A DNA stretch of 64,000 bases from Escherichia coli (lineage in GTDB: Bacteria; Pseudomonadota; Gammaproteobacteria; Enterobacterales; Enterobacteriaceae), in the NCBI GenBank assembly GCA_902500205.1, contig GCA_902500205.1_4868.1. One strand, written 5' to 3'. Position 1 is the first letter of the stretch; each line of letters opens with the position of its first letter. The notes below the pieces were generated by a model. It ran no database searches and was not told where the DNA came from. It was given only the letters and a program-made list of their open reading frames with translations. This document shows, piece after piece, positions 1 to 64,000 of the stretch. Position numbers and translations under genes: made by a program.

Positions 1-2026
1 CCGTGTTGCTGCCGAGAGCGCGAAGCCGGAATACGCCAGCTACATGCCGATCGCTATTTCTGGTGCAGCATCTCTGGCTGCTGACTACGGTAAAACTCCG
101 CTGGTCGCAACTGAATACTACACCAACAAAGACCTGGACAAAAACCTGGGTCTGACCTGGACGCTGAACGTGCGTGCTCTGGAAACTCAATCCAAGTTTG
201 CAGAAACCCTGTTCCCGACCATCACTGTGGACACCAACGACGTCGGCATCACCGTTCGTACCAAAGTTACTACTGTAACTCGTGGTATCCTGAACGCCCT
301 GCTGACCAAAGACGTGGTTGAAGACAACCGTCAGCCGCTGCATAACGCGCTGTCTAACCACAAAGTCCTGCAGGACGATGCTATCCGTATCGTACCTTAC
401 GTGATGGAAACCGGTGAGAACGCGAAGTTCTTCGTATCCGAAGACATCATCGAAAACGAAAACGTTCAGCTGGGTCGTGTGCCGGCGTATCCGACCAACT
501 ACCTGAGCTTCTCTGAACGTCGTCTGAACCTGTTCCAGCTGTCTGCCCATCCGGGTATCGTGCAGGAAGGTTACGATGAAACCGACGAAATCGCACCGGG
601 TGCAGCGCTGGGTAGCCTGCTGCTGTCTGTGCGTAAGCCGACCGAAGAAGCGAAAGATGGCGCGCTGATCAAACTGAACGTACGCGACATGCAGTTCGCT
701 ACCTTCCAGCGTCCTCCTGAAGGTGATGGCCGTGAGCTGGTCCTGCAGTTCCGTCGCACTGTGTTCTCCCTGAACGCCAAGTCTCTGGACTGGAAAGGTG
801 CTGAAATCCCGGCACTGGCCGCTCTGGCACAGAACGATTACACCATTCGTTATTCCATGAACATCAGCATGTCTCTGTTCACCAACGGTCAGTTCTCTGG
901 TCGTGTTGACGTGACTGCACCGTCTCTGGAAATCGAAGGTCTGTACGACGCAACTGGTACTGCTGTTGATATCGAAAGCGGCACCGGTAAAGTGATCATC
1001 GACAACCTGAAACTGGAGCTGCTGGGCTGGCGCTTCGACGGTACTCGTACCAACGAGAACCGGAGAACCCAGGGCCTTCTGCTCGACCCGATTTGGGAAC
1101 AAGAGAACTACAAACTGCAGTACGGTTCTCCGATCATGACCAAATCTCCGGTTGGCGTTGAATACGACGACACCGAACGTCTGGACGACCTCGTTTCTGC
1201 GGTTAACATCCGTAACGAAATGCTGGCTATCACTCAGACTCTGTCTTACACCGAAGCGGTTAAGAACGCAGCTGCGTCCATGATCACTCCGTGGGACAAA
1301 CCTGCTATCCGCGGCCTGGGCCGTCACTGGGTTGCTCCGTGGTACAGCGAAAGCGACTACGAAGTGGACAAAGTGATCCAGTCTCTGGATACCAAAGATG
1401 CGCTCATCAACGCCCGTCAGGGTCTGGTACAGCGTATCGGTGACCAGGTAACTCGTGCTATCCAGGACTCTCGCTTCATGCCGGCTCTGCGCCTGCTGAC
1501 TGCGGACCCGAACGCACTGCCGAAAGTTGTTATCGCAACTGACGAACCGACTGCTGCAATGCTGCTGCTGGTTCAGGGTGACCAGCGTCTGCTGGGCGAT
1601 CGCTACGAGTACGAAGTTATCACCACCAACGATGACCGCTGGCGTGTGAAGAACGAAGCTGACGGCAGCTGGACTCGCCGCCTGCAGTGGGTTCTGAAAG
1701 TTCCAACCGCTGATGATGGTTCTTACTGTGTTCTGAACTGGGGTAACCACTTCTGGTCTCCGATCATGGTAACCAACATCAACATCCAGCGTAACGGCGC
1801 TACCAGCAAAGAGCTGGCAGTACAGCCTCGTAACGCGCACATCTGCCACTGCCCGATCACTGGTCTGATCTGGATTAAAGGTATCACCAAGTTCGTGGAA
1901 GAGAAACTGGCGTTCAACGTCACTACTACTTCCAACGGTACCGGCGGTACTAATGGCGGTAATGCGGGTGATGTTGGCGGCGGCGCTACCCAGCCAGGTA
2001 CTGGCGGTGAAGGCGCTGGCGGCTAA
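1..2026 (+). CDS. 5'-truncated, highly expressed virion structural protein (major capsid protein candidate; tail sheath not excluded)
   Basis: Frame is open from the window edge through ATG 44 to TAA 2024-2026; strongly host-optimised codons (CTG, CGT, GGT, AAC, GAA) unlike most neighbours; Gly-rich C-terminal tail; strong terminator directly downstream. Family not verifiable without a search. Confidence 0.6.
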   Translation, partial: RVAAESAKPEYASYMPIAISGAASLAADYGKTPLVATEYYTNKDLDKNLGLTWTLNVRALETQSKFAETLFPTITVDTNDVGITVRTKVTTVTRGILNALLTKDVVEDNRQPLHNALSNHKVLQDDAIRIVPYVMETGENAKFFVSEDIIENENVQLGRVPAYPTNYLSFSERRLNLFQLSAHPGIVQEGYDETDEIAPGAALGSLLLSVRKPTEEAKDGALIKLNVRDMQFATFQRPPEGDGRELVLQFRRTVFSLNAKSLDWKGAEIPALAALAQNDYTIRYSMNISMSLFTNGQFSGRVDVTAPSLEIEGLYDATGTAVDIESGTGKVIIDNLKLELLGWRFDGTRTNENRRTQGLLLDPIWEQENYKLQYGSPIMTKSPVGVEYDDTERLDDLVSAVNIRNEMLAITQTLSYTEAVKNAAASMITPWDKPAIRGLGRHWVAPWYSESDYEVDKVIQSLDTKDALINARQGLVQRIGDQVTRAIQDSRFMPALRLLTADPNALPKVVIATDEPTAAMLLLVQGDQRLLGDRYEYEVITTNDDRWRVKNEADGSWTRRLQWVLKVPTADDGSYCVLNWGNHFWSPIMVTNINIQRNGATSKELAVQPRNAHICHCPITGLIWIKGITKFVEEKLAFNVTTTSNGTGGTNGGNAGDVGGGATQPGTGGEGAGG

Positions 2027-2056
2027 TAATCCGTAAGGATTACGTTGCCTAAGATT

Positions 2057-2096
2057 AGCTTACTCCCTTCGGGGAGTAAGCTTTTTCTTTTTTTCT
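2057..2096 (+). terminator. Intrinsic terminator (11-bp stem, TTCG loop, T-tract)
   Basis: 'agcttactccc-ttcg-gggagtaagct' followed by 'ttttctttttttc'. Confidence 0.85.
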
Positions 2097-2106
2097 AAAA
2101 ATTTAT

Positions 2107-2128
2107 AGATAGATATTATCTTAGGGAG
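2107..2128 (+). promoter_or_regulatory. Conserved 22-bp promoter-like motif, copy 1
   Basis: 'agatagatattatcttagggag'; just after a terminator, 34 nt upstream of ATG 2162. Confidence 0.55.
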
Positions 2129-2161
2129 AAAGTCATCCGGTTTTAACTTAAGGAGACAGTA

Positions 2162-2245
2162 ATGGAAGTCAATTTAGAGAGATCAAGACTAGTTGCACCG
2201 ATGTTTGATGGGCGCGGTTTTATGGCGAACGGTCACCACGTTTGA
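2162..2245 (+). CDS. Micro-ORF (27 aa) with strong Shine-Dalgarno
   Basis: 'taaggagacagtaATG'; MEVNLERSRLVAPMFDGRGFMANGHHV; lies between two promoter-motif copies; too short for the ORF track. Confidence 0.3.
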   Translation: MEVNLERSRLVAPMFDGRGFMANGHHV

Positions 2246-2304
2246 TACCCTAAAGTTTTTTACGTTAAGGGCACTGGGTATGAACCCGTGCCCAAAGTAA
2301 TCTG

Positions 2305-2326
2305 AGATAGATATTATCTACGTGAA
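2305..2326 (+). promoter_or_regulatory. Conserved 22-bp promoter-like motif, copy 2
   Basis: 'agatagatattatctacgtgaa', 33 nt upstream of ATG 2359. Confidence 0.5.
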
Positions 2327-2358
2327 TAATTCTTTTGGTATTATTACTGGGATGTTCA

Positions 2359-3363
2359 ATGAACCGTTATGATTTAGACGTTCAGCCAACGCTAACCCAG
2401 CGGCCCATGCACCGTGGTGCCGTGTCGAAGACTATCACGTACGAAAATAATACCGGGTTTCCCATATACGTCACTGAACTCAGTGGCGGGCATTTTGTTT
2501 TAGCCCCGTCGTCCACCACAGCGGCGGAATTTGGGATTGTGATTTACGTGACCTATACGGTGTTTGCGAACGGTGCTAACCTATCTGGTTTGCGCGACGC
2601 ACATTCGCCAAAGCAGTATGCGCAGATATGTAAGGAATTAACTACGAACGGCGAAACAACGCTGATGTATGTAGTTGATGATATCGGTGCGTTAATGCGA
2701 GGCGACTTGGTGGTGTTGAAGAAGCTAGGAATGGCTTTCTCTACTCAACCAGTAAAACTCGATTCTGAGGTTATTGGTAAGCCAGGAGGGGATCGTAAAG
2801 AATTTGCCTTGGGCGTGGTAGTTGTACAGAAGTACGAAGACCCAGCACCTTTAAAGTGGCTGAGGTTCTATACAACGATGTTGGAAGTCGAACCGATTCG
2901 ATCGAAGTATTACGACGAGGGTATATACATGGTAATCGGTGGTGCGGAGTGCGTCGAAGGGGGTAAGATGATAATGTACTCTTTCGATGACCCGATGTCC
3001 CCGTTCCGGGCGTTTGCATCTGAAGATGAAGCGAGGCGTTATCGGTGGCTCGATAATATTCCAGAGTTGCGAGATGTTCGTGCGAAGCTGGAAGCCACGT
3101 ATCAGGCCAAGTTGCAAGATCTCGATGAGAAAAAGAATCGGCAAGACCTCGATTATCGTACACAACTTAATAATCTGGCGCTAGAGAAGGAGAGGATTAA
3201 CACCCTTAACACAATCCAGACGAATGAGCTTAAGTTGCGTTCCGATGTTCGTAAAGACCAATACGAGTCCCGAGCTTATCAGCGAAAAGATAGCTCGGAG
3301 TTCTTGAAATCCATTCCCGCGTATTTGGCTGCAGGGGTAGCACTCGTTGGGATGATTCTCTGA
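2359..3363 (+). CDS. Hypothetical protein with coiled-coil-like C-terminal half and hydrophobic C-terminal tail
   Basis: ORF-track frame 2335-3363; first ATG at 2359 (track start is TTG); C-terminus 'IPAYLAAGVALVGMIL' looks like a membrane anchor. Confidence 0.7.
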   Translation: MNRYDLDVQPTLTQRPMHRGAVSKTITYENNTGFPIYVTELSGGHFVLAPSSTTAAEFGIVIYVTYTVFANGANLSGLRDAHSPKQYAQICKELTTNGETTLMYVVDDIGALMRGDLVVLKKLGMAFSTQPVKLDSEVIGKPGGDRKEFALGVVVVQKYEDPAPLKWLRFYTTMLEVEPIRSKYYDEGIYMVIGGAECVEGGKMIMYSFDDPMSPFRAFASEDEARRYRWLDNIPELRDVRAKLEATYQAKLQDLDEKKNRQDLDYRTQLNNLALEKERINTLNTIQTNELKLRSDVRKDQYESRAYQRKDSSEFLKSIPAYLAAGVALVGMIL

Positions 3364-3374
3364 GGGAGGCCGGT

Positions 3375-5153
3375 GTGTTTAAAGATGCGATTAGGAAGAT
3401 TAAAGAGGCAGGCGAAATAGTGCCTTTTAATCGTGCAATTGCAGAAGGAGTTGGGTACACACAAGCTAAAGACGGGATACATGATCGTGTGGCAACCATT
3501 CTACGTCGTGAGTTGACGTATGATGAAATCGATAACCCGAAATTACCAGAAGGGTTAACGGTGTTAGGCTGCCGTCAGATGTCCCCGTTTGAAGCTTTTA
3601 TCTTTAAGTTATCGAAGTCGGATAACAATTCACGAAACAATCGTGGCCGGTCAATTATTAACATCTCATCCACTGACACGTATATGGTAATGGCCTCGTT
3701 CCGTGTTCCAGGCGACCCCCGTCCGGTGCAACGACCGATGAGCTTACCATTTATTCGTCGTGGCGGCTTAATGAACTACTACGGTACAACGTACCACGTA
3801 GCACCTGTAATCCACCAACCTGGTATTTGTCGTGAGCACGGTGGTATCTTTATTAACTTTGACTTCACCCGCAAGGTGTCTATCAAGTTCTGTAAGAAAC
3901 CAACGAAGATTCTGGTGAACGGTCGTCCGGAACAACTGTTCTTACCAGGCACGTCGAATCTGTTTGTCTCAACCGGACAGATTGGACACGACACCGATGA
4001 GAAGCCGTTGATGTATTGGCTCTTCGGGCGCTACGGCTTTAAACAAGCTGTGAAGCGTTATGCGGGCGTTGATGTGACGATTTGGCCAGCGATTAAAGTA
4101 CGTGATGTGGACTTAACGAAGTATGTGGTGATTCAGTCCGGTGAGCCACAACTCGCGAAGACCATCCAGTACGTACTGTTGGTTAAACGTGAAGATATGC
4201 CTAACACCGATGCAGGGCGTTGGGATCAGAATGAACATCTGTTGCTGGTAGCGACTGCTGCGTTCTTCAAAGCAGCGCACTACTACGCAGGTAAACAGAA
4301 CAGTAAGAACGGTCGTGCACCAACACTGCCGGGGCTGTTTACACAGATTAACGAAATGGCAATGGACGAAGATATTGCGAACCTCAACTCTGCAGCCTCC
4401 TGGCGCGAAGTGTTGGGTCGTAGTATTCGCGGACTGAAGCCCTCGGATATCGAACTGAGTCGCAGTATGGACAGCCACTTCCAGGAATGTGAACGCTATG
4501 TCAACAGCACCTTCCGTGGTGAGCTGATGGCAAACGATCCGTCCATCCCTGATGATTTGGATATGTTTGATTTCCTCTGGTATACCACGCAGCTGATGGT
4601 GCGTACTCGTCTTACCAAACAAGATGATATTCCGTCTATGTACGGAAAACGTCTCACGGTAACCGATTACTTACTGTTGGGCCAACGTGGCTTTACCACA
4701 ACGATCTCGAAAATACGTTGGAAGCTGGGGCAGTTGGAACATCGGACTCCAGAGACAGCGGCGAAGTCTATTCGAGACGCACTGAACAAACAGATCGTGC
4801 TCAATCTGGTGATGCGCACCATTACGAGCAACGGCGGTATCAGTTTCTTCAATGCCTCTACAGAATCAATGGTATTGGCAGTGTCTACGCACGCCATCGG
4901 TCAAACCGAAACCGATGCTAAGCGTTCGAAGAAAGGAGGCAAGACCGTTAACTTGAACGACCGTACTAAGCACGCATCCGCGTCGCATCTGGAATGTGGT
5001 AACGTCTACTATATTCCTAAGTCGGCACCGTTTAAGGCGAACATCCTCAACCCGTACATGAAGACCAACCCAAGTTTGGTAATGATGCGGAACCCTAAAC
5101 TGGACCCGTACATCAGACCGACCGAAGAAGACATTGCTAAAATCGGCCGCTAA
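3375..5153 (+). CDS. Hypothetical protein (592 aa), possibly virion-associated
   Basis: Long ORF, GTG start after 'gagggagg' SD; no recognisable catalytic motif. Confidence 0.8.
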   Translation: MFKDAIRKIKEAGEIVPFNRAIAEGVGYTQAKDGIHDRVATILRRELTYDEIDNPKLPEGLTVLGCRQMSPFEAFIFKLSKSDNNSRNNRGRSIINISSTDTYMVMASFRVPGDPRPVQRPMSLPFIRRGGLMNYYGTTYHVAPVIHQPGICREHGGIFINFDFTRKVSIKFCKKPTKILVNGRPEQLFLPGTSNLFVSTGQIGHDTDEKPLMYWLFGRYGFKQAVKRYAGVDVTIWPAIKVRDVDLTKYVVIQSGEPQLAKTIQYVLLVKREDMPNTDAGRWDQNEHLLLVATAAFFKAAHYYAGKQNSKNGRAPTLPGLFTQINEMAMDEDIANLNSAASWREVLGRSIRGLKPSDIELSRSMDSHFQECERYVNSTFRGELMANDPSIPDDLDMFDFLWYTTQLMVRTRLTKQDDIPSMYGKRLTVTDYLLLGQRGFTTTISKIRWKLGQLEHRTPETAAKSIRDALNKQIVLNLVMRTITSNGGISFFNASTESMVLAVSTHAIGQTETDAKRSKKGGKTVNLNDRTKHASASHLECGNVYYIPKSAPFKANILNPYMKTNPSLVMMRNPKLDPYIRPTEEDIAKIGR

Positions 5154-5184
5154 TTATTACATCTCTTAAGGAGTATTATTTACA

Positions 5185-6855
5185 ATGAGCATTACTGTTG
5201 AACAAATCAAAAACGTCATCGTTAAACACCTCGATCAGGATGCGGTGCTGTCGCAGCTGAATAACGTGATGCGTAGTCGTAGCATTCCGCCAGATCAGGC
5301 GTTAAAGATTGCGACGTATGTTGCGGCATGGGCAGCATCCAAAGGGGGTAGTGAAGCACAGGTTATCGCATATGCGGTCGACGCGTATAAAGCAGCTGCC
5401 TATCAGCAGGTGCATAACGCGGGCGACGCGTATAACGACGATCGTCACACCAAACTGGTTAATGCTTGGGAACAAGTCGGTAAGATTCTTGCCGAAATTC
5501 GTTCTCAGCAGTCTGGCGGTTTGGGTGGCAGTGGTGGTTTAGGTGGTGGTAGCAACGCAGGTGGGTTACTGGGCGGTAACAGTTCTGGCGGTGTTCGTGT
5601 TACTGATGGCCTGACCATGTCTTCTGCGCCATCTGGTGGTGTTAAGATTGGTAACACAGATGCGGCACTAACCGTGATTGCTGGCGGTGAAGGTCTTAAC
5701 CTGGTCAATGATCCTATTCTGAACCCACAACCGGCGCAAGTAGCCCCAGCACAACAGCCCCGGCCTGAACCAGCACCGGTGCCTGTACAACCAATGCCGG
5801 TGTCTAATGCTACAGTTAATAACCCAGTGCTTTCCCCACTCGGCGCAACAGAAGAAACCGAGAAGGACACTATCAATGGCCCAATTAACAACATTCTGCA
5901 GGAGATTGATTTGATGGAAGACTACGCACTTCACGAGCTGAAAACCCCCGAGCTTAAAATGTCGATTCCAGCGAAGGAAGCTAACAGTCGCATTAAGCAA
6001 TCTGTTTACGCGGAAACGCGTGATTGGGCTACACCGTTGCAAGATATCTTTAACGGTAATGAAGAGGTTGTTTTCTACGACGGGGCTGACCTGATTGTGC
6101 GTGCACGGGATAGTTATCGCGCGTATCTGGTCGGTGTTAACACTGATATGTGCGAACGCATGAAGCAATTTGTTGCTAAGCACGACGCGTTGAAATCCGA
6201 TCTCGACAGCCTGGCGCTGGTAGAAGATGTTGAAACTATCATGGCTAAGGTGAAACGTACGATCGATGAACTGCGTAAGAACACGAAAGAACTGCACGAT
6301 TATGCGATTGCGAACAGCAGCGAAGCAGAAGTGGTTATCAGTGAGATTTCTCGCTTTGCTAATGCGTACCTGGCGAACATCACGTTCTTGGTACACAATG
6401 CGCTGTCGCTGGGCACTAAGCGCGGTAAAGATGTGCCGAAGTTCAAAGCCATCGATTTCGAACGCAAAATCAGCGATATTGATTTCTTCGTAAAAGATCT
6501 GTTCACTGCAACCGCTGGCGACAACGGCGTCAGTGAATATGAAGACTGGTTCCGTGACCTGTTCTTGATGGTGGCGAACTCTCTGCGCAAACTGACTATT
6601 AAGCTGAGCGATTCCGGCAAAGTAGTTAATCTGATTCAGAGCCAGTTCACTATTGTAATTCCAGGCATGTACCATTCCGTTGATAAGCATGATGTGGTTA
6701 CGGTAGCGTCTTTGGGCAATACCGCAGACCCTGTTGTATCTATCTACGAAGCTGTGCAGGAAAACGTGCCACATGCAATTGTATTGATGCAGCTGCCGCA
6801 GCACACCTATCTGCTTCTGAGCAATGGTGAGAAAACTGCACCAGTGTTGTACTAA
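5185..6855 (+). CDS. Hypothetical protein with Gly-rich and Pro-rich low-complexity linkers
   Basis: 'taaggag' SD before ATG 5185; internal 'SGGLGGSGGLGGGSNAGG' and 'PQPAQVAPAQQPRPEPAPVPVQPMP' segments. Confidence 0.8.
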   Translation: MSITVEQIKNVIVKHLDQDAVLSQLNNVMRSRSIPPDQALKIATYVAAWAASKGGSEAQVIAYAVDAYKAAAYQQVHNAGDAYNDDRHTKLVNAWEQVGKILAEIRSQQSGGLGGSGGLGGGSNAGGLLGGNSSGGVRVTDGLTMSSAPSGGVKIGNTDAALTVIAGGEGLNLVNDPILNPQPAQVAPAQQPRPEPAPVPVQPMPVSNATVNNPVLSPLGATEETEKDTINGPINNILQEIDLMEDYALHELKTPELKMSIPAKEANSRIKQSVYAETRDWATPLQDIFNGNEEVVFYDGADLIVRARDSYRAYLVGVNTDMCERMKQFVAKHDALKSDLDSLALVEDVETIMAKVKRTIDELRKNTKELHDYAIANSSEAEVVISEISRFANAYLANITFLVHNALSLGTKRGKDVPKFKAIDFERKISDIDFFVKDLFTATAGDNGVSEYEDWFRDLFLMVANSLRKLTIKLSDSGKVVNLIQSQFTIVIPGMYHSVDKHDVVTVASLGNTADPVVSIYEAVQENVPHAIVLMQLPQHTYLLLSNGEKTAPVLY

Positions 6856-6862
6856 GTAATAC

Positions 6863-6897
6863 GGAGACCTTCGGGTCTCCTATTATTATTTTTTATT
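6863..6897 (+). terminator. Intrinsic terminator (TTCG loop)
   Basis: 'ggagacc-ttcg-ggtctcc' followed by 'tattattattttttatt'. Confidence 0.8.
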
Positions 6898-6920
6898 CTA
6901 CCGTGAAATGGAGTATTAAA

Positions 6921-7187
6921 ATGTCTAGTGTTGAAGCAGTAATCTATTTTGAAAACGATGGGGTCGCAGGGTGTGGCTTCCCGAAGACAACAGGGGTTAA
7001 ATCTCTGTTGGCAAAGTATAAAGAAGAGCTTAAGAAAACGGCAGGGCAGAACCCTGGCGTGCCACTGCGTAGCGTTTTTCCTGAGATGGAGAAGGCCGCA
7101 AAAACTGATCCGGTGCTAGATATGTTCTGCGGGATGATCAAAGAGCGATTCCCTGACATTGATAAGTACCACATTACGCTGGCGTAA
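6921..7187 (+). CDS. Small hypothetical protein
   Basis: ATG 6921 after 'ggag'; ORF-track frame 6903-7187. Confidence 0.6.
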   Translation: MSSVEAVIYFENDGVAGCGFPKTTGVKSLLAKYKEELKKTAGQNPGVPLRSVFPEMEKAAKTDPVLDMFCGMIKERFPDIDKYHITLA

Positions 7188-7221
7188 TTATTATAGAGTA
7201 GCTCTATAATGAGGTTCGAGC

Positions 7222-7524
7222 ATGGTAAAGTTCATTGTTGTCAACATGGATTTTGAGCGTAGTGTGCGTTTTCGCTTTGAGTTACCTGAAAACAAAGCGA
7301 CTGAAGCTTTCTTAGCCGACTTCCACAAAGCCAAAACAGCGATCAGTCATGGACGTCGCTGGCAAATCTTCTATAACGCCCGTAAAGGCCTCCTGAAGGC
7401 GTTAAAAGCAGCAAAGGATACAAAGGTATTGGAAAAGCTAGAACCTTTCCAGAACGACCCTCTGGCGATTGGTATCATGCTCGACGAACTGGTTAATAAA
7501 CCCAAAGCTGCTACAGAAGATTAA
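7222..7524 (+). CDS. Small hypothetical protein (100 aa)
   Basis: ORF with ATG 7222; ends at a bidirectional terminator. Confidence 0.65.
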   Translation: MVKFIVVNMDFERSVRFRFELPENKATEAFLADFHKAKTAISHGRRWQIFYNARKGLLKALKAAKDTKVLEKLEPFQNDPLAIGIMLDELVNKPKAATED

Positions 7525-7582
7525 AAAAGAAAAGGTACCTCTCCCCGAAGGGAGAGGTAAACCTTATTTCTTTTTCTTTTTT
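7523..7582. terminator. Bidirectional intrinsic terminator between convergent genes
   Basis: Stem 'acctctccc/gggagaggt' with 'cgaa' loop, A-tract on the 5' side and 'ttatttctttttcttttttg' on the 3' side. Confidence 0.8.
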
Positions 7583-7584
7583 GT

Positions 7585-10329
7585 TTAGAGGACGTTGTCT
7601 GGGTTGTCGTCGGTAGTTCCTTCACCGCCTTCTGTGCCTTCCGTTCCCTCGGTAGTTGTTTCCGTGGTTTCGGTCGACTCAGTAGTTTCCTCTGTACTAT
7701 CACCACCGGTGCCGTTATCCGTATCGAGATCGAGGTCTAAATCATCGTCACCCCCACCGCCGAGATCCCCATCACCACCGCCGGTGTCACCGCTCGCATC
7801 AAAACCACCACCGAATCCGCCGGAAGCATCGTTAGGATCAAGGTCGGCATTCTTCGCTAACGTTTCCAGTCGCCCGGTGAAACGTTTCGCCAATTGAATC
7901 AGCGTTTTCGAAGCAGCCATCGCTTCATCAGTCATCATGGTGATGTTGTCCTGACGAGAATCATCGTCGTAAACCAGATCGAAGAAGTCGGTTTCAATAC
8001 CTTGTTTACGCAGCCAGTTGCGCGTATAGAAGGATTTGATCATCGTCTTCAGATCGTTCGGGTCCATCGAGATGCCTTCTTGCTGGAGTTGCGCAGCAAT
8101 GTCATCCGTTACAACCAGATCAGCCAGCTTCTCAAAGAACTCCGTACGTTTATCGAACAGCTCCATCTGCGAAGCTGCTGCAGAGGTGTCTGGCGGTGGT
8201 AAGGTTACTTTCATACCGTTGATAAACGCAGCCAGATACTCAGAGACCTTTTTCGTAATCTGGTCAGTAGTCATCCCATTGCCGTTAGCATTGATGTACT
8301 CTGCAATGATTTTAATCATCGCTGATTGCAACGACGGAGAGGCCAACATCCCATTAACTACGTAACGTGTCAGTGGCTTAGAGAGAATCTCTTGCTTCTT
8401 AACAACCTGCTGGGTGACCAGTAACGATTTAGAGAAGATCTGTGAAGCAAACTCGATGTTCTCGGGGGTCATTACCAGGTCAGGGTCAACACCTGCGATG
8501 TGACAAGTACGTCGTAACAGACCTTCGTCGAAATCCTTATCCGGGTATTTATAATCCGGCGTAGTGTCCGACACAGACACTTTGGTACTACCGTAGTAGT
8601 CGTTACCAATAACGTTAAACGCAATACCTGCGTTTGTCGTCATTGCCCAGGTGTCGTTCATGTCCCCCCACATCGGTTGACGACGGTTATAGGAGTTCAT
8701 GATGTCTGTTTTCAGCTGGTCAATTGTTTTCTGACCGTTCATGTCATCTGGTGCCAACTCAATGTCGTACTGCATGTGACGTGCAGAGTTCAACACCGCA
8801 GAGTTCATGGTAGCGAACAACAGCGCCATACGGACAGTAGAGATAACGAACGAGCGTTCGGTAATAGATACACCGATACCATCTTCATCAAAGTCCGTGG
8901 CAAAATAGCAAAGGTTTTCCGCAGGAATATAGATAACCTGCGTATGACGTTTTGCCAGATGGCGCGCCAGCATGATACGGCTGAACGTTTCGGTTACTGT
9001 CATGCTAATCTCAGCACCACCCAACGCCTCACCCAGAGCTTTGGTTAGCTGGTCTTCAGCAATTTCACCATAACGCGCTGTTAAGCGGTTAGCAATGTCT
9101 GGTGTGATTCGGGTTGTGTTGCCCATCCCCAGATTCGCACGGTTGATTGTTGAATCCACCATACCGTCGTTGTTCAGGTAGTTCATGAAGTTCGCATCAC
9201 CGTAAAGTGTGGAGCGCGAGTTAATGAAGTTACCCATTTCGTCAACGATGGCCAGATAACCTATGGGGTTACGAACATCGTCGCCGATAACGAGCGGGAG
9301 TGTGGACTCTGCTGGCAGTAATCGTTCCGTGTATTCGATTTTGTTGGCATCGGAGAAACTCATCTTCGGTACTTCGCCGTAAAGCTTTTGCTCAGGCGTT
9401 TTCTGGTACGCTTCGTTGAGGTCGCCGATGTTGATTAAACCGAGTTTTGCCTTCTCTTGTTCACTGTCTGTGAACTGGTCAGCGTTATACTCTGACGCAC
9501 CTGTCGGCGTAGAAGGTTGTTCATATGCGTACTGCTCTAACTGACCGAACAGGCCGGTGCGAGCATTCTCCTGTGCTACACGGCGATAAGCCTCTGGTAG
9601 CAGGGTAATACGCGGGTTGTCGGTGATAACGATATCCAGGGAAGCTAACATACCGTCTGCTTTAAACGGACTGTTAGGGGCTGCTGCAAAGTTAAGTTTA
9701 ATGGTTTGTGGCTTGGTGGGCTTGTCAGCGCCACGTGCACGACCCAGAATACTTTCTACACCAACCTTCGGTTTGTTTTCACCGCCAATCTTGCCCAGGA
9801 TACCCAACTGACGTTCAAAGAAGTCAGATTGGCTACGGCGCAACGATTCGGTTGCAACAGACGGCTTTAAGCCGAAGAGTTCATCGAATCCGGTATCTGA
9901 AATCAGCAACACCGGGCTCGCGCCTTTGGATTTCAGTGCATCGTAAATCCACTGATACAGTTTGTTGGGTAACTGGCGCGTGTGGTCATGGAATTCACGC
10001 ACAGGTTCCAACAACTGTTGACGCAGGTCGATCGGGATATCAGCCACGTTGTCGTAAATCAGCGTGGTGTTAATCAAATCTTTTGTGGACAGGAGTGAGG
10101 AGGTCGCGATGGTAACAATGACCTCTAACTCAGGGAGCGCATCAAAGATACGTTCGGCATTTTTAACGGTGCGAATGCGGCTACTCGCAATGCCTGTGAG
10201 TTCTGTACGGGTTGGTGTAACGCCGCCATCTTCACGCTTACCGCGTTGCTGCTGAGCCGACGGGCTCGTGGACTTACGCAGTATGGCAGCTACCGCGGGG
10301 TCGCCCGTTAATTTACTAATATCTTCCAT
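7585..10329 (-). CDS. Large protein (914 aa) with acidic low-complexity C-terminal tail; only long minus-strand gene in the window (portal-like candidate, speculative)
   Basis: Uninterrupted 2.7-kb ORF; C-terminus rich in D/G/T/E repeats ('DLDLDLDTDNGTGGDSTEETTESTETTETTTEGTEG'). Confidence 0.8.
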   Translation of the reverse strand: MEDISKLTGDPAVAAILRKSTSPSAQQQRGKREDGGVTPTRTELTGIASSRIRTVKNAERIFDALPELEVIVTIATSSLLSTKDLINTTLIYDNVADIPIDLRQQLLEPVREFHDHTRQLPNKLYQWIYDALKSKGASPVLLISDTGFDELFGLKPSVATESLRRSQSDFFERQLGILGKIGGENKPKVGVESILGRARGADKPTKPQTIKLNFAAAPNSPFKADGMLASLDIVITDNPRITLLPEAYRRVAQENARTGLFGQLEQYAYEQPSTPTGASEYNADQFTDSEQEKAKLGLINIGDLNEAYQKTPEQKLYGEVPKMSFSDANKIEYTERLLPAESTLPLVIGDDVRNPIGYLAIVDEMGNFINSRSTLYGDANFMNYLNNDGMVDSTINRANLGMGNTTRITPDIANRLTARYGEIAEDQLTKALGEALGGAEISMTVTETFSRIMLARHLAKRHTQVIYIPAENLCYFATDFDEDGIGVSITERSFVISTVRMALLFATMNSAVLNSARHMQYDIELAPDDMNGQKTIDQLKTDIMNSYNRRQPMWGDMNDTWAMTTNAGIAFNVIGNDYYGSTKVSVSDTTPDYKYPDKDFDEGLLRRTCHIAGVDPDLVMTPENIEFASQIFSKSLLVTQQVVKKQEILSKPLTRYVVNGMLASPSLQSAMIKIIAEYINANGNGMTTDQITKKVSEYLAAFINGMKVTLPPPDTSAAASQMELFDKRTEFFEKLADLVVTDDIAAQLQQEGISMDPNDLKTMIKSFYTRNWLRKQGIETDFFDLVYDDDSRQDNITMMTDEAMAASKTLIQLAKRFTGRLETLAKNADLDPNDASGGFGGGFDASGDTGGGDGDLGGGGDDDLDLDLDTDNGTGGDSTEETTESTETTETTTEGTEGTEGGEGTTDDNPDNVL

Positions 10330-10340
10330 TGGGGTCTCCG

Positions 10341-12524
10341 ATGCAGAGATTTAACATTTTTCGTGACCAGGCTATCCAGTTAGCGAAATCCCTGATTGTC
10401 AAATCAGAGAGCATCGCACAACAGATGAACCTGGCAATAACCAAAAACGGCGGTTTCGTTTCCGAGAACCGTGAGACGTGGCGGTATTACCTACACTTAG
10501 CAGGTAAACGACATGCAATCGACAAGCCGATATACATTACGTCACTCGACACGCAAGAGCAGATAGAGTTAACGACGCAGAACCTCTCCCGTCATAAAAA
10601 GACCTCAAACGTATATCGTTCTAACCCGGAGTATATCGACGACTTAATCGCCGAGTATCCGGACTACGCAGTATATATTCGAGGCACTTTCAATCCGATT
10701 GATATTGCATATGCGATACGTGTCGATGACTGCTCAATTTTGTATTACGATCCTGCTTTAGTTGAACCGCAGGAGACGTCGTTAATTACACATATTGAGA
10801 ACTTTATTCGTGCAGCACATGTGCGTTTCATGGCCGATGGCTGGAAAGTTCACAACGACTGTTTCGTACTGGCCTTTTACATGCAACAGTACCCGGTGTG
10901 GCCGGGGCTTATCATGTACATCCGCAAACGGTTACAGTTTACGACCGAAACGCACTCCTACTACGTGACCGAGTTCTTGGCTTCGCACCAAGAACTGCAC
11001 GAGTTCATGCCGTACCTGACCCTCAAGCAGAAATTCACACTGTATCGCAACATCCGTTACTGGGAACGTAACTCTGGTAAGGAAGAAATCTTTACCTGGA
11101 TGATTGACACCCTGCTGACGGGTTGGGGTATGCCTGCTGTTGGATATAAGGTCGCCCAGCAGATTCACGACCCGACGACGGGCAGTGATGATGACCTGAC
11201 ACCTCTCCCGATCGGCTACCAGTCATCGCTTAACTATACTGAACGTGACTCGGGTCGTGACCTGGACATTGTTAGCACAACTGACATCATCCAGAAAGAA
11301 ATCAATCTGGCGTACAATAACCCAGTGCACGAACCTGACTATCAGGAAGACCTCGATCGGCGTTTGAGCTTGACGCAGTATCCGAACCTGCCAACGAAGT
11401 TAGTTGAGGTAACGGCGATTGACCCAGAGGCCATCGAACGTTGGGAATTTATGCATGGCTTGTTCAACGAGTGGATGCATATCGTGGCACGCGGACAGTA
11501 CAACATTTACCACGAAATTCTTAACCCAACGAACGGGGATACGCTAAAGCTCACTTCAAAAGAGCTGCTGGCACTGTTCTTGTATGCGAGCTTCAAAGGT
11601 TATTCGGGTGTAGCACTGGATAAAATCCCGGTGTGGAACGTGTTTGGTGTGCTAATCAAACGCTGGGTTGGTTTTGATGAGATGGAGCAGTATCTGCCAA
11701 GCTCATGGCCCGGCCGTTTTAATGCGTTGATTAACTATTACACGGACACGCATCATGAAGTTATCGGCAATTTGATGTCTGCAGATGAGCTGTACGATGA
11801 AATCAGCGAAATCATGGTGCAGAAGCGTCGTCGTTACCGTTACTCGTATAATCGACACAAGCTAGCCGACCGTGCTGCCGGCACAATGCTGTTTACCTAT
11901 CATTACCGTGACTATAAGTGCGATCTTGACCTACCTTACCGCGATTACGACGAGTTCTTCAAAACGTTTGGTTTTGATTACAAGTTAGTCTCCGCGGAAA
12001 CCTGGCAGGATATCGCCACCGACGCTTTAAACGTGGCCACTAATCTGGAAACACGTGCGTCTGTCTCACAAGCTGAAATACAACGCGCGATGGTGCGGTT
12101 AATGACGAAACTCTCGTCGTATACTGTCCATTTTGCCGCACGTATGGGTTCTGACACCTACGATGTCACCGACCCAGTCATCCCGATTCTGGATGATATT
12201 CTCGCAGAGGCTGCCGATACAACAAATATCATTTACCCTCTGACAGACGTGCAGCGTGTGAGCCGTAGTTCATTCATGACGACGGATAAGCCCATCCCTG
12301 TCGCTCCCGTGATAAAGGAAATGGCAATCCCGCAACGTATTAAGTTGCGGATGAATGTCTACCCTGGTATCCGCGTGAAGGTCGAGCAGGATGTTGTGAT
12401 CGATATGGTACAGCCGCCTATTGATGTTATCCGTGTGCGGACGTCATTTGAGGAGTGGACGCTTGCCGAGCGCGTGGCCGACCGTGACATGGATGGCTTC
12501 CGGCTAGACCAATTACCAAAGTGA
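10341..12524 (+). CDS. Hypothetical protein (about 727 aa), divergent from the 914-aa gene
   Basis: ORF-track frame 10329-12524 (TTG); first ATG at 10341. Confidence 0.8.
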   Translation: MQRFNIFRDQAIQLAKSLIVKSESIAQQMNLAITKNGGFVSENRETWRYYLHLAGKRHAIDKPIYITSLDTQEQIELTTQNLSRHKKTSNVYRSNPEYIDDLIAEYPDYAVYIRGTFNPIDIAYAIRVDDCSILYYDPALVEPQETSLITHIENFIRAAHVRFMADGWKVHNDCFVLAFYMQQYPVWPGLIMYIRKRLQFTTETHSYYVTEFLASHQELHEFMPYLTLKQKFTLYRNIRYWERNSGKEEIFTWMIDTLLTGWGMPAVGYKVAQQIHDPTTGSDDDLTPLPIGYQSSLNYTERDSGRDLDIVSTTDIIQKEINLAYNNPVHEPDYQEDLDRRLSLTQYPNLPTKLVEVTAIDPEAIERWEFMHGLFNEWMHIVARGQYNIYHEILNPTNGDTLKLTSKELLALFLYASFKGYSGVALDKIPVWNVFGVLIKRWVGFDEMEQYLPSSWPGRFNALINYYTDTHHEVIGNLMSADELYDEISEIMVQKRRRYRYSYNRHKLADRAAGTMLFTYHYRDYKCDLDLPYRDYDEFFKTFGFDYKLVSAETWQDIATDALNVATNLETRASVSQAEIQRAMVRLMTKLSSYTVHFAARMGSDTYDVTDPVIPILDDILAEAADTTNIIYPLTDVQRVSRSSFMTTDKPIPVAPVIKEMAIPQRIKLRMNVYPGIRVKVEQDVVIDMVQPPIDVIRVRTSFEEWTLAERVADRDMDGFRLDQLPK

Positions 12525-12531
12525 GAGACTT

Positions 12532-13059
12532 ATGGGATACCGTATAGATTTATCAAAAACCCCGAAACAGATTCTGGTTGAGAGAATCAATTACGTTTTT
12601 AAGTTATCGTATAGTGAAAATAACTACGAGTTTAACCCACGTGGGGTGTGGCCGTTAACCCAAGCAGAGCGACGCGCTAAAGGTGTGGAGTCTAAAGTTG
12701 CGGCGCGCTTTGTAAATGGGGTACACGGCACTCAAGAGTTTTACCTGACTCGTGCGGACTTAAACAAGTTACTTAAAGACGTAACGGTTGAAGTTCCGAA
12801 GGGTGCGGCAGAATGGAGCCATGAATTAGTTCCGTATACTGTCGATGAGCTGGGTCTCCAGCTTGACACCTACGATATCATGGTTGAACCGATTACCCCG
12901 GAAATGGAATCGTATGAGGCGCGCTTAATCCCGCACCATCTATCTTTCAAAGGCACGATTGCGATTACTTTTGTTGACCCAACTCCCCGTAAGCTGGCGC
13001 AGCTGGTAACTAAACGGGCACTCGACGGGTTTCGCCCAGGAGAATTTTTAAATGGCTAA
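12532..13059 (+). CDS. Hypothetical protein (175 aa)
   Basis: ORF with ATG start; overlaps next gene by 8 nt. Confidence 0.7.
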   Translation: MGYRIDLSKTPKQILVERINYVFKLSYSENNYEFNPRGVWPLTQAERRAKGVESKVAARFVNGVHGTQEFYLTRADLNKLLKDVTVEVPKGAAEWSHELVPYTVDELGLQLDTYDIMVEPITPEMESYEARLIPHHLSFKGTIAITFVDPTPRKLAQLVTKRALDGFRPGEFLNG

Positions 13060-13939
13060 CACCAAAGTTTACGATGGTAAACTGTCAACAGTGACTCTTA
13101 ACGCGATGCGACTTACGACCGCGTTATTGACAGGTGCTGACGTGCAGTACCCACAGAAATCCACGATGAACGAGTTTTATAAACTCATGACCTCGAAAGT
13201 TCCCGATGGCGCTACACGTCCGCATTTAGGATACATGTGCGTGGGTAACCGTGGTCACATCGTTGATCAGTCTGATGTTGTGGCAGACGTTGTTCCTGTC
13301 GCGAAATCCCCGATTACGTCAGGGATGTTCTCGCGCGTTCCATTGGTACTGCGTACGTTGGATAATGACTTGTCTGATGAGCAACGTAAACAGTACGCTT
13401 TCCGTACTCGTGAAACTATCGGCGCGCGGGATTACTGGGCGTATTATCTGAAACGTATCGACATGCGCGCAGTGAAGACCACTGACCTGGATATCACTCG
13501 CGAAAACGGTGTTGAAACCGTCAAAGATTTCGTCTATACCGATGCGGAACTGAACCCGGTACCGAAAGAACTCCCAGACTACGATTACGACGATGACGGC
13601 ACTGTAGAGATCCCCGACGGTCGTTATGTTGAATCGGGCGCAGACCTGGTGATTCCATGGACTGAGTTTGATGTTCAGGAATACATGAACGTGACGGCGA
13701 TTCTACGTGGTACGCCACGCAGTTCGATTATCTCTGAAATTGCGCTGTGCTCTGGCGTTGATACCCCTGAAACGGGTGAGTCGGCTACCGGTTCACAGTT
13801 CAGCTACGACGAAGCTATCGGTGTGCAGGCGTTGTACTACATCTCCCTGTTCACTAACCTGGCACAGACCAACGATCGTCTGTCACTGACCATCCGTATC
13901 GGCCAGCCGGCACCGTGGTTCTTAGGGACAGCTAACTGA
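13052..13939 (+). CDS. Hypothetical protein (295 aa)
   Basis: ORF; stop overlaps next start (TGATG). Confidence 0.75.
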   Translation: MANTKVYDGKLSTVTLNAMRLTTALLTGADVQYPQKSTMNEFYKLMTSKVPDGATRPHLGYMCVGNRGHIVDQSDVVADVVPVAKSPITSGMFSRVPLVLRTLDNDLSDEQRKQYAFRTRETIGARDYWAYYLKRIDMRAVKTTDLDITRENGVETVKDFVYTDAELNPVPKELPDYDYDDDGTVEIPDGRYVESGADLVIPWTEFDVQEYMNVTAILRGTPRSSIISEIALCSGVDTPETGESATGSQFSYDEAIGVQALYYISLFTNLAQTNDRLSLTIRIGQPAPWFLGTAN

Positions 13940-14589
13940 TGCTGATTCCTGAGCCGAGGTTACCCGACAGTATGGTGAGGATTGCGGCTGTTGACCCCGG
14001 TACTGCCCATCTTGGGATGGCGGTTATCGACTGGGAATTTGGCCAACCTCAAGGTGAAGTTGTCTGGGCGGGAACGGCTCATGTTGCGGACCCTACGCAC
14101 AATGGCTCTTTTGGTGAGTGCGTAGGGAAACGCGATGCGCGTTTGGTAGAATTAGAAGAACGCTTTCGTGAGTTTTTAAAACTGGCAAGGCCGACTTTTG
14201 TCGCTACCGAAACTCCATTCATGCGAAGAGCTAAGCTCTCAGCGTACGAATCTGGGGTGGAATTGCAACTGATGTTGCGGCGAACGCTTTGGGACGTGTT
14301 TCCCGAAAAATATCTCCATGGGTTTAATCCTATTATTGTGAAGTCGTACGTTGGTGTGGAAGCAAAGGGTACAGATAAATCGCATATGCAGCAAGCGGTT
14401 ACCAAGCTCTACGCTAACCATACCCGGTGCGACTTATCGGTATTGGATGAACACAGTATCGATGCCGTGGCGGTGGGTAATATCTTCGTCAGGGTCAACT
14501 TATTAAACCTAAATAGTCTCCTTCCGCCCAAGGTTAAAGTTCCTAAAGCTAAGGCCGGTAAGCGGAAAGGAAGACGCCGGAGGAAATAG
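13939..14589 (+). CDS. RuvC-like Holliday-junction resolvase (putative)
   Basis: N-terminal 'IAAVDPGTAHLGMAVID', central 'ATETPF', C-terminal 'DEHSIDAVAVGN' resemble the RuvC catalytic signature; basic C-terminal tail. Confidence 0.6.
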   Translation: MLIPEPRLPDSMVRIAAVDPGTAHLGMAVIDWEFGQPQGEVVWAGTAHVADPTHNGSFGECVGKRDARLVELEERFREFLKLARPTFVATETPFMRRAKLSAYESGVELQLMLRRTLWDVFPEKYLHGFNPIIVKSYVGVEAKGTDKSHMQQAVTKLYANHTRCDLSVLDEHSIDAVAVGNIFVRVNLLNLNSLLPPKVKVPKAKAGKRKGRRRRK

Positions 14590-14591
14590 CG

Positions 14592-15164
14592 ATGTCGCAG
14601 TCTTTGCAAGAAGCCTCGACGGATGTGTTGGATGTTCTTATCCAGGCGGGCACCAATAAATTAAGCCTGGAGGAGAGTAAACGACTAAAAACAGCCGCCC
14701 AGACCGCTTTGGGAAGTGATGTTGAAATTGATGTCACTAAACCTGCTAACGTGATTCTTACTTCTTTACGCCCCCTCATCCTTGAGCAGGTGGGGAACAT
14801 GGCGAAAACGTTTGAATCGCAAGCAAAAGCCGCAGTAGAAAGCATGGATGAAAAGCTCGCCAAAGAAACGTTATTGACCCTGTGGCCAAATTTGAAAGGT
14901 CCGCAGAAAGTCCTTATCGTTTTGTTGGTGCTGACCACTGTGGTGATTACTGGCGCGATGGCCTGGGACACACACCTGCATTATCCACAAGAGTTAACGG
15001 ATGTGCTGATTGTGGCGCTCTTACCTTTGTTTGCTCAGGCCGTGTTCTTTACATGGCCGATCAAGACGCTTGCTTACAATTCGATGGCCATTGGCGCCAA
15101 AGTCGTTGAATACAAGCTGAATAAGAGCAACGCGAAGCAACAGACTACCGCACCTAAAGAGTAA
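14592..15164 (+). CDS. Hypothetical membrane protein
   Basis: Hydrophobic segments 'VLIVLLVLTTVVITGAMAW' and 'VLIVALLPLFAQAVFF'. Confidence 0.7.
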   Translation: MSQSLQEASTDVLDVLIQAGTNKLSLEESKRLKTAAQTALGSDVEIDVTKPANVILTSLRPLILEQVGNMAKTFESQAKAAVESMDEKLAKETLLTLWPNLKGPQKVLIVLLVLTTVVITGAMAWDTHLHYPQELTDVLIVALLPLFAQAVFFTWPIKTLAYNSMAIGAKVVEYKLNKSNAKQQTTAPKE

Positions 15165-15170
15165 TTAAGC

Positions 15171-15210
15171 CCTCTTCTCCTCCTGGAGAAGAGGCTTCTT
15201 ATTTTTTTTA
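15171..15210 (+). terminator. Intrinsic terminator
   Basis: 'cctcttctcc-tcct-ggagaagagg' followed by 'cttcttatttttttta'. Confidence 0.8.
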
Positions 15211-15261
15211 TTACGTCTACGTAAATTACTGTGTAAGCACGACCCAAAAGGAATATAAAAA

Positions 15262-15900
15262 ATGCAATTACAATTTCGTCAACGGTCTGTACTACTACCG
15301 TTTAGCGCTATATTAGGTTCGTTTACCAAAATGCTGTCTGTGGATTTTACTGCAGCTGAGAAAGAAGCGCTGTTATTGGCGGCAGTCGAAGAAGTATTGT
15401 GGGAGGCATTTTACGTAGTGCCGTTTCGTAGCTGCTTAAACGCCCCGTATGTTGAAGGGCAGTTTGTCAGCGCGCTTTCCGCCGCGATTACCAAACGTAA
15501 ACTAAATGCCATGGCGCATGTCAAAGAGATCACCGCGCAACGAGGACGGATATTCGCTGCCGTCAGAAATGTGTTAATTAAAGAAGGGTTTCTTGCAGAC
15601 TCGCTAGGTCCCGAGGTTCCTTGGGAGCCGGGTCATCCACCGCGTCAGTTCGACCACGGGTACAAGTTAAGTATAATTATGCCACGCGGTAAGCGTGACG
15701 TCTCATTGGGGAAATGGTTACAGATAAGCTGGGTTCGCCCTACTATCGATTGGCAAGAAATGTCGGTCAATCGCTATCTGGAACACCTGGCAAAAACACC
15801 GGCACAGTTTCACCGTTCAACAATCCTGCCGCTACACATGCTGTTAAAACCGTCCCTGTCATTGGCAGAAGCCATATACCTGCTTAGTGGAGAGAAGTGA
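15262..15900 (+). CDS. Hypothetical protein, translationally coupled to the downstream GNAT
   Basis: 'aaaaggaat' SD; stop overlaps the GNAT start. Confidence 0.7.
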   Translation: MQLQFRQRSVLLPFSAILGSFTKMLSVDFTAAEKEALLLAAVEEVLWEAFYVVPFRSCLNAPYVEGQFVSALSAAITKRKLNAMAHVKEITAQRGRIFAAVRNVLIKEGFLADSLGPEVPWEPGHPPRQFDHGYKLSIIMPRGKRDVSLGKWLQISWVRPTIDWQEMSVNRYLEHLAKTPAQFHRSTILPLHMLLKPSLSLAEAIYLLSGEK

Positions 15901-16382
15901 TGCTTGTTATTAATGTGGTCGAGGATAAGATTCCCGCGAATGTTTATCCTGAACTGGTTGAATGGGTACGCGACTTAAACAGTATTCGCGAGGAGCCTAT
16001 TAAACTCACGATGTTTGTTGAGGATGATATCGTACGGGGAATCATGGCATGGGAACCTGGCCATTTGGTCTATATGGTTGTGCCCGAGGAATCGCGACGA
16101 GGCGGTGTCGGTAGATTTATGCTTAAGTATCTTCAGCAGAACTCCGATCGTAAACATGTCAGCTGTCGTGTTCACCCGACCAACATTCCCGCGCTGGGAT
16201 TCTTTCACCAACAAGGCTTCCAGATTGACCGATGGTATATTGCTGCTGACGGCCAACGGTATTTTCGTATGACGAACTACAATGTTATTTCGTCACACAC
16301 GCCACCGGAGGAAAAGCTTTTAACTCATTACGCTGAAAGCGTTCCCATTTTTCTCTCGATGGCAGAAGGTCATTTCGTCTAA
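15900..16382 (+). CDS. GNAT-family N-acetyltransferase (1 of 3)
   Basis: Acetyl-CoA motif 'RRGGVGRFMLKYL'; typical size; GTG 15897 is an alternative start. Confidence 0.75.
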   Translation: MLVINVVEDKIPANVYPELVEWVRDLNSIREEPIKLTMFVEDDIVRGIMAWEPGHLVYMVVPEESRRGGVGRFMLKYLQQNSDRKHVSCRVHPTNIPALGFFHQQGFQIDRWYIAADGQRYFRMTNYNVISSHTPPEEKLLTHYAESVPIFLSMAEGHFV

Positions 16383-16399
16383 ACGAGCGAGAGTGTATA

Positions 16400-16876
16400 A
16401 TGATACGTGTTGCTTACGAAACACGAGATACGGATGGAACCCGTATAAACGTCATCCGCCGTGTGGAGCTTGTTCCTCAGCATGAATTGAATATTGCAGA
16501 CAGTTCGCTTAGGGGCACTCCTGTTAAGATTCTGAATCTTACGAGACGTTCTTTTCATCACAGTAAGACTTCACCAGCAATACGGTCCAGTAAAAGAAAA
16601 AGTTATGCCGATTTAAAACATCGGTTGTCCCGGCATTTTCGTCGGAGTGCCTGGAAGGCTTTAGTTGAGATTTTGGTTGACGAGCACCTTATCCAGAGGT
16701 TGGAGTGGGAAGAAGTTCTCAAGGAAGCGGGCTATCCAACAAAACCTTTCTCTTATCACTGGCATCACTTCAAAAAACAGTTCCATGATGCCTTACAGGT
16801 ATCGCCAAACACTCGCAACATGATTCACCGTTTGGAGAAAATGGACTGGCTTCTACCCTATCTGGAAGAGGACTAG
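16400..16876 (+). CDS. Hypothetical protein (158 aa)
   Basis: ORF with ATG start. Confidence 0.7.
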   Translation: MIRVAYETRDTDGTRINVIRRVELVPQHELNIADSSLRGTPVKILNLTRRSFHHSKTSPAIRSSKRKSYADLKHRLSRHFRRSAWKALVEILVDEHLIQRLEWEEVLKEAGYPTKPFSYHWHHFKKQFHDALQVSPNTRNMIHRLEKMDWLLPYLEED

Positions 16877-16878
16877 AT

Positions 16879-17268
16879 ATGATGCGTGCTGTATTAGCTG
16901 TGTTTATAATTTGCGTTACTACGTCAGTATACGCGTTTACTGTTCAGGACTTCCCGCAATACAAACCAATGTGGGAAACTGACGCACCTGTGAAATTCAG
17001 CGACAAAGATGAACCAGTCGTGACAGTGGAGAAGGGTGAGTTTGCCGTGGTCAACTACGGGCGTTCTGAACTGTGTCCGGGCGGTGGCTTTTATCTCGTT
17101 AACACAAAGCGCAAGACGTACCAGCCAATAGATGCCGGTACGTGTTCGTCGAAAGTTAAAGCGACAATTGCCCCGACAGTACGAAGACATCGCAGCGTTA
17201 ATACCCACCAGTTAACTTTTTGGGTAGGTAAAGAAATTTCCGCGCGGTATCCTTTGTACGATTATTAA
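16879..17268 (+). CDS. Small secreted/periplasmic protein (predicted signal peptide)
   Basis: N-terminus 'MMRAVLAVFIICVTTSVYA' resembles a Sec signal peptide. Confidence 0.7.
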   Translation: MMRAVLAVFIICVTTSVYAFTVQDFPQYKPMWETDAPVKFSDKDEPVVTVEKGEFAVVNYGRSELCPGGGFYLVNTKRKTYQPIDAGTCSSKVKATIAPTVRRHRSVNTHQLTFWVGKEISARYPLYDY

Positions 17269-17276
17269 ACACAGCG

Positions 17277-17312
17277 TATAGGGGCTTCGGCCCCTATACT
17301 GTTTATTATTTT
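17277..17312 (+). terminator. Intrinsic terminator (TTCG loop)
   Basis: 'tataggggc-ttcg-gcccctata' followed by 'ctgtttattatttt'. Confidence 0.8.
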
Positions 17313-17359
17313 CCTGTGAAGTATTATGACCCCCCTTAATCAAATACCAGGAGCGAGGC

Positions 17360-17977
17360 ATGTCTTTTGTTATTGACTTTAACCACCATCATAGTCAAAC
17401 CTTGCTCGATTTAGTCAATGCTTTTAATGCTGAAACCGTTTATACGCCCCTGACCACAGAACGTATCCGAGTGGAGAGTTATGGTCCACCGGAACCGGAC
17501 GGTCGTGTAAGTGCTTTGCTGACTAATAAGAGTAAGCCTGATGACTATGTGGTTGTACGCTACCGCAAATTGAGCCTCAATGATATAATCACGTTGAAGC
17601 CTGAACATCTCACGTGGTTTGATTTGTCGAAAGGTAAACCGGCCGATTTGCGTGTATGGTCCGAAGCCGCGATGGCCAGTTTTGAATCAGCCTGTGCAGA
17701 ACGTGGTATCATCGTAAGTAAGGCGTGGGAAAACCCTGCGCAATGCCACGTAGAGTACGACATCCTGACCGATCGATACATCCTCGTCTATGAATGTGAA
17801 TCGTTTGTTTACGAATCACGCACACGTATTACGCTACCGTACCATATCGGCCAAGACTTAACCAAGACAACGCTGCCTGGTCTGGAATACGACTTGGCTG
17901 GTTTCTGGGGGCGTAAGCTGTTAGAAGAAGTGACTATCACGAAGCTTAACGGTTTTCGTTATCGTGTGTTTGTTTAA
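17360..17977 (+). CDS. Hypothetical protein (205 aa)
   Basis: 'ccaggagcgagg' SD before ATG. Confidence 0.75.
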   Translation: MSFVIDFNHHHSQTLLDLVNAFNAETVYTPLTTERIRVESYGPPEPDGRVSALLTNKSKPDDYVVVRYRKLSLNDIITLKPEHLTWFDLSKGKPADLRVWSEAAMASFESACAERGIIVSKAWENPAQCHVEYDILTDRYILVYECESFVYESRTRITLPYHIGQDLTKTTLPGLEYDLAGFWGRKLLEEVTITKLNGFRYRVFV

Positions 17978-17981
17978 GACA

Positions 17982-18023
17982 CTACCCTCGCCCGTTTAGC
18001 GAGGGTAGGTATTTATTTTTTTC
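17982..18023 (+). terminator. Intrinsic terminator
   Basis: 'ctaccctcgc...gcgagggtag' followed by 'gtatttatttttttc'. Confidence 0.8.
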
Positions 18024-18058
18024 TTACGAATCGTCCACTCCGTATAGGAGGTAAGTCC

Positions 18059-18658
18059 ATGAAAAAGATTTATAAAATTGCGGTAATCGGTTCTCGGAAG
18101 ACTGATGAAGATACCATGTCTGAAATGTACATGCGATTGTTACGTGGGTTTAATGCGCTGCACGCCAAAGATTACACGATTCATTTTTCCTCTGGCGGCT
18201 GCTGGTGTGGTCCAGACCAATTGCAATTCCGATTTGCCCGACAGTGGGCGAATACAATCGACCAAGATACCGGCAAGAAAGTGGTGTGGGATGATGAGTT
18301 CATTTGTTACCTACCCGATGAGAAAAAGCTCTGGCTCAGGAAACAGAATCCCAACGTAGAGTTCCGTGTAATCCCTCAGGATGACCGCTATCGTGAGATA
18401 GTAGGTAAGCTTCATCCCGCGCCAGAAAAGCTCCAGGAGTTCGCCTGGGCGCTTCACGGGCGTAATCTGAATATAATTATGGGCGATGATTTAGCAACGC
18501 CTGTAGACGCAGTCTATTACTCTGCGCCTTTAGATAAACAAGGTAATCCGACCGGCGGTACTGCAATGGGCGTGAAATACGCTAAGCAGTGTGGTATTCC
18601 TTGTTACCACCATGCGCTTGAAGGACATCTGTGGCTTGAGAGCTTGTGCTTATTATGA
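18059..18658 (+). CDS. Rossmann-like protein with DprA/SLOG-like 'IAVIGSRK' motif (tentative)
   Basis: 'KIAVIGSRK' near the N-terminus and 'GNPTGGTAMGVKYAKQCGIPCY' near the C-terminus; 'aggagg' SD. Confidence 0.7.
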   Translation: MKKIYKIAVIGSRKTDEDTMSEMYMRLLRGFNALHAKDYTIHFSSGGCWCGPDQLQFRFARQWANTIDQDTGKKVVWDDEFICYLPDEKKLWLRKQNPNVEFRVIPQDDRYREIVGKLHPAPEKLQEFAWALHGRNLNIIMGDDLATPVDAVYYSAPLDKQGNPTGGTAMGVKYAKQCGIPCYHHALEGHLWLESLCLL

Positions 18659-18688
18659 CCACGTTGCCTTTAATCAGAGGTCGCTATT

Positions 18689-18961
18689 ATGCAAACTACC
18701 AGTTTAGCTCGTCGTTTGTGGGAAGCGTTCTTCCCTACGCCGTCAAAACCCATTAAGAAGGTGACTAGCCTTCGCTTGTTCCCAGGCACTGAAGATGAGT
18801 TCTTCGATTACCTGGAACGTCACGGTTTTGATTCGAAAGTCGCACCACAAGAAAATGACCCAATTCAGACAGTTTACACCACGCCGGATACGGGAGAGAT
18901 ATTTGCCTTGTGTGTTCGATGGCCACATCGCAACTACTACTATACTTTGACGCAGATGTAA
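18689..18961 (+). CDS. Small hypothetical protein (90 aa)
   Basis: ORF with ATG start. Confidence 0.6.
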   Translation: MQTTSLARRLWEAFFPTPSKPIKKVTSLRLFPGTEDEFFDYLERHGFDSKVAPQENDPIQTVYTTPDTGEIFALCVRWPHRNYYYTLTQM

Positions 18962-18971
18962 GGAGCAGGGG

Positions 18972-20105
18972 ATGTCGACGCTCGATTTAGATTTAGAAGT
19001 CCTGACTGACGACTACGATCGCCTGGTCGCACTCGAAGGTCTGGGAGTTAAGCCCGACTTCCCTGCGGTTTGCGCGATTCGTCAGCGTTGGTGCTTAACC
19101 GACGACGGTGAAGATATGTTGGTTGCTCGTGAATCGCGCGAAGCGATGGAGCGTGCTCAGTTTATGACTGATACTGACCCGCGGGCTGGCATCCATCGCG
19201 CAGCAGGGCGCATTACTGCGAAAGCTGTTAAAGGTACTGGAAAGTTAGTGGGAGCTGGACTAGGCGCAACCGCAAAGGGCGCGGGTAAACTTTCGAAAAA
19301 GCTCGCATTACGCTTTTACGATTTCGCGGAAGCGCTAGCGAAAGAACAAGCCGACCGTTTGAAAGAAATAACTTCGAAAGCCGCATTCATGGAACGTAAG
19401 CTCAATAAGCTCAAAGCACGAATGTCGTTATTGGATGACCACAAAACACTCGCTGCGGTCGACGTTCACACGAGTAGCTGGACGTCTAAAGTTTGCTTTG
19501 AAGATCGACCCGATTTTGAAGCGTGTGTTAAGTTTTCTAAACGAACAAATGCGTACGAAGGCGTCGTGCAAAAGTACACGGTTTACACACGCACCGCTCT
19601 GAAGAAAAGCAAAGCATTCGAAGGGCCAGGCTTAAAACAAATCAGCAAGTCCACGAACTGGGCAGTTAAGCGCGCTGCTGGGTTGCTTGGCATCATCGAT
19701 CCCTTTAAAAAGGTGGAAGCTTTTCCTGTCCCTGGAAATATCGTTGTGGTTGAGCACCATAGTGGTAAGGTCAGTTGGGCAATTGCGCGTGACGGTGAGT
19801 ATGGTGAAACCATTAAATCGCTGGATATGCATCAGTGTGGGAAAGCAATAGAGGCTGTGGAAGCACTTATCAAATCTATTGCAGCACGCGGAACAAAGAA
19901 CCGCGTTGTGGGTTACACCGGCATTTACGAAGAAGTGGAAGCGATGAAGTCCGAGCTTAAGAACCTGGAAGGGGATGAGCTGAAAGAAGCCACTTTGCGC
20001 TACCGCAATGCAATGGCAATGGAAGACGCATTCACCACGGCGTTGGTACGCGTGGCGGAGGGTCTAATGGAGTGGACGAAGCAATCGTTGGCTGAGGTGA
20101 AATGA
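18972..20105 (+). CDS. Hypothetical protein (377 aa), translationally coupled to the downstream GNAT
   Basis: 'taaggagcagggg' SD; stop TGA overlaps the GNAT start. Confidence 0.8.
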   Translation: MSTLDLDLEVLTDDYDRLVALEGLGVKPDFPAVCAIRQRWCLTDDGEDMLVARESREAMERAQFMTDTDPRAGIHRAAGRITAKAVKGTGKLVGAGLGATAKGAGKLSKKLALRFYDFAEALAKEQADRLKEITSKAAFMERKLNKLKARMSLLDDHKTLAAVDVHTSSWTSKVCFEDRPDFEACVKFSKRTNAYEGVVQKYTVYTRTALKKSKAFEGPGLKQISKSTNWAVKRAAGLLGIIDPFKKVEAFPVPGNIVVVEHHSGKVSWAIARDGEYGETIKSLDMHQCGKAIEAVEALIKSIAARGTKNRVVGYTGIYEEVEAMKSELKNLEGDELKEATLRYRNAMAMEDAFTTALVRVAEGLMEWTKQSLAEVK

Positions 20106-20569
20106 TGAAAATTGTTTTTGTCACCAAGCCCAACTCTCCGTATGGAAAGAAATACTACGCGGACTTGTTAGGACTACACAACAAGTTATACGACGATCAG
20201 AAAATAAAACTTGCCGACTTAAACGGTCGTGAAGGGTTTAATCAAATCTTAAAACTGGAGGAGGTTTGGGGTGAAGGTACGCTGTGCGCTTGCGCCGTTG
20301 ATGACCGTGGTGTGGCTGTTGGTTTCATCACCTTCGGCTACACCAAAAAGGGACAACGTTTCCTCTGGGTATATAACTTTTTTGTAGATGAATCGGTTCG
20401 TTCACAAGGCGTTGGCCATGAACTAATCGAAGCCGTAGAAAACTACGGCAAATCAAAAGGCTGCGCATGGATGCAGCTTAACGTGCTCGGTAATAATGAC
20501 CGTGCTATTGCGTTTTATGAACGTTTCGGTTTTCGAACTGAATACCAGGATATGGTAAAGGAGCTTTAA
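20102..20569 (+). CDS. GNAT-family N-acetyltransferase (2 of 3)
   Basis: Motif 'VRSQGVGHELIEAV' and 'AFYERFGF'. Confidence 0.8.
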   Translation: MMKIVFVTKPNSPYGKKYYADLLGLHNKLYDDQKIKLADLNGREGFNQILKLEEVWGEGTLCACAVDDRGVAVGFITFGYTKKGQRFLWVYNFFVDESVRSQGVGHELIEAVENYGKSKGCAWMQLNVLGNNDRAIAFYERFGFRTEYQDMVKEL

Positions 20570-20570
20570 C

Positions 20571-21179
20571 ATGGTGGCTGTCCGCAGCGTGCCACATCAG
20601 ACTGGCTCGCGATATACTTTTTGTGTAAAGCGTTTTGGGGCAAGAAATCGCCCTGGTTGGAAGGTGGTACGTGCGATGGGACAGTTCTGGCAAATACCAC
20701 CCGGCACGTTAAAATATTTTTCAGTAGACAGAATAATCCGGTTCTTAAACGCGGCTGACCCAAGTCAACGCTCCAGTTTTATGGCAGGGATTGTTTGTCG
20801 TCCCGATGGGAAAACACGCGATGCAACCACTCGTGGAATCTACTGGACAGGACAGAATGCGTTTCAGGTTGGCTTACCTTGCCTGAAGTGTGAAGTGACA
20901 CCGTTTAATGGTCCCTACGCCGATGCGCACTTCACCGGTATCTTTGTGTCGTTCCCAGACGACCCGTCTTTAAACTACTTTTTATCAGTGGACAAAGACG
21001 TCAGTATTGATACCTTTTACAAATACTTGTTGTTTTACAGCCGGTATATCCGCGTGACTCCTGTGCATGAAGATTGGTATTATAAAAATCCCTTGAACTA
21101 TGGGAGGGACAGGAGACTAGAAGGATGTTCTATCGAGAGCTTCAACTCTGTACCGCAGCGCTCCATGGCGCTAATGTGA
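20571..21179 (+). CDS. Hypothetical protein (202 aa)
   Basis: 'aaaggagc' SD before ATG. Confidence 0.7.
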   Translation: MVAVRSVPHQTGSRYTFCVKRFGARNRPGWKVVRAMGQFWQIPPGTLKYFSVDRIIRFLNAADPSQRSSFMAGIVCRPDGKTRDATTRGIYWTGQNAFQVGLPCLKCEVTPFNGPYADAHFTGIFVSFPDDPSLNYFLSVDKDVSIDTFYKYLLFYSRYIRVTPVHEDWYYKNPLNYGRDRRLEGCSIESFNSVPQRSMALM

Positions 21180-21496
21180 GCAAGAACGGGGACCTGGAAG
21201 ACGTCGCGCAAGCCTTACGGGTTGTGCCGGAGGTTGACCAGGTCGACATCGACGCTAAGTATTTAGGCGACGGCGTAAAGCGTATTCAGTTGACCGTGCG
21301 AGCCAAACATGGCAGCTGCTCGTTACATTTCCGAGTCAGTGCGGATTATTTCCTGGTACTGCGCTCCACATTCAGTCACGATGGTCGGACTCACCGGGTT
21401 CGGTGGATGCACGACATTACTAAATTTGGCTACCCGCTTGCAGAACAACGTAAAGTCGTCCATGACTTTATGGCTGCAGTCGTTGCGGGGTTTTAA
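21125..21496 (+). CDS. Hypothetical protein (123 aa); start uncertain
   Basis: Overlaps upstream gene by 55 nt if ATG 21125 is used; in-frame GTG 21176 is an alternative. Confidence 0.55.
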   Translation: MFYRELQLCTAALHGANVSKNGDLEDVAQALRVVPEVDQVDIDAKYLGDGVKRIQLTVRAKHGSCSLHFRVSADYFLVLRSTFSHDGRTHRVRWMHDITKFGYPLAEQRKVVHDFMAAVVAGF

Positions 21497-21508
21497 GGGG
21501 AAACTGTG

Positions 21509-22105
21509 ATGTCTGAGATGATTCTCGATTCGCTGTTTTTGATTACGGTTGCAAACATCAATAAAAACGGCAATCTTCCAGAATACGTAGACATAAGTCG
21601 TCATGGCTTTAAGCGTCGCTATCAAATCGGTAAGGTGTTAGAAATTGCCTGTTTAGTAACGAACATGCGTAGACCGGTGGAAGGCTGTAGCGTTAAACAT
21701 GCACAGATGATACTCGGACGTGCTATTTCAGAAGTACGTCGTAAGCGTCGTCGTGCACCGTATCGCTTTTATCCTAACTCTACCAAACAGGTGGTGGGCG
21801 AGGGTGAAGGTGTGGTTGATTTGCGCGAGGCCAGTTGTAATGTAGGCGGTATTGCACGTGACTGGTTAATGAGCATTATCAGTAAGCATCCACGTACACC
21901 TACGCCGCAAGAAGGACAGGCGGTACTCGCACTTATGCGTAAGACCCATTTGGTGATTACTGATACACCAAACCAGGCAGCACGAATGCAGCACTATTTG
22001 GCATGTCGTGGCTTCACCACACTTGCAGTACCTTCTGAATACACAGCTGATATTAAACTTCCGCCAGTCCCAGAGTGGTCTGAACCGACAGTTGATCATC
22101 AGTGA
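21509..22105 (+). CDS. Hypothetical protein with basic stretch 'RRKRRRAPYRF'
   Basis: ATG 21509 (track GTG 21506) after 'aagggga'. Confidence 0.7.
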   Translation: MSEMILDSLFLITVANINKNGNLPEYVDISRHGFKRRYQIGKVLEIACLVTNMRRPVEGCSVKHAQMILGRAISEVRRKRRRAPYRFYPNSTKQVVGEGEGVVDLREASCNVGGIARDWLMSIISKHPRTPTPQEGQAVLALMRKTHLVITDTPNQAARMQHYLACRGFTTLAVPSEYTADIKLPPVPEWSEPTVDHQ

Positions 22106-22110
22106 GTTAT

Positions 22111-22149
22111 ACCCACTCCTTCGGGAGTGGGTCGACTCTATTCTTTTTT
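22111..22149 (+). terminator. Intrinsic terminator (TTCG loop)
   Basis: 'acccactcc-ttcg-ggagtgggt' followed by 'cgactctattctttttt'. Confidence 0.85.
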
Positions 22150-22171
22150 GGATAGATGTTATCTTAGGGAG
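22150..22171 (+). promoter_or_regulatory. Conserved 22-bp promoter-like motif, copy 3
   Basis: 'ggatagatgttatcttagggag' abutting the terminator; 95 nt upstream of ATG 22267; leader holds two hairpins. Confidence 0.55.
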
Positions 22172-22266
22172 ACGTGCAAAAATTACGTTTCATCCTTAGC
22201 ATATGCTAGAAGCCGTTGTGAGTCGGTTAAAACTCACCAACTTAAACTTAAAAGCGAGTAAACAAA

Positions 22267-23031
22267 ATGTCAAAACTCAATAAAGCAGCAACCAAAGAAT
22301 GGCTTTCCGTACCTACCGCAGATGGTCAGTATCGCTACGTATTCACGTATGACGAAAATGACCTGACGGCAAAAGGTATTCCGCACATGTTAAGTCACAA
22401 ACTGATTAACAGCGTGACCGGTGCCACCTTAGTAGGTTCCGGCGGAAGGACAATCTTTTGTGCCCCCAGTTGGGATCAAACTGAACTGACCAAGAAAATG
22501 CTCGGTGAACTCCGGGCGGTTTCCGCACGTCTGTTCTTTAAGCTGATTGCCAGAAAACCGGCGCTATGGGATGCATGGTCTCAACACAATCTCGAGGCAT
22601 TGCGTGGGGAGTGTCTGAATTACGTATTGGTCGAAGAAGTGATTGATAACTTCTTCGCTAACGTGATGAAAACCGAACGACTGCGTAAGCCGAACACCGA
22701 CGGTTATTCGTTTGTCTCCGTTAAGAGCAGCGAACTGATTCGGGGTGAGTTTGCAGGGCATGTCCTTTCGGTAACTCGGAACCTGAGTTTCTTTGGCCAG
22801 CCTTTCAGTGAGCCAGTTGTTCAGGTAACTTATGATTTCCGTTTACCGTTTACTGTTCGGAATGAGTTTGACCCAGGTCAAGTTTCGTTGAAGTTTTTAT
22901 ATCCTCTCCAGTCATGGCCGTTATTGAAGAGGTTCTTAGCTGAGCCCCGTGTAGCTGCGGTGCTGCAAGCGTGGATTGATTCATGGCCAGAAGGCATTGA
23001 GGAAAAATCGAAAACGCGAGTTGACTTCTAA
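22267..23031 (+). CDS. Hypothetical protein (254 aa)
   Basis: ORF downstream of promoter motif copy 3. Confidence 0.75.
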   Translation: MSKLNKAATKEWLSVPTADGQYRYVFTYDENDLTAKGIPHMLSHKLINSVTGATLVGSGGRTIFCAPSWDQTELTKKMLGELRAVSARLFFKLIARKPALWDAWSQHNLEALRGECLNYVLVEEVIDNFFANVMKTERLRKPNTDGYSFVSVKSSELIRGEFAGHVLSVTRNLSFFGQPFSEPVVQVTYDFRLPFTVRNEFDPGQVSLKFLYPLQSWPLLKRFLAEPRVAAVLQAWIDSWPEGIEEKSKTRVDF

Positions 23032-23037
23032 GTAAGC

Positions 23038-23073
23038 TAGGCACTCTTCGGAGTGCCTATTATTTTTTTTTTC
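23038..23073 (+). terminator. Intrinsic terminator (TTCG loop)
   Basis: 'taggcactc-ttcg-gagtgccta' followed by 'ttatttttttttttc'. Confidence 0.85.
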
Positions 23074-23136
23074 TTTACGTATGCTCGCTATATTGTGACA
23101 CCACTACAATTAATTAAACTTTTGGGGAAGAATAAA

Positions 23137-23760
23137 ATGTTAAACTCAGTGGCGCTGGATGGTCCAGATTTTTCTGGCAAATCAACACTCGCGAAAATGA
23201 TTCAAGCGATGTTGCGCTCCGCTGGCGTTAATGTCATCATCGTCAATCACCCGACGAATACCACTGAAGCCGGTATTAGTGCACGCTCTCTGGTTATCCA
23301 GCACGCTTCTAACGAACGCATTGCTAAAGCGATGTGTCTGGATTTCCAATACACGATGGATTTCGTTGTACCAGAGCACGATGTCGTTATTTTTGACCGT
23401 TTTTGTCAATCGACTATTGTCTACCAGGGCGTCGATGGTAAAGGGGAAGTTTTCCGTTCGCGGGTATTAGACCACATTAACGCACCAAAGCTTTACGTGG
23501 CAACCGATGTATCTTACGAAACCGCCACAGAACGCTTTAAGAAGCGCGTAGAGGCCCAGGGCAAGAACTGGGATGATGAGGTACTGACAGCGAAGTATCT
23601 GCGCTCACAGACTGATTGGGACGCGTTACGCGACCACTACCGTTTTGCTTTCCACATCACCACAGATGGCGGCGATAAGTTCCCGCTGATGCGTGTTACG
23701 GCTGACGACGATATAGCGTTACAAGCCGCGCGTATCGTTGAACGTATTCTGGCAGGTTAG
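23137..23760 (+). CDS. tmk: Thymidylate (dTMP/dNMP) kinase-like protein
   Basis: P-loop 'LDGPDFSGKSTLA' and 'DRFCQSTIVYQG' match Tmk signatures; 'ggggaag' SD before ATG 23137; track start 23053 lies inside the terminator. Confidence 0.7.
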   Translation: MLNSVALDGPDFSGKSTLAKMIQAMLRSAGVNVIIVNHPTNTTEAGISARSLVIQHASNERIAKAMCLDFQYTMDFVVPEHDVVIFDRFCQSTIVYQGVDGKGEVFRSRVLDHINAPKLYVATDVSYETATERFKKRVEAQGKNWDDEVLTAKYLRSQTDWDALRDHYRFAFHITTDGGDKFPLMRVTADDDIALQAARIVERILAG

Positions 23761-23765
23761 TTGTA

Positions 23766-23805
23766 CCCCTCTTACCTTCGGGTAAGAGGGTATTGTCTTT
23801 TTTAC
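23766..23805 (+). terminator. Intrinsic terminator (TTCG loop)
   Basis: 'ccctcttacc-ttcg-ggtaagaggg' followed by 'tattgtctttttt'. Confidence 0.85.
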
Positions 23806-23851
23806 AGATCGTAACAGTCTTATGCTTTTTGCTTCCAGTCCACTAAATTTC

Positions 23852-23873
23852 AGATATATATTACTTAGGTGAG
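23852..23873 (+). promoter_or_regulatory. Conserved 22-bp promoter-like motif, copy 4
   Basis: 'agatatatattacttaggtgag'; 49 nt upstream of ATG 23923; identical to copy 7. Confidence 0.55.
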
Positions 23874-23922
23874 AGTTACTACTAAACTCTCTAATCGACT
23901 ATTAATCTAAAGGAGTATTCTA

Positions 23923-24288
23923 ATGCGTTTTAAACATCAAACCGTTGTGTTGGCAAAGAAAGCATTTCTGGTTCGTCTCTCTTACATTATTACTCGTGTC
24001 ACTGCGAAGGATGTTACGCAGAAAGACATTGCATTGTTGGTAGGCTGCTCACCGTCACAAATCTCTGCGATTAAAAATGAACGCGAGAAAGCCGTGACTA
24101 TCGAAACTCTGATGCGTGTTGCCGATACACTGCGCCTGAATTACGAAATCGTTTACCGTTCCATTAACGGCAAATGCCGCCATAGCTTCAAAATTGAATC
24201 CTGCACCGACTACATGAATAACTGTCCTATCCGGGTACGAGAAACAGGACTTAAAGTCATGGCACGTAAACCTTCTGCAGTGATGTAG
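23923..24288 (+). CDS. Helix-turn-helix (XRE/Cro-like) transcriptional regulator (putative)
   Basis: 'QKDIALLVGCSPSQISAIKNEREKAVTIETLMRVADTL' resembles an XRE-type HTH; strong 'aaaggag' SD. Confidence 0.65.
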   Translation: MRFKHQTVVLAKKAFLVRLSYIITRVTAKDVTQKDIALLVGCSPSQISAIKNEREKAVTIETLMRVADTLRLNYEIVYRSINGKCRHSFKIESCTDYMNNCPIRVRETGLKVMARKPSAVM

Positions 24289-24299
24289 GGAGCAAACGT

Positions 24300-24686
24300 A
24301 TGAATTGGTTTGTAAATGGTATCACCCGTCGCGTGATGACGGAAGAGGATGATCGATGTAAACATCTTAAAGTGGGCTCTATAGCCCCGCGCTATACGGC
24401 AGAGTGCGACCCATGGGGCCGCGAAACGTACTACATGTGCGAGAACTGCTGGGAAAAGCTGCAGGCTGAAATTGCAGCTGAAGAAGTGGTCTGCGACGAT
24501 TGCAAAGGTACCTTCCCGAAACGAGATACCGTTGAATGGAAATGGTACGACTTTGACCCCAGTCAAGGGGATAAAGAACTTTGTATCTGTAATAACTGCG
24601 TGTCTTTACCGACACATTTAAACCGTGTAGAGAATGACCGTCGGGCATTTGAACACGACTTTCCAGAAGCAGCTTTCTGGGATTAA
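24300..24686 (+). CDS. Cys-rich zinc-ribbon protein
   Basis: Cys pairs 'CENCWEKL', 'CDDCKG', 'CICNNC'. Confidence 0.7.
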   Translation: MNWFVNGITRRVMTEEDDRCKHLKVGSIAPRYTAECDPWGRETYYMCENCWEKLQAEIAAEEVVCDDCKGTFPKRDTVEWKWYDFDPSQGDKELCICNNCVSLPTHLNRVENDRRAFEHDFPEAAFWD

Positions 24687-24712
24687 CTAGTGTAAACCTT
24701 AAGGAGTATACC

Positions 24713-25369
24713 ATGGCGAAGGCCCCTAAAACTGTAGCAAAAGATTCAATGGCAAGCAGCGCGGTTAAATCCACAAAAACGCGCACCACTGAATCCACGC
24801 GTACATCTAGCATTCCTAAACCGGATGTAATTGTACCGATCAGCGAGCGTCTGAAAACAATTCACATCGAGCGCGAATATCCGATTGACCTTGGTCAGGA
24901 AATCGTTGCGGTTAACCTTGGTAGCGACGTACGCTTTACCATCTATAAAGGCGCGCATCTGAACAACATGGTGCTAACCCGTGGCGATGAAGTTATCGGT
25001 CTGTCTCGTTACGACACGCAAATCGAAAACATCTATCCGGTGTTTGCAGTAGCGATGTTGCGTTTGTTTATGCAGGATAAAGCCGACCTTTGTGGTCAGC
25101 TTGCGGGTATGGCGGATCGTGTTGGTCATATTCTGCCGACGCTGGTGAAACTGTACCCAGTTACGATTGACGTGGCGTTTACTACGGTAGACAACAACCA
25201 CGGTTATATCGTACTGACCAAAGACGGTAAAGTTATCGCTGGTAATCTGACTGATAACGAAGTGCAGAAGCATATGGACAAATTTGCGTTCATGGTGAAT
25301 CGCTTGGCGCACGTCAGTGTCAAACATTCCGAAACTTGGACGACGCTTGTCTCCAAACCGGAACTGTAA
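24713..25369 (+). CDS. Hypothetical protein (218 aa)
   Basis: 'ttaaggag' SD before ATG. Confidence 0.75.
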   Translation: MAKAPKTVAKDSMASSAVKSTKTRTTESTRTSSIPKPDVIVPISERLKTIHIEREYPIDLGQEIVAVNLGSDVRFTIYKGAHLNNMVLTRGDEVIGLSRYDTQIENIYPVFAVAMLRLFMQDKADLCGQLAGMADRVGHILPTLVKLYPVTIDVAFTTVDNNHGYIVLTKDGKVIAGNLTDNEVQKHMDKFAFMVNRLAHVSVKHSETWTTLVSKPEL

Positions 25370-25372
25370 TCA

Positions 25373-25410
25373 TTAAGGGGTCTTCGGACCCCTTAATTTT
25401 TTGTCTTTTT
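25373..25410 (+). terminator. Intrinsic terminator (TTCG loop)
   Basis: 'ttaaggggtc-ttcg-gaccccttaa' followed by 'ttttttgtcttttt'. Confidence 0.85.
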
Positions 25411-25458
25411 ACGCATTATCCTCATGTTGTGACAGCAATACCTTTTGAGGGCATTACA

Positions 25459-26457
25459 ATGAAAACTGTGGCTAAATTGTTCCGCAGCAGCATTCGCTCT
25501 GCCGAGTTCCAAAATAACGTCGGTAGCGATACTGTACGAGCACGCCGCCTAAAAGAGTTTCTAAAGGACGAGACTTATTCTGTTTACGTGGTGAAGAATA
25601 AAGAAACCTGGGAGGGTTATTTAGTGGCCACCTATCGACACGGTGACCCTACACTAACCTGTCACTATTTTGAGGAGTTTGTACCTGGGGCGTTCGATAA
25701 AGTTGGTTTGGCCCTTGTGCTCGACCATACCGGATTCGAATATATGTCGTGTCCAGCACCTACTGACGATGTTGAACAAAAACTGGTCGAAAAAGGGTTT
25801 GTTCTTTCAGATATCGTTTGGGCATGTCATTCTAAACTGTTTGACAAAGTAATCACCGCATCGGAAATCAAGATTATTTCTGGTGATGCATACGCAGAAC
25901 TTACCAAGGAAGATAAAGACGTTATCCTGAATTTGATTAGCGGTGCAATTTGCGAAGAGCTAGAATACGATATGCGTGGCTACTATACGCACATTGGCCC
26001 GTTAGCAGAAACAGTAATAGCAAGAATTCAGCACGCTAATGTGGAGACTGCAATTTGGCGAGACGGCCATGATATCGTCGGTATTGCCCAGATGCGCTTG
26101 GTTACACCAGGCGTCGTTGAACTTTCTGGTTTAACCGTTGCACCAACACACCGTAAACGTGGCATTGGCCGCCGGCTAATGGGCGCGCTATTCGATTTCG
26201 CACAACGTCATTCCGACCAAGTCTATATTGAAACAGCTGCTGATAATAATCCAGCAAATCACCTGTACGGCAACATCTTACGTTGCAAGCAGGTACTGCG
26301 TACACTAACGTTGAAACGCGATCCTGAACTTATTAGCTGGAAACGGGTGAATGGGAACCGCGCCGATCGAGTGCTGAAAGAAGAACCTAGCATTCCGGTG
26401 GAGACTACAACCAGGCTGACTATCAGTGATATGTTTCAATCTGGCATGAGAGGATGA
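25459..26457 (+). CDS. Two-domain protein: unknown N-terminal domain fused to a C-terminal GNAT acetyltransferase (3 of 3)
   Basis: C-terminal 'LSGLTVAPTHRKRGIGRRLMGALFDFA'; true start ATG 25459 (track 5' extension overlaps the terminator). Confidence 0.75.
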   Translation: MKTVAKLFRSSIRSAEFQNNVGSDTVRARRLKEFLKDETYSVYVVKNKETWEGYLVATYRHGDPTLTCHYFEEFVPGAFDKVGLALVLDHTGFEYMSCPAPTDDVEQKLVEKGFVLSDIVWACHSKLFDKVITASEIKIISGDAYAELTKEDKDVILNLISGAICEELEYDMRGYYTHIGPLAETVIARIQHANVETAIWRDGHDIVGIAQMRLVTPGVVELSGLTVAPTHRKRGIGRRLMGALFDFAQRHSDQVYIETAADNNPANHLYGNILRCKQVLRTLTLKRDPELISWKRVNGNRADRVLKEEPSIPVETTTRLTISDMFQSGMRG

Positions 26458-26463
26458 TATCGG

Positions 26464-27282
26464 GTGATAAGACCAATTTTAAAATGGATGGGTGGTAAGA
26501 GTCGCGTACTGCCCGAGTTGCTACAGGTGCTTCCAGATGCTGAGTATTTCGTTGAACCGTTTGTGGGTGCAGGGTCAGTGTTTTTAAACACTAAATACCC
26601 GAACTATATTCTCGGCGACACGAACCCAGACTTAATCGAGTTACTGACCATGGCGCGCGATCGTCCGGAAGCGCTGATTCTGGAAGCAAAGGCGCTCTTT
26701 GCAAATGGGCTGGACCGCGGTCTGTACATGAAACGGCGTGAGGAATTTAACAGCGAGACAACCACGGGGAAACCTAATCTCCAGCGCGCTGCGATGTTCC
26801 TGTATCTTACACGTCATGGTTACAACGGCTTGTGCAGATACAATCAGTCAGGTGGATTTAATGTCCCGTATGGTCAACATCCGAACGGTGCCTATTTCCC
26901 TGAAGAGGAAATTCTGGCGTGGGCAAAACGTTGTTCGGAAACCAACGTCGAGCTGCTCTGCGCCGACTTCCGCGACATCCTAAATAAGTGCCCATCTAAC
27001 GCAGTGATATACGCTGACCCGCCATACATCCCACTTTCGGATACGGCTAAACATGCGCAGTATCACAGCAAAGAATTTTCACAAGCTGACCACCGCGAGT
27101 TAGCGAAACTTTTAAAACAACAAGCTGCCGATGGCAATAAGGTCGTTCTGTCAAACGCAGATACGTTACTCACACGCGATATTTATTACGGCTTTACTTG
27201 GCGCGAAGTTCAGGTAGGTCGATATATGTCTGCGGATGCGAATAAGCGTAAAGCGGTGACGGAGCTAATCGGCACCTTATAA
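26464..27282 (+). CDS. dam: DNA adenine methyltransferase (Dam-type, N6-adenine)
   Basis: Near-collinear Dam signatures: 'KWMGGK', 'EPFVGAGSVFLNT', 'FLYLTRHGYNGLCRYN', 'IYADPPY'. Confidence 0.9.
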   Translation: MIRPILKWMGGKSRVLPELLQVLPDAEYFVEPFVGAGSVFLNTKYPNYILGDTNPDLIELLTMARDRPEALILEAKALFANGLDRGLYMKRREEFNSETTTGKPNLQRAAMFLYLTRHGYNGLCRYNQSGGFNVPYGQHPNGAYFPEEEILAWAKRCSETNVELLCADFRDILNKCPSNAVIYADPPYIPLSDTAKHAQYHSKEFSQADHRELAKLLKQQAADGNKVVLSNADTLLTRDIYYGFTWREVQVGRYMSADANKRKAVTELIGTL

Positions 27283-27291
27283 GGTACCAAC

Positions 27292-28095
27292 ATGCAACTA
27301 TTTAATCTATACGGTATGGACAAAAACGACCTGACCGTAGAGTTTAGTGGTCGGTTGACCACCTTGGGGCAACTCCGCGAACGGATTCAAGATTTGCGAC
27401 CCGTCGCAGACCAAGAAGACGATCATTGGTTAGTGTTGAGCAATAGCGGTCGTGCGCAAATGTATTTTCGTGGATGTCGTTCAGGTATTGTTTACTACAT
27501 CTACGAGCTGCACGTGCTCTCCGAGCCCCTGTTCCACGAGTGGAAGCGTTTAACGCGACTCCTGGAAGTGCAGATGCTCGATATTACCTGCTTTCCGCAT
27601 GACACTGAGCACGCAGCACTATACCAGCGCCTGGGGTTCGAAGCTGTAACGAAGCGTGTGGAGATTACTGTCAGTCCGAAATACGGTTTTACGTCAGACC
27701 CATCGGTTGTCCCGTTGGAGACATTGTCATTAGAACAAACCCAGGATGTTTGCTATCTAATGCGACCTACGCTAAAAGACGCAGGTACGCGTGAGATGTT
27801 GGGTGAATTAGCAAATGGTTTTGTCTCTGCGTTCGTGGGGTTGCACGGCCAGAAACCGTTTTCATTAATGCTTTATAAGGAATTCCCGAAGAGCATCATT
27901 ACTGAGCAATTCTGCTGCCAAACTTTTGACCCGGTTGCTTACTCGGTAGAGTTTCTAAAACACTACCACGCTATTTTGCATTTGGCGGGACAGAAAGGTA
28001 AGAAGGTCAACATGGGTGTTGCGATAGAGCACGAGTTTCCTTCTATCGAAGGGTTAGAGTATCGTGTAATCACGCATCACTACACCCTTGCGTAA
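27292..28095 (+). CDS. Hypothetical protein (267 aa)
   Basis: ORF with ATG start. Confidence 0.75.
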   Translation: MQLFNLYGMDKNDLTVEFSGRLTTLGQLRERIQDLRPVADQEDDHWLVLSNSGRAQMYFRGCRSGIVYYIYELHVLSEPLFHEWKRLTRLLEVQMLDITCFPHDTEHAALYQRLGFEAVTKRVEITVSPKYGFTSDPSVVPLETLSLEQTQDVCYLMRPTLKDAGTREMLGELANGFVSAFVGLHGQKPFSLMLYKEFPKSIITEQFCCQTFDPVAYSVEFLKHYHAILHLAGQKGKKVNMGVAIEHEFPSIEGLEYRVITHHYTLA

Positions 28096-28104
28096 GGAGA
28101 GAAT

Positions 28105-28917
28105 ATGCTGAGAGTTATCGAACGCACGGAGAGGATTCTGGACCGAACGTGGTTGGAAGACCGTAAAGCGTTATCGTTGTTAAACGATATCGATCCTTCC
28201 ACGTTACAAGATGAACGTCGTCTTTACTACCGAATCTTTGAAGTTTTCAGTCGGGACACAGTTGCGCCCGACGCGATCGTGCTCTGTCTGGACCACGGAT
28301 ACATGTTAGAAGTTATCAATATGGTTCGTGCTTTAGACGCCCAGTTAACCTCGCTTGCGGATGCTTTACTCCGCTCAGCGGGGTGTAACTACGCGATGCA
28401 TTTTACTCGTTCTGAAGGGGACGAATATGCTCGCATGGGCTTTTGTTGCGAAACGATAAACTACCGCAAAATTAATACATTGGTGCCTAGCCACGATGAG
28501 GATTTCTGTGGGGATGTCAGTTCGTTGTTCGATAGTAAGAAAGCGTTCTTGGATTGGGTTAGAATGCTTTACGGTAAAAGCTCTATCTACTCAACGCTCG
28601 TTACGGGCGGGAGGATGATGTCGTGGCGGAACAGCGATAGTTACAAACTGACAGTGCTCACACATCGTGGACAACGCTGGGTTATTGGTGGATGGTTTAC
28701 CGCAGAAGGGGTGGTTACTCTAAGCCGAGAGGAGTTCGGGCTGTTGATGCACTGTATCCAGTCTGAATTACCGGTGGGGGATGAACTGATTTACACCTAC
28801 CACCAATATACTGGGGGGCCTGCCGCAATGTGGTTATTAGAAAACGGTTGGCTGCCTGAAAGTTATGTGTACGGACGTACTCTGAAAACTAGTAATGGAG
28901 AAGATAATGCAAATTAA
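28105..28917 (+). CDS. Hypothetical protein (270 aa)
   Basis: 'gtaaggagag' SD before ATG. Confidence 0.75.
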   Translation: MLRVIERTERILDRTWLEDRKALSLLNDIDPSTLQDERRLYYRIFEVFSRDTVAPDAIVLCLDHGYMLEVINMVRALDAQLTSLADALLRSAGCNYAMHFTRSEGDEYARMGFCCETINYRKINTLVPSHDEDFCGDVSSLFDSKKAFLDWVRMLYGKSSIYSTLVTGGRMMSWRNSDSYKLTVLTHRGQRWVIGGWFTAEGVVTLSREEFGLLMHCIQSELPVGDELIYTYHQYTGGPAAMWLLENGWLPESYVYGRTLKTSNGEDNAN

Positions 28918-29185
28918 TCGTACAGTGTCGAAGTCTAAAGAAGTCGTTTACAACGTTGAAGACGGTGATGTAATGCAGTTTCGTGCCGTCATTGACGAAC
29001 AGCACGTACTCCAAGTCGTTTATTCGAAAGAAGAAATGACTCGCGCACATAGCCGCGTGTTAGAAAAACTCGTTGCGAAAGCCAAACAGCGCGACGGTAT
29101 TAAATCCTACAACGTCATGTACGGTTATCAGTTACGTGAGGTGGAAGGGGAGCTGTTAATCACCCCTGTTCCGGTAACGGCGTAA
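28907..29185 (+). CDS. Small hypothetical protein
   Basis: ATG 28907 after 'ggaga' (track start 28895). Confidence 0.6.
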   Translation: MQINRTVSKSKEVVYNVEDGDVMQFRAVIDEQHVLQVVYSKEEMTRAHSRVLEKLVAKAKQRDGIKSYNVMYGYQLREVEGELLITPVPVTA

Positions 29186-29225
29186 TTCGCCATTGTATGA
29201 CCCTTAAATACCGTTGAGGTTAACT

Positions 29226-29708
29226 ATGGATATGATCGAATTAGGTCAGCTCCCTCAGCACGATTTTGATTTAGGCGTGCGTCATGAGGAAGGGGCCGAC
29301 GCGAACACACTTATGGCCCGCTACTACGAGCTACTGACCGGTCAACCGTTGGACGATGAGCATATCAACCGTTTTGAAAAACTGTTGGCACAACTCATCA
29401 CCTCTAACGCAGAACGCATTGGCATGTTGAACGAAATGAACTTTGCCGATGTAGAGCCATCAGACGCTCAGAAGATTCTTATCGATGGTCCTGTGCCAAG
29501 CGATGAAGTACAAGACCTTCTGGCAGGTATCCGTGCAGGCTTCGATGAAGCTGCTGAGAAATACGCGGAAGAGCTGGCAGATGTCGATTTGGCTGCGCCG
29601 GTTGACCCGAATCCGTCTGCAGAGGAGACTGCAGCTGCGAAATTGAAACTCGCACGCTTTATCTGTGCTGCTGTCTTGACAGACGACCGTGAAGAAAACC
29701 AACTGTAA
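29226..29708 (+). CDS. Acidic hypothetical protein
   Basis: ATG 29226 (track TTG 29214); D/E-rich. Confidence 0.7.
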   Translation: MDMIELGQLPQHDFDLGVRHEEGADANTLMARYYELLTGQPLDDEHINRFEKLLAQLITSNAERIGMLNEMNFADVEPSDAQKILIDGPVPSDEVQDLLAGIRAGFDEAAEKYAEELADVDLAAPVDPNPSAEETAAAKLKLARFICAAVLTDDREENQL

Positions 29709-29714
29709 GGCCCG

Positions 29715-29750
29715 CCTCCTTGCCCACGGGTGAGGAGGTCCCTTTTTATT
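29715..29750 (+). terminator. Intrinsic terminator
   Basis: 'cctccttgcc-cacg-ggtgaggagg' (two G-U pairs) followed by 'tccctttttattt'. Confidence 0.7.
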
Positions 29751-29804
29751 TACATCAGTCCACTAACTTATGTGAAACAACCCACGTAATGAGGAATTAA
29801 GAGA

Positions 29805-30122
29805 ATGTGGTTAAGTGCTATTCATCGTGACCTGCCAAAACGTGAAGTGACCCTTTCTGTCGATGCGGAACCGATTACCGTTGGTGTCGCTAACTTCGAC
29901 CGTATGGAGGAAGGGCAGTATGTCGTGGTGGACAACGATGAAAACGAATTCATGTTATTCCATCCCGAAGTTGATGCGTCTGAAATCCGCGAGGGTTCTA
30001 TCTTGTTTTCTTGGCAAGACAAAGAAACTAAACAGTGGATGTGGTGCGTTGCTAACACAACCGATGAAAAAGGTACCGCGTATGCCCCAGGACAGCTTCA
30101 TGTCGAACCTAAACCCCATTGA
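29805..30122 (+). CDS. Small hypothetical protein (105 aa)
   Basis: ORF with ATG start. Confidence 0.65.
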   Translation: MWLSAIHRDLPKREVTLSVDAEPITVGVANFDRMEEGQYVVVDNDENEFMLFHPEVDASEIREGSILFSWQDKETKQWMWCVANTTDEKGTAYAPGQLHVEPKPH

Positions 30123-30414
30123 GCCCACGCTGACGCACCAGGAACTGCACGTCCGTTTTATTCGGGCGTTCACACCCCCGTTAGGTGGTGAGGTACACGA
30201 TCGTTCCGTGGTTGCAGAAGTTAAAGGTATCGGCGAAGAACTAATGACACTGTCTAATATTGTGACGGGTGTTGAGTTCACGTTACCGTTAAACGTATTT
30301 CGGTTTATTCCGCGCGTAAACGAAACACTGCTCATCGACCGTGTGCATCATCGGATTATGGCGCAGGTACATCCTAGACGTAAAGAGTATGTGCGCTTAG
30401 AGATGATGGTTTAA
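30082..30414 (+). CDS. Small hypothetical protein; start uncertain
   Basis: Track frame 29863-30414 overlaps the previous gene; ATG 30082 after 'aaagg' (or ATG 30100) is more likely. Confidence 0.5.
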   Translation: MPQDSFMSNLNPIEPTLTHQELHVRFIRAFTPPLGGEVHDRSVVAEVKGIGEELMTLSNIVTGVEFTLPLNVFRFIPRVNETLLIDRVHHRIMAQVHPRRKEYVRLEMMV

Positions 30415-30427
30415 CGCACGACTTTTC

Positions 30428-30449
30428 AGATAGATGTTATTTTACTGAA
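30428..30449 (+). promoter_or_regulatory. Conserved 22-bp promoter-like motif, copy 5
   Basis: 'agatagatgttattttactgaa'; 27 nt upstream of ATG 30477. Confidence 0.5.
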
Positions 30450-30476
30450 CCTAACTGTAAAGAAAGGAAAAAGTAG

Positions 30477-30782
30477 ATGGCTAAACAATACACAATTGTT
30501 AAACGCGCAGGTACAACTCTGCTGTACGTGGAGAAAGGTTGTGAGAACACTACAACCGCCAAGAAACTGAACCTGCAAGGGTTTCTGTATCAAGGTCTCC
30601 GTGCGGGTTTGACCATCACTTTTAAAGGCTTACCACAGGCGAAGAATCTGCGCGTCGTACGTGCAGACGGTGTAGAGCGTGCCTTGGTAGCCGACACCCC
30701 GGTTGATACTATCCCTGCCAGTAAGAAGGCAGCGAAAGCAACCAAGAAAGTCGTCGATAAACGCAAACGCGCTGTCGCTTAA
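30477..30782 (+). CDS. Small basic protein (possible nucleic-acid binding)
   Basis: Lys-rich C-terminus 'KKAAKATKKVVDKRKRAVA'. Confidence 0.7.
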   Translation: MAKQYTIVKRAGTTLLYVEKGCENTTTAKKLNLQGFLYQGLRAGLTITFKGLPQAKNLRVVRADGVERALVADTPVDTIPASKKAAKATKKVVDKRKRAVA

Positions 30783-30788
30783 GTAGTC

Positions 30789-30828
30789 CCCTACCTAACT
30801 TCGGTTAGGTAGGGCTCTTTTTATTTTT
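30789..30828 (+). terminator. Intrinsic terminator (TTCG loop)
   Basis: 'ccctacctaac-ttcg-gttaggtaggg' followed by 'ctctttttattttt'. Confidence 0.85.
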
Positions 30829-30848
30829 AACCCTCTGGGGGATATACC

Positions 30849-31301
30849 ATGTTTCAATGTTCAGTCGTCAATGATGCGGAATTGGCCGTGTACAAGCAGC
30901 GCACAATCCGGGCGCTGGATGCTGAAAAACCAGTCGATGTTAAAACGCGTGCAATCATTAGGGCGTTTAGCGAATGGCCGAATATCGCAACCGTTTGGGC
31001 ATTCACGGGAGAAGTTCGCAAAGACGGAGACAAGCTTCGTACACGTAGACACCACAGCTTAACATTTGTGGCAACCGAGGCGGGTCTTAAAGACATTAAT
31101 CATTTATTAGAAGGATGGCAGCCGCACGAATACGGGAAACGTTTTCAGTTAAACTTTACTTGGCTGCGTCAAGAAGGCAACGCGAATCTCTGTTATCCAA
31201 GCTGGACGTTTAGACTCAACTATCGACCTGACCCAGATGTGATGGAAAGAGTGATGGAGCACTGGCTCGCACTCGCAATTTTTACAGAACATAACCATTA
31301 A
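30849..31301 (+). CDS. Hypothetical protein (150 aa)
   Basis: ORF with ATG start. Confidence 0.7.
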   Translation: MFQCSVVNDAELAVYKQRTIRALDAEKPVDVKTRAIIRAFSEWPNIATVWAFTGEVRKDGDKLRTRRHHSLTFVATEAGLKDINHLLEGWQPHEYGKRFQLNFTWLRQEGNANLCYPSWTFRLNYRPDPDVMERVMEHWLALAIFTEHNH

Positions 31302-31329
31302 ATGAAGACACCCTTAAGGAGAATTAAAG

Positions 31330-31800
31330 ATGCCAGTTTTATACGGTGGCGTGGATCTGAAAGTTTTGGATCGGTTTAAACTACGGGCATCCGAAGCGCT
31401 CGTAAACGGTTGGGTTGAGCGTGGGGTACGGGATGCGTGTGAAGTTATTTGCCGTTACCCCGGCGCGACGACAATGTGGTCATGTCATGGACACGGACCA
31501 TATTCTAAAAAGAACACGCCAGGGGAGTTCCATGTAGTGTTTGTTCTTGGTGTCGGCTTTGAGCACAAAGCGCATGAGCTAGTTGCTGAGTTAATGAAAG
31601 CGGATATTCCACCATTGTGGGATTTATCCATGACGAGACTCATGTACCCTGATGATGATTTCGTTTATGACCTCAGCGAAATCACCCTGAAAAACACGTA
31701 TAACGCGTGGAAGATAACGTATCGTTATCTGCACACCGAACAATCCCTTCGTGAAATTCGTAAAGTATTCCACACAGTTTGCAAAAAGGTTTTTAACTAA
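31330..31800 (+). CDS. Hypothetical protein (156 aa)
   Basis: 'ttaaggag' SD before ATG. Confidence 0.75.
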   Translation: MPVLYGGVDLKVLDRFKLRASEALVNGWVERGVRDACEVICRYPGATTMWSCHGHGPYSKKNTPGEFHVVFVLGVGFEHKAHELVAELMKADIPPLWDLSMTRLMYPDDDFVYDLSEITLKNTYNAWKITYRYLHTEQSLREIRKVFHTVCKKVFN

Positions 31801-32498
31801 TGGCTAAGCAAAAGAAACCCCGTAACAAAAAGTATAACCCGAAAGTTGCCACAGAACGTACGGCACACACCGTCGCTGAAAACGCTCTGAATCGTATCAC
31901 GTTTATCGGCAGTTCGATTCGTCGCCTCGGGCCGTACGCGGGCCGTGGTTTTCACTTTACGGCAAGTCCTCGTATTCGTGCTATCGCCACAGATATGTTA
32001 GTCGGTGGGCTGTTCGACCAACCGCGACCATGGCATCTTTGGGTGATGCACCTCACTGAACTCGACACCGGTGAAATTGTAACAGAAACCGCAGTTGCCA
32101 CACTTGACGATTATACTTTGGCGGACTTCTGCGAACACGCTGAGGAGTTAGTTAAATCGTTACGCCCTGAACAGGAAGAGGGGAAGTATTTCGGTTATGC
32201 ATTTGTGGCTGCACCGAACGAGCGGTACGACTTCAAAGCGGAAGAAGACCAGCTCATTGAAAACTTCATGCATTCTGGACTACTTGATACGTCGTTACAT
32301 CTGTCGGAAGAGCAACAGTTCGTTAGTCGTGCAGAAATGGCAAAGTTACTTGTTGGTTATACTCGGAAGTTTGACGTGACCGTTGAACATGTCAAAGAAG
32401 TACCAGAGATTGTGAGCAAGAAAGACGAGGTGGTACTTCCGGTTGACGAGGTCGTCGGTAAAGTAGCGACTGCGATAGGGGCAACAGGGGATTACTGA
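31800..32498 (+). CDS. Hypothetical protein (232 aa)
   Basis: TAATG stop/start overlap with upstream gene. Confidence 0.75.
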   Translation: MAKQKKPRNKKYNPKVATERTAHTVAENALNRITFIGSSIRRLGPYAGRGFHFTASPRIRAIATDMLVGGLFDQPRPWHLWVMHLTELDTGEIVTETAVATLDDYTLADFCEHAEELVKSLRPEQEEGKYFGYAFVAAPNERYDFKAEEDQLIENFMHSGLLDTSLHLSEEQQFVSRAEMAKLLVGYTRKFDVTVEHVKEVPEIVSKKDEVVLPVDEVVGKVATAIGATGDY

Positions 32499-32707
32499 TG
32501 AATCTACGTTGGCCGATCGTGGCTGCTGTGTTGTTTTGTATCTATATCGCCATCAGCACCAGTACCCGCACTGCAGAACGTCGCGAGACCGCAACCAGTA
32601 CGTTCAGAATGTGTATTGATCGAGTAGACCCGAACAATAGCACTTATCCTGACGCTGTGAACGCGTGTCGCAAAGCGGTTGCTGAGATATTGAAAGAGGA
32701 AAAATAA
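32498..32707 (+). CDS. Small membrane protein (69 aa)
   Basis: TM-like 'IVAAVLFCIYIAISTS'; TGATG overlap. Confidence 0.6.
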   Translation: MNLRWPIVAAVLFCIYIAISTSTRTAERRETATSTFRMCIDRVDPNNSTYPDAVNACRKAVAEILKEEK

Positions 32708-32793
32708 TGGAAAACCTCACGCCGATTGAGATAGTGGTGCTATTAACCCTAGGTTACATGGATTTGATTTTAACCCCATTAATTATCGAGTGA
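32707..32793 (+). CDS. Micro-ORF (28 aa), hydrophobic
   Basis: 'agaggaaaaataATG'; MENLTPIEIVVLLTLGYMDLILTPLIIE; TAATG overlap; too short for the ORF track. Confidence 0.25.
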   Translation: MENLTPIEIVVLLTLGYMDLILTPLIIE

Positions 32794-32797
32794 ATAA

Positions 32798-33283
32798 ATG
32801 AAACTACAAACCGAGGTTAAGGAAATACCCGCACAAACCGTGGCATCCGCGAGTGGACTGATACTGTCTATACCGTGCGACGAATTTAAAGACTCGGCCC
32901 GTCCCGACGAAACGATATCGTTAGCATTACGTCGCGGACACGTTTTCTGTGAATTCGACGCGCCTGTGATTAAACCGTGTCAATCGTTCGGGGAAGTAAA
33001 GGCCGCCATTGATCGGATACGTTGTATTGAACTCGTACGCGTTTGCGGTTATGTATCGAACGTCTGCTATGGCGTTGTCGATGGTTACTTTCAACTCCGC
33101 GGTGAATTCACACCACACGGCCCACTCAAAGCGTTAGCGATTGAAGTGATGCGTGCAGGCACCATCACGATTTCTCCACGTATAGAACTCGATGGATATG
33201 GGAAGATTGTTTGCATCCCATCTTTCGATGTTGTGGCAGAAGAAACCCCACGTTATCAATTTCTACATACGGTGAAACAATGA
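32798..33283 (+). CDS. Hypothetical protein (161 aa)
   Basis: ORF; stop overlaps next start (ATGA). Confidence 0.7.
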   Translation: MKLQTEVKEIPAQTVASASGLILSIPCDEFKDSARPDETISLALRRGHVFCEFDAPVIKPCQSFGEVKAAIDRIRCIELVRVCGYVSNVCYGVVDGYFQLRGEFTPHGPLKALAIEVMRAGTITISPRIELDGYGKIVCIPSFDVVAEETPRYQFLHTVKQ

Positions 33284-34287
33284 CAAAGCTTGTTTCGTTT
33301 TCAGCAGGGTTGGATTCCACCTGGATAATGTATCAGCTGTTGTGCAAAGCACCGGCCAATGAAGCGCGACATGTCCGTCCTGCATATTTCTCCATGTGGA
33401 ATGGAGGTAACGCGAACTTCATGGAAATTCTTTGTAGTGTGGCCATTGTTGAACGGCTAATGGACAGATACCACGCACAAACCGATCGTGTTACATGGGC
33501 GGTGCTCGGGGAAGAGAACTTTCCGCCTGTCGTTAGCGCCGGATACGCTAACGGCTGGTCGCCTCTGGTTCAGCAAGGCAATGTTGTTAACGGCCTCGCT
33601 AAACTGATGTGCGACATTACACGCAAACAGCACCACGCCTATGCAGTTATTGGCTGGAATAAGCTAGATGCGTTGGAGAATAGTCTAGAGCTGGGAGATT
33701 GGACATTAGACGAGTACGCACGCTTAAAGAACCTTTATAGCGAACTGATGTATTTCCAAGATCATGCCGGCCGCGTTCCACCGCTTCTAACACCTGCGTG
33801 GGATAAAGAGAAACTGGAAATGTGGCAGGAGTTGCCGGAAGACATTCGTAGATTGGTGCAGGTCAGTAACTACAACAACTACGAATTCGCGATAGACCGT
33901 GAGAATAACATGCTCATCGTTTATGCCCATCCGTCGGCAAAGTCGCAGAATTATCGTAGTCTTGGTATTACACCGTCTGTGGGATGGGAGATTAAAATTA
34001 ACGATGCTTACAGACGGGTATGGTGCTCTGCTCTCGGTAGTGCTATTTCTGCTATGGGTTTGGACGTACCGACTTTTGCTAACTTTAAGGACCCGAAAAG
34101 AAATCACACAACCTTTACGGTAACTGAAGATACTGAAAGACTATTTATCACGTCATTTACAGCAGAAGAGTGGTGCGAATATGCACCGCATTTTAAAGCG
34201 CTTCAGGAGAAAGAAAAAGAGAGAGCGAATAATGCCAAAGCAAGTAAAGCTGTGGACGCTCCAACTGGCGAAGTGGCGGATAGCTGA
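33280..34287 (+). CDS. PP-loop ATP-pyrophosphatase-like protein (QueC/PAPS-reductase superfamily; tentative)
   Basis: N-terminal 'MTKLVSFSAGLDSTW' resembles the PP-loop (SGGxDS) motif; start ATG 33280 (track frame from 33211). Confidence 0.5.
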   Translation: MTKLVSFSAGLDSTWIMYQLLCKAPANEARHVRPAYFSMWNGGNANFMEILCSVAIVERLMDRYHAQTDRVTWAVLGEENFPPVVSAGYANGWSPLVQQGNVVNGLAKLMCDITRKQHHAYAVIGWNKLDALENSLELGDWTLDEYARLKNLYSELMYFQDHAGRVPPLLTPAWDKEKLEMWQELPEDIRRLVQVSNYNNYEFAIDRENNMLIVYAHPSAKSQNYRSLGITPSVGWEIKINDAYRRVWCSALGSAISAMGLDVPTFANFKDPKRNHTTFTVTEDTERLFITSFTAEEWCEYAPHFKALQEKEKERANNAKASKAVDAPTGEVADS

Positions 34288-34615
34288 AAAACGGAATTTG
34301 CCAAAGCTGGATATAACGGTTAAGTCGGGGCTGAAATATTTGGCACCCGACTGGGACTTTCTGATGGACTACAAGAAGTCTGACAAAGGCCCCGACGCAG
34401 AAGCTGCGTATACCAAACGCTACCTGCAGAAACTTAGTCGGTTGTTTGATGAAGACACTGATAAGTTGATAGAGATTCTCCGCCAGGGCGAGGTCGTACT
34501 AATGTGCTATTGCCCACCGGGGAAATTCTGTCATCGCCACTTGCTAGTTTCTTACCTTATTGAAATCGGTGAGTGGTTCGGTTATGAAGTAATTTACATG
34601 GGCGAGTTATCGTAA
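34232..34615 (+). CDS. Small protein with 'CYCPPGKFCHRHLL' motif (DUF488/DUF4326-like; tentative)
   Basis: C-x-C-P-P-x3-C-H-R motif near the C-terminus; alternative start ATG 34181 gives a basic N-terminal extension. Confidence 0.55.
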   Translation: MPKQVKLWTLQLAKWRIAEKRNLPKLDITVKSGLKYLAPDWDFLMDYKKSDKGPDAEAAYTKRYLQKLSRLFDEDTDKLIEILRQGEVVLMCYCPPGKFCHRHLLVSYLIEIGEWFGYEVIYMGELS

Positions 34616-34626
34616 GGAGAGTCATC

Positions 34627-35022
34627 GTGAAATTGATTATGCCTAAAACCGTTCCCAATCAGGATATGGTTACGACTACACTGTTTTCTGAATCATTACG
34701 CAACTCTGTACGTCAGACCGCTTCACGTCTAGACGTGGCAGTTGAAGAACTCGACCCTGAAGTCTTCATGAAGTATGCGTTTATTGCAGAAGGTTACGCG
34801 ATCGCCCTGAGTTATGCGCGGTATGTCGATGACGTGACAGAAGCTAAACGTTATTTAGAAGGCTGTTGTCAAGTTTTCCGTGAAGAAATCACCGAGATGG
34901 AGATGGTTGACCGTGGCTTACCTGAATTTGTAAAGGTGGGTTACGATAAGCTGTTGCAATCCATCGCGGATGAGATCAAACGTCGCGGGTTAACTGTGGT
35001 GCACAGCGCTACACTACACTAA
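34627..35022 (+). CDS. Hypothetical protein (131 aa)
   Basis: 'aaggagag' SD, GTG start. Confidence 0.7.
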   Translation: MKLIMPKTVPNQDMVTTTLFSESLRNSVRQTASRLDVAVEELDPEVFMKYAFIAEGYAIALSYARYVDDVTEAKRYLEGCCQVFREEITEMEMVDRGLPEFVKVGYDKLLQSIADEIKRRGLTVVHSATLH

Positions 35023-35034
35023 CGGCGTACGAGT

Positions 35035-35080
35035 AGGCTACCACACGATCATATGTGTGGTAGCTTATTTTTTTTTGTTT
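35035..35080 (+). terminator. Intrinsic terminator
   Basis: 'gctaccacac...gtgtggtagc' followed by 'ttattttttttt'. Confidence 0.8.
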
Positions 35081-35092
35081 CTGGAGGCGTTA

Positions 35093-35626
35093 ATGGCAGA
35101 CCGCTATCAGCCCGACCTAACACTCTCGTCGAAAGCGCTTGTCGTGGCGTTGATTAATCACGATAACGGCTTGTCATTATCGCCTGACGAGATTGTGATA
35201 AGCGGAGTAGGGCCAATCGACTTAGGTGTTGAAAGTGCCCGTACCTCGCAAGCGTACATTGCGAAAGCACGTAAACCTAACGGCAAGAAGGTTACCGTCT
35301 ATTACGACCGTCTAGTCGCTAATAAGATTATCGACCCGCAAGGACCGATACTGGTTACTGTAGCTCCCGGCGACACCTATGCTGATTTAGCGACAGTTGT
35401 AAACCAGTTATGCGGTTTAAACTTGTCACGTGAAGACATCTCGACAGGGGTTATTACACCAACAAACGAGCCGTTGATTGCAGCGATGAGTGACGATTCA
35501 CCGGCTTGGACGGCTACCTTTACATTCACGGCGTTTAATGAAAAAGAAGCTGTGGCAAGTCTGGATGAAGAAACTGTTTTATGCATCGGTGATGATGCAG
35601 TGTTAACCTACGGAGACGATGCATAA
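35093..35626 (+). CDS. Hypothetical protein (about 177 aa)
   Basis: ATG 35093 after 'ggagg'; track start 35057 lies inside the terminator. Confidence 0.7.
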   Translation: MADRYQPDLTLSSKALVVALINHDNGLSLSPDEIVISGVGPIDLGVESARTSQAYIAKARKPNGKKVTVYYDRLVANKIIDPQGPILVTVAPGDTYADLATVVNQLCGLNLSREDISTGVITPTNEPLIAAMSDDSPAWTATFTFTAFNEKEAVASLDEETVLCIGDDAVLTYGDDA

Positions 35627-36096
35627 TGGCAACTGTAGTCAAAAAGAAACGTTTGCATGAACTCGATTCTTACGACGGTGATAAGTCGAGCGCAGTAGCG
35701 CTTATTAGCGTTGATGAAAAGGAGTACAAACTTCCTCTCAGTGAAATCGGCGGCGGGGCAGATGCAAACCCTATCCAAAACTTATCCGGTGCTGACGGTA
35801 TCGTTGAAATAGATCCCAATATTGCGGACGACTTCATTATCCGTTTAGGTGACCCCACCACTGCGCTTTCTATCACACCTATTACCGACCCGGTTCCGGG
35901 TACGCGATATGAATTATTACTGACGCTACGTCAGGGTACCGGTGCAAACAAAATCACCTGGCCGGCTTCGGTTAAATGGCCTAACGGTGCAGAACCTCCG
36001 TTATCGTACACGCTAGACGCCGAGGATGTGTTGTCTTTGTCATCTACGGATGGCGGTACAACCTGGAAAGGGGCCATTTGCGGAACAGGATACTAA
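35626..36096 (+). CDS. Hypothetical protein (156 aa)
   Basis: TAATG overlap with upstream gene. Confidence 0.7.
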   Translation: MATVVKKKRLHELDSYDGDKSSAVALISVDEKEYKLPLSEIGGGADANPIQNLSGADGIVEIDPNIADDFIIRLGDPTTALSITPITDPVPGTRYELLLTLRQGTGANKITWPASVKWPNGAEPPLSYTLDAEDVLSLSSTDGGTTWKGAICGTGY

Positions 36097-36099
36097 GCC

Positions 36100-39000
36100 A
36101 TGCGCAAATTTAAAATCTCTGCTAAACGACATGCGTTGAACTATGCGATGTCGCTGGCTTACGGACATCAGGACTTTGTTCGCCGCAATACCGGTCTCAC
36201 AAATGACGCCCACAAAGACCATTATCTGATTAACCCAGAAGGGGTGCTATCTAATAACCGGCATTTCATTGCTGACTCCATGGCAGTGTATCAACCTAAT
36301 GGTGACGCCACCACAGAAGGTCAATCGTTGCTGATTATTGGTTACTGTCACATGTACATTGCTACCAAAAACCGGATGTGGTTAGATGCGGCGATTCGTG
36401 CATGGGAAGCGTACGCTACCTACTATTACGCAGGTCAGGCCATTCCTGAGTCACCGCAACGTTGGATTTGTAACTGGCTAGTTAACGGTAAAGAACCGGT
36501 GCTGGCAGACTATCCGGTGCATCCGACCGAGCCAACCCACGGTGGTTACAAGTGTGTACCGGTAACGTTTACGAACGGGCGTTGTCAGATACCCCAAGGC
36601 GCACCGTTCTTTGGTGAGTATCTGAACAATTTCTTTTCTGCGCATCGTGGCCATCCTACCTGGGGCGCGGTTAATGCTGACGTACAGAAAATTAAGGAAT
36701 CGGAAGACGGGTTAATTGACTGGTCTAAAGTCCCTGATTACTTAATCACCAATCCAGAGAAACCTTACGATGTAAAAGCGTGGGTAGACTGGAACAGGAT
36801 GTTAAACGACCCAACCGGATATACCCCAATATGGGGTGGTTCTACCTCGAAAGGTCCGCGGTACGAACCCGACTGGTTTGTTGTGTGGACGGGTGAGAAG
36901 GTTCAAGACGGCGAAGTCATCGAATCTGGTTTACCTGATGCCCAGAAAGGAACCGTACAATTAAAGGACACCAGTATTAACGGTGTGTATTTGATTAACT
37001 ACGCATCCCAGGTACCTGTAGAACACGGCGGGTATTTGTTTGGCCGCAATGAGCCGTGGCACAACCGTCCAGTTCATACCCCGTTAAAAGGGTCTGTTAA
37101 CCAGATGGGTAACGCGGCAGATGCGGAAGTGTGGTTTATTGATGCCTGTTATCTGCTCTGGCGTATCACAGGTGAACCGCGCTATAAAGCCGCACTAGAC
37201 TCTGTGTTCTATACAGCGCATGAATACACGTATATCGATGCGAAGGACAAGTTTTTCCGACGTTCTAAGCTAGCCGAAACGCCATTTACAGATGGTATCT
37301 CGTACGACTATAAATACCCCAGCACCGTTGAGGTCGCTTACAGTCGTGATGAAAATGGTGATATTGTGTTCCGTTCTGAGAAAGCTGTGCAGAACTTTAT
37401 GGAACAGCAAGCCGTGCGTTTCAGGATAAACAGTCAATCGAAGTTACGTGTGACGTATGGCGGTGTTTGCGACAACGGTGATGCGCTTGCGTGTAAAGTG
37501 ATGGTGGATATCAACCCCGTTAAAGCGGATACTGAAGAAGTAAACTGGTACGGCTGTACGCTTCCAGGATCAACGTCGATGGAAGTAAAACAGCATGACA
37601 TCGGTTTAGGGCATCTGGCCAGAATGACTAATCCGGTCAACGGTGAAGATTACATCATTGCCGATGCGCGAGCATGTTCAGATTACGGTGGGTGTACGTG
37701 GCAGGAGAAGTTTGAGAGTAACATCTACGATGGTCGTTCAGGCACAATCGTAGAAGCGTTATTCCCGAACGACGATGCGGGCTTCATTATCGGTTTCTGG
37801 TTAACCGATGCTGGAGTTGCGCCCCCACAGTCAATTGTCTATCGTGCTGATGCCGATTTCAACTTCCGTTTCGAAGATACCAACAAGTGGCGTTGGTGGT
37901 GGATGTTGCCCGCGACTAACGGGGAATGGAAACAGGTTATTATTCGCCCTGAAGACGCAACACTCTCGGGCTATCAACCTGACCACGATACCGATGTCGA
38001 AACAAAACCGTCTGCGCCAAACTACACAACTATCGATCAGGTAACCATACTGCCCGATTCGGCTGTGGAGAATGCGCACTTTAGCTGGTATTGCGTAAAC
38101 GATGTTCCGCCACTGTTTAATGCAGATGATGGCTGGACATTAACGTTTCGCATCGCAATTCGGGGAGGTTCTGCATTTACGGGTAAAGTGGGCGATTGTA
38201 CGATAAAAGATTACCGTCTTGACTCGCTCGCGTATTGTCCAGGAACGATACCGTTCTCGAACATTTATTCGGAAGGAACGTATCAGCTAGGTGCATGGCA
38301 CGGGATGCCGTATCCTGGCTATCAGTATCCGTTTATGTACACCATACACACCGATGATCGCTACAAAGTCTGGCTCTTAAATCAGATTCGGTTTATGCAC
38401 GATTCACAAACCAACTACCAGGCGCAGTTAGGTGAGTTGGGTCCAGGTTGTGCGGCGTATATTTGGAACCGTTGGGATAACTACACTTACGGACCGGTAG
38501 ATACGTGGACAACGTTCCATTGGGGAGATGGACATCCGTGGGCAGGTTATCAGCCACGCGCGTATAACGCCGCTGCGCGTTGTTGGTACGAATTAGTTGT
38601 GCGTGGTAAAGAGGTTCCACCAGAGCTAGTAGAGTACGTTGAAAATTGGGCTAAGTGGCTCGTAGGGTTCTTAGACCGCTTTGACAACCACACTCCGAAT
38701 GAATTCCCTACGGCACCAAATAAACCGGTATGGGTAGAGAATGATTTCACAGCACATATGTGTGCGCTCTGGATAGCAGGCAGCGCTTATGCGGCAATGG
38801 CTGGCTGTACAGTGGAAGGGTTGAGCCGTATTATGGATATGGGGATGAAGGAGATGGGTGACAACTTCACCGTCACCGACATTCCAGGAAAAGCCATTAA
38901 CGGTGCCTGGTCTCCGTGGGCAAACCCTACTACGGATAACGGTCAGGCTTTTGGGTTTTATACTGGAGAAGCGATGCGTGCAATCGGGTTGTATCTCCTC

Positions 39001-39117
39001 TATAAAGAACACGGCCCAGGACATGATATTTATCGTGACTTGGCAATACCCGACCACACAACAGCTTCACTCGATATAACGTTTACTATCCCAGACGATC
39101 CGCTCGAAACTAATTAA
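36100..39117 (+). CDS. Large hypothetical protein (1005 aa), Trp/Tyr-rich; enzyme-like, function unknown
   Basis: 3-kb uninterrupted ORF inside a block of small genes; no unambiguous catalytic motif. Confidence 0.85.
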   Translation: MRKFKISAKRHALNYAMSLAYGHQDFVRRNTGLTNDAHKDHYLINPEGVLSNNRHFIADSMAVYQPNGDATTEGQSLLIIGYCHMYIATKNRMWLDAAIRAWEAYATYYYAGQAIPESPQRWICNWLVNGKEPVLADYPVHPTEPTHGGYKCVPVTFTNGRCQIPQGAPFFGEYLNNFFSAHRGHPTWGAVNADVQKIKESEDGLIDWSKVPDYLITNPEKPYDVKAWVDWNRMLNDPTGYTPIWGGSTSKGPRYEPDWFVVWTGEKVQDGEVIESGLPDAQKGTVQLKDTSINGVYLINYASQVPVEHGGYLFGRNEPWHNRPVHTPLKGSVNQMGNAADAEVWFIDACYLLWRITGEPRYKAALDSVFYTAHEYTYIDAKDKFFRRSKLAETPFTDGISYDYKYPSTVEVAYSRDENGDIVFRSEKAVQNFMEQQAVRFRINSQSKLRVTYGGVCDNGDALACKVMVDINPVKADTEEVNWYGCTLPGSTSMEVKQHDIGLGHLARMTNPVNGEDYIIADARACSDYGGCTWQEKFESNIYDGRSGTIVEALFPNDDAGFIIGFWLTDAGVAPPQSIVYRADADFNFRFEDTNKWRWWWMLPATNGEWKQVIIRPEDATLSGYQPDHDTDVETKPSAPNYTTIDQVTILPDSAVENAHFSWYCVNDVPPLFNADDGWTLTFRIAIRGGSAFTGKVGDCTIKDYRLDSLAYCPGTIPFSNIYSEGTYQLGAWHGMPYPGYQYPFMYTIHTDDRYKVWLLNQIRFMHDSQTNYQAQLGELGPGCAAYIWNRWDNYTYGPVDTWTTFHWGDGHPWAGYQPRAYNAAARCWYELVVRGKEVPPELVEYVENWAKWLVGFLDRFDNHTPNEFPTAPNKPVWVENDFTAHMCALWIAGSAYAAMAGCTVEGLSRIMDMGMKEMGDNFTVTDIPGKAINGAWSPWANPTTDNGQAFGFYTGEAMRAIGLYLLYKEHGPGHDIYRDLAIPDHTTASLDITFTIPDDPLETN

Positions 39118-39122
39118 GTGTA

Positions 39123-39165
39123 TACCAGCCACCCCGAAGGATGGCTGGTACGCTTTATTTTATTT
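39123..39165 (+). terminator. Intrinsic terminator
   Basis: 'taccagcca...tggctggta' followed by 'cgctttattttatttc'. Confidence 0.75.
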
Positions 39166-39166
39166 C

Positions 39167-39188
39167 AGATAGATGTTATCTCAGTGAA
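39167..39188 (+). promoter_or_regulatory. Conserved 22-bp promoter-like motif, copy 6
   Basis: 'agatagatgttatctcagtgaa'; 56 nt upstream of ATG 39245; leader hairpin 'ctctga...tcagag'. Confidence 0.55.
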
Positions 39189-39244
39189 CCTCTGAAATTT
39201 ACGTTTCAATCAGAGCTTATGTCATGTATTAAGGAGCAATTAAA

Positions 39245-39577
39245 ATGTCCAAAGTCTATCACATTGCGGTATTGCGTCAGGCAACTGACCTTGAAGGCGA
39301 CGGTGAACTTCGAATGCAGGAAGCCATTCTGAGCACCGTTAAAGAACTTAACCAAGCAAACAATTTCGATGCACGCTTCGAGGCGCTGCCTGTAAGCCGT
39401 AACGCTTTCTACGGCAGTCAAATCCTGGCAACCCAGTTTGCGATGGCTTTAAGTGACTTGCGCAATAACCCTAGTCCTGAAACCGCGACGAAGATGAACA
39501 AACTGTCGTTATGGATGAATAACCTGGACGTCCCCGCAGCATCCACTGTAAGTGGTTTGGGGGTGGTTAATGGGTAG
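39245..39577 (+). CDS. Hypothetical protein (110 aa)
   Basis: 'ttaaggagc' SD before ATG. Confidence 0.75.
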   Translation: MSKVYHIAVLRQATDLEGDGELRMQEAILSTVKELNQANNFDARFEALPVSRNAFYGSQILATQFAMALSDLRNNPSPETATKMNKLSLWMNNLDVPAASTVSGLGVVNG

Positions 39578-39905
39578 AGTAATCCGTGTTGCCAGACCAA
39601 TGCGTCTCAATAGGACGCTGATGATAAATCGTGATATCAGTGAAGCTGTAAAACAGTTGTCGAATATCGACGGTTACACCTTTAAAGTGATAACACTGTA
39701 CGACTACCCAGAAGGCAAAGTTCCGCAAGAGGCGCTGGATAAATTCGTTAATGTATTAGACGATTGCCTTAAGAGCCCAACGGACGTAAATCTTATCAAA
39801 CTAAACACCATGTCCCTTGCGCTGTACCGGCTGCGTAAAATGGGCATTCATGCTCGCATCGGTAAAGGCGACCAAACGTTAGCCGAATACTGGGCTAAAC
39901 AGTAA
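39570..39905 (+). CDS. Hypothetical protein (about 111 aa)
   Basis: ATG 39570 in track frame 39552-39905; overlaps upstream stop. Confidence 0.65.
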   Translation: MGRVIRVARPMRLNRTLMINRDISEAVKQLSNIDGYTFKVITLYDYPEGKVPQEALDKFVNVLDDCLKSPTDVNLIKLNTMSLALYRLRKMGIHARIGKGDQTLAEYWAKQ

Positions 39906-39932
39906 GCTATTTTAAATCCTAAGGAGCATTAA

Positions 39933-40451
39933 GTGAATATTATCATGAACCTGTATACCAAACGGGAACGTAACGTTTTAGAATCTGGCGTTGCCCCGGA
40001 AGTATTGGCTGCGGGGGATATTAGTATCGACCCATTGAAAGTGAAAGTCGCAGAACTGTTCCCTCGCGACGAATGGGACATCTGGTATTTCCGTTGTTCG
40101 TCGGTATTAAATGCAATCAAGCAACTGTCTGATTATCAGCCTGGTCCGTATATCGGTACCTGGCACTGGTACGTTCCACGCACACCAAACTTCCTCTACT
40201 TACACGATGACGATAAACGTACCCATATTCGCACTGTAGCGACGCCTGCGCGTTTGGAGCGTTATCTGGAGCTAATCCACGACCGGCCTCGTAACGAGCT
40301 GCAGAGCATCGTAGAGGTGCTCAGACAGGTACCTTTAGACGGTATACTGGAACTGGACATGAAAATCGCCGATCGTCCGAGACATTACTGGGAATTTTCC
40401 TGGGTAGACGCGAAGTACGAAAACCATAACGTTATCTATCTGAAGCGTTAA
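39933..40451 (+). CDS. Hypothetical protein (172 aa)
   Basis: 'aaggag' SD 6 nt before GTG 39933. Confidence 0.75.
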   Translation: MNIIMNLYTKRERNVLESGVAPEVLAAGDISIDPLKVKVAELFPRDEWDIWYFRCSSVLNAIKQLSDYQPGPYIGTWHWYVPRTPNFLYLHDDDKRTHIRTVATPARLERYLELIHDRPRNELQSIVEVLRQVPLDGILELDMKIADRPRHYWEFSWVDAKYENHNVIYLKR

Positions 40452-40461
40452 GGGGGACAGG

Positions 40462-40782
40462 ATGTTGAACTGGTTACTGGCGCTGATTAACAAGCGACAA
40501 AAACAACTGTACGAAGAAAACCGAGAATTAGCTGCCGCTAACCGTCGTGTACAGGCCGATAACTTGCAGTTAAGACACGACCTCGCGGAACTGGGCGTTA
40601 ATGCGAGTAGGCTCTGCACGCACATAAGTCGCTGTCACGACATTATCGAACGTATTGGACACTACCATCTTACGTCTCCTGCGCGTCGCGTCTATGACGC
40701 GGCCGTCCAGGGATTGAAAGATACCAGGAATGTGTACGACGAGATGTTAGAAGAGTTTAGCAAACGTGAGGATAAATACTAA
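40462..40782 (+). CDS. Small coiled-coil protein
   Basis: ORF with ATG start. Confidence 0.65.
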   Translation: MLNWLLALINKRQKQLYEENRELAAANRRVQADNLQLRHDLAELGVNASRLCTHISRCHDIIERIGHYHLTSPARRVYDAAVQGLKDTRNVYDEMLEEFSKREDKY

Positions 40783-41165
40783 TGGAAATGCCAACGAACA
40801 CCGACTTAGCACTGGCAATCGAACACATGAAAAACCATCAGCTGACGTTACTGAATGCAAGCACAGAAGGGCAACGTCAAGGGTATGCGCTCGTTGCAAA
40901 AGCAGCGTTAGAACTTAACAAGATTCTACTCGCTAAACTTTACGGGCTGGAAAACAGCGTGCTCCATGCGTCGCACCTGGGCGAAGCCAGCGAGTTAGTT
41001 ACGAATGTGCGGCTGTATGCAAGTCGTGAAATGGAACGTTTAACCAACGAATGGAATGTCCAGTGTAACGGCGAGCGTGCTGATAAAGATCCGCGTAAAG
41101 TCGCACTGACGCCGGGCGTGTACATCAAAGACGGCACCATTGACGAATACAGCGGATTTAACTGA
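40782..41165 (+). CDS. Hypothetical protein (127 aa)
   Basis: TAATG overlap with upstream gene. Confidence 0.7.
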   Translation: MEMPTNTDLALAIEHMKNHQLTLLNASTEGQRQGYALVAKAALELNKILLAKLYGLENSVLHASHLGEASELVTNVRLYASREMERLTNEWNVQCNGERADKDPRKVALTPGVYIKDGTIDEYSGFN

Positions 41166-41188
41166 TCGGCGGATAAGGGTGATTGTGA

Positions 41189-41614
41189 ATGGTAACCATA
41201 GACGTAGCTATCTCTATCGAGCTTCAACGCATCGGTGTAGGTACACTAAAACTTCGTTATCGTGATTTACCGCATTACAACAAGATGTTTGATGTTGGGG
41301 TGATAAAGTTTTATAACCGGTACGGGCCAAGAGAACTATGTCTATGGTTTGTCGAGTTAGCGATAACTTATGGCGAGTTTTATCATCCTAATGTACCGCA
41401 TGTCGAACATGTGTCAAGAGGGCACCTGGAAACTTCCAGAGAGTTCTATCAGCGATTGTATGGCGCGATGGAGGAGTCCGCACCCATCGACTACGACGTA
41501 CCACCTGAACTGTTATTAATCGACCATGAAGGAGAAGCCGGTGTCTATTTCATTACAGGGACTGACTATTCACGAGATTCAGAAATATTTACTCGAGGGC
41601 GGGAAACTGACTGA
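41189..41614 (+). CDS. Hypothetical protein (141 aa)
   Basis: ORF with ATG start. Confidence 0.65.
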   Translation: MVTIDVAISIELQRIGVGTLKLRYRDLPHYNKMFDVGVIKFYNRYGPRELCLWFVELAITYGEFYHPNVPHVEHVSRGHLETSREFYQRLYGAMEESAPIDYDVPPELLLIDHEGEAGVYFITGTDYSRDSEIFTRGRETD

Positions 41615-41846
41615 CGACTATCAAACCGCAGATATGTTGCTACAGTCATTTGTACCGTTACGTGCTGAGTATTACGAAATCGCGTTCCTGGGCGATGAAT
41701 ATTGTGTCCGCACGCAAGGGCGTGAATACGAAGCAGTTCGCGTACCACGAACACTCGGCGGGGTGATGATACTTATCGCTAATATCGAAGCACTCAATGC
41801 GAAATGTGCGTTATACATCGCACAAGGAGGTCGCAATGGATTTTAA
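41526..41846 (+). CDS. Hypothetical protein; start uncertain
   Basis: Overlaps the upstream ORF by 89 nt; no clear SD. Confidence 0.4.
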   Translation: MKEKPVSISLQGLTIHEIQKYLLEGGKLTDDYQTADMLLQSFVPLRAEYYEIAFLGDEYCVRTQGREYEAVRVPRTLGGVMILIANIEALNAKCALYIAQGGRNGF

Positions 41847-41911
41847 GTGGGAACCGTTAACGTTAGCAGAAATTCGTAACAGAATCGATAGAGCTATTGC
41901 AAGGAGAAAAC

Positions 41912-42313
41912 ATGTTCGGCCTGTTTCAGGAGAAAAAACAGTTGCGTCGCCAATTAGAAATACTGGAATTGGAACTCAGCCTATCAAAGACTGAGTTGGA
42001 AATTTCGAAAGAAGCGTGGAAAAGAAATCTTGATGAATCTTTCGAAGAACGCCGTAAGCTTACGCGATTACTTTCTGAGGAACAGTCTAAGAACCGGAAA
42101 CTCGAAGATGAGCTACGGGATGCCCGACGAGATGCGGATCTGCGTGACAAGATGTTAGGATGGAACCTGGGTGCCCTAATCTATTTCATAGAGCAACGTT
42201 GGGAACCAAAAACACTCCTTGAGTTGCTCTATGAAAAACTCTCCTGTGTAGGTAAACGTTCTGCGGCCATCGAGTATTTCCGTAGTCACGGTTTCGAGGT
42301 AAAAGATGAGTAA
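41912..42313 (+). CDS. Coiled-coil protein (about 133 aa)
   Basis: 'aaggag' SD before ATG 41912 (track TTG 41897). Confidence 0.7.
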   Translation: MFGLFQEKKQLRRQLEILELELSLSKTELEISKEAWKRNLDESFEERRKLTRLLSEEQSKNRKLEDELRDARRDADLRDKMLGWNLGALIYFIEQRWEPKTLLELLYEKLSCVGKRSAAIEYFRSHGFEVKDE

Positions 42314-42391
42314 ATTAGAGGTTGGCAGGCTGTTCGTTAATCCTTAAAAAACAACAGTTTCAAATTAGTTACGACCATAAGGAGTATTAAA

Positions 42392-43195
42392 ATGTTAAAG
42401 CCACGCAAACAGAAAAGATTACAGTTTGTCAAAATAGTACATCCACAGTCCCATCGTGTTACAGGTGGACGTCTCTACGTGGGTAAACACCGTAGTCGTC
42501 TTATCACCTGGTCGGCAATGGCCAACGTAGCCACCCAACTCCAGGCAATGGTTGAAGACCGTTGCCAGTTAAAAGGGGATTTCTTTCAAGAGAAGAAACC
42601 CTATCGTGATATCTTCCGTACACTAAAGGCGTGCTGGGTACTCAGCTGGGTGCCTGGCCGCGAACAACTTTATTTTCTGCGTAAGTTCCCACGCCCTATG
42701 CCGAAGGAAAACATTAACGTTTTCTTAGACAAACTAAAACGCTTTAATGACATCGGCATAAACGCTAATAAAGAGCAAGTTTCTGCTACAGTAGCAGCCC
42801 GAAAACACTTACGCGATTATGTGGCCGATCGAGATGTTGAGTTCGCTTATATGACGCCGACTGTACCGCTGCTAAACGGTGATGCATTGAAAGCGAAGAT
42901 GGAAGAGATCGCGTTGAAGTTTCCTAACATCAGACACATCGCACCAGACGCGGTACTACAGCTGAACACTGAAGGCTGCACGCGTTTACCGACAGTCTCT
43001 GACACGGTGTTAGTATCAACACCTGATGTTCCTGATGGAAAGTCGTTCCTTGAAATGATAAAGAAACGTACAGAGGGTGGATATCAACCGATCTTTCTGG
43101 ATTCCCTTTCACAACATCCTGAAGTAGAACAAGAATTTAACATGAACACTAACAGCCCTTACGACTCCCTATACAAGGACGATAATGATGCTTAA
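42392..43195 (+). CDS. Hypothetical protein (267 aa)
   Basis: 'taaggagtattaaaATG'. Confidence 0.8.
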   Translation: MLKPRKQKRLQFVKIVHPQSHRVTGGRLYVGKHRSRLITWSAMANVATQLQAMVEDRCQLKGDFFQEKKPYRDIFRTLKACWVLSWVPGREQLYFLRKFPRPMPKENINVFLDKLKRFNDIGINANKEQVSATVAARKHLRDYVADRDVEFAYMTPTVPLLNGDALKAKMEEIALKFPNIRHIAPDAVLQLNTEGCTRLPTVSDTVLVSTPDVPDGKSFLEMIKKRTEGGYQPIFLDSLSQHPEVEQEFNMNTNSPYDSLYKDDNDA

Positions 43196-43613
43196 GCCTA
43201 AGAAACGTAAAGATGGTGCGGTCATTTTCTCTCCGAGAATCGCTGTAGCAGTTGGTAAGAAATTACTGGTCCAGGACGGTAAGTGGGTCAGTGACGGATT
43301 CAGTCAGTACACCTCGCTATGCATGTCTTCCGAGATGAATCAGATGCACGGGAAGAAAGTACGTGACCGACGATCTCAGATGCCAAAAGTTATCCGTGTT
43401 GTGGCCGGCTGGTATAAGCGATACATGAAAAAGAACTTCCCACACGCAGCGCCGCCGTTTGAAGAAGGGTCTTTTGTTCGTACAGAACCCACCGAAGCGG
43501 GTGGCGAATTACCGGTGCGTACCGGCACGGCGTATTCGACGCTGACTTCCTTGTGTCGTCAGTCGTACGAAAAGCAGAAGGCGTTGAAGGACACTCTACT
43601 CCACATCAACTAG
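43185..43613 (+). CDS. Hypothetical protein (142 aa)
   Basis: ORF overlapping upstream stop. Confidence 0.7.
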   Translation: MMLKPKKRKDGAVIFSPRIAVAVGKKLLVQDGKWVSDGFSQYTSLCMSSEMNQMHGKKVRDRRSQMPKVIRVVAGWYKRYMKKNFPHAAPPFEEGSFVRTEPTEAGGELPVRTGTAYSTLTSLCRQSYEKQKALKDTLLHIN

Positions 43614-43649
43614 GATGACGCTTATCCCAAGGGTAGCGAATAAAGCAGT

Positions 43650-43688
43650 ACCCTACTCCTTCGGGAGTAGGGTTTCTTCTTTTTTTGC
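43650..43688 (+). terminator. Intrinsic terminator (TTCG loop)
   Basis: 'accctactcc-ttcg-ggagtagggt' followed by 'ttcttctttttttg'. Confidence 0.85.
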
Positions 43689-43711
43689 CTAGTCCGATTA
43701 CAATTATTTTC

Positions 43712-43733
43712 AGATATATATTACTTAGGTGAG
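43712..43733 (+). promoter_or_regulatory. Conserved 22-bp promoter-like motif, copy 7
   Basis: 'agatatatattacttaggtgag', identical to copy 4; 51 nt upstream of ATG 43785. Confidence 0.55.
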
Positions 43734-43784
43734 AGTTAACAATTAACTCTTATCTAATCGACCATTATCTTAAGGAGTTTTAAC

Positions 43785-44231
43785 ATGTACATTCTGAATA
43801 ACGAACTTACTAAATACGCTAGCAAAAACCCGATTATGATTTCTTTCCTAATCGTGATGGCGGCCAACAAACAAGACCCTAGCGAATTCACTACTGAGGA
43901 CTTCGAAGAGATTATCGCCAACGCCAAAGAAGCCACGTTCCAGACCACAGAACCTACTCGCGACGAGTTCCCTCTAGGTGAAGCCGGCGATGTAATGTTT
44001 AACGACATGATTGCTTCGTACTACATCAATAGACGTGGTATGGAAATCGAATACGACGAACTTCCTACTAGCAGCTTTGCTGAAATGATTCGTGATTATC
44101 GTCGTCAAGTTGTCTCTGACGACATCGTAAAGAAATACATGGCACAAATCAGCCCATTCAGTCTTGAATTCGAAAACCGTGCAATCGCCTTAGCGACGCA
44201 TCGCCTGCGTTTAGAAAAAGAAGTACACTAA
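43785..44231 (+). CDS. Hypothetical protein (148 aa)
   Basis: 'cttaaggag' SD; downstream of promoter motif copy 7. Confidence 0.8.
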   Translation: MYILNNELTKYASKNPIMISFLIVMAANKQDPSEFTTEDFEEIIANAKEATFQTTEPTRDEFPLGEAGDVMFNDMIASYYINRRGMEIEYDELPTSSFAEMIRDYRRQVVSDDIVKKYMAQISPFSLEFENRAIALATHRLRLEKEVH

Positions 44232-44292
44232 CAATAACCCGGCGGGCAAAGTCCCGCCAATCAACCTGCAATCTACAAAAAAGGAATATCCC

Positions 44293-44511
44293 ATGCGCAA
44301 CCTCTTCTCCAAATCTGAAATCAAACCTGTTGTTGAAACCACCGCCAAACGTAAGCCTGACATGATTGACCTGCTGCTGAAAATGTCTGCAGCAGAAGCC
44401 AAAGCTTTCATGAAAACAATGAAAGACGGCGATAAAATGATTGACAACGTTGAAGTAACCTACGGTGTTAAAGACCGCCCAAAGAATAACGGCCTTGTGT
44501 GGGTCTGTTAA
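44293..44511 (+). CDS. Small hypothetical protein (72 aa)
   Basis: 'aaaaggaat' SD; host-like codon usage. Confidence 0.7.
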   Translation: MRNLFSKSEIKPVVETTAKRKPDMIDLLLKMSAAEAKAFMKTMKDGDKMIDNVEVTYGVKDRPKNNGLVWVC

Positions 44512-44532
44512 TCGACGATTGAGGATAAAGTC

Positions 44533-44964
44533 GTGAACGTAATCAAAAAGCTGAACGGCGATACTTTCCATGCTCTGATGCCGAAGGGTGCACGTATTCG
44601 GATAAACAACAAAAACAAACCCTATAAGACGGACTACACGTTCGACACCACTGACCACGCATTCGGTATCTGCGACGAAGGGACGAACGATGTCAAATGG
44701 ATTATCGTGGTATACGAAACGTCTAGTGGGTATAAGTTCTGGGATGCCTATGAACTGCAGAAGGGCTATTGGTGGTATGTCAGTTGGGAAGCTTTCAATG
44801 ACAAGGTATCTTATTCGTGGAACGACTTCCCGCACTTTTGCTGGGATAGTTGGTTTCATGATTGCGGGGATAAGATTTCTGATCTTGTCCAGGAACTCTA
44901 CAAACACTACAAAGAACACAATGGAAACTTCGTCTATCCTGAATGGGAGCAGTCGAAGTCGTGA
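44533..44964 (+). CDS. Hypothetical protein (143 aa), Trp-rich
   Basis: 'gaggataaagtcGTG'. Confidence 0.75.
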   Translation: MNVIKKLNGDTFHALMPKGARIRINNKNKPYKTDYTFDTTDHAFGICDEGTNDVKWIIVVYETSSGYKFWDAYELQKGYWWYVSWEAFNDKVSYSWNDFPHFCWDSWFHDCGDKISDLVQELYKHYKEHNGNFVYPEWEQSKS

Positions 44965-44968
44965 AGAA

Positions 44969-45000
44969 AAGGGAGCTTCGGCTCCCCTTCTTTTTTTGTT
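44969..45000 (+). terminator. Intrinsic terminator (TTCG loop)
   Basis: 'gggagc-ttcg-gctccc' followed by 'cttctttttttg' and more T-rich sequence. Confidence 0.8.
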
Positions 45001-45117
45001 TCCTTTTCTTTTTTGTTTGCTCTTGTTCGGATTCTGGTACGCTCTACGCTTTTAATATGCTGGCAGGAGGTCTAAAAATCTTACGACCTCAATAATCCCT
45101 TAACTCGAGTTAACGCG

Positions 45118-45915
45118 ATGTCTTTTACTTCAAAACAGAATCTGCTAAAACTCATCAACGAAGAGAATAAGATAAGCCCACCGCTTACCTTTGACGATGT
45201 TGATATCGGACTGCCGGAGGTTGTGTCAGTAGACGGTCGTGATTCGGAGGTAGTCCTTACCTCGAAGATGCGCGGTGATGAAGGTACGCAAGTGATTGTG
45301 GACTACCATCGTCGTCCATTAGAGGACTACCTTAAAGGCGATGTTGCCTTTGGAGACGAGGACGTGCAAACCACGCACGACTTACTCGCGGCGATTAACG
45401 AGCGTTTTAATCTGTCTATCTTACCTGAGGATATCGAAGATAACCCCATTGATGGACAGACGCACACAGTCGTTGCTGTTGAAACTTCCCACGAGTGGCG
45501 AAGTCAAGCGGTCATCGAGCTGAAACCTGCTACACCTCTGGCAGAAGTAATAACCAATACAGAGTTGAGCGGTCTTCTGTACCCGGATCACCAGGACATC
45601 CAGTTGGGTCAGGCGTATATCTATTCGCGCGACATCGATTGTAGCCACATCTCTCGTTTCCTGAGCCTCTTAGCGGTCGGTATCGAAGTAGATGACACGG
45701 CGTTAGCAATCGAACTCAACAAATGTGTTCCTGAGATTTGGGTGGCTGAAGATACCCCATCCCCGTATAACTTGCGTGGTGCTACTGTCGTATTCGACGG
45801 CGTACCTGCAGACTTACCGGGAGCAAATACGGCGTTCGCGAAAGTCGTGTCAGTGCAACTGACCGATAAATGTACGAACTTCCAGGGCACCCTCAACTTA
45901 CACTTTAACAACTAG
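45118..45915 (+). CDS. Fibre-like paralog 1 (virion appendage family; function inferred)
   Basis: Shares the family N-terminal signature (about 80 aa, '...RNT...YYDR.NL...') and C-terminal '...L.LHFNN'. Confidence 0.8.
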   Translation: MSFTSKQNLLKLINEENKISPPLTFDDVDIGLPEVVSVDGRDSEVVLTSKMRGDEGTQVIVDYHRRPLEDYLKGDVAFGDEDVQTTHDLLAAINERFNLSILPEDIEDNPIDGQTHTVVAVETSHEWRSQAVIELKPATPLAEVITNTELSGLLYPDHQDIQLGQAYIYSRDIDCSHISRFLSLLAVGIEVDDTALAIELNKCVPEIWVAEDTPSPYNLRGATVVFDGVPADLPGANTAFAKVVSVQLTDKCTNFQGTLNLHFNN

Positions 45916-45925
45916 GAGGGTATAG

Positions 45926-46768
45926 GTGTCTATTTACGATAAGCCCTCGAAAGAGATGTTGTTAGATGCTATTAACCGACAGAACGGATTAACGGCCAAT
46001 CCACTCACATGGGAGCAGGTTGCAACTGGCTTCCCTGAGTCTGTCCAAACGCCTGGCGCTGACCGGAATACGCGTGTGCTCTTATACGGGTTGAACGGCA
46101 AGGGCTACAAAGGCAACGTTACGCTCGAATACGACCGTATCGAAATGGAAATTCTGTTCAGGAACGTAATACCGGTAGTCGTTGCCGACCCGGTAAATAA
46201 ACTCTCTGAGTTGTTGCCGTTTCTGAATGCGAAATACGGCTTGTCTTTAGTTGCCGACGATATCGTTGACCAGTCAGTAAAAGATTTGGGAGAAAGCTGG
46301 TTAATCGATGTGACTATTAAGCCCGGTTGCTTGGCCTGGCAAGGTGGTTTCCGTTTACGCTTTGCGAAGTTCTTCCCGAACTTGGCGGATGTGGTGACGG
46401 ATGTTGACCTCAGCGCAATTATCGCGCCGTTCGTGGTTGCTAGTAAACCACAGGCCGAGTATGTGGCGTATGGTTACGATTGGACTGAACTGCAAAAACA
46501 GTTCACCACCGATTGGGTTTACAACCGTGCAATCACTGCAGCGGATGTTGAGTTGTTGAATGAAGTGGTGCCATTAAAGTTTGCATATGTGACGGGGGCG
46601 AATGCGCAACCTGAACAAATTGCACTCCAAGGTGCACGATTTATGGGGATAACTTCAGTCACACCGAACGATAGTTACAACCCCGATTATCAGCGTGTGG
46701 CGATTATCAAGCTAGCTGCGGACAGCAACTACGCCGGTAATCTCATCCTTCATTATCTCCCGATATAA
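45926..46768 (+). CDS. Fibre-like paralog 2
   Basis: 'aggagg' SD before GTG; 'DRNTRVLLYGLNGKGYKGNVTLEYDRIEM'. Confidence 0.8.
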   Translation: MSIYDKPSKEMLLDAINRQNGLTANPLTWEQVATGFPESVQTPGADRNTRVLLYGLNGKGYKGNVTLEYDRIEMEILFRNVIPVVVADPVNKLSELLPFLNAKYGLSLVADDIVDQSVKDLGESWLIDVTIKPGCLAWQGGFRLRFAKFFPNLADVVTDVDLSAIIAPFVVASKPQAEYVAYGYDWTELQKQFTTDWVYNRAITAADVELLNEVVPLKFAYVTGANAQPEQIALQGARFMGITSVTPNDSYNPDYQRVAIIKLAADSNYAGNLILHYLPI

Positions 46769-46778
46769 GGATTTTGAC

Positions 46779-47624
46779 ATGCCACTTTTAGCCACAGCTG
46801 TAAAGATTATTATCGCGGAGGTTAACGTCGAAAACAATCTCGATTTAAAAGTCGAGGATGTTGTTTTTGGTGTCCCTGCGATTCCAACGTCTGACGAAGA
46901 CTTGGCAAAAGCTAACGGTCACAACGCGATGGTGCGCATTCAGGCATTGGCCACGGCTAATGCTATCGGTGCCACTACCGTCTATTACGATCGTGTTGAC
47001 TTCGCAGACATGTTTACCGATCCGGACGGGATTCAACCTTTACGTGTTCCTGCGCGTCTCGATGCTGTTTACCAGATGCATGACGTGGTCGGGTTAATTA
47101 ACCAGTATTACGGTCTCAGCCTTAAACCTGCAGATGTGGTGAATACCGAAATCGACAGGAAGACATGGCGTGTGGATCTGATTGCCACGCCCACTTCCTT
47201 AGGTTGGATAGGGCAACAACAGGTACAGCTGTTACCAGGCGATGCGTTGCTTCCTGCAAACTTCGAACCGTTAACAGTGATGCCTTACGAGTATCCGTAT
47301 TTCAACATCAAGGTCGGTCAAGGTGCAGTTTATTCGTATCCCTGGCGCTTTGATAATTTCGCGGAGGAATTTCAACGACTAGGTGCTGCGATAACCACAG
47401 AACGTCTGGCACAGATTCTCAAAACGGTCACCGGTGATAACTGGACAACATACCGTAACCCTATCGACTTTAACCTTCGTGAAGCCGTCGTCGTCTATAA
47501 CGGGCGTAACAAAGCGGAATTACCAACCAACCCAGCAGTCGACAACGTGCTGATTGTGGAGCTGTCGTTGTACTGTCTGAATTTTGGCGGGCGTTTGTAT
47601 TTGCATTACAACGACCCTGATTAA
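46779..47624 (+). CDS. Fibre-like paralog 3
   Basis: 'TTVYYDRVDFADMF' and C-terminal 'LYLHYNDPD'. Confidence 0.8.
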   Translation: MPLLATAVKIIIAEVNVENNLDLKVEDVVFGVPAIPTSDEDLAKANGHNAMVRIQALATANAIGATTVYYDRVDFADMFTDPDGIQPLRVPARLDAVYQMHDVVGLINQYYGLSLKPADVVNTEIDRKTWRVDLIATPTSLGWIGQQQVQLLPGDALLPANFEPLTVMPYEYPYFNIKVGQGAVYSYPWRFDNFAEEFQRLGAAITTERLAQILKTVTGDNWTTYRNPIDFNLREAVVVYNGRNKAELPTNPAVDNVLIVELSLYCLNFGGRLYLHYNDPD

Positions 47625-47645
47625 TCCTGAGTAAAGGAAGTAAGA

Positions 47646-48557
47646 ATGAAACCTTTAAACAAAACGTCCGATAAGCTGGTTCTGGATTTTATTAATGAGA
47701 AAAACCCAGACGCAGAACTGGAACTTTCTAAAATAACGCTCGGCACACCGACCCCTATTAGCGATGAAGGTGCTGATCGCAATACCAGCATGACCCTGAC
47801 TGCGAAAAAGAACTCCGGGTACATCGGTACTCAGGACGTGACTTATAATCGCCTGGAAGGCGGTGCGCTGTTCCGTAATGTAACAGCATACCTCGACGTT
47901 AAACTGCCGAAAACCACCACAGACCTGCTGACGACCCTGAACACCCAATACGGATTGAAGCTGACCGAAGACGATATCGTTCCGGCGGCTATTCCGGAAA
48001 ATACCAACCCGCCGCTGACTAACCCGAACGATCCGGACCCAGCACCGGTTGACCATGTCATTACCTTCAAAGAAGACTGCTACGCTTATCTGGGCAGCAT
48101 CCCGGTTAAAATCGGTGCTAAGCCTCAGGTTGGTGAACGTCTGAGTCTGGTGGTAACACAAACCAAGCTCGACGGCCTGGTTTACCCAGATGGTCCAAGC
48201 GAAGCGAAGGGTCAGGGCTACATCTACTCTTACGGTGTAGACTGCACAGCAATCGCAGCATTCCTGAAAGTACAGGCGAAAGGTGTTATCGCTGGCGACT
48301 CTGCATTCCCGGTTGAGCTGAATAAAGTTGTGCCGGAACTGTGGGTTGCATCTGATGAGCCTGCGGATTATAACCTGAAAGGCGCTAACGTGTTGTATGT
48401 TGGTTCTACTGCTGACGATGGCACTGCTTCAGGCGACGAACCTAAGAAACCGGTTGAAGGTGCAAACACTGCTTACAACCAGGTTCTGCTGCTGCAGCTG
48501 GATGACACTCTGTGCACCAACTTCCAGGGCATCATGTACCTGCACTTTAATGCCTAA
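47646..48557 (+). CDS. Fibre-like paralog 4 (codon-optimised, probably the most abundant member)
   Basis: Family motifs plus host-optimised codons (runs of CTG, CCG, GGT). Confidence 0.85.
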   Translation: MKPLNKTSDKLVLDFINEKNPDAELELSKITLGTPTPISDEGADRNTSMTLTAKKNSGYIGTQDVTYNRLEGGALFRNVTAYLDVKLPKTTTDLLTTLNTQYGLKLTEDDIVPAAIPENTNPPLTNPNDPDPAPVDHVITFKEDCYAYLGSIPVKIGAKPQVGERLSLVVTQTKLDGLVYPDGPSEAKGQGYIYSYGVDCTAIAAFLKVQAKGVIAGDSAFPVELNKVVPELWVASDEPADYNLKGANVLYVGSTADDGTASGDEPKKPVEGANTAYNQVLLLQLDDTLCTNFQGIMYLHFNA

Positions 48558-48570
48558 TTAGGCCTCGCTG

Positions 48571-48610
48571 GGAGGAGGAAATCCTCCTCCTGGCTACTCC
48601 TTTCTTTTTT
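48571..48610 (+). terminator. Hairpin with distal T-tract (weak internal terminator)
   Basis: 'ggaggagg-aaat-cctcctcc' then 'tggctactcctttcttttttgg'. Confidence 0.45.
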
Positions 48611-48626
48611 GGCCGAGGAGGCTATT

Positions 48627-49466
48627 ATGGCTTTATATAGTCTGTCTCAGCGACAATATCTGTACGATGCGATTAATGCCGAAAACCCGGATGCTGTTCT
48701 ACCGATGGGTTTAGACAATGCTATCATCGGTACGCCGAAAGCAATCACACCGACAGCAAGCGGTGCCAACACCGAGATTATCATTCGTGGTCGTCAAGGT
48801 CGTGGCTATATCGGTCCTCAGACGTTCCGTTATAAGCGCTTGTCGCTGAACGACTTATTTAAGAACATGACACCTCAGGTAACTGCACCGAATGCCTACG
48901 GTTGGTTGAACGTGGAGTCGAAACGTACTGCGTTTGCGCAGAACCTGAACGGTCGTTATGGATTAAACCTGGTTGCAGACGATATCCCAGAACAATACGT
49001 TTATCTGAACGTAAACAACACGATGCGTATTAACGCTAGCTGTATCCAATACACTGGCAGCATCACCTTTATGTCTATCCGGGGTAAGAATAGCCTCGAA
49101 GACCTCGTGGTAAACGACATCTTGTTGGCTTTGAACCACCCTGCAGCAGCAAGCACTGGTAAGAAATACATGGGCTTCTTGACGTACGGGGAAGACTTTA
49201 CCGATGAAGTGCAGGTTATGGCCTCGTTTAAGAACGGGCGAATGGATGTAGGAAGTAACTTTGATTTGGGTTACACGTCCAATCTGATGGCCACATTGGT
49301 CGCACGTGGGGTACCGTCGTTTGATCCGACGAACTGCACAATTACCCGCTACAAAACGAGTGAGTTGGCGACCGCCAATAAAGCGTACGATAACGTATTG
49401 CTGATTACCGGCATTCAGAACGACCCGAAAGTAATCGGCGAGTGTATGTTGCACTACAACAACTAG
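48627..49466 (+). CDS. Fibre-like paralog 5
   Basis: 'gaggagg' SD before ATG 48627; C-terminal 'CMLHYNN'. Confidence 0.8.
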   Translation: MALYSLSQRQYLYDAINAENPDAVLPMGLDNAIIGTPKAITPTASGANTEIIIRGRQGRGYIGPQTFRYKRLSLNDLFKNMTPQVTAPNAYGWLNVESKRTAFAQNLNGRYGLNLVADDIPEQYVYLNVNNTMRINASCIQYTGSITFMSIRGKNSLEDLVVNDILLALNHPAAASTGKKYMGFLTYGEDFTDEVQVMASFKNGRMDVGSNFDLGYTSNLMATLVARGVPSFDPTNCTITRYKTSELATANKAYDNVLLITGIQNDPKVIGECMLHYNN

Positions 49467-49476
49467 GAATTAGCGA

Positions 49477-50364
49477 ATGGCTATTTATCAACCTTCTAAA
49501 GACGTCCTGTTGGCAGCAGTGAACGCACAGAACTCGCTTGCTGTTAAGATGACTGACATCATCTGGTCCACGCCAAAGGACATCCGTGGTACGGAGAAGG
49601 AAACGCTGACTAACCGTAACACGCAAATTAAAATTACGGCAGATGGGGTAACGGGCTCTACCTGGTCGGGTAAGAAAAATGTCTTCTACAACCGCATGAA
49701 AGTCGAAGACTTGTTAGTGCTGATCGGTGACACGTTGGCGATCGGCCCATCCAACGAAACCTTGTATGCGGCCATTCCTGGACTGAACCAACGTTACGGT
49801 TTTGTTCTGGAAGAAGCTGACCTGCAGGACGCAGATATCGAGTGGAACGGTGATAAGACCGAAGGAACTGTGCGCGTTGTTGCACATCCAGAGTCTATCG
49901 GTTGGGTTGGACAGGCGACATTTAAAGTCGTGAAAGGTGATGAGTCGTTAGTCTCTGCAGTCACCACTAACGTCCTGACCGGTCTGAAATACCCGAACGG
50001 TCAGATGGGTTCCGAAACCGTTACTGCGGTCATTGCAGAGGTTTATTCCTACCCGTACAACTTCACTAAGTACCGAGATGCTCTGCTGGCATACAAGCCG
50101 GGTATTCTGTCTGGACAGCCGTTAACGGATATGGTTAACCTGCTGAAAGATATTACGGGTACTGCATGGGTAGCGACCACTTCCGCTTCCTACGGTTTGG
50201 CGGGCGCGGAGGTTATCAGCGTTGGTCTGAATGACCCTGTTGCAATGCCGACAAACGCGAAGTACAAGTATGCGCTGGTGTTGAAACTGCCTGTTACCTG
50301 TACCACCATCGTCGGAACGTTGTATCTCCAGTTCAACGATCTGGACGATCCAAGCGAGGTATAA
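49477..50364 (+). CDS. Fibre-like paralog 6
   Basis: Family N-terminal motif; C-terminal 'LYLQFNDLDDPSEV'. Confidence 0.8.
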   Translation: MAIYQPSKDVLLAAVNAQNSLAVKMTDIIWSTPKDIRGTEKETLTNRNTQIKITADGVTGSTWSGKKNVFYNRMKVEDLLVLIGDTLAIGPSNETLYAAIPGLNQRYGFVLEEADLQDADIEWNGDKTEGTVRVVAHPESIGWVGQATFKVVKGDESLVSAVTTNVLTGLKYPNGQMGSETVTAVIAEVYSYPYNFTKYRDALLAYKPGILSGQPLTDMVNLLKDITGTAWVATTSASYGLAGAEVISVGLNDPVAMPTNAKYKYALVLKLPVTCTTIVGTLYLQFNDLDDPSEV

Positions 50365-50367
50365 TTG

Positions 50368-51195
50368 ATGATCAACTATGCTAAGCCGTCAAACGAGTTG
50401 GTCTTTGACCTCATTAACCGGGATAACCCAAACCTACCTATTAAAGCGTCGCCGGCAAACTGCTACGTGGAGAAAGTGACACAGGTTCCCGTTAATGCAG
50501 CTTCCAACAACCGCAATACGTCGGCACGCTTGCGCGGTATTCAGGGTTCCGGATTTCGAGACGCAATCACCGTTTATTACGACCGTGTGAACTTAGCGCG
50601 GTTATTGCCGTGGGGTCCTTCTGTCCAGGCGCAGTTCGTCACGTTTGACGCTCCCAACCTCCACTCAGCCTTTTCGGTGCTCTTGGATACTTACGGAGTA
50701 AACTTCTCTGCAATCGATATCTATAACCTCCCACTGGCGGGCCCCAATACCCCAAATTACACCAATACACAGAACATCGTAGCGCTATCGACATCTCCGG
50801 CTTATATCGGTTCTGCGACGTTGCGTTATAACCGTGGTTTACCGGTACTAGACACTTCGGTGAAATCGGATGTCTTGAATGCGATTCAAGAGCCTATCTC
50901 GCCGTCTCTCGGTAAGAAGTGTATTGATTTGTTGACGTACGGTATTGACTTTACCGCGTATAAAAACCTACTGACAGTAGATGCTTCTGGCCTACCGCAG
51001 TGGGCTGGTTTGCGTAAGGTGTTGGATGACCTGGGTATTCCGAACTACGCGGGGCCACTGAACAGTAACACCGTTCAGGATGTGCCGACTTCCACCGCTC
51101 AGTTCGCTAACAAATCGTACGACCGCGTGGTTATCCAAACGGGCATCGATGAGGAAGGCGTGAAAGGCGTGGCGTACTACCACTATAACAGCTAA
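50368..51195 (+). CDS. Fibre-like paralog 7
   Basis: 'NRNTSARLRGIQGSGFRDAITVYYDRVNLARLL'; C-terminal 'AYYHYNS'. Confidence 0.8.
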   Translation: MINYAKPSNELVFDLINRDNPNLPIKASPANCYVEKVTQVPVNAASNNRNTSARLRGIQGSGFRDAITVYYDRVNLARLLPWGPSVQAQFVTFDAPNLHSAFSVLLDTYGVNFSAIDIYNLPLAGPNTPNYTNTQNIVALSTSPAYIGSATLRYNRGLPVLDTSVKSDVLNAIQEPISPSLGKKCIDLLTYGIDFTAYKNLLTVDASGLPQWAGLRKVLDDLGIPNYAGPLNSNTVQDVPTSTAQFANKSYDRVVIQTGIDEEGVKGVAYYHYNS

Positions 51196-51200
51196 GTGTA

Positions 51201-51227
51201 GGGGCTCTTCGGAGCCCCCTCTTTTGG
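51201..51227 (+). terminator. Hairpin with short T-tract (weak internal terminator)
   Basis: 'ggggctc-ttcg-gagcccc' followed by 'ctcttttgg'. Confidence 0.5.
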
Positions 51228-51242
51228 CGATGCGGAGTCCCT

Positions 51243-52655
51243 ATGCTATTTTACTCGAAGGAGTCGGCACTGCTTGTATACGACCAAGTCAATCGGGATA
51301 ACCCTGATTTAGTTGTTAAGCTGACGCCGGCTATCGCTGCTTTAACCGGCGGCCCAACTTCAGTTACGTTAAACCAACGTAACACCAAAGCTGTTTTCAC
51401 CGGGTATCCAGGGACAGGTGTACAAGGTAATGTTACCGTGTACTACGACCGGATTAACCTGGCCACTTTATTTAATTTTGTGCCGACTGTGGCTATCAAA
51501 GATACAGTCTTAACGGTACGAGACGCGCTACCTGCAATAAACGACGCATTGGGGCTTACATTAGTTGCTTCTGATTTGCAGTCACCTGACGCAAGTTTAC
51601 CTAAACCGAGCGCTTCGCCGCAGACGTTGAAATTAAATATCTCAGGTAATTGCCCTGCGTTTACAGGCAGCTTAACGATACGTTATACCGTCCCGAGCGG
51701 TGCAATTTACCCCGATTCTGGACCTGGCCCTAAAACGTTGCTGCAAGGTAACACTATCGCGGGTTATTTCGGAACAACCACAATTGCAGAGTTGTTTACA
51801 CACTCTCAACTTCTTAATGCCACTATATCGGCCGGTGCGTTACCACCGGTACATTCTGGTGCCGAAGGTTGGTACAAGTTCTTTTACCAGGGTAGGGTTA
51901 TTTACCTCCCGATCAGTCCTGTCGCTAGCTCCATCTCCTGGAATACGTTATATACAAACGGACTCGTTTACGGAACAGATGATAATGGTAAATACCCTGC
52001 GGCGACGCCCGTTAACCAGGGACGCATCATTAGCTTTACAGGCGCAGACAACAAAAGGTTTTACTTCCGCGTTCGTCTACCTAGTGCTGGGAAGGACCCA
52101 TACGTCAGCGGCACCCCAACTGCCGCTGAGTTAGCAGGTAGTGAGTTTGAGATGTTCAACTTTCTGTATAATGGAACGTGGGACAAACCGATTAACAGTT
52201 ACTGGACGCTGTTCTGTTTATTGAAAGATACACTGAAGACCAACGTCGCCTATCATCGCATGGCGACGTTGTCTGGAGCCAGTTGGACAAACTTAGGAAA
52301 ATCATCGAGCGCAGGCAACTACTACTGGTTCCCGGTGCTGGAGTTGGTGGATAAATCCACAGTTACCTTGGGTTTAGAAGATATCCATGGTGCGGTAGAT
52401 TACAGTCTCCAACCGTGCAGCGTGTCCGCAGAAAACACGTTTAGTCTCAAGCCGTTGGTGCTCGGTAATCCAGATACTACCGATTTCGAACCGGTAGTTG
52501 TTACTTCAGAAAACAGTTTCGCACTGCATCCGCCTGCTTTAATGCTGCCGAAGACAGTCGATTTCCAACCTATTGCGGCTACCGCTGAAATGTATACGCC
52601 CCCTGACAAGACAACGTTAACGTCTCTTAACGGTGAACTGGACGGCTTTAAGTAG
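51243..52655 (+). CDS. Cassette gene A1: long fibre-like protein
   Basis: Family N-domain, 'YPDSGPGPKTLLQGNTIAGYFG', C-terminal repeats ending 'LNGELDGFK'. Confidence 0.85.
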   Translation: MLFYSKESALLVYDQVNRDNPDLVVKLTPAIAALTGGPTSVTLNQRNTKAVFTGYPGTGVQGNVTVYYDRINLATLFNFVPTVAIKDTVLTVRDALPAINDALGLTLVASDLQSPDASLPKPSASPQTLKLNISGNCPAFTGSLTIRYTVPSGAIYPDSGPGPKTLLQGNTIAGYFGTTTIAELFTHSQLLNATISAGALPPVHSGAEGWYKFFYQGRVIYLPISPVASSISWNTLYTNGLVYGTDDNGKYPAATPVNQGRIISFTGADNKRFYFRVRLPSAGKDPYVSGTPTAAELAGSEFEMFNFLYNGTWDKPINSYWTLFCLLKDTLKTNVAYHRMATLSGASWTNLGKSSSAGNYYWFPVLELVDKSTVTLGLEDIHGAVDYSLQPCSVSAENTFSLKPLVLGNPDTTDFEPVVVTSENSFALHPPALMLPKTVDFQPIAATAEMYTPPDKTTLTSLNGELDGFK

Positions 52656-52666
52656 AGGTATCATCT

Positions 52667-53665
52667 ATGTCTTTTACTTTGCGTTGGAAAAATCCAAACG
52701 TAATCCCTACGGTAGTAAAAATCTACCGTGACGTTAAAGATATCACACCAAGCGCTTTGCCTGAACCGATTGCAACGCTCTCAAATGGCGAGACAGAATG
52801 GCGTGATGCCACCGCCAAACCAGGCGCAATCTATTATTACCTTCTAACGGTAACCGCCAACGGTAAAACAGTGGCATCGTCTAGCCAGAAATACACCATT
52901 GAGATAAAGCGTGGGATTGGCCCAATGACTATTCTAAACGGTAACGACCGTTTAGGGTTTATGGGTGCGGTTCCTTACGACGAACAATGGCTTCCGTCGC
53001 AAATGCCACCTGCATTTTTGGCGATGTTCCCTAATCTATTAACCGATCGTGTGGCGTTGTATAAATTTACCCGAAACGGGAAAATCTATTACATGCTATC
53101 TAATACGTCGCAGTTCCCGAATACGCCTGTGGACTGGGCTTCCCTCTATCAAGCCGGTTTAGTCTATGGTACAGGCGATGCTGGCCCAGAGAACGGCCAT
53201 GGAACGCTACCAGACACTCCACAAGACGCTAAGATAGTCCACAAAGGGGATACGTACATTATGCGGCTTCCTCGCGGCCTGACGATGTCTAGCGAGCCTC
53301 CTGCGTATCCTTTCGTAGCTGACTATAATGGGAAAACCCATGATGAAATCGCTTCTCTAACCAACCCGTGTGAGTATAACGATTTACTTTACACGATGGT
53401 TAACGAGGTGCCGTGGAAACAGCGTTGGGCTAACTGGGCAACGAACAGTTATACTTTTCTGGGGCAGGGTACTTTGGGAACCTTGGCAGCGTATTTCGGC
53501 GGTGGTGTTCTCTGTATGGAACACGACACCGCGGAAGACCGTGTGCTCCATCGTGGTATCTTTAACAATGCCGGTGGAACACCCGTATCAGCGATTCAGC
53601 GTATAAACTATTTATCACCCACCACGAAAGGGCGTTACTACCCTATCTTTGAACTGGTCGAGTAA
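52667..53665 (+). CDS. Cassette gene B1: fibronectin-III-like N-terminus plus shared C-domain
   Basis: Paralog of 56121-57107 ('...FTLRWKNPN...IYRD...NGETEW...YYY...'). Confidence 0.85.
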   Translation: MSFTLRWKNPNVIPTVVKIYRDVKDITPSALPEPIATLSNGETEWRDATAKPGAIYYYLLTVTANGKTVASSSQKYTIEIKRGIGPMTILNGNDRLGFMGAVPYDEQWLPSQMPPAFLAMFPNLLTDRVALYKFTRNGKIYYMLSNTSQFPNTPVDWASLYQAGLVYGTGDAGPENGHGTLPDTPQDAKIVHKGDTYIMRLPRGLTMSSEPPAYPFVADYNGKTHDEIASLTNPCEYNDLLYTMVNEVPWKQRWANWATNSYTFLGQGTLGTLAAYFGGGVLCMEHDTAEDRVLHRGIFNNAGGTPVSAIQRINYLSPTTKGRYYPIFELVE

Positions 53666-53674
53666 GGGGCAGTC

Positions 53675-54598
53675 ATGACTATACGGTTAAGCTGGCCGTC
53701 CCAAGCCAGCAAAGGTCTTACCGCGATTGAAATCTACCGCAAGGAAGGTTGGAACGCAACAATCGACGTTTACAATCCAGGCACACCCCACGCAACTTTA
53801 TCAGGCAACGCGGTAGAGTTCGTAGATAATATCGATACCCTGACGAAGAATACAACCTATCGTTATTGGGTAGCTGCTGTGAAGGACAGTGAACGACTTA
53901 TCGGCAATCCGATTACGCAAGGATTCTATCCGGACACCGGGCCGGGTCCGCAAACAATCCTGCGCGGTGACTGGGCTTCAGGTTATTTCGGTACAGTACC
54001 GAATACAGAGTTCTTTAATACTGCCGAGTTAAAACTCATGTTAACTGCGCAGCAGGGAAACATGTTTGTCTACGACCCTCAGGAATGGCACAAGTTTATT
54101 TTCCGTGGGAGAATTGTCTTCTTCCCAGCGACGATGCATTCGAAAACCAACTCGGTACAAATGGCGTATCAGTACGGTATGATGTACGGGACCGATGATG
54201 TCGGAAGTATTGTTCCGCAGGGAGCCACGGCGACTAAACAAGATTGTAAGGTCACGAAGGATGGTCGTACGTACCGTATCCGATTACCTTACGCAGTCCC
54301 GTACGACGCTGTTCTCTCAGGACAGGATTACAACAACGGTGAATGGCGAAACACAATGGGCCGTTTGTATCCTGTCGGTGCAGAGTTCGCAGCCCTCGGT
54401 CTTGGTGCGATTGACTCACTTGCAAGACAAGGCGCGACTGCGCAGCCGAATGAGTCAGGTGCCGCTGTATTAGCTCCTTTGTGGAGCAACAACATATTCG
54501 CTTATGCGTATGGCACCGTGCCTATGGGGATTAGTAACACCGCAGGTGTCGGGAACTCGGCCACGATATTCTTTGCTTTCGAATTAGTCTTACCGTAA
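53675..54598 (+). CDS. Cassette gene C1: FN3-like N-terminus plus GPGP domain
   Basis: Paralog of 57110-58009 ('YPDTGPGPQTILRGDWASGYFGTV'). Confidence 0.85.
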   Translation: MTIRLSWPSQASKGLTAIEIYRKEGWNATIDVYNPGTPHATLSGNAVEFVDNIDTLTKNTTYRYWVAAVKDSERLIGNPITQGFYPDTGPGPQTILRGDWASGYFGTVPNTEFFNTAELKLMLTAQQGNMFVYDPQEWHKFIFRGRIVFFPATMHSKTNSVQMAYQYGMMYGTDDVGSIVPQGATATKQDCKVTKDGRTYRIRLPYAVPYDAVLSGQDYNNGEWRNTMGRLYPVGAEFAALGLGAIDSLARQGATAQPNESGAAVLAPLWSNNIFAYAYGTVPMGISNTAGVGNSATIFFAFELVLP

Positions 54599-54611
54599 CG
54601 GAGTAAAAGCC

Positions 54612-56108
54612 ATGGGGTTGTATACAGAACCTTCAATGGAACTGCTCTGCCAACAAATTGTGCGTGACAATCCCGGTTTAGCAGGAAAAATCACCGCTGA
54701 CTCCGTTGGGGTCAGGGGTGTTCCTGTTGCGAGAAACGTTAACGGACGAAACACACAGATTACGTTGGTAGGAAAACCTGGTAAAGGATTTGCTGGGGAA
54801 ATAACGGTATATTACGACCGGTTGAATCTGGCCAGTCTGTTCAAGTCTGGCCCGAATATGGTGAGTATTCCACGTAGCGCACAAACCCATGCGGAAGCGT
54901 TACCGGCGTTCAATGAATTGAACGGGTTGAACTTAACCGCGAGTGACATCACCAGTCCAAACGTTGCATTAATGAAATACGCTACGCCGGAAACTATAAC
55001 TCTGACGGCGCACGCTAACTCCTTGTGCTATACCGGGTCATGCAAGATGACCTATGTTTACGAACCGATTGCGATGTATCCGAAGTCGGGCCCTGGGCCA
55101 AAAGGATTAATGGCCGGTAATGAGTTATACGGATTCTTTGGGCTGGTAAGCGCGGAAGAGTTATTCACATCTGATGAAATGGTGTATGCCCTCTATAACG
55201 GCACCAACTGGCCTAACCGCTACGCTATCAAGTGGCTCAAATTCTTTCTGAATGGGGCGGTAGTGTTTGTTCCGACCCGTGCGATTTGCAACGTTACCTG
55301 GGCAGACCTGTACAACAAGGGTGCAATATTTGATTCCGGAGACGCAGGACCTCGCCCGAAGTCGACTTACACACCTGTCGATGTTGAACAGTTGAAATAC
55401 ATGGTAAAACGGGATGATGAAGGAACGCATTATTTCAGAATGTCTATCCCGTATTACACCGAGAACGCCGCCGCGCCTGATTGGAGTAAACCGCCGTCAA
55501 TCACCTCTATCCTGTCACTGACCAGCAAATTGGGGTCGGTGAACGTATATGGGGAATGGGGAACTCTTAGCACGACTGATGCTAACTTCCTGGATTCCGT
55601 GTGGTTACGACACCAGTTCGGTGCCGACCAAGCGTATTACCAGTCTATCAGTGGGAGCTATCGTTCATACACCTACATCTACACCTCTTCTGGCTTTTGG
55701 CCAATCCTGGAGATGTTTGATGTTGCCAATGAACCTGTGCCGTTGATTGACGAAGGTGCAGAACTAACATGGGCACCGTCCGTGGTTACTCTGACGGACA
55801 TCGACCAAAATGAATCGCTTCGTGTGGTGCCTATTACGGAAACCTCCGCTGCAGCGAATCCACGTCCGTTAGTTTTCAACACCGACAACACCGAAACTGC
55901 CACCCCTGCCTGGGTGCGGGAAGCGTCATCAGACTCACCACGTCCTCTGCTTGCCACGACGGACAATGATGAACGTGCATATTCCGTCGCGGTAACAGGC
56001 ATGGCTAGCGTTAAGATTAGACCGATTATTCTCACGACTGACCAAATCGCCCAACCTTCAAAAATTACTCTGGGCGATACTAACGGTGAGTTGGATGGAT
56101 TCCAATAA
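54612..56108 (+). CDS. Cassette gene A2: long fibre-like protein
   Basis: Paralog of A1; 'YPKSGPGPKGLMAGNELYGFFG'; ends 'TNGELDGFQ'. Confidence 0.85.
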   Translation: MGLYTEPSMELLCQQIVRDNPGLAGKITADSVGVRGVPVARNVNGRNTQITLVGKPGKGFAGEITVYYDRLNLASLFKSGPNMVSIPRSAQTHAEALPAFNELNGLNLTASDITSPNVALMKYATPETITLTAHANSLCYTGSCKMTYVYEPIAMYPKSGPGPKGLMAGNELYGFFGLVSAEELFTSDEMVYALYNGTNWPNRYAIKWLKFFLNGAVVFVPTRAICNVTWADLYNKGAIFDSGDAGPRPKSTYTPVDVEQLKYMVKRDDEGTHYFRMSIPYYTENAAAPDWSKPPSITSILSLTSKLGSVNVYGEWGTLSTTDANFLDSVWLRHQFGADQAYYQSISGSYRSYTYIYTSSGFWPILEMFDVANEPVPLIDEGAELTWAPSVVTLTDIDQNESLRVVPITETSAAANPRPLVFNTDNTETATPAWVREASSDSPRPLLATTDNDERAYSVAVTGMASVKIRPIILTTDQIAQPSKITLGDTNGELDGFQ

Positions 56109-56120
56109 GAGGTAACGACA

Positions 56121-57107
56121 ATGGCTTTTACAATTCGTTGGACGAACAATAACCCTGGGGCTTCGACCGTGAAGCTGTACCGCGACACCAAACCTCTGGT
56201 GCGTACGGCATTACCTGAACCTCTGGCAACGTTCACTAACGGGGAAACTGAGTATACTGACCGAACAGCGATACTGGGGACAACGTATTACTACATGACC
56301 ACTGTGACAGTGGGAAGCCGAACACTGTTCAGTCCGCAGAAATCAATTCTGATTCAGAACCGTCGCGGTATCGGCATCGTGACTCCACAGTACGGTGATG
56401 ACCGCTTTGCGTATTACGGGTATGTGGCGTACGGTGAATTGCCTAGCGCGGCTGATTATCCGCCAGGGTTTGTGGCCATTTCTGGATATGACCCAACTGT
56501 TAAGCCGGGCTTGATTAAGTTCCAGCTAGACGGTAAAATTCTGTATCTGTTTAGTGGTCTTCGTGTGAACGGCAACACGCTGTATAGCCGTGATGCGATT
56601 TATAACGCGGGTTTGCTGTACGGTGTGGAGGGACCTGGTCCGGAAGGCGGTCATGGTGATTTACCTGACGTTGACCAGGCTGGGGAGTTTACGTGGTTGG
56701 GTGACCGCTATCGGATGCGCCTGCTGCGCGGGTTAACGCTCGACAGTGAAAGCCCGGTCATGACACTCGACGCACAGTGGAACGGTAAACTCCATGACGC
56801 GTCACCGTATACTGCCGATAGCGAATACAACCGACTCATCTATGGGATAAGTAGCTGGTTCCCAGAAAAGAAAAAAGTGATGTCCCTGATAAAGTGGTCG
56901 AACACCAGCATATTCGGAAGTGGATCGCTGGTGGCAGGCCGTGGGGCGCATTGTCAGGAGTTTGACCCAGACAGTAAGTTGGGGCTGACGCGCGGATGGG
57001 CGGCGGCGGATTCCACTGATACCGTGGATAACCTCCAGCGTATACAACATGTCCCTGCGACCGTGGGCGGTATTTGGATTCCAGTAATCGAGCTTATCGA
57101 GGATTAA
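56121..57107 (+). CDS. Cassette gene B2
   Basis: Paralog of B1. Confidence 0.85.
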   Translation: MAFTIRWTNNNPGASTVKLYRDTKPLVRTALPEPLATFTNGETEYTDRTAILGTTYYYMTTVTVGSRTLFSPQKSILIQNRRGIGIVTPQYGDDRFAYYGYVAYGELPSAADYPPGFVAISGYDPTVKPGLIKFQLDGKILYLFSGLRVNGNTLYSRDAIYNAGLLYGVEGPGPEGGHGDLPDVDQAGEFTWLGDRYRMRLLRGLTLDSESPVMTLDAQWNGKLHDASPYTADSEYNRLIYGISSWFPEKKKVMSLIKWSNTSIFGSGSLVAGRGAHCQEFDPDSKLGLTRGWAAADSTDTVDNLQRIQHVPATVGGIWIPVIELIED

Positions 57108-57109
57108 TC

Positions 57110-58009
57110 ATGCCTATTACATTAAACTTTGCACAACGGAAGCCACAGGCGCTCGATAACATTGAAATCTATCGCAAGACGCCGGGCAACGCCACCATTG
57201 ATGTTAATGCACCGGGAACGCCTCTGGCAACCCTTCCGGGTGACGCTACATCGTACGAAGACAACGCTGTGGAAAACAACACCACTTACCGTTATTGGAT
57301 AGCTGCGGTTAAAGACGGTGAGCGTGTCTTCAACACCCCTACCGCCCAAGGGTTCTTTTTAGACACCGGGCCTGGCCCCCAGAAACTGTTATACGGCGAC
57401 TGGCACGCCGGATACTTTGGAACAGTAACGCCAGCAGAGTTATTCACTAACGCGGAACTGAACAGCCTCGTGGTGAATATGTTCAGTTCCGCCGTTGGTG
57501 CCTGGCATAAGTTCATTTACAAAAACCGTATTCTGTTTATGTCCGATAACTCGATAATATACGCTAGCCCGCAGTTCATTTATAACCAGGGGCTGATGTA
57601 CGGCCAGGATGGCAACGGATATGTGCCGAGCTGGGCTAGTGCACGTAACCAACGCCGCACGGTGACGAAAAACGGTTACGAATACGTGGTGCGCTTGCCG
57701 TATTTGTTCGACTACAAATACTGGACGTCTTTCGTTGGAAGCGGTAACACCGAGTTGTATCTCGACGGTGAGTGGTTTAACACCTTCGCGCGCCTGTACA
57801 ACTACAGTGGGCAGTTTCCGCGCTTTGACGACATTCCGGTCGGTCCAATCGATTCGGTTACTGCCCAACAATCTGCATTCTTTGCGGCTATGAATAACTT
57901 GTCCGCTCAGTGGTACAACCGTCCACCCTACCCAGAGTCGCCGTCATGGGGTAACTACGGTACCGATACAATACGCTCTATTGCGGTACTTGAACTCGTT
58001 CTGCCTTAA
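57110..58009 (+). CDS. Cassette gene C2
   Basis: Paralog of C1; ATG 57110 after 'gagga' (track start 57074). Confidence 0.8.
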   Translation: MPITLNFAQRKPQALDNIEIYRKTPGNATIDVNAPGTPLATLPGDATSYEDNAVENNTTYRYWIAAVKDGERVFNTPTAQGFFLDTGPGPQKLLYGDWHAGYFGTVTPAELFTNAELNSLVVNMFSSAVGAWHKFIYKNRILFMSDNSIIYASPQFIYNQGLMYGQDGNGYVPSWASARNQRRTVTKNGYEYVVRLPYLFDYKYWTSFVGSGNTELYLDGEWFNTFARLYNYSGQFPRFDDIPVGPIDSVTAQQSAFFAAMNNLSAQWYNRPPYPESPSWGNYGTDTIRSIAVLELVLP

Positions 58010-58020
58010 CAGGAGACTTC

Positions 58021-58056
58021 ATGGGATTGTATAGCGCACTTTACCATAACAGCTAA
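58021..58056 (+). pseudogene. Vestigial 5' stub of an A-type cassette gene (11 codons)
   Basis: 'aggagacttcATGGGATTGTATAGC...' mirrors the A2 start 'ATGGGGTTGTATAC...' (both MGLY...); runs into TAA after 11 codons, directly before a terminator. Confidence 0.5.
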
Positions 58057-58088
58057 AAATAGGCCCTTCGGGGCCTATTTTCTTTTTT
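58057..58088 (+). terminator. Intrinsic terminator (TTCG loop)
   Basis: 'aaataggccc-ttcg-gggcctattt' followed by 'tcttttttag'. Confidence 0.85.
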
Positions 58089-58099
58089 AGGACGTTGCA

Positions 58100-59419
58100 A
58101 TGATCAACTATAACAAACCTGTCATGCAACTGGTTTGGGATCAGATTAATCGTGATAACCCGCAGCTCAAGAAACCGCTCAACGCAACCAACGTGGCGTT
58201 ATTACAAGGTCCTTTAACCAATGCCTTGCGCGATGGTCGCAACAGCCGTATCGTGGTAAACGGATTACAGGGTGGTGGTTACAGCGGTAAGATGGACATC
58301 TACTACGACCGCTTAAACCTTTCGCAGTATTTTAAAGGCGTCAGCGTACCGGTTAAAGTACCTTATCGGGCGACGGTCTACCGCGACATCATCGATCGGA
58401 TTTCCGCAGCTTGTGGGTTGGTGCTTACTGCTGACGATTTAACGTATCCTGACAGCCAGTTTGCAATGATCACTGTGGCAACGGGCGATCGGACGGTGGC
58501 GATTAAATCGGATAACCCCGCATTCACGGGTTATATTCCTATTAGCTTTATTCGTGAAGAGCCCAGCTTTGCCGACTTGTACCACACCACCGAAACCGGA
58601 GCTTGGGAACCCATGGATGTTTACAGCACGGTCTATCGACTCGACTGGAGCATGTACACTCAACAGATAATCAATATCCCAATGGGTACCCCGCTGCGAC
58701 TAAACAGTAACTCGTACATGACCCAGTTCATCGCGGCGCTGTCGGCATGGTCGGGCATCCCGTTCACTATCGGTAATGCTGCTACTGATAACCCGTATGA
58801 CCTCTATGGGTATGTCGCTACACGCAATAACAACCCAGGCTTAGACCCTGATATGCGTGGGGAGTACAAATACTGCGTGAAGTTGACGCCACCTGAGGAT
58901 ATGGGTAATCTCCGCCGTCCGTTCTTCTTGCACTTTGGTCCGAAAAATAACGTGGCCTATTTGGCGCAGGAAGAGGACGTCGAGCGTTATGCGCGTTACA
59001 TGAGTTTCCGGGAAACCAGCCCAAATTCGATGAGCGTCACGTTGTATCAAAACGAGTACGTGTTGACTCGGGCAGAATCGCCTGAAACAGCGGATGATTT
59101 AACGGGTTCCCCGTATGGCACTCGATACTGTACCGGGAGTATTCGACGGCTGATGCAACACGCGTTTCCGACCGAAGAGATGTTCCAAGAAAGTATTGCT
59201 AACCGACGTCGGGTACTGTACCACACTGCTTACACCACCACGACATCAGCTATTACTTACCAGGGATTATACCGTAACGGATACCAATCCAAACAAATGA
59301 CGAGCCTCTACTCGAATTACTGTAACTATTTCATCTATTACGACCCAAGCAAAGGCGGCTATATGGTCTACAGTCCATATAGCAAAACCGCCCCGGTCCC
59401 TTGGTATCCACCGCTATAG
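58100..59419 (+). CDS. Fibre-like protein (439 aa) with family N-domain and distinct C-terminus
   Basis: 'GRNSRIVVNGLQGGGYSGKMDIYYDRLNLSQYF'; C-terminal 'YSPYSKTAPVPWYPPL'. Confidence 0.85.
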   Translation: MINYNKPVMQLVWDQINRDNPQLKKPLNATNVALLQGPLTNALRDGRNSRIVVNGLQGGGYSGKMDIYYDRLNLSQYFKGVSVPVKVPYRATVYRDIIDRISAACGLVLTADDLTYPDSQFAMITVATGDRTVAIKSDNPAFTGYIPISFIREEPSFADLYHTTETGAWEPMDVYSTVYRLDWSMYTQQIINIPMGTPLRLNSNSYMTQFIAALSAWSGIPFTIGNAATDNPYDLYGYVATRNNNPGLDPDMRGEYKYCVKLTPPEDMGNLRRPFFLHFGPKNNVAYLAQEEDVERYARYMSFRETSPNSMSVTLYQNEYVLTRAESPETADDLTGSPYGTRYCTGSIRRLMQHAFPTEEMFQESIANRRRVLYHTAYTTTTSAITYQGLYRNGYQSKQMTSLYSNYCNYFIYYDPSKGGYMVYSPYSKTAPVPWYPPL

Positions 59420-59433
59420 ACTAAGGTGCCACC

Positions 59434-61611
59434 ATGTCCTACACTCCTGATTTAGTGGCGACCGTGATTCGGTCGCTCAACCGTAAAAACGCGGTCGCCA
59501 GAGCAGTAGACCCCGCTAACGTACGCCTGGTGTCCGTGGCGCATCGTGACGAAAAAACCCTAGACGTCACACTGACAGGGGGTCCGGGGTATTCTAGTTA
59601 CGGTCAAATTACGGCCCAGGTCACGAAGCAAAATATTGCTGATTATTTCGCTAAGGTTAAGTTGGATGCCATTCCCACTTGTGCGTCCATCCACGAACTG
59701 TTGCCACATTTAGACACTCTACTAGGGATTACCTTTTTAACCGACGACTTTGAAGACCTGCCCATCACTTGGACAAACAATGCTGCGCGCATCACGTTCC
59801 AGGCGAAACAGACAAGTCTTATCTGGTACGGCAGCCAAACGCTAGATGTGATAAACGGTGACGTGGATATCAACACTGTCTACACTGTTACCAATATCAT
59901 TTTCACGCTAAAGGCTGCGAATAAACAGCAGTGGATTAACTTCTACTCTAATGCAGCCAAACGGATCGTGGATCTTGATAAAGTCGATGTCAGCGCCCCG
60001 ATGTCCCCGGAGGATATAGGCCAAACCTCTGCGTATAACAGCGTCGTAGCTTTGACCGCTAGACCGGGGAGCGGGATGTTTGGAACGAAGTATGTGTTCT
60101 TCTCACGTAACAAACTCGAGACATATGCAGGCAAAACCACATACGTCCCGGACGATTTCACCGGTAGCCTGCATGATGCTCTGGCCATCGAGACACTCGG
60201 CATTCGGAGTGTTTTTGATGTAAACGAAATTGCTCCTGTAGAGAACCTGACAGGCGAGTGGCCGAGACAAGTGCAATTGGCACCCGTAGAGGGTTCGTAC
60301 AAAGTCATGGGCAGCGCCACGTTGAATGTGGCACGCTATCAAGATAACGAGCAAACCCTTAACCTGAACTACACAACTACGTCGCAACTTTCGGACAGCT
60401 ACTGGGCCACAACGTTGATCAACCATGCGGCCTGCGGGCGTTTGTTTGTTAACGTGACCGTAGATGCGGGGGCTTTCGTTTATCGCGACAGCAACCTGAA
60501 ACCGACGTTCGTTATCGACGAATTGCCGCAAATTGGCGAGGTGGTTTGGAACTTCGTTAACCGGGGAACCATTCTTGGTCGTGGTGGTTCGGGTGTGGTC
60601 TACTCTATGCCTGCGAACACATCAGCGGACGGAGCTGACGCAATCCACATTAGCGATACCTTCCGTGGCAAAGTCACCATCGAAAACTACGGCACCATCG
60701 CCGGTGGTGGGGGTGGGGGCGACTACTATGCGTTTAGCACCACCAAGATCGGTGGAGCTGGTGGTGCGCCTCTCGGGCCAGGCGCGGCGGTGCCCAGCGA
60801 CACCAATAACCGTAACGGCTTAGCTGGGTCCCGTGACAAAGGCGGTGCTACCCAGTTAGTCGTCGCGCAATTTACCGGCTACCAGAGTCGCTACTATGGC
60901 GGTCCGGGTGGGGATTGGGGCCAGCCGGGACGTTATACAGCGTTCGAGCAATGGAACACCCCGGCTACCGGCTCGCCGGTCTATGTCTACGGTCGTGAAG
61001 ACGGGATGTCATGGACTCGCCCTGGGATGGCAGGCGAAGCCGTCGGTGGGAATAAAAGTATCGTCAACTGGGTATCCGTCGGAACGGTGAAACCGAATGT
61101 CACCGACGAGTACCAAGAGTTCCTCGACTACCTCGCAGATTTAGATGCCAACCGACTGGCTAGTGCGGATGGGATAGATAAAGTCACCGACCCAACCAAA
61201 CCTGTAGTTGTGGAGTTCTTAGGTACGATTATTTCAGGTACGCTGTTCAAAAAGCAAAACATACCCGGCGGTTTGGTGGGAACACCATACGGCGATGCTG
61301 TAGCCAACTTACCAGCCACCACATTGTTTGGTATCATGGCACACTGTGTATCGGAGTTTGATATTGTGCACGACACTTGGCGTTACAACCGCGCGGTAAT
61401 GTTCACGCTAAAACCCGCACCTACCGGGGCGATTAGCCTCGCTGTGGAACGCAACCGGGTGAAATCGGCTACCAGTAGTGCACCGGTGGAGAAGTTCTAC
61501 GTCGATCGCTTCGTGTATTACGATGCGTATCTCGGTAAAATGATGGAATGTAATCCGTATACCAAATCTGCCCCTAAACCGTGGGTGCGGCCAACGATAC
61601 CGTTATCGTAA
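59434..61611 (+). CDS. Large fibre-like protein (725 aa) with Gly-rich segment
   Basis: Family-like N-terminus; 'GGGGGGDYYAFSTTKIGGAGGAPLGPGAAVPS'; C-terminal 'NPYTKSAPKPWVRPTIPLS' echoes the previous gene. Confidence 0.85.
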   Translation: MSYTPDLVATVIRSLNRKNAVARAVDPANVRLVSVAHRDEKTLDVTLTGGPGYSSYGQITAQVTKQNIADYFAKVKLDAIPTCASIHELLPHLDTLLGITFLTDDFEDLPITWTNNAARITFQAKQTSLIWYGSQTLDVINGDVDINTVYTVTNIIFTLKAANKQQWINFYSNAAKRIVDLDKVDVSAPMSPEDIGQTSAYNSVVALTARPGSGMFGTKYVFFSRNKLETYAGKTTYVPDDFTGSLHDALAIETLGIRSVFDVNEIAPVENLTGEWPRQVQLAPVEGSYKVMGSATLNVARYQDNEQTLNLNYTTTSQLSDSYWATTLINHAACGRLFVNVTVDAGAFVYRDSNLKPTFVIDELPQIGEVVWNFVNRGTILGRGGSGVVYSMPANTSADGADAIHISDTFRGKVTIENYGTIAGGGGGGDYYAFSTTKIGGAGGAPLGPGAAVPSDTNNRNGLAGSRDKGGATQLVVAQFTGYQSRYYGGPGGDWGQPGRYTAFEQWNTPATGSPVYVYGREDGMSWTRPGMAGEAVGGNKSIVNWVSVGTVKPNVTDEYQEFLDYLADLDANRLASADGIDKVTDPTKPVVVEFLGTIISGTLFKKQNIPGGLVGTPYGDAVANLPATTLFGIMAHCVSEFDIVHDTWRYNRAVMFTLKPAPTGAISLAVERNRVKSATSSAPVEKFYVDRFVYYDAYLGKMMECNPYTKSAPKPWVRPTIPLS

Positions 61612-61614
61612 TTT

Positions 61615-61644
61615 AACGAGGAACTTGACGGGTTTAAAGCCTGA
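61615..61644 (+). pseudogene. Vestigial 3' stub of an A-type cassette gene
   Basis: 'aac gag gaa ctt gac ggg ttt aaa gcc tga' (NEELDGFKA*) mirrors the A1/A2 ends 'NGELDGFK*' / 'NGELDGFQ*'. Confidence 0.5.
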
Positions 61645-61657
61645 AGATAAACCATGC

Positions 61658-61689
61658 CCTCTTCCCCACGGGGAAGAGGCTTTCTTTTT
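61658..61689 (+). terminator. Intrinsic terminator
   Basis: 'cctcttccc-cacg-gggaagagg' followed by 'ctttcttttt'. Confidence 0.8.
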
Positions 61690-61716
61690 ATGACCCTATC
61701 AACTCAGGAGGTTATC

Positions 61717-62307
61717 GTGGTCGATCGTTGGAGTAAAGAGGGCATTATTCGTGCCAAAGTAAACATCGAAGCCGGTTACGTTAATAACCCGAAAGATTTG
61801 GGTAAAGCAACGAACCGTGGTGTCACCGAACTCACGGCGCGTGAATATGGCTATAAAGGGGATATGCGTGACCTGAGCTTAGAAATCGCGTTAGACATTT
61901 ACAACAAGCTCTGGTGGCAGCGAATGCGTTTAGACCAGATTATGAAAATGAATGTCCTGCTAGCTGACCGGATGTTTGACTTCGGCATTAACGCAGGACG
62001 CGGTAACTGTATCAAGTCCCTGCAACGTATTCTGAACGTATTAAACCGTCAGGGTAAACTATACGATGATATCGATGCCGATGGTGGTATCGGGCCACGT
62101 ACGTTAACAGCGTTAGAAGGCTTCATCAAAGCCCGTGGGGAAGAGGGCCTGAATCGACTGATGTTCGCTTTAACCTGTCATCAGGTTGCGTATTACACGG
62201 AAATCAGTGAAGGGCGTGAGGATAACGAAGAGTTTACTTACGGCTGGTATGGCCGCGTCTATCAGGAAATGCCAGACTACGTGGCTAAGTTGGGGATGTG
62301 CAAATGA
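61717..62307 (+). CDS. Endolysin candidate: GH108-type muramidase with peptidoglycan-binding-like C-terminal region
   Basis: 'GYVNNPKDLGKATNRGVT...IYNKLWWQ...FDFGINAG...DADGGIGPRTLTAL' fits the GH108/PG-binding arrangement; 'aggagg' SD before GTG 61717 (ATG 61690 alternative). Confidence 0.6.
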   Translation: MVDRWSKEGIIRAKVNIEAGYVNNPKDLGKATNRGVTELTAREYGYKGDMRDLSLEIALDIYNKLWWQRMRLDQIMKMNVLLADRMFDFGINAGRGNCIKSLQRILNVLNRQGKLYDDIDADGGIGPRTLTALEGFIKARGEEGLNRLMFALTCHQVAYYTEISEGREDNEEFTYGWYGRVYQEMPDYVAKLGMCK

Positions 62308-62405
62308 AACAGAATTGGTTTGCTGCCTTAATGAAAGCTATCTGGCGCGCCCTTGTTTTTGCCGCAAGGAGAAAACGTAATGACCCACCGTCCAACTCCG
62401 CCTAA
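62304..62405 (+). CDS. Micro-ORF (33 aa), amphipathic/basic; lysis-accessory candidate
   Basis: ATGA overlap with endolysin stop; MKQNWFAALMKAIWRALVFAARRKRNDPPSNSA. Confidence 0.25.
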   Translation: MKQNWFAALMKAIWRALVFAARRKRNDPPSNSA

Positions 62406-62532
62406 GTTCCCCGAAGTACAAACCGTTCCGGAAACGTATTACGATTCTGGGTTCTTCAAACTATTACGCGCGATCTTCTGTCGGAGGGTAAAACCATGCA
62501 ATACGACAACGACGACTGGCCGAAAGGCTTAA
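62380..62532 (+). CDS. Small ORF (50 aa) with strong SD
   Basis: 'caaggagaaaacgtaATG'; overlaps the next small ORF in another frame. Confidence 0.3.
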   Translation: MTHRPTPPKFPEVQTVPETYYDSGFFKLLRAIFCRRVKPCNTTTTTGRKA

Positions 62533-62588
62533 TGCCCATTTTACTGGGATTAATGGTCCTCACGATGCTCGTGCGTTATATGACGTGA
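62496..62588 (+). CDS. Micro-ORF (30 aa) with single TM helix; holin/spanin-like candidate
   Basis: 'ggagggtaaaaccATG'; 'GLMPILLGLMVLTMLV'. Confidence 0.3.
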   Translation: MQYDNDDWPKGLMPILLGLMVLTMLVRYMT

Positions 62589-62595
62589 GGTCAGT

Positions 62596-63237
62596 ATGGA
62601 AGCACTTAAGTATAAGTTGTTAGAGAAGCCGTGGTTTATCCTCACGGATGATTTCCATTTCGAGTTTACGTTGCGCAGCCTCTATCGTGAACAGACCGGA
62701 ATGGATGCGATGGTAGCATTAGCAGGTGTGCATCCGGATACCCCGTTATGGGTAACGGTACCGAGAGGATTTGTGACGGACCTGGCAAGCATTCCAGAAG
62801 CGTTACGTCCTATCCTGCATCCGGATGGGCCTTGGGCTGCTGCCGCTTGTGTGCATGATTTGTTTTACCAGAAACGTTCATCGGTAGGCTTTTACCCTGA
62901 CACCGTTGAAGGTAATCTATCTCGTGCTTGCGACAAAACATTCGCTGACCTGATGTTCTTACGCATCATGGAGGCATTAGGCGTTGACACCTTTATTCGT
63001 AAGTCCTTCTACCGTGCCGTTCACGAGTTTGGTTGGCCGTCCTATGTAGACGATAACTCTAAGGTGGTTTATAGCCGGCCGGTAGAAAAGACGTTGTCCT
63101 ATAATCGCAACTACCTGTTCTTTAGAACGTCGCGTACGTTAGCGATTCCTGAACACGAACGTGTTGACATTACTAATGGGCAACCGGTAAACGTGCAGTA
63201 TTTGAATATCAAACGTGCGTTCCTGACTACCCCTTAA
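62596..63237 (+). CDS. DUF1353-like protein
   Basis: 'GFVTDLASIP...AAACVHDLFY...ADLMFLRIMEALGV...YRAVHEFGW' matches the DUF1353 pattern. Confidence 0.6.
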   Translation: MEALKYKLLEKPWFILTDDFHFEFTLRSLYREQTGMDAMVALAGVHPDTPLWVTVPRGFVTDLASIPEALRPILHPDGPWAAAACVHDLFYQKRSSVGFYPDTVEGNLSRACDKTFADLMFLRIMEALGVDTFIRKSFYRAVHEFGWPSYVDDNSKVVYSRPVEKTLSYNRNYLFFRTSRTLAIPEHERVDITNGQPVNVQYLNIKRAFLTTP

Positions 63238-63246
63238 GGAGAGAAA

Positions 63247-63762
63247 ATGTTTCATCCGAATCCTGCCAACTTCGCGTTAAAAGAGTTGATGCCGCAGGAG
63301 TACATCGCGAAATACGGTGAAGGTGCTATTCGTTTCCTTAATCCGTTACTGTTAATCTCGCTCCAACAGATTCGTAATCGTTTTGGGCGGATGGTGATTT
63401 TAACCAGTTCCCAGCAACAGCGTAGTCTGCGTACCCTGCAGTTCTTTATTAATCAAGAGAAACCAAAGGGTGGAGATTGGCAAACTCGTGCAAACAAACT
63501 GTACGCCGAATCAGGCAGTATGCATAAATTCGGTAATGCGTTTGATGCAACAATGCTTGATACTCCGTTGCAGAAAGTACACGACTATATTGCCGCGAAC
63601 CCTAACGAGTTTCCGTTTATTCACTTTATCGAGTGCGATATTACCTGGCTACATGTTGACGTACGCAACCAGCCTGATATCACCTTCTGGTCACCGACAC
63701 GTGGTACCGTTAAAGTGGTTAAGCAACAACCCATCGATTGGAGCAAGCTAGTTAAAATCTAA
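63247..63762 (+). CDS. M15-family (YcbK/DUF882-like) zinc peptidase; possible peptidoglycan endopeptidase
   Basis: 'SMHKFGNAFDA' (H-x6-D) and 'FIHFIECDITWLHVDVR' resemble the LAS/M15 metal-binding signature; 'ttaaggagag' SD. Confidence 0.5.
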   Translation: MFHPNPANFALKELMPQEYIAKYGEGAIRFLNPLLLISLQQIRNRFGRMVILTSSQQQRSLRTLQFFINQEKPKGGDWQTRANKLYAESGSMHKFGNAFDATMLDTPLQKVHDYIAANPNEFPFIHFIECDITWLHVDVRNQPDITFWSPTRGTVKVVKQQPIDWSKLVKI

Positions 63763-63844
63763 GCCACTTTAATCAAAAGTAATATCATTTATCATTTGAT
63801 ACGTTTAATGCGCTTAGAGAGCGTTTTAGAGGGTAAATAAAGCC

Positions 63845-63890
63845 CTTACCCACTCCCGTAAGGGGAGTGGGTAAGCATTATTTATTTTCT
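63845..63890. terminator. Bidirectional intrinsic terminator between convergent genes
   Basis: 'cttacccactccc-gtaa-gggagtgggtaag' flanked by A/T-rich runs on both sides. Confidence 0.7.
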
Positions 63891-64000
63891 TCTAACGGAA
63901 CAATCGTAATCGGAGTAGGAACTTCACCGATAAACCCGCTGCTGCAGCGAAAGAATGTCATCCCTTTACCTTCGCCGGTATACGGGTTCACATCCGAAAA
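63878..64000 (-). CDS. 3' end of a minus-strand gene continuing beyond the window
   Basis: Reverse-complement frame open for 40 codons from the window edge (...GEVPTPITIVPLEENK*), stop at 63878-63880 abutting the terminator. Confidence 0.4.
   Translation of the reverse strand, partial: FSDVNPYTGEGKGMTFFRCSSGFIGEVPTPITIVPLEENK

Follow-up and report, generated by a model that had tools for sequence, protein, structure and literature searches.

Two gene stubs in the virion-protein array of an SPN3US-like jumbo phage as probable independent relics of genome decay

Two long virion-protein genes of a jumbo phage are flanked by gene stubs that are products of ordinary genome decay and not the remains of one gene with a replaced interior. 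We put the probability at about 0.87 that the stubs are independent, non-functional relics, the 5' one a deletion seam and the 3' one the cut-off tail of gp155, with an older module swap next door. Since the 5' stub is the start of a third A-type gene (A3) and the 3' stub is the tail of gp155, they are not two ends of one gene. The relics themselves are of an ordinary kind; the locus around them is unusual in how fast its structure turns over.

Results

The window (the whole stretch of DNA analysed, 64,000 nt) comes from an SPN3US-like jumbo phage (Seoulvirus), and its array consists of the duplicated virion-protein genes of SPN3US 'paralog family B', which includes gp138-gp154 and others (Thomas et al. 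2016, 2017; PMC5105663, PMC5694885). All features given below lie on the + strand. A1/B1/C1 correspond to gp145-147 and A2/B2/C2 to gp148-150, the 439-aa gene at 58100-59419 to gp154 and the 725-aa gene at 59434-61611 to gp155, while gp151-153 are absent from the window. C2 (57110-58009; gp150 in JN641803 numbering), the last intact gene of cassette 2, is collinear with SPN3US L001 9114-10013 at 98.4%. The N-terminal DUF7941 of the family (Pfam PF25613, gathering score 27 bits) is confirmed in the window, where the homologues of gp144, A1, A2, gp154 and gp155 score 85-292 bits (E = 1.6e-25 for gp154), and the gp155 homologue also carries a GP38 adhesin-like glycine-rich domain (PF05268, 68 bits). 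The B and C genes have no Pfam match but match phrog_1062. Cassette structure, relics and the C-terminal tail motif are undescribed in the SPN3US papers (PMC5105663, PMC5694885).

The whole family, gp154 and gp155 included, was labelled 'Head' because it is present in SPN3US tailless particles (PMC5105663, PMC5694885), and the name 'fibre' that the preliminary description gave to the two long genes is an unproven, candidate label, despite the adhesin-like domain of gp155. The published head assignment had escaped that description, as had the reading frame that the 3' stub shares with the 725-aa gene and the resemblance of the mini-ORF end and its terminator to another gene end in the window.

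The 5' stub is an 11-codon mini-ORF, MGLYSALYHNS-stop, at 58021-58056 (ATG GGA TTG TAT AGC GCA CTT TAC CAT AAC AGC TAA), preceded as reported by a ribosome-binding site (AGGAG, 58011-58015). Its likeness to the first codons of A2 is real (12 of the first 14 nt match the A2 start at 54612), and collinearity with SPN3US is more telling. The window follows SPN3US from 51000 to 58039 at 98.4% and so takes in 19 nt at the start of the third A-type gene, gp151; over 57985-58039 there is a single mismatch to L001 9988-10043, and the position directly after the C2 stop codon is that of gp151. The same AGGAG precedes SPN3US gp151 and is inherited from the deleted gene. The proposal that the 5' stub is a vestige of a third A-type gene is thereby borne out for nucleotides 58021-58039, the first 19 of the mini-ORF. 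The last 17 (58040-58056) belong to the 3' end of an older pseudogene relic of the gp144 type (X'), which stands in front of a terminator, and the mini-ORF is a chimera on alignment to both SPN3US flanks.

The seam between the two parts is precise. By BLAST, L001 3001-10043 matches window 51000-58039 and L001 13491-17861 matches window 58031-62400, and the two segments overlap on exactly 9 nt. This microhomology (ATAGCGCAC, 58031-58039) is single-copy in the window and present twice in SPN3US, at L001 10035-10043 (ATAGCGCAC) and 13491-13499 (ATAGCGTAC), 3,456 bp apart; the copies are identical at 8/9 positions (consensus ATAGCG(C/T)AC). Between these breakpoints SPN3US has intact, annotated gp151-153, followed by the same gp154 and gp155. 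A 3,456-bp deletion at the 9-bp microhomology fused codon 7 of gp151 to the final 17 nt of the relic; gp151-153 were lost, and with them most of the relic. The mini-ORF owes its ribosome-binding site and ATG to gp151, and YHNS-stop and the terminator to the relic. It is probably translated, and the sequence decay suggests that the 11-residue peptide would have no function.

Among 34 phage records that match the junction, it is unbroken only in EC001 and Lh1B. The Lh1B record, equal to EC001 in length and rich in N, appears to have been assembled with EC001 as a guide, so that the independent support comes from EC001 and the window. The spacer between the C-gene stop and the gp154 start is graded across relatives, being 405 nt in L015, 318 in SPLA5c, 178 in SPN3US, L014 and SPLA3, and 90 in the window. 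In L015 it is an ORF of 120 codons in which A-type codons 1-71 precede the last ~48 codons of a gp144-type gene. SPLA3, SPLA5c and L015 lost the third cassette by other routes, for example homologous crossover between paralogues.

Between the stubs lie, as described, a terminator and the two large genes. The terminator-like hairpin with T-run found by our scan at 58056-58091 (hairpin 58056-58081) is near-identical to one that separates the gp144-like from the gp154-like gene in Phobos and L011; relic, terminator and gp154 start together are 82% identical to L011 over 198 nt. It belongs to an imported or ancestral X'-terminator-gp154 junction. The array ends at 61658-61689 with a second such hairpin, upstream of the endolysin gene; its homologue in JN03 is the terminator that follows the last C gene. 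From window position 61647 onwards the sequence is homologous to JN03, where it covers the C4 stop, the terminator and the endolysin.

The 3' stub directly follows the 725-aa gene at 61612, in the same frame, and at 61615-61644 reads AAC GAG GAA CTT GAC GGG TTT AAA GCC TGA (NEELDGFKA-stop). Homologues of gp155 at 38-82% identity translate this sequence uninterrupted, for instance as PLSQYNGELDGFKARG-stop, and the stub is therefore the C-terminal tail of gp155 itself. The corresponding tails are KPWVRPKTPLSQYNGELDGFKARG in P0002, LSTFNGELDGFDTR in P0005, ISMLGGEPNGFV in P0003, NLSEANGELAGFKS-stop in Phobos gp145 and DLSKAQDTLDGFKK-stop in CR5_144. Codon by codon, the stop TAA of the window gene (61609-61611) aligns with CAA (Gln) in L012/P0002, and it is common to all 8 SPN3US-type genomes examined. 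Behind it, the dead tail at 61612-61650 (FNEELDGFKA-stop-R-stop) agrees at 37/42 nt with the coding tail of L012 (QYNGELDGFKARG-stop); a second nonsense codon, TGA at 61642-61644, is CGA in L012, and the ancestral stop is the TAA at 61648-61650. Both nonsense codons are C>T changes relative to L012. Tail-bearing homologues have 735-738 aa, and the C-terminally truncated window protein matches positions 1-714 of 728 of the phrog_19313 profile.

The stub had been introduced as a DNA-level copy of the A1 and A2 termini (NGELDGFK-stop, gp145, 52629-52655; NGELDGFQ-stop, gp148, 56082-56108). For A1 this stands, as 19/24 nt match and A1 and the stub are the only sites to match so well when both strands of the window are scanned (128,000 positions); for A2 it does not, 15/24 being no better than chance (19 positions score as high). 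In the six-frame translation the peptide motif [GE]EL[DN]G[FV] occurs three times only, in A1, A2 and the stub. Aligned to termini and relatives, neither stub is a chance match. No A-type homology was found upstream of the 3' stub, where the sequence is the gp155 3' end and similarity to A1 is limited to ~24-36 nt, and downstream no ribosome-binding site with a B-type gene follows, only the terminator and then the endolysin gene. The 11 A-type tails examined end in GF, GFK, GFQ, GFN, GFI or GFL (one in EFK), with zero or one residue after GF; the GFKA of the stub, ancestrally GFKARG, resembles the gp155-type endings GFKS, GFKK, GFKARG and GFDTR (exception GFV), a weak criterion. The claimed A-type gene end at the 3' stub thus gives way to an in-frame, collinear gp155 tail.

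The ancestral tail of gp155 follows the conserved motif (D/N)LSxxxGELDGF. A CAA>TAA change in the common ancestor of SPN3US-type phages disconnected it, with decay ever since, and judging from that decay the tail beyond the TAA is probably non-functional. Published mass spectrometry (Thomas et al. 2017, PMC5694885, Suppl. Table 1) found gp155 among the virion proteins of SPN3US, where the truncated protein is thus still built into particles.

An older event is seen in the neighbourhood. JN03 is a related genome that lacks gp154 and gp155, of the kind the preliminary description had proposed to look for, and it carries A4-B4-C4 directly before the endolysin gene. Its A4 start is the start of the SPN3US relic, and its fourth cassette occupies the slot of [relic-terminator-gp154-gp155] in SPN3US-type phages. 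With X for the gp144-like gene, D for gp154, E for gp155 and A for the A-type gene, gene order is X-D-E-[ABC]n in CR5, Phobos, L011 and L012, and X-[ABC]n in Caitlin and pEa_SNUABM_4. The seven short DUF7941 genes are 60-85% identical to Caitlin (the gp144 homologue 81%) and A1 is 70% identical; a gp155 homologue is missing from Caitlin, and gp154 has just a partial match there, at 40%. Identity to L012 is 80% for D (the gp154 homologue), 82% for E and only 27-29% for A.

The window also holds the 3' end of the gp144 homologue (ending GVKGVAYYHYNS-stop) with a terminator at 51150-51218. The relic and terminator at 58040-58091 are paralogous to it, so that two copies of a gp144-type 3' end with terminator flank the cassette array. 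The 275-aa gene at 50368-51195 ends in YHYNS-stop before its terminator, and the YHNS-stop of the mini-ORF with the terminator behind it resembles both. The copy at 51150-51218 and the long SPLA5c relic share 74% identity.

These gene orders and identity patterns, from a handful of genomes, lead us to infer the direction of the swap as well as a horizontal origin for D and E. A phage with the order X-terminator-D-E-A would have donated a block (gp144-like 3' part, terminator, gp154, gp155 with its tail), which would have recombined into the fourth cassette (A4-B4-C4) of a Machinavirus-like array and displaced most of it, with the left crossover inside the shared N-terminal DUF7941 coding region and the right end at the stop codon. 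This would have left a hybrid A-type/gp144-type relic, which the deletion in the window would later have almost erased; the last 17 nt of the mini-ORF are its remnant. The notion of a module-replacement scar therefore keeps its value for this older swap, given the JN03 cassette and the hybrid relic, and loses it for the interval between the two stubs.

Discussion

In the model from which the work started, a single third A-type gene had its interior replaced by a terminator and two long genes, and the stubs are what is left of it at either end. The model accounts for a 5' stub that is truly an A-type gene start and a 3' stub with the motif common to A1 and A2, and a module swap did happen nearby in the lineage. 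However, most relatives, like SPN3US, retain an intact gp151-153 together with both long genes, so the long genes did not replace the third cassette, and what the window lost is 3,456 bp. The mini-ORF has its 3' half from a gp144-type relic and not from an A-type gene, and the 3' stub is 88% identical to gp155 coding tails, against a 24-nt core shared with A1. Intact gp151-153 beside the long genes and homologues that read through the stub refute this model, to which we leave next to no probability. It is just as improbable that two cassettes are the ancestral state and SPN3US gained the third by insertion or duplication. Cassette number does vary widely (one in CR5, four in pEa_SNUABM_4), but an insertion would have to recreate a full gp151 as well as the fuller relic of SPN3US, SPLA5c and L015, and the repeat at the junction, found twice in SPN3US, is there in one copy only. 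Nor do we give more credence to an assembly artefact in which paralogous cassettes collapsed. The locus does contain repeats and several public records in the clade are poor (N runs in Lh1B, several SPFM records that match in fragments only), but the breakpoint falls in a 9-bp microhomology between unrelated sequences rather than in long paralogous repeats, and EC001, separately sequenced and ~2% different from the window, has the same junction.

Readings that grant the deletion and the gp155 origin of the tail differ in what they make of them. Low-level readthrough of the TAA could yield a minor tailed form of gp155, as in the A1 protein of Qbeta, where likewise an in-frame, conserved-looking peptide lies directly behind a virion-protein stop codon. 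Ten codons (FNEELDGFKA) between the two stops are undamaged in the window, SPLA3, SPLA5c and L014, with the ELDGF core kept, so that decay of the tail is not visible in every genome. Against this, and in contrast to Qbeta, the extension has a second stop, which drops the ancestral last residues, and lineage-specific damage: the conserved Gly of NGELDGF is now Glu, the invariant Phe is Val (GVK) in SPN3US and EC001, an 11-nt deletion breaks the frame inside the stub in L015, and additional stops lie three codons upstream in EC001 and Lh1B. The gp155 stop is a TAA followed by T, regarded as the strongest termination context in enterobacteria, and the relatives compared give no sign of purifying constraint on the extension. 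We hold continued use of the tail to be very unlikely. Somewhat less remote, and still doubtful, is the idea that (D/N)LSxxxGELDGF serves as a modular tag for attachment or assembly and the array as a capsid-borne adhesin repertoire that tunes host range. In four jumbo-phage genera the motif recurs in A-type proteins, in ancestral gp155 and in gp160, a head protein of very high abundance, and apart from the window only the two E. coli-isolated Seoulviruses carry the allele in which cassette 3 is deleted. If this were true, loss of the gp155 tag and of cassette 3 would be functional adaptations and not neutral decay. For the older event only, gp154 and gp155 might have moved within the genome, by tandem duplication and deletions, from upstream of A1 to the array end. 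The ancestral order X-terminator-D-E-A in four related lineages and the two diverged copies of the X 3' end and terminator around the array would fit, but at least three events are needed, the relic with terminator and D start resembles L011 (82%) more than it does the resident X gene (74%), Machinavirus, a group with neither D nor E, is collinear across the X-terminator-A1 junction, and E is 78-82% identical to L011/L012, above the backbone genes relative to L011 (58-72%). We regard such a move as possible and rather unlikely, and prefer import of the block from another phage, followed by the deletion in the window.

Both processes have well-known counterparts. Deletions between short direct repeats, by illegitimate recombination, are classic in the genomes of T4, T7 and lambda. 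The window matches this pattern, a repeat present twice in the undeleted SPN3US and once here, with one repeat and the interval lost, and nothing about it is unusual. Mosaic exchange of receptor-binding and fibre modules at conserved N-terminal anchors is familiar from gp37/gp38 of T-even phages and from the multi-tailspike phages CBA120 and G7C. Here too the hybrid relic joins A-type DUF7941 codons 1-71, up to a conserved VYY(D/N), to a gp144-type C-terminal part, and sister phages fill one slot differently, with A4-B4-C4 in JN03 and gp154-gp155 in SPN3US. Unlike in those systems, the crossover product is a decaying pseudogene and not a working chimera, and for the DUF7941 array proteins a tail site and receptor binding are putative.

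RESULTS

Stretch 51,000-62,400 of the window is 98.1% identical to Escherichia phage vB_EcoM_EC001 across its full length and 98.1% identical to Salmonella phage SPN3US, the latter match being split in two pieces because SPN3US has ∼3.5 kb extra. The window therefore belongs to a jumbo phage that resembles SPN3US and falls in the genus Seoulvirus. With SPN3US genes numbered after JN641803, as in the literature on this phage, seven short genes (45118-51195; gp138-144), the last being X (gp144), are followed by a terminator-like hairpin at 51201-51218 and by two three-gene cassettes, A1-B1-C1 (51243-52655, 52667-53665 and 53675-54598; gp145, gp146 and gp147) and A2-B2-C2 (54612-56108, 56121-57107 and 57110-58009; gp148, gp149 and gp150). 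Then come a hairpin at 58056-58081, D (58100-59419; gp154), E (59434-61611; gp155), another hairpin at 61658-61679 and the endolysin gene (from 61690; gp156). X, A1, A2, D and E share an N-terminal DUF7941 domain and belong to the 20-member 'paralog family B', which proteomics of tailless particles placed in the head and not in the tail (Thomas et al., PMC5105663, PMC5694885), so that the label 'fibre' used for D and E in the preliminary description is unproven. Besides DUF7941, gp155 carries a GP38 adhesin-like glycine-rich (polyglycine) domain (PF05268, residues 362-553) and yet is found in the head fraction; a capsid-borne adhesin-like protein would be unusual.

The preliminary description had noticed two stubs resembling the ends of A-type genes, and the observation as a whole is borne out, with one at 58021-58056 and one at 61615-61644. 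The first is a mini-ORF, MGLYSALYHNS and stop, with AGGAG at 58011-58015. In SPN3US a full third cassette, gp151 (A3), gp152 (B3) and gp153 (C3), sits between C2 and D, and the 178-nt spacer 3' of it holds a 30-codon ORF (MGFYSSTALELLCRLIQRDNPQHAGRISWS and stop), then GGGATAGCGTACTTCACCATAACAGCTAA, then the terminator. Alignment of the window with SPN3US runs to base 19 of gp151 and restarts 17 bases 5' of the spacer TAA. The two BLAST segments overlap in ATAGCGCAC (window 58031-58039), which is present twice in SPN3US (L001), at 10035-10043 and as ATAGCGTAC at 13491-13499; one repeat copy and the interval, 3,456 bp, are absent from the window. The 5' stub is a microhomology deletion junction, a presumably non-functional relic of a well-known kind. 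Insertion of cassette 3 in SPN3US, rather than deletion in the window, was rejected, as were assembly collapse as the source of the junction and a leader-peptide function for the mini-ORF, which occurs in just three genomes, as the outcome of a deletion.

Among 34 matching phage records the junction is in one piece only in EC001 and Lh1B, both isolated on E. coli, and no copy of it was found in the complete E. coli genomes searched. Lh1B (L010) is as long as EC001 (240,200 bp) and shows N where sites vary, suggesting that its assembly was guided by EC001 as reference. Several of the SPFM5-SPFM15 records match as 40 short fragments only, with ∼22% of the query covered, which suggests poor sequence quality.

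The end of the mini-ORF (YHNS and stop) and its terminator are similar to the end of gp144 (GVKGVAYYHYNS, stop and terminator). The distance from the C stop to the D start is 405 nt in the metagenome contig L015, where a 120-codon ORF joins A-type codons 1-71, up to the conserved TVYY, to the last ∼48 gp144-type codons; it is 318 nt in SPLA5c, with a hybrid ORF of the same type shortened to 91 codons, 178 nt in SPN3US, SPLA3 and the contig L014, with the 30-codon ORF followed by the last relic bases and the terminator, and 90 nt in the window, EC001 and Lh1B, with nothing but the 11-codon mini-ORF. Given this series, the 3' half of the mini-ORF is what is left of an older hybrid pseudogene. 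SPLA3 has lost cassette 3 by another route, homologous crossover between the gp151 start and the relic, SPLA5c has a hybrid 2/3 cassette, and in JN03 all of cassette 3 but a 500-nt gp151::gp153 remnant is gone. Five or more structural alleles in phages >95% identical mark the array locus as a hot spot of recombination and deletion. Diverged direct repeats of the gp144-type 3' end with terminator (51150-51218 and 58040-58091; ∼74% identity in the coding portion where longer relics survive) bracket the entire A-B-C array, and recombination between them would excise it completely.

The 3' stub reads NEELDGFKA and stop. Its likeness to the A1 terminus (19 matches in a 24-nt core) is unequalled elsewhere in the 64-kb window, both strands included, and in six-frame translation the peptide motif is found in A1, A2 and the stub only. 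It opens at the codon that follows the stop (TAA) of the 725-aa gene, with the frame unchanged, and gp155 homologues read through the same sequence: P0002 (738 aa, 82% identity; KPWVRPKTPLSQYNGELDGFKARG), P0005 (LSTFNGELDGFDTR), P0003 (79% identity; ISMLGGEPNGFV), Phobos gp145 (NLSEANGELAGFKS and stop) and CR5_144 (DLSKAQDTLDGFKK and stop). From the gp155 stop onward the window has TAA TTT AAC GAG GAA CTT GAC GGG TTT AAA GCC TGA AGA TAA, aligned with CAA TAT AAC GGG GAA CTT GAC GGG TTT AAA GCC CGA GGA TAA in the related lineage L012 (37/42 positions identical); the first two window stops, TAA and TGA, each differ from a sense codon of L012 by a C>T change, and the ancestral stop survives as the final TAA. 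The PHROG family profile has 728 positions, and gp155 of the window stops at position 714. The 3' stub is thus the nonsense-truncated C-terminus of gp155, again a presumably non-functional relic of a well-known kind. Searched against IMG/VR, the C-terminal half of gp155 found SPN3US itself only; a scan of GTDB genomes gave no match, and a metagenome scan gave two further Seoulvirus contigs, L014 and L015, both distinct from the window.

The first TAA is common to 8/8 SPN3US-type genomes examined; public Seoulvirus genomes are numerous, as the cluster of P0001 with its 345 members indicates. Judged from the sequences, what lies 3' of this TAA is decaying: a conserved Gly of the stub is now Glu, GFK is replaced by GVK in SPN3US and EC001, an 11-nt deletion cuts into the stub of L015, and more stops lie three codons upstream in EC001 and Lh1B. 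Since truncated gp155 is nevertheless an SPN3US virion protein, with 60% sequence coverage (Thomas et al., PMC5694885), readthrough of the TAA is very unlikely and was rejected, and this clade can do without the tail.

The stub resembles A1 and A2 because one tail motif, (K)(T/I)(D/N)LSxxxGELDGF with 0-4 further residues and stop, ends several protein types in four genera. It closes at least three of them, namely A-type proteins, gp155-type proteins (ancestral gp155 and those outside Seoulvirus) and the abundant 175-aa head protein gp160 (window 52629-52655 and 56082-56108; L001 20469-20492 for SPN3US gp160; several genes of L003 and L004), as well as the small neighbouring proteins CR5_148, Phobos gp155 and Phobos gp157. 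Its range takes in Seoulvirus, Machinavirus-related phages, Derbicusvirus and two metagenomic lineages. The motif may act as a tag for attachment or assembly. B and C proteins have conserved C-terminal motifs of their own, (F/I)EL(V/I)E(D) and (F/L/I)ELVL(P/S), each before the stop (window 53645-53665, 54578-54598, 57087-57107 and 57989-58009), kept also in CR5, Phobos and JN03.

Beyond the array, a mechanical 217-aa ORF (61654-62307) begins at ATG 61654, within the junction and terminator region; the endolysin start annotated in relatives corresponds to ATG 61690, and GTG 61717, with AGGAGG 5' of it, is an alternative candidate. The endolysin/DUF1353 ('tail assembly chaperone') block (61690-63762, + strand) adjoins the array in Seoulvirus and is inverted, two or three small genes further out, in Caitlin (L005 16338-19574) and in the lineage L011 (18320-20991), so a second rearrangement borders the array.

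DISCUSSION

The preliminary description had taken the stubs for the two ends of one A-type gene whose interior was replaced by D and E, and this interpretation is partly supported. The stubs are independent relics, a deletion junction and a truncated gp155 C-terminus; both long genes lie 3' of the terminator in SPN3US and in the window alike, and therefore replaced nothing at the 5' stub. A module swap does appear to have occurred nearby, but it hit another cassette and left no A-type 3' end.

Gene order points to this older event. CR5, Phobos, L011 and L012 have X-terminator-D-E (with tail)-[A B C]n, Machinavirus (Caitlin, pEa_SNUABM_4) has X-terminator-[A B C]n without D or E, and SPN3US-type phages have X-terminator-[A B C]3-relic-terminator-D-E. 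In JN03 (L009), also a Seoulvirus, an intact cassette 4, A4 (504 aa)-B4-C4, occupies the slot of gp154/gp155 at 7592-11508 and adjoins the endolysin gene, without D or E. The SPN3US relic starts as JN03 A4 does, and homology between the window and JN03 restarts at 61647, at the stop codon with which E or C4 ancestrally ended. The short DUF7941 genes and A1 of the window are 60-85% identical to Caitlin versus 45-72% to L011; D and E reach 80% and 82% identity with L012, the A gene of which stands at 27-29% only. The simplest reading we infer from these comparisons is import into the fourth cassette: a block comprising the 3' part of X, the terminator, D and E would have come from an L012-like phage and displaced most of cassette 4 in a Machinavirus-like array, the left crossover falling within the shared DUF7941 coding region and the right end at the stop codon. 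A shift of the D-E block within the genome, through duplication followed by deletions, is the less parsimonious and less probable alternative; the relic, terminator and D start are 82% identical to the X-terminator-D junction of L011 and only 74% to gp144 of the window itself.

In annotation, the mini-ORF does not merit a gene call, SPN3US-type phages carry a gp155 allele truncated at its C-terminus, and the endolysin does not start at ATG 61654. The stubs help to date and order the probable import of the gp154-gp155 module, the tail loss, the step-by-step shrinking of the hybrid relic and the loss of cassette 3. Possible leads on the role of the enigmatic 'paralog family B' are the natural gp151-153 deletion in relatives propagated on E. 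coli, the natural swap of gp154/gp155 for a fourth cassette in JN03, and the conserved C-terminal tail motif. Lasting interest lies in the quick structural turnover of the paralog array and in this motif. Neither the stubs nor the cassette organization nor the tail motif is mentioned in the SPN3US, EC001, Lh1B, SPFM and SPLA literature searched; though undescribed there, the stubs are no new kind of thing.

Follow-up and report, generated by a model that had tools for sequence, protein, structure and literature searches.

A candidate late lysis operon in a Seoulvirus pairs a muramidase with a putative phospholipase A2

The segment at positions 61717-63762 of the window (the whole stretch of 64,000 nucleotides that was analyzed) corresponds to the SPN3US gp156-gp158 region in a Seoulvirus, a giant phage of the SPN3US-like Salmonella type, with 95-99% identity to SPN3US-like phages. 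On balance, we favor the view that this segment is a terminator-insulated, late-transcribed lysis operon that includes a phospholipase directed at envelope lipids. The original prediction for this DNA proposed a lysis-type module, and this proposal is supported: every ORF that it named is found at its coordinates on the + strand, and the module indeed carries two predicted types of peptidoglycan hydrolase, a GH108 muramidase (gp156) and a LAS/M15 peptidase (gp158). The most informative part of the module is the DUF1353 protein gp157, whose importance that prediction missed. The features discussed below are as follows.

61658-61689, + strand: terminator-like hairpin with T-run, upstream of the module (9-bp G+C-rich stem, loop ACGG)
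61689-61694, + strand: TATGAC, candidate late promoter and start site used by the non-virion RNA polymerase of the phage (conserved TATGA motif)
61717-62307, + strand: gp156, 196 aa, predicted soluble GH108 muramidase/endolysin with PG_binding_3 (Pfam, PHROG and alignments to proteins of solved structure)
62304-62405, + strand: o1, predicted 33-aa cationic amphipathic peptide; its ATG overlaps the gp156 TGA (ATGA)
62380-62532, + strand: o2, 50 aa, net charge +6, with its own AAGGAG ribosome-binding site; overlaps o1 and o3
62496-62588, + strand: o3, 30 aa, with DNDD at its acidic N-terminus and a single transmembrane segment, LMPILLGLMVLTMLV, predicted from hydropathy
62596-63237, + strand: gp157, 213 aa, DUF1353/TtaP-like phospholipase A2 candidate, no signal peptide (Pfam, residues and fold)
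62854-62856, 62857-62859 and 62947-62949, + strand: H87, D88 and D118 of gp157, catalytic candidates (invariant residues)
63247-63762, + strand: gp158, 171 aa, predicted divergent LAS/M15 zinc peptidase, no signal peptide (family matches, fold and ligands)
Within gp158: predicted zinc ligands H93, D100 and H136; R62, D131 and D138 are invariant as well
63845-63875, either strand: bidirectional terminator hairpin closing the module (13-bp stem)

Boundaries and expression of the proposed operon

The upstream hairpin parts the module from gp155, which like gp154 is a tail-fiber-like gene on its upstream side (DUF7941, Gp38 adhesin). The downstream hairpin is common to the module and the convergent lipoprotein gene gp159. 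Matching hairpins are present in phiEaH2, Machina and an uncultivated lineage (L024), both 5′ of the endolysin gene and, in bidirectional form, 3′ of the last module gene.

In 10 of 11 related lineages, a TATGA[ACT] sequence is kept in the stretch that runs from the terminator to the start codon of the endolysin gene. Late promoters of phiKZ have the sequence 5′-TATG-3′, with transcription starting at the G (PMC4666361), and by analogy we infer that TATGAC acts as a late promoter-like element. A search around the module turned up no sigma-70 promoters of note, which fits a phage that has its own RNA polymerases. TATGAC also includes the ATG (61690) at which the GenBank annotation begins gp156. 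This codon lies on the T-run of the terminator, whereas the GTG at 61717 chosen in the original prediction is preceded by AGGAGG at 61706-61711 and is the well-founded start.

The ORFs of the module are joined by ATGA or overlapping starts and have strong ribosome-binding sites. We propose that its six products, three enzymes and three micro-proteins, are made by tightly coupled translation. A sequence check of gp156, gp157 and gp158 revealed no signal peptide or targeting signal.

Two predicted types of peptidoglycan hydrolase

The assignment of gp156 as a GH108-like muramidase is supported by Pfam matches to a catalytic domain (Glyco_hydro_108, E=9e-18) followed by a helical PG_binding_3 domain (E=6e-19). 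The protein also matches the endolysin family PHROG 315 (E=5e-39), and no hydrophobic segment was found in it. It aligns over its full length with the solved structure of Sen1395, 6v3z (E=1.7e-41), and with 6v40 (E=5.5e-39), which we presume to be TtsA on the grounds that its residues agree with the published TtsA numbering. The catalytic residues of TtsA are Glu14, Asp19 and Thr28 (PMC6996933). In the alignment with these two proteins, E18 and T32 of gp156 occupy the Glu and Thr positions, N23 is found at the position of Asp19, and D27 aligns with the conserved Asp of a DD/DK pair. Sen1395, whose overexpression has been described as halting growth, likewise has N at the Asp19 position.

For gp158, the claim of an M15/YcbK-like zinc peptidase is upheld by a LAS/hedgehog fold with intact metal ligands and by family matches. 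The protein itself scores 16.8 bits against Peptidase_M15_3, which is under the cut-off of 23.2, and 13 of the 19 members of its family match M15_3 (best E=6.8e-8), with six of the 19 matching M15_4. It also matches PHROG 894 ('endolysin'; E=2.8e-26). The family is invariant at SMHKFGNAFD (H93, D100) and WLHVD (H136, D138), as well as at R62 and D131, and we take SxHxxGxAxD and WxHxD to be the LAS zinc-ligand motifs (H-x6-D ... H). On whether gp158 might instead be a structural component of the virion, a point raised with the original prediction, proteomic data are equivocal. In some virion preparations SPN3US gp158 yielded only 2-3 spectra, it was missing from tailless particles, and the authors of a second study of this phage regarded it as a likely non-specific contaminant. 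Neither gp156 nor gp157 is in the SPN3US virion table.

A DUF1353 protein with features of phospholipase A2

As predicted, gp157 is DUF1353-like, scoring 62.9 bits against the Pfam model (PF07087; cut-off 22.5). The founding DUF1353 member, TtaP, has been shown experimentally to be a phospholipase A2 and is encoded beside the GH108 muramidase TtsA (PMC11525133). The three catalytic candidates of gp157 are invariant across 35 sequences. In short members the second Asp is located at His+15, as in TtaP, whose published residues H70, D71 and D85 served as the reference. Searches of the PDB with gp157 and gp158, as single sequences and as family profiles, gave no meaningful sequence match, and structural relatives of both proteins emerged from fold comparison only. 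By this comparison gp157 has a helical, phospholipase A2-like catalytic core with a fungal phospholipase A2 as its best structural match. Judging from sequence and fold, gp157 is likely a TtaP-like phospholipase A2.

Many bacterial chromosomal DUF1353 proteins bear Sec, Tat or lipoprotein signals, which would suit enzymes that act outside the cytoplasm. Phage-encoded members are without such signals and in this respect may be likened to holin-dependent endolysins. Deletion of ttaP in S. Typhi caused no envelope or secretion phenotype.

The family of gp157 has also been given another name. Its match to PHROG 1158 (E=3e-66) carries the label 'tail assembly chaperone', which has been copied in many GenBank records and is probably a widespread mislabel of DUF1353. 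A tail chaperone gene should be adjacent to, and co-transcribed with, a tail or fiber gene, and gp157 does not have this arrangement because the terminator and the promoter-like motif lie between the module and gp155. In Machina, Kwan and ChrisDB, the DUF1353 gene comes after the endolysin gene, not after a fiber gene.

DUF1353 genes and lysis genes in other phages

The order endolysin-[micro-ORFs]-DUF1353 stays linked in four genera of jumbo phages, Seoulvirus, Erskinevirus, Machinavirus and Wellingtonvirus, and the neighbors of the pair differ, being tail-fiber genes in one case and radical-SAM/DUF4376 genes in another. DUF1353 and M15 genes stay together and overlap each other in the CR5 group, as they do in lineages L021-24. 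Among unrelated phages, lysis-type neighbors are also found in FNU_1P (M15 endolysin...DUF1353-holin), Fnu1 (DUF1353-x-amidase), Bjorn (lysozyme-DUF1353-terminase), Cygsa01 (DUF1353-endolysin), L038 (Amidase_3-TM-DUF1353-Phage_holin_4_1), L063 (DUF1353-Phage_lysozyme), L083 (DUF1353-Peptidase_M15_4), L081 (endolysin-lipoprotein-DUF1353, the lipoprotein being Rz1-like) and L055 (a holin at -3 of DUF1353). There are counter-cases. DUF1353 is found beside nucleotide-metabolism genes in CP81 and SRILMA, and in RSL2 as well as several IMG/VR lineages its neighbors are tail-fiber genes. CR5 and pVa-21 have no endolysin gene adjacent to DUF1353.

This association derives from targeted scans of hand-picked neighbors with no formal null model behind it, and among the 115 DUF1353 neighbors scanned the family counts were too fragmented for an enrichment figure. 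The survey used a simple ORF caller, which failed at seven loci and is not dependable where contigs are very AT- or GC-rich. A scan of bacterial genomes with the narrow pattern [AV]P[RK]GFVTDL recovered mostly alphaproteobacterial and MAG loci, and Salmonella, including its TtsA-TtaP locus, was not among the matches to this pattern.

Three micro-ORFs under purifying selection

The peptide o1 has a net charge of +6 and a hydrophobic moment of 0.53 (0.53 to 0.61 across orthologs), matches PHROG 25143 (E=4e-12), and is conserved in STsAS, phiEaH2, L018 and L021-24/L030. The ribosome-binding site of o2 sits within the RRKR codons of o1, and the amphipathic core of o2 (GFFKLLRAIFxRRV) is kept in STsAS, phiEaH2 and L018, with an N-terminal part that varies in length. 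The sole membrane-spanning product of the module is o3 (Kyte-Doolittle 2.58 over 15 residues). Comparison of o3 with STsAS gives pS=1.0 and pN=0.24, and other single-TMD micro-ORFs fill its slot in Machina, ChrisDB and Kwan.

The micro-ORFs persist in relatives even where the flanking proteins have just 60-80% identity. Their pN/pS is 0.17-0.40 in frame, and the other frames hold stops. Synonymous sites are saturated (pS 0.75-1.0 versus pN 0.15-0.31). By these measures of sequence divergence, o1, o2 and o3 are evidently real genes under purifying selection. The set nevertheless differs by lineage (o1+o2+o3, o1+o2, o1 alone, one TM ORF, or none), and its absence from pEa_SNUABM_6 indicates that the micro-ORFs are dispensable for the endolysin-DUF1353 pair. 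They had been described as unannotated, which is true of the SPN3US GenBank/RefSeq entries but not of SPLA5c, where o3 is annotated, or of phiEaH2, where o1 is.

Small size, strong positive charge, an amphipathic-helical character and location in a lysis cassette together give o1 and o2 the profile of a disruptin. By analogy with the phiKT disruptin, which they resemble, these peptides may have outer-membrane activity. Comparisons of the micro-ORFs with Pfam and PHROG found no homology to characterized lysis proteins. None of the three carries a lipobox, and o2 was ruled out as an o-spanin on this ground and because its Cys residues are not conserved. Holin genes are expected to encode a TMD protein beside the endolysin, and o3 has this feature, being located 189 nt downstream of gp156. 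However, it is without the usual holin features, as it has 30 aa (versus about 60-220 aa) and ends ...LVRYMT, where holins tend to have a charged C-terminal tail in the cytoplasm, and it matched nothing in Pfam or PHROG. The module has no holin of normal size, as originally noted. The companion claim that the micro-ORFs are the only membrane-protein candidates stands within the module, but o1 and o2 are not membrane-spanning and other candidates are found elsewhere in the genome.

Lysis-like genes elsewhere in the genome

In SPLA5c, the closest fully annotated relative, four holin-sized membrane ORFs, a signal/SAR-bearing transglycosylase and a spanin-like pair composed of a TMD protein and a lipoprotein (189503-190501 of that genome) are encoded 35-45 kb away, outside the window. 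For the membrane ORFs in the window at 14592-15164, 16879-17268 and 32498-32707, the matches were all to PHROGs of unknown function. Within the module, we found neither a lipobox lipoprotein nor a periplasmic coiled-coil protein with an N-terminal TMD, either of which would indicate a spanin. The neighboring gp159 is a lipoprotein that has no partner with a TMD, and was ruled out as a unimolecular spanin because it has no C-terminal TMD.

A phospholipase that replaces a missing spanin was also considered. This idea was downgraded after the TMD-lipoprotein pair and the holin-sized ORFs of SPLA5c were found, as well as the Rz1-like lipoprotein beside DUF1353 in L081. Since the genome carries a spanin-like pair and holin-sized genes at other sites, the putative phospholipase gp157 most likely plays an accessory part, hastening or finishing the breakdown of the envelope, and is neither the only step directed at the outer membrane nor a substitute for a spanin. 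The genes at those other sites (holin-sized, SAR-like transglycosylase and spanin-like) could serve as the primary lysis system, in which case the module would be secondary.

Alternative explanations

The module might instead serve the tail or entry, with gp157 as a tail (or tail-fiber) chaperone, gp158 as a low-copy tail peptidase used for infection, and the muramidase adjacent by chance. The PHROG 1158 label points this way, although the literature gave no experimental basis for it, the sole characterized member of the family is an enzyme, and the invariant catalytic-type residues and phospholipase-like core of gp157 would be unexpected for a chaperone. The location after gp154 and gp155, like that of DUF1353 directly 3′ of a large tail-fiber gene in L054, L059, L065, L066, L074, L076 and RSL2, is ambiguous because lysis cassettes follow tail-fiber genes in many phages. 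Moreover, the terminator and promoter-like motif split the module from gp155, and the endolysin-DUF1353 pair remains intact in Machinavirus and Wellingtonvirus, where it does not adjoin tail-fiber genes. The few gp158 spectra from virions, and their absence from tailless particles, are consistent with a tail peptidase, but the second study regarded gp158 as a non-specific contaminant. We consider a tail or entry role quite unlikely.

An envelope or membrane remodeling function other than final lysis is also unlikely. Lysis would then be left to the transglycosylase, holin-like and spanin-like genes elsewhere, and the module might dismantle the lipid vesicle that at first surrounds the injected genome in nucleus-forming jumbo phages, shed outer-membrane vesicles or debris that trap progeny, or mediate superinfection exclusion. 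Chimalliviridae do form a lipid-bounded early vesicle (PMC10541120), but DUF1353 is common in small phages without a nucleus or vesicle, where it lies between endolysin and holin genes, and the late-type TATG motif speaks against an early function. Remodeling is favored by the distant lysis-like gene set and by the ability of Salmonella TtsA-TtaP to work without cell lysis, and disfavored by the lack of a targeting signal in all three enzymes. Finally, the operon may function in lysis with micro-ORFs that are not membrane-active, acting as coupling devices that set the gp156:gp157 ratio or as lineage-specific filler. Such roles would suit their varied complement among lineages, their overlaps (including the placement of the o2 ribosome-binding site within o1) and their lack of homology to characterized lysis proteins. 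This arrangement is made fairly unlikely by amino-acid conservation that goes beyond ORF presence despite saturated synonymous sites, and by the retention of physico-chemical character (a cationic amphipathic helix, or a single TMD with an acidic N-terminus). In addition, the slot is filled in other genera by single-TMD micro-ORFs that are unrelated to these, suggesting that selection favors a small membrane peptide at this position.

A possible route to lysis and its implications

In the lysis operon that we favor, the non-virion RNA polymerase of the phage would begin transcription late in infection at the TATG just past the upstream hairpin. gp156, gp157 and gp158 would then build up in the cytoplasm, as none has a recognizable export signal. 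The inner membrane would be breached by the o3 TMD peptide, by o1/o2, or by holin-sized proteins encoded elsewhere. Based on their families, gp156 is predicted to cleave glycan strands and gp158 to cleave peptide stems or cross-links. If the biochemistry of TtaP applies, gp157 would remove sn-2 acyl chains from phosphatidylethanolamine and phosphatidylglycerol, both in the inner membrane and in the outer membrane's inner leaflet, and the lysophospholipids and fatty acids released would weaken these membranes. Given their resemblance to a disruptin, o1 and o2 might add a further attack on the outer membrane.

These observations suggest that phages also employ a phospholipase for host bursting. 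More tentatively, and with less confidence than we place in the operon itself, DUF1353 may be a widespread, unrecognized, holin-dependent phage lysis phospholipase A2 encoded beside endolysins, which in this phage is joined by disruptin-like o1/o2 and by o3, and which was domesticated as TtsA-TtaP. The Salmonella genes look like a domesticated copy of a phage muramidase-phospholipase pairing. If so, phages of diderm bacteria would have a lipid-directed lysis arm, and the PHROG 1158 label would be corrected. If gp157 is active in lysis, a lipid-hydrolyzing enzyme would join the holin/endolysin/spanin-or-disruptin scheme for Gram-negative hosts. The pairing also yields an evolutionary and mechanistic hypothesis for TtaP in the typhoid toxin islet, by which the wall would be opened by the muramidase and the outer membrane loosened by the phospholipase. 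Signal-less enzymes and cationic peptides of 30-50 aa are candidate outer-membrane permeabilizers for use with endolysins against Salmonella, and o1-o3 represent conserved micro-proteins overlooked by standard phage annotation. Jumbo-phage lysis has been poorly described so far, and a 2026 review of jumbo-phage biology makes no mention of holins or spanins.

Comparison with known systems

The TtsA-TtaP islet encodes the same protein families as gp156 (GH108) and gp157 (DUF1353, with its His-Asp...Asp set). [quoted passage not shown] The phage operon differs in adding micro-ORFs between the two genes and a LAS peptidase. Compared with TtaP (125 aa), gp157 (213 aa) is extended by beta-rich regions at both the N- and the C-terminus and carries an insert of 16 residues that separates its HD motif from the second Asp. 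Group XIV secreted phospholipases A2 (Streptomyces violaceoruber 1LWB, Tuber borchii 4AUP) are matched by the core of gp157 only, which is without their signal peptide and conserved disulfide cysteines and carries large extra N- and C-terminal regions. TtsA and TtaP serve non-lytic toxin release, unlike the lysis role proposed here.

A known precedent for a lipid-directed hydrolase that is encoded beside an endolysin and breaches an outer lipid layer is the LysA/LysB pair of mycobacteriophages. LysB is a serine esterase/cutinase that acts on mycolyl-arabinogalactan in mycolata, not in enterobacteria, and is unrelated in fold and substrate to His/Asp phospholipases A2.

The cassette of phiKT (endolysin gp27, disruptin gp28 and holin gp29; bioRxiv 10.1101/515445) similarly places a cationic amphipathic peptide beside an endolysin. 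o1 (33 aa, +6) and o2 (50 aa, +6) compare with 56 aa and +7 for gp28 and with 37 aa and +6 for LL-37. The phiKT authors described gp28 as having no homologs (bioRxiv 10.1101/515445), and the likeness of o1 and o2 to it is one of size, charge, amphipathicity and gene position. Unlike in phiKT, no canonical holin gene follows in the module, and a spanin-like pair is present elsewhere in the genome, whereas phiKT is without a spanin. The S, R and Rz/Rz1 genes of lambda are likewise clustered late genes aimed at separate layers of the Gram-negative envelope, with a soluble endolysin that awaits a membrane lesion. Unlike the lambda cluster, the module has no normal-size holin and no lipobox or TMD-coiled-coil spanin, and it adds a candidate phospholipase and a LAS peptidase.

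Organization of the module and its transcription signals

Over the 3 kb around the module, identity to the top-listed SPN3US-like jumbo phages (genus Seoulvirus) is 95.8-98.6%, and the three larger genes correspond to SPN3US_0156, 0157 and 0158 (gp156-gp158) in GenBank JN641803. RefSeq and Pharokka-type records label gp156 as ‘endolysin’, gp157 as ‘tail assembly chaperone’ and gp158 as ‘hypothetical protein’ or ‘endolysin’. The genes are already in databases, and the lysis and phospholipase reading described below appears to be new.

Features of the module and its flanks (window coordinates)
61658-61689, hairpin with a 9-bp G+C-rich stem and a T-run, 3′ of gp155
61717-62307, + strand, gp156, candidate muramidase
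62304-62405, + strand, micro-ORF o1, 33 aa, MKQNWFAALMKAIWRALVFAARRKRNDPPSNSA, charge +6, hydrophobic moment 0.53
62380-62532, + strand, micro-ORF o2, 50 aa, conserved core GFFKLLRAIFxRRV, charge +6
62496-62588, + strand, micro-ORF o3, 30 aa, MQYDNDDWPKGLMPILLGLMVLTMLVRYMT, one TMD
62596-63237, + strand, gp157, DUF1353 protein
63247-63762, + strand, gp158, candidate LAS/M15 peptidase
63845-63875, bidirectional hairpin with a 13-bp stem, 3′ of gp158

Every ORF of the module is preceded by a Shine-Dalgarno sequence, the stop codon of gp156 overlaps the start codon of o1 (ATGA), and o1, o2 and o3 overlap one another. Hairpins also lie on both sides of the module in phiEaH2, Machina and the uncultivated lineage L024. 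In the interval from the upstream hairpin to the start of the endolysin gene, the sequence TATGA[ACT] is kept in 10 of 11 related lineages, while adjacent sequence diverges. Because late promoters of phiKZ consist of 5′-TATG-3′, with G as the start site of the non-virion RNA polymerase (PMC4666361), the conserved motif suggests that the module is a late transcription unit.

The same interval bears on the translation start of gp156. The ATG at 61690 that is used in GenBank and RefSeq is located inside the TATGA motif and on the terminator T-run, whereas the GTG at 61717 follows an AGGAGG sequence. Therefore, the GTG chosen in the original prediction is the better candidate, and the public annotation probably adds nine spurious residues to gp156.

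Upstream, gp154 and gp155 belong to the DUF7941 virion paralogue family. Because the gp153-gp155-type genes (57074-61611) have a DUF7941 module at the N-terminus and a PHROG 6409 module at the C-terminus in common, they are paralogues; SPN3US papers place this family, as far as gp154, in the head. The product of gp155 (59434-61611) carries a glycine-rich domain like that of the T4 Gp38 adhesin (Pfam GP38, E=1.5e-18), which points to the receptor-binding tip of a tail fibre. Six SPFM phage records (LR535901, LR535904, LR535907, LR535908, LR535911 and LR535913) give tblastn matches to gp157 and gp158 that are split into 3-7 pieces, and their deposited proteins match over just 11-15% of the length; frameshift errors appear to be frequent in this part of the assemblies.

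Three candidate hydrolases

The gp156 protein matches Glyco_hydro_108 and PG_binding_3 (Pfam), and aligns end to end with the solved structures of Sen1395 (6v3z, E=1.7e-41) and 6v40 (E=5.5e-39). The deposited name of the latter is just ‘PG_binding_3 domain-containing protein’; we take it to be TtsA, the muramidase of the Salmonella typhoid toxin islet, because the numbering published for TtsA fits its residues. Of the catalytic triad of TtsA (PMC6996933), gp156 keeps the Glu and the Thr, and the position of Asp19 is occupied by Asn, as it is in Sen1395. Because gp156 has no hydrophobic segment, it is predicted to be a soluble endolysin that depends on a membrane lesion.

The gp157 protein matches DUF1353 (Pfam), whose sole characterised member, TtaP of the same islet, is a phospholipase A2 by experiment (PMC11525133). 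TtaP has a His70/Asp85 dyad with a neighbouring Asp71, and is a distant relative of the group XIV secreted phospholipases A2 1LWB and 4AUP (PMC11525133). An alignment of 35 homologues reveals that H87, D88 and D118 of gp157 and a GFVTDxAS motif are invariant; D62 and D88 are putative Ca2+ ligands. In short DUF1353 members of this alignment the second Asp is at His+15, exactly as in TtaP, and the jumbo-phage subgroup carries a 16-residue insert between His and the second Asp. A search for a signal peptide in gp157 found none, in contrast to many bacterial chromosomal DUF1353 proteins, which carry Sec, Tat or lipoprotein signals. Among the bacterial genomes compared (L102-L151), many DUF1353 proteins from Alphaproteobacteria, Bermanella, Nitrospirae and others have Sec signals, Tat motifs (RRxF/L) or lipoboxes, and other chromosomal members have long N-terminal extensions, which suggests that the bacterial family is largely extracytoplasmic.

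On its own, gp158 scores under the Pfam cut-off for Peptidase_M15_3, which is matched by 13 of 19 members of its family (best E=6.8e-8); Peptidase_M15_4 is matched by six of the 19. The protein matches PHROG 894 ‘endolysin’ at E=2.8e-26. Residues R62, H93, G96, D100, D131, W134, H136 and D138 are invariant in the family alignment and form the SxHxxGxAxD and WxHxD signatures of LAS zinc peptidases, which are also the best Foldseek matches, with weak E-values, of the predicted gp158 model (pLDDT 94). Vibrio phages of the KVP40-like and phiVC8/VP5-like types encode homologues with 25-31% identity, some of them annotated as endolysin, in an uninformative genomic context.

Micro-ORFs between the endolysin and DUF1353 genes

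Recognisable versions of o1 occur in phiEaH2, L018, the L021-24/L030 lineage and STsAS, a divergent Seoulvirus. Of these, STsAS, phiEaH2 and L018 also keep o2, and STsAS keeps o3 as well. With synonymous sites close to saturation, in-frame pN/pS is 0.17-0.40 for o1 and 0.24 for o3. Given these low values, and given that the other two frames contain stops and have pN approximately equal to pS, the micro-ORFs are real genes. In phages of the Machina, ChrisDB and Kwan types this slot is filled by just one TMD micro-ORF, which is a different one, and in pEa_SNUABM_6 it is empty, so the gap between the endolysin and DUF1353 genes seems to be a place where small membrane-active peptides vary. The o1 and o2 products are similar to the phiKT disruptin gp28 in size, charge, amphipathicity and position, a resemblance rather than homology. 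The gene for gp28 (56 aa, charge +7) lies between those for endolysin and holin, and the protein complements a spanin defect (bioRxiv 10.1101/515445).

Linkage of DUF1353 to lysis genes

The order endolysin-[micro-ORFs]-DUF1353 is retained in Seoulvirus, Erskinevirus, Machinavirus and Wellingtonvirus, while the neighbours differ: tail-fibre genes in the first two genera, and radical-SAM and DUF4376 genes in the last two. DUF1353 and M15 genes with overlapping ORFs occur in L021-24 and in the CR5/Derbicusvirus group, the latter with no adjacent endolysin. DUF1353 also lies in or beside lysis genes in non-jumbo phages, namely Fusobacterium phages FNU_1P and Fnu1 and Pseudomonas phages Bjorn and Cygsa01, and in five IMG/VR lineages (L038, L055, L063, L081 and L083). 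The endolysin type in non-jumbo cassettes is varied (amidase, T4-type lysozyme, PHROG-90 endolysin or M15 peptidase). Judged case by case, the association appears recurrent but not universal, because other lineages place DUF1353 after tail-fibre genes or amid nucleotide-metabolism genes. Our literature search found no link between DUF1353 or phospholipase A2 and a phage lysis cassette. In Cygsa01 (L098 801-3722, a 166-kb phage), a GDSL-like lipase/acylhydrolase gene, a second lipid-hydrolase type near DUF1353, lies two genes upstream of the DUF1353-endolysin pair.

Other membrane and lysis-like genes

The original prediction regarded the micro-ORFs as the only membrane-protein candidates, which holds inside the module but not for the genome once other possible actors, the membrane ORFs located outside the window in the relative SPLA5c, are considered. 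Zero genes carry holin or spanin labels in this PHROG-annotated genome (OR413585.1). Our screen picked out three of its loci, all annotated as hypothetical and all with matches to PHROGs of unknown function. At 181435-182127 there are four tiny membrane ORFs in a row, of 63 and 82 aa (two TMDs each) plus 43 and 35 aa. The locus at 184582-185304 encodes a transglycosylase whose N-terminus is signal/SAR-like, and adjacent genes at 189503-190501 encode a TMD protein of 169 aa and a Pro-rich lipoprotein of 159 aa, a two-component spanin architecture. Together they resemble a second, dispersed lysis-like set. Given the TMD protein-lipoprotein pair, the phage is probably not spanin-less, and so the phospholipase would probably be an accessory rather than a replacement.

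The window's other predicted membrane or exported proteins (14592-15164, 190 aa, two TMDs; 16879-17268, 129 aa, signal peptide; 32498-32707, 69 aa, N-terminal TMD) belong to PHROGs of unknown function, and no holin was recognised among them. Convergent with the module, and having the bidirectional terminator in common with it, is the gp159 homologue (63888-64000, - strand), which runs off the window end and is complete in L001 (8889-9380). It is a 163-aa predicted outer-membrane lipoprotein (MKRLFIVFAIINLLAG|C) of PHROG 9559, unknown function, with no C-terminal TMD. This gene adjoins the module in the L024 lineage too, and could have an exclusion role or serve as an envelope factor.

A proposed lysis operon and its relation to TtsA-TtaP

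We hold, with a little more confidence than doubt, that the module is a late lysis operon encoding a TtsA-type muramidase, a TtaP-type phospholipase A2 and a LAS peptidase. In this scheme gp156, gp157 and gp158 would be retained in the cytoplasm and, once a breach of the inner membrane has formed, would degrade glycan strands, envelope phospholipids and peptide stems, possibly assisted by the disruptin-like peptides. The sequences themselves show the gene structure and its conservation, the family and fold assignments, the retained catalytic residues, the lack of export signals and the gene linkage; from these we infer the timing of transcription, every enzymatic activity, the site of action and any part played by the micro-ORFs.

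Rival readings need to be weighed against this proposal. A function of gp157 and gp158 in the tail or during entry would fit the public label of gp157 and the tail-fibre neighbours in some lineages, as well as the 2-3 gp158 spectra in some SPN3US virion preparations and zero in tailless particles. However, a later SPN3US study regarded gp158 as a probable contaminant, and gp156, gp157 and gp159 are not in the virion spectral-count table. Membrane remodelling without lysis would fit the separate lysis-like set elsewhere in the genome; the recurrent lysis-gene neighbours favour the lysis operon. The overlapping micro-ORFs might be translational couplers only, a view to be set against their in-frame constraint and their disruptin-like character.

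The lysis cassette is the known kind of system to which the proposed operon would belong. The most interesting lead is the parallel with TtsA-TtaP. Toxin release by TtsA requires membrane-active agents, for example bile salts or cationic peptides, and in this module a gene of that muramidase family lies alongside genes for a putative phospholipase and cationic peptides.
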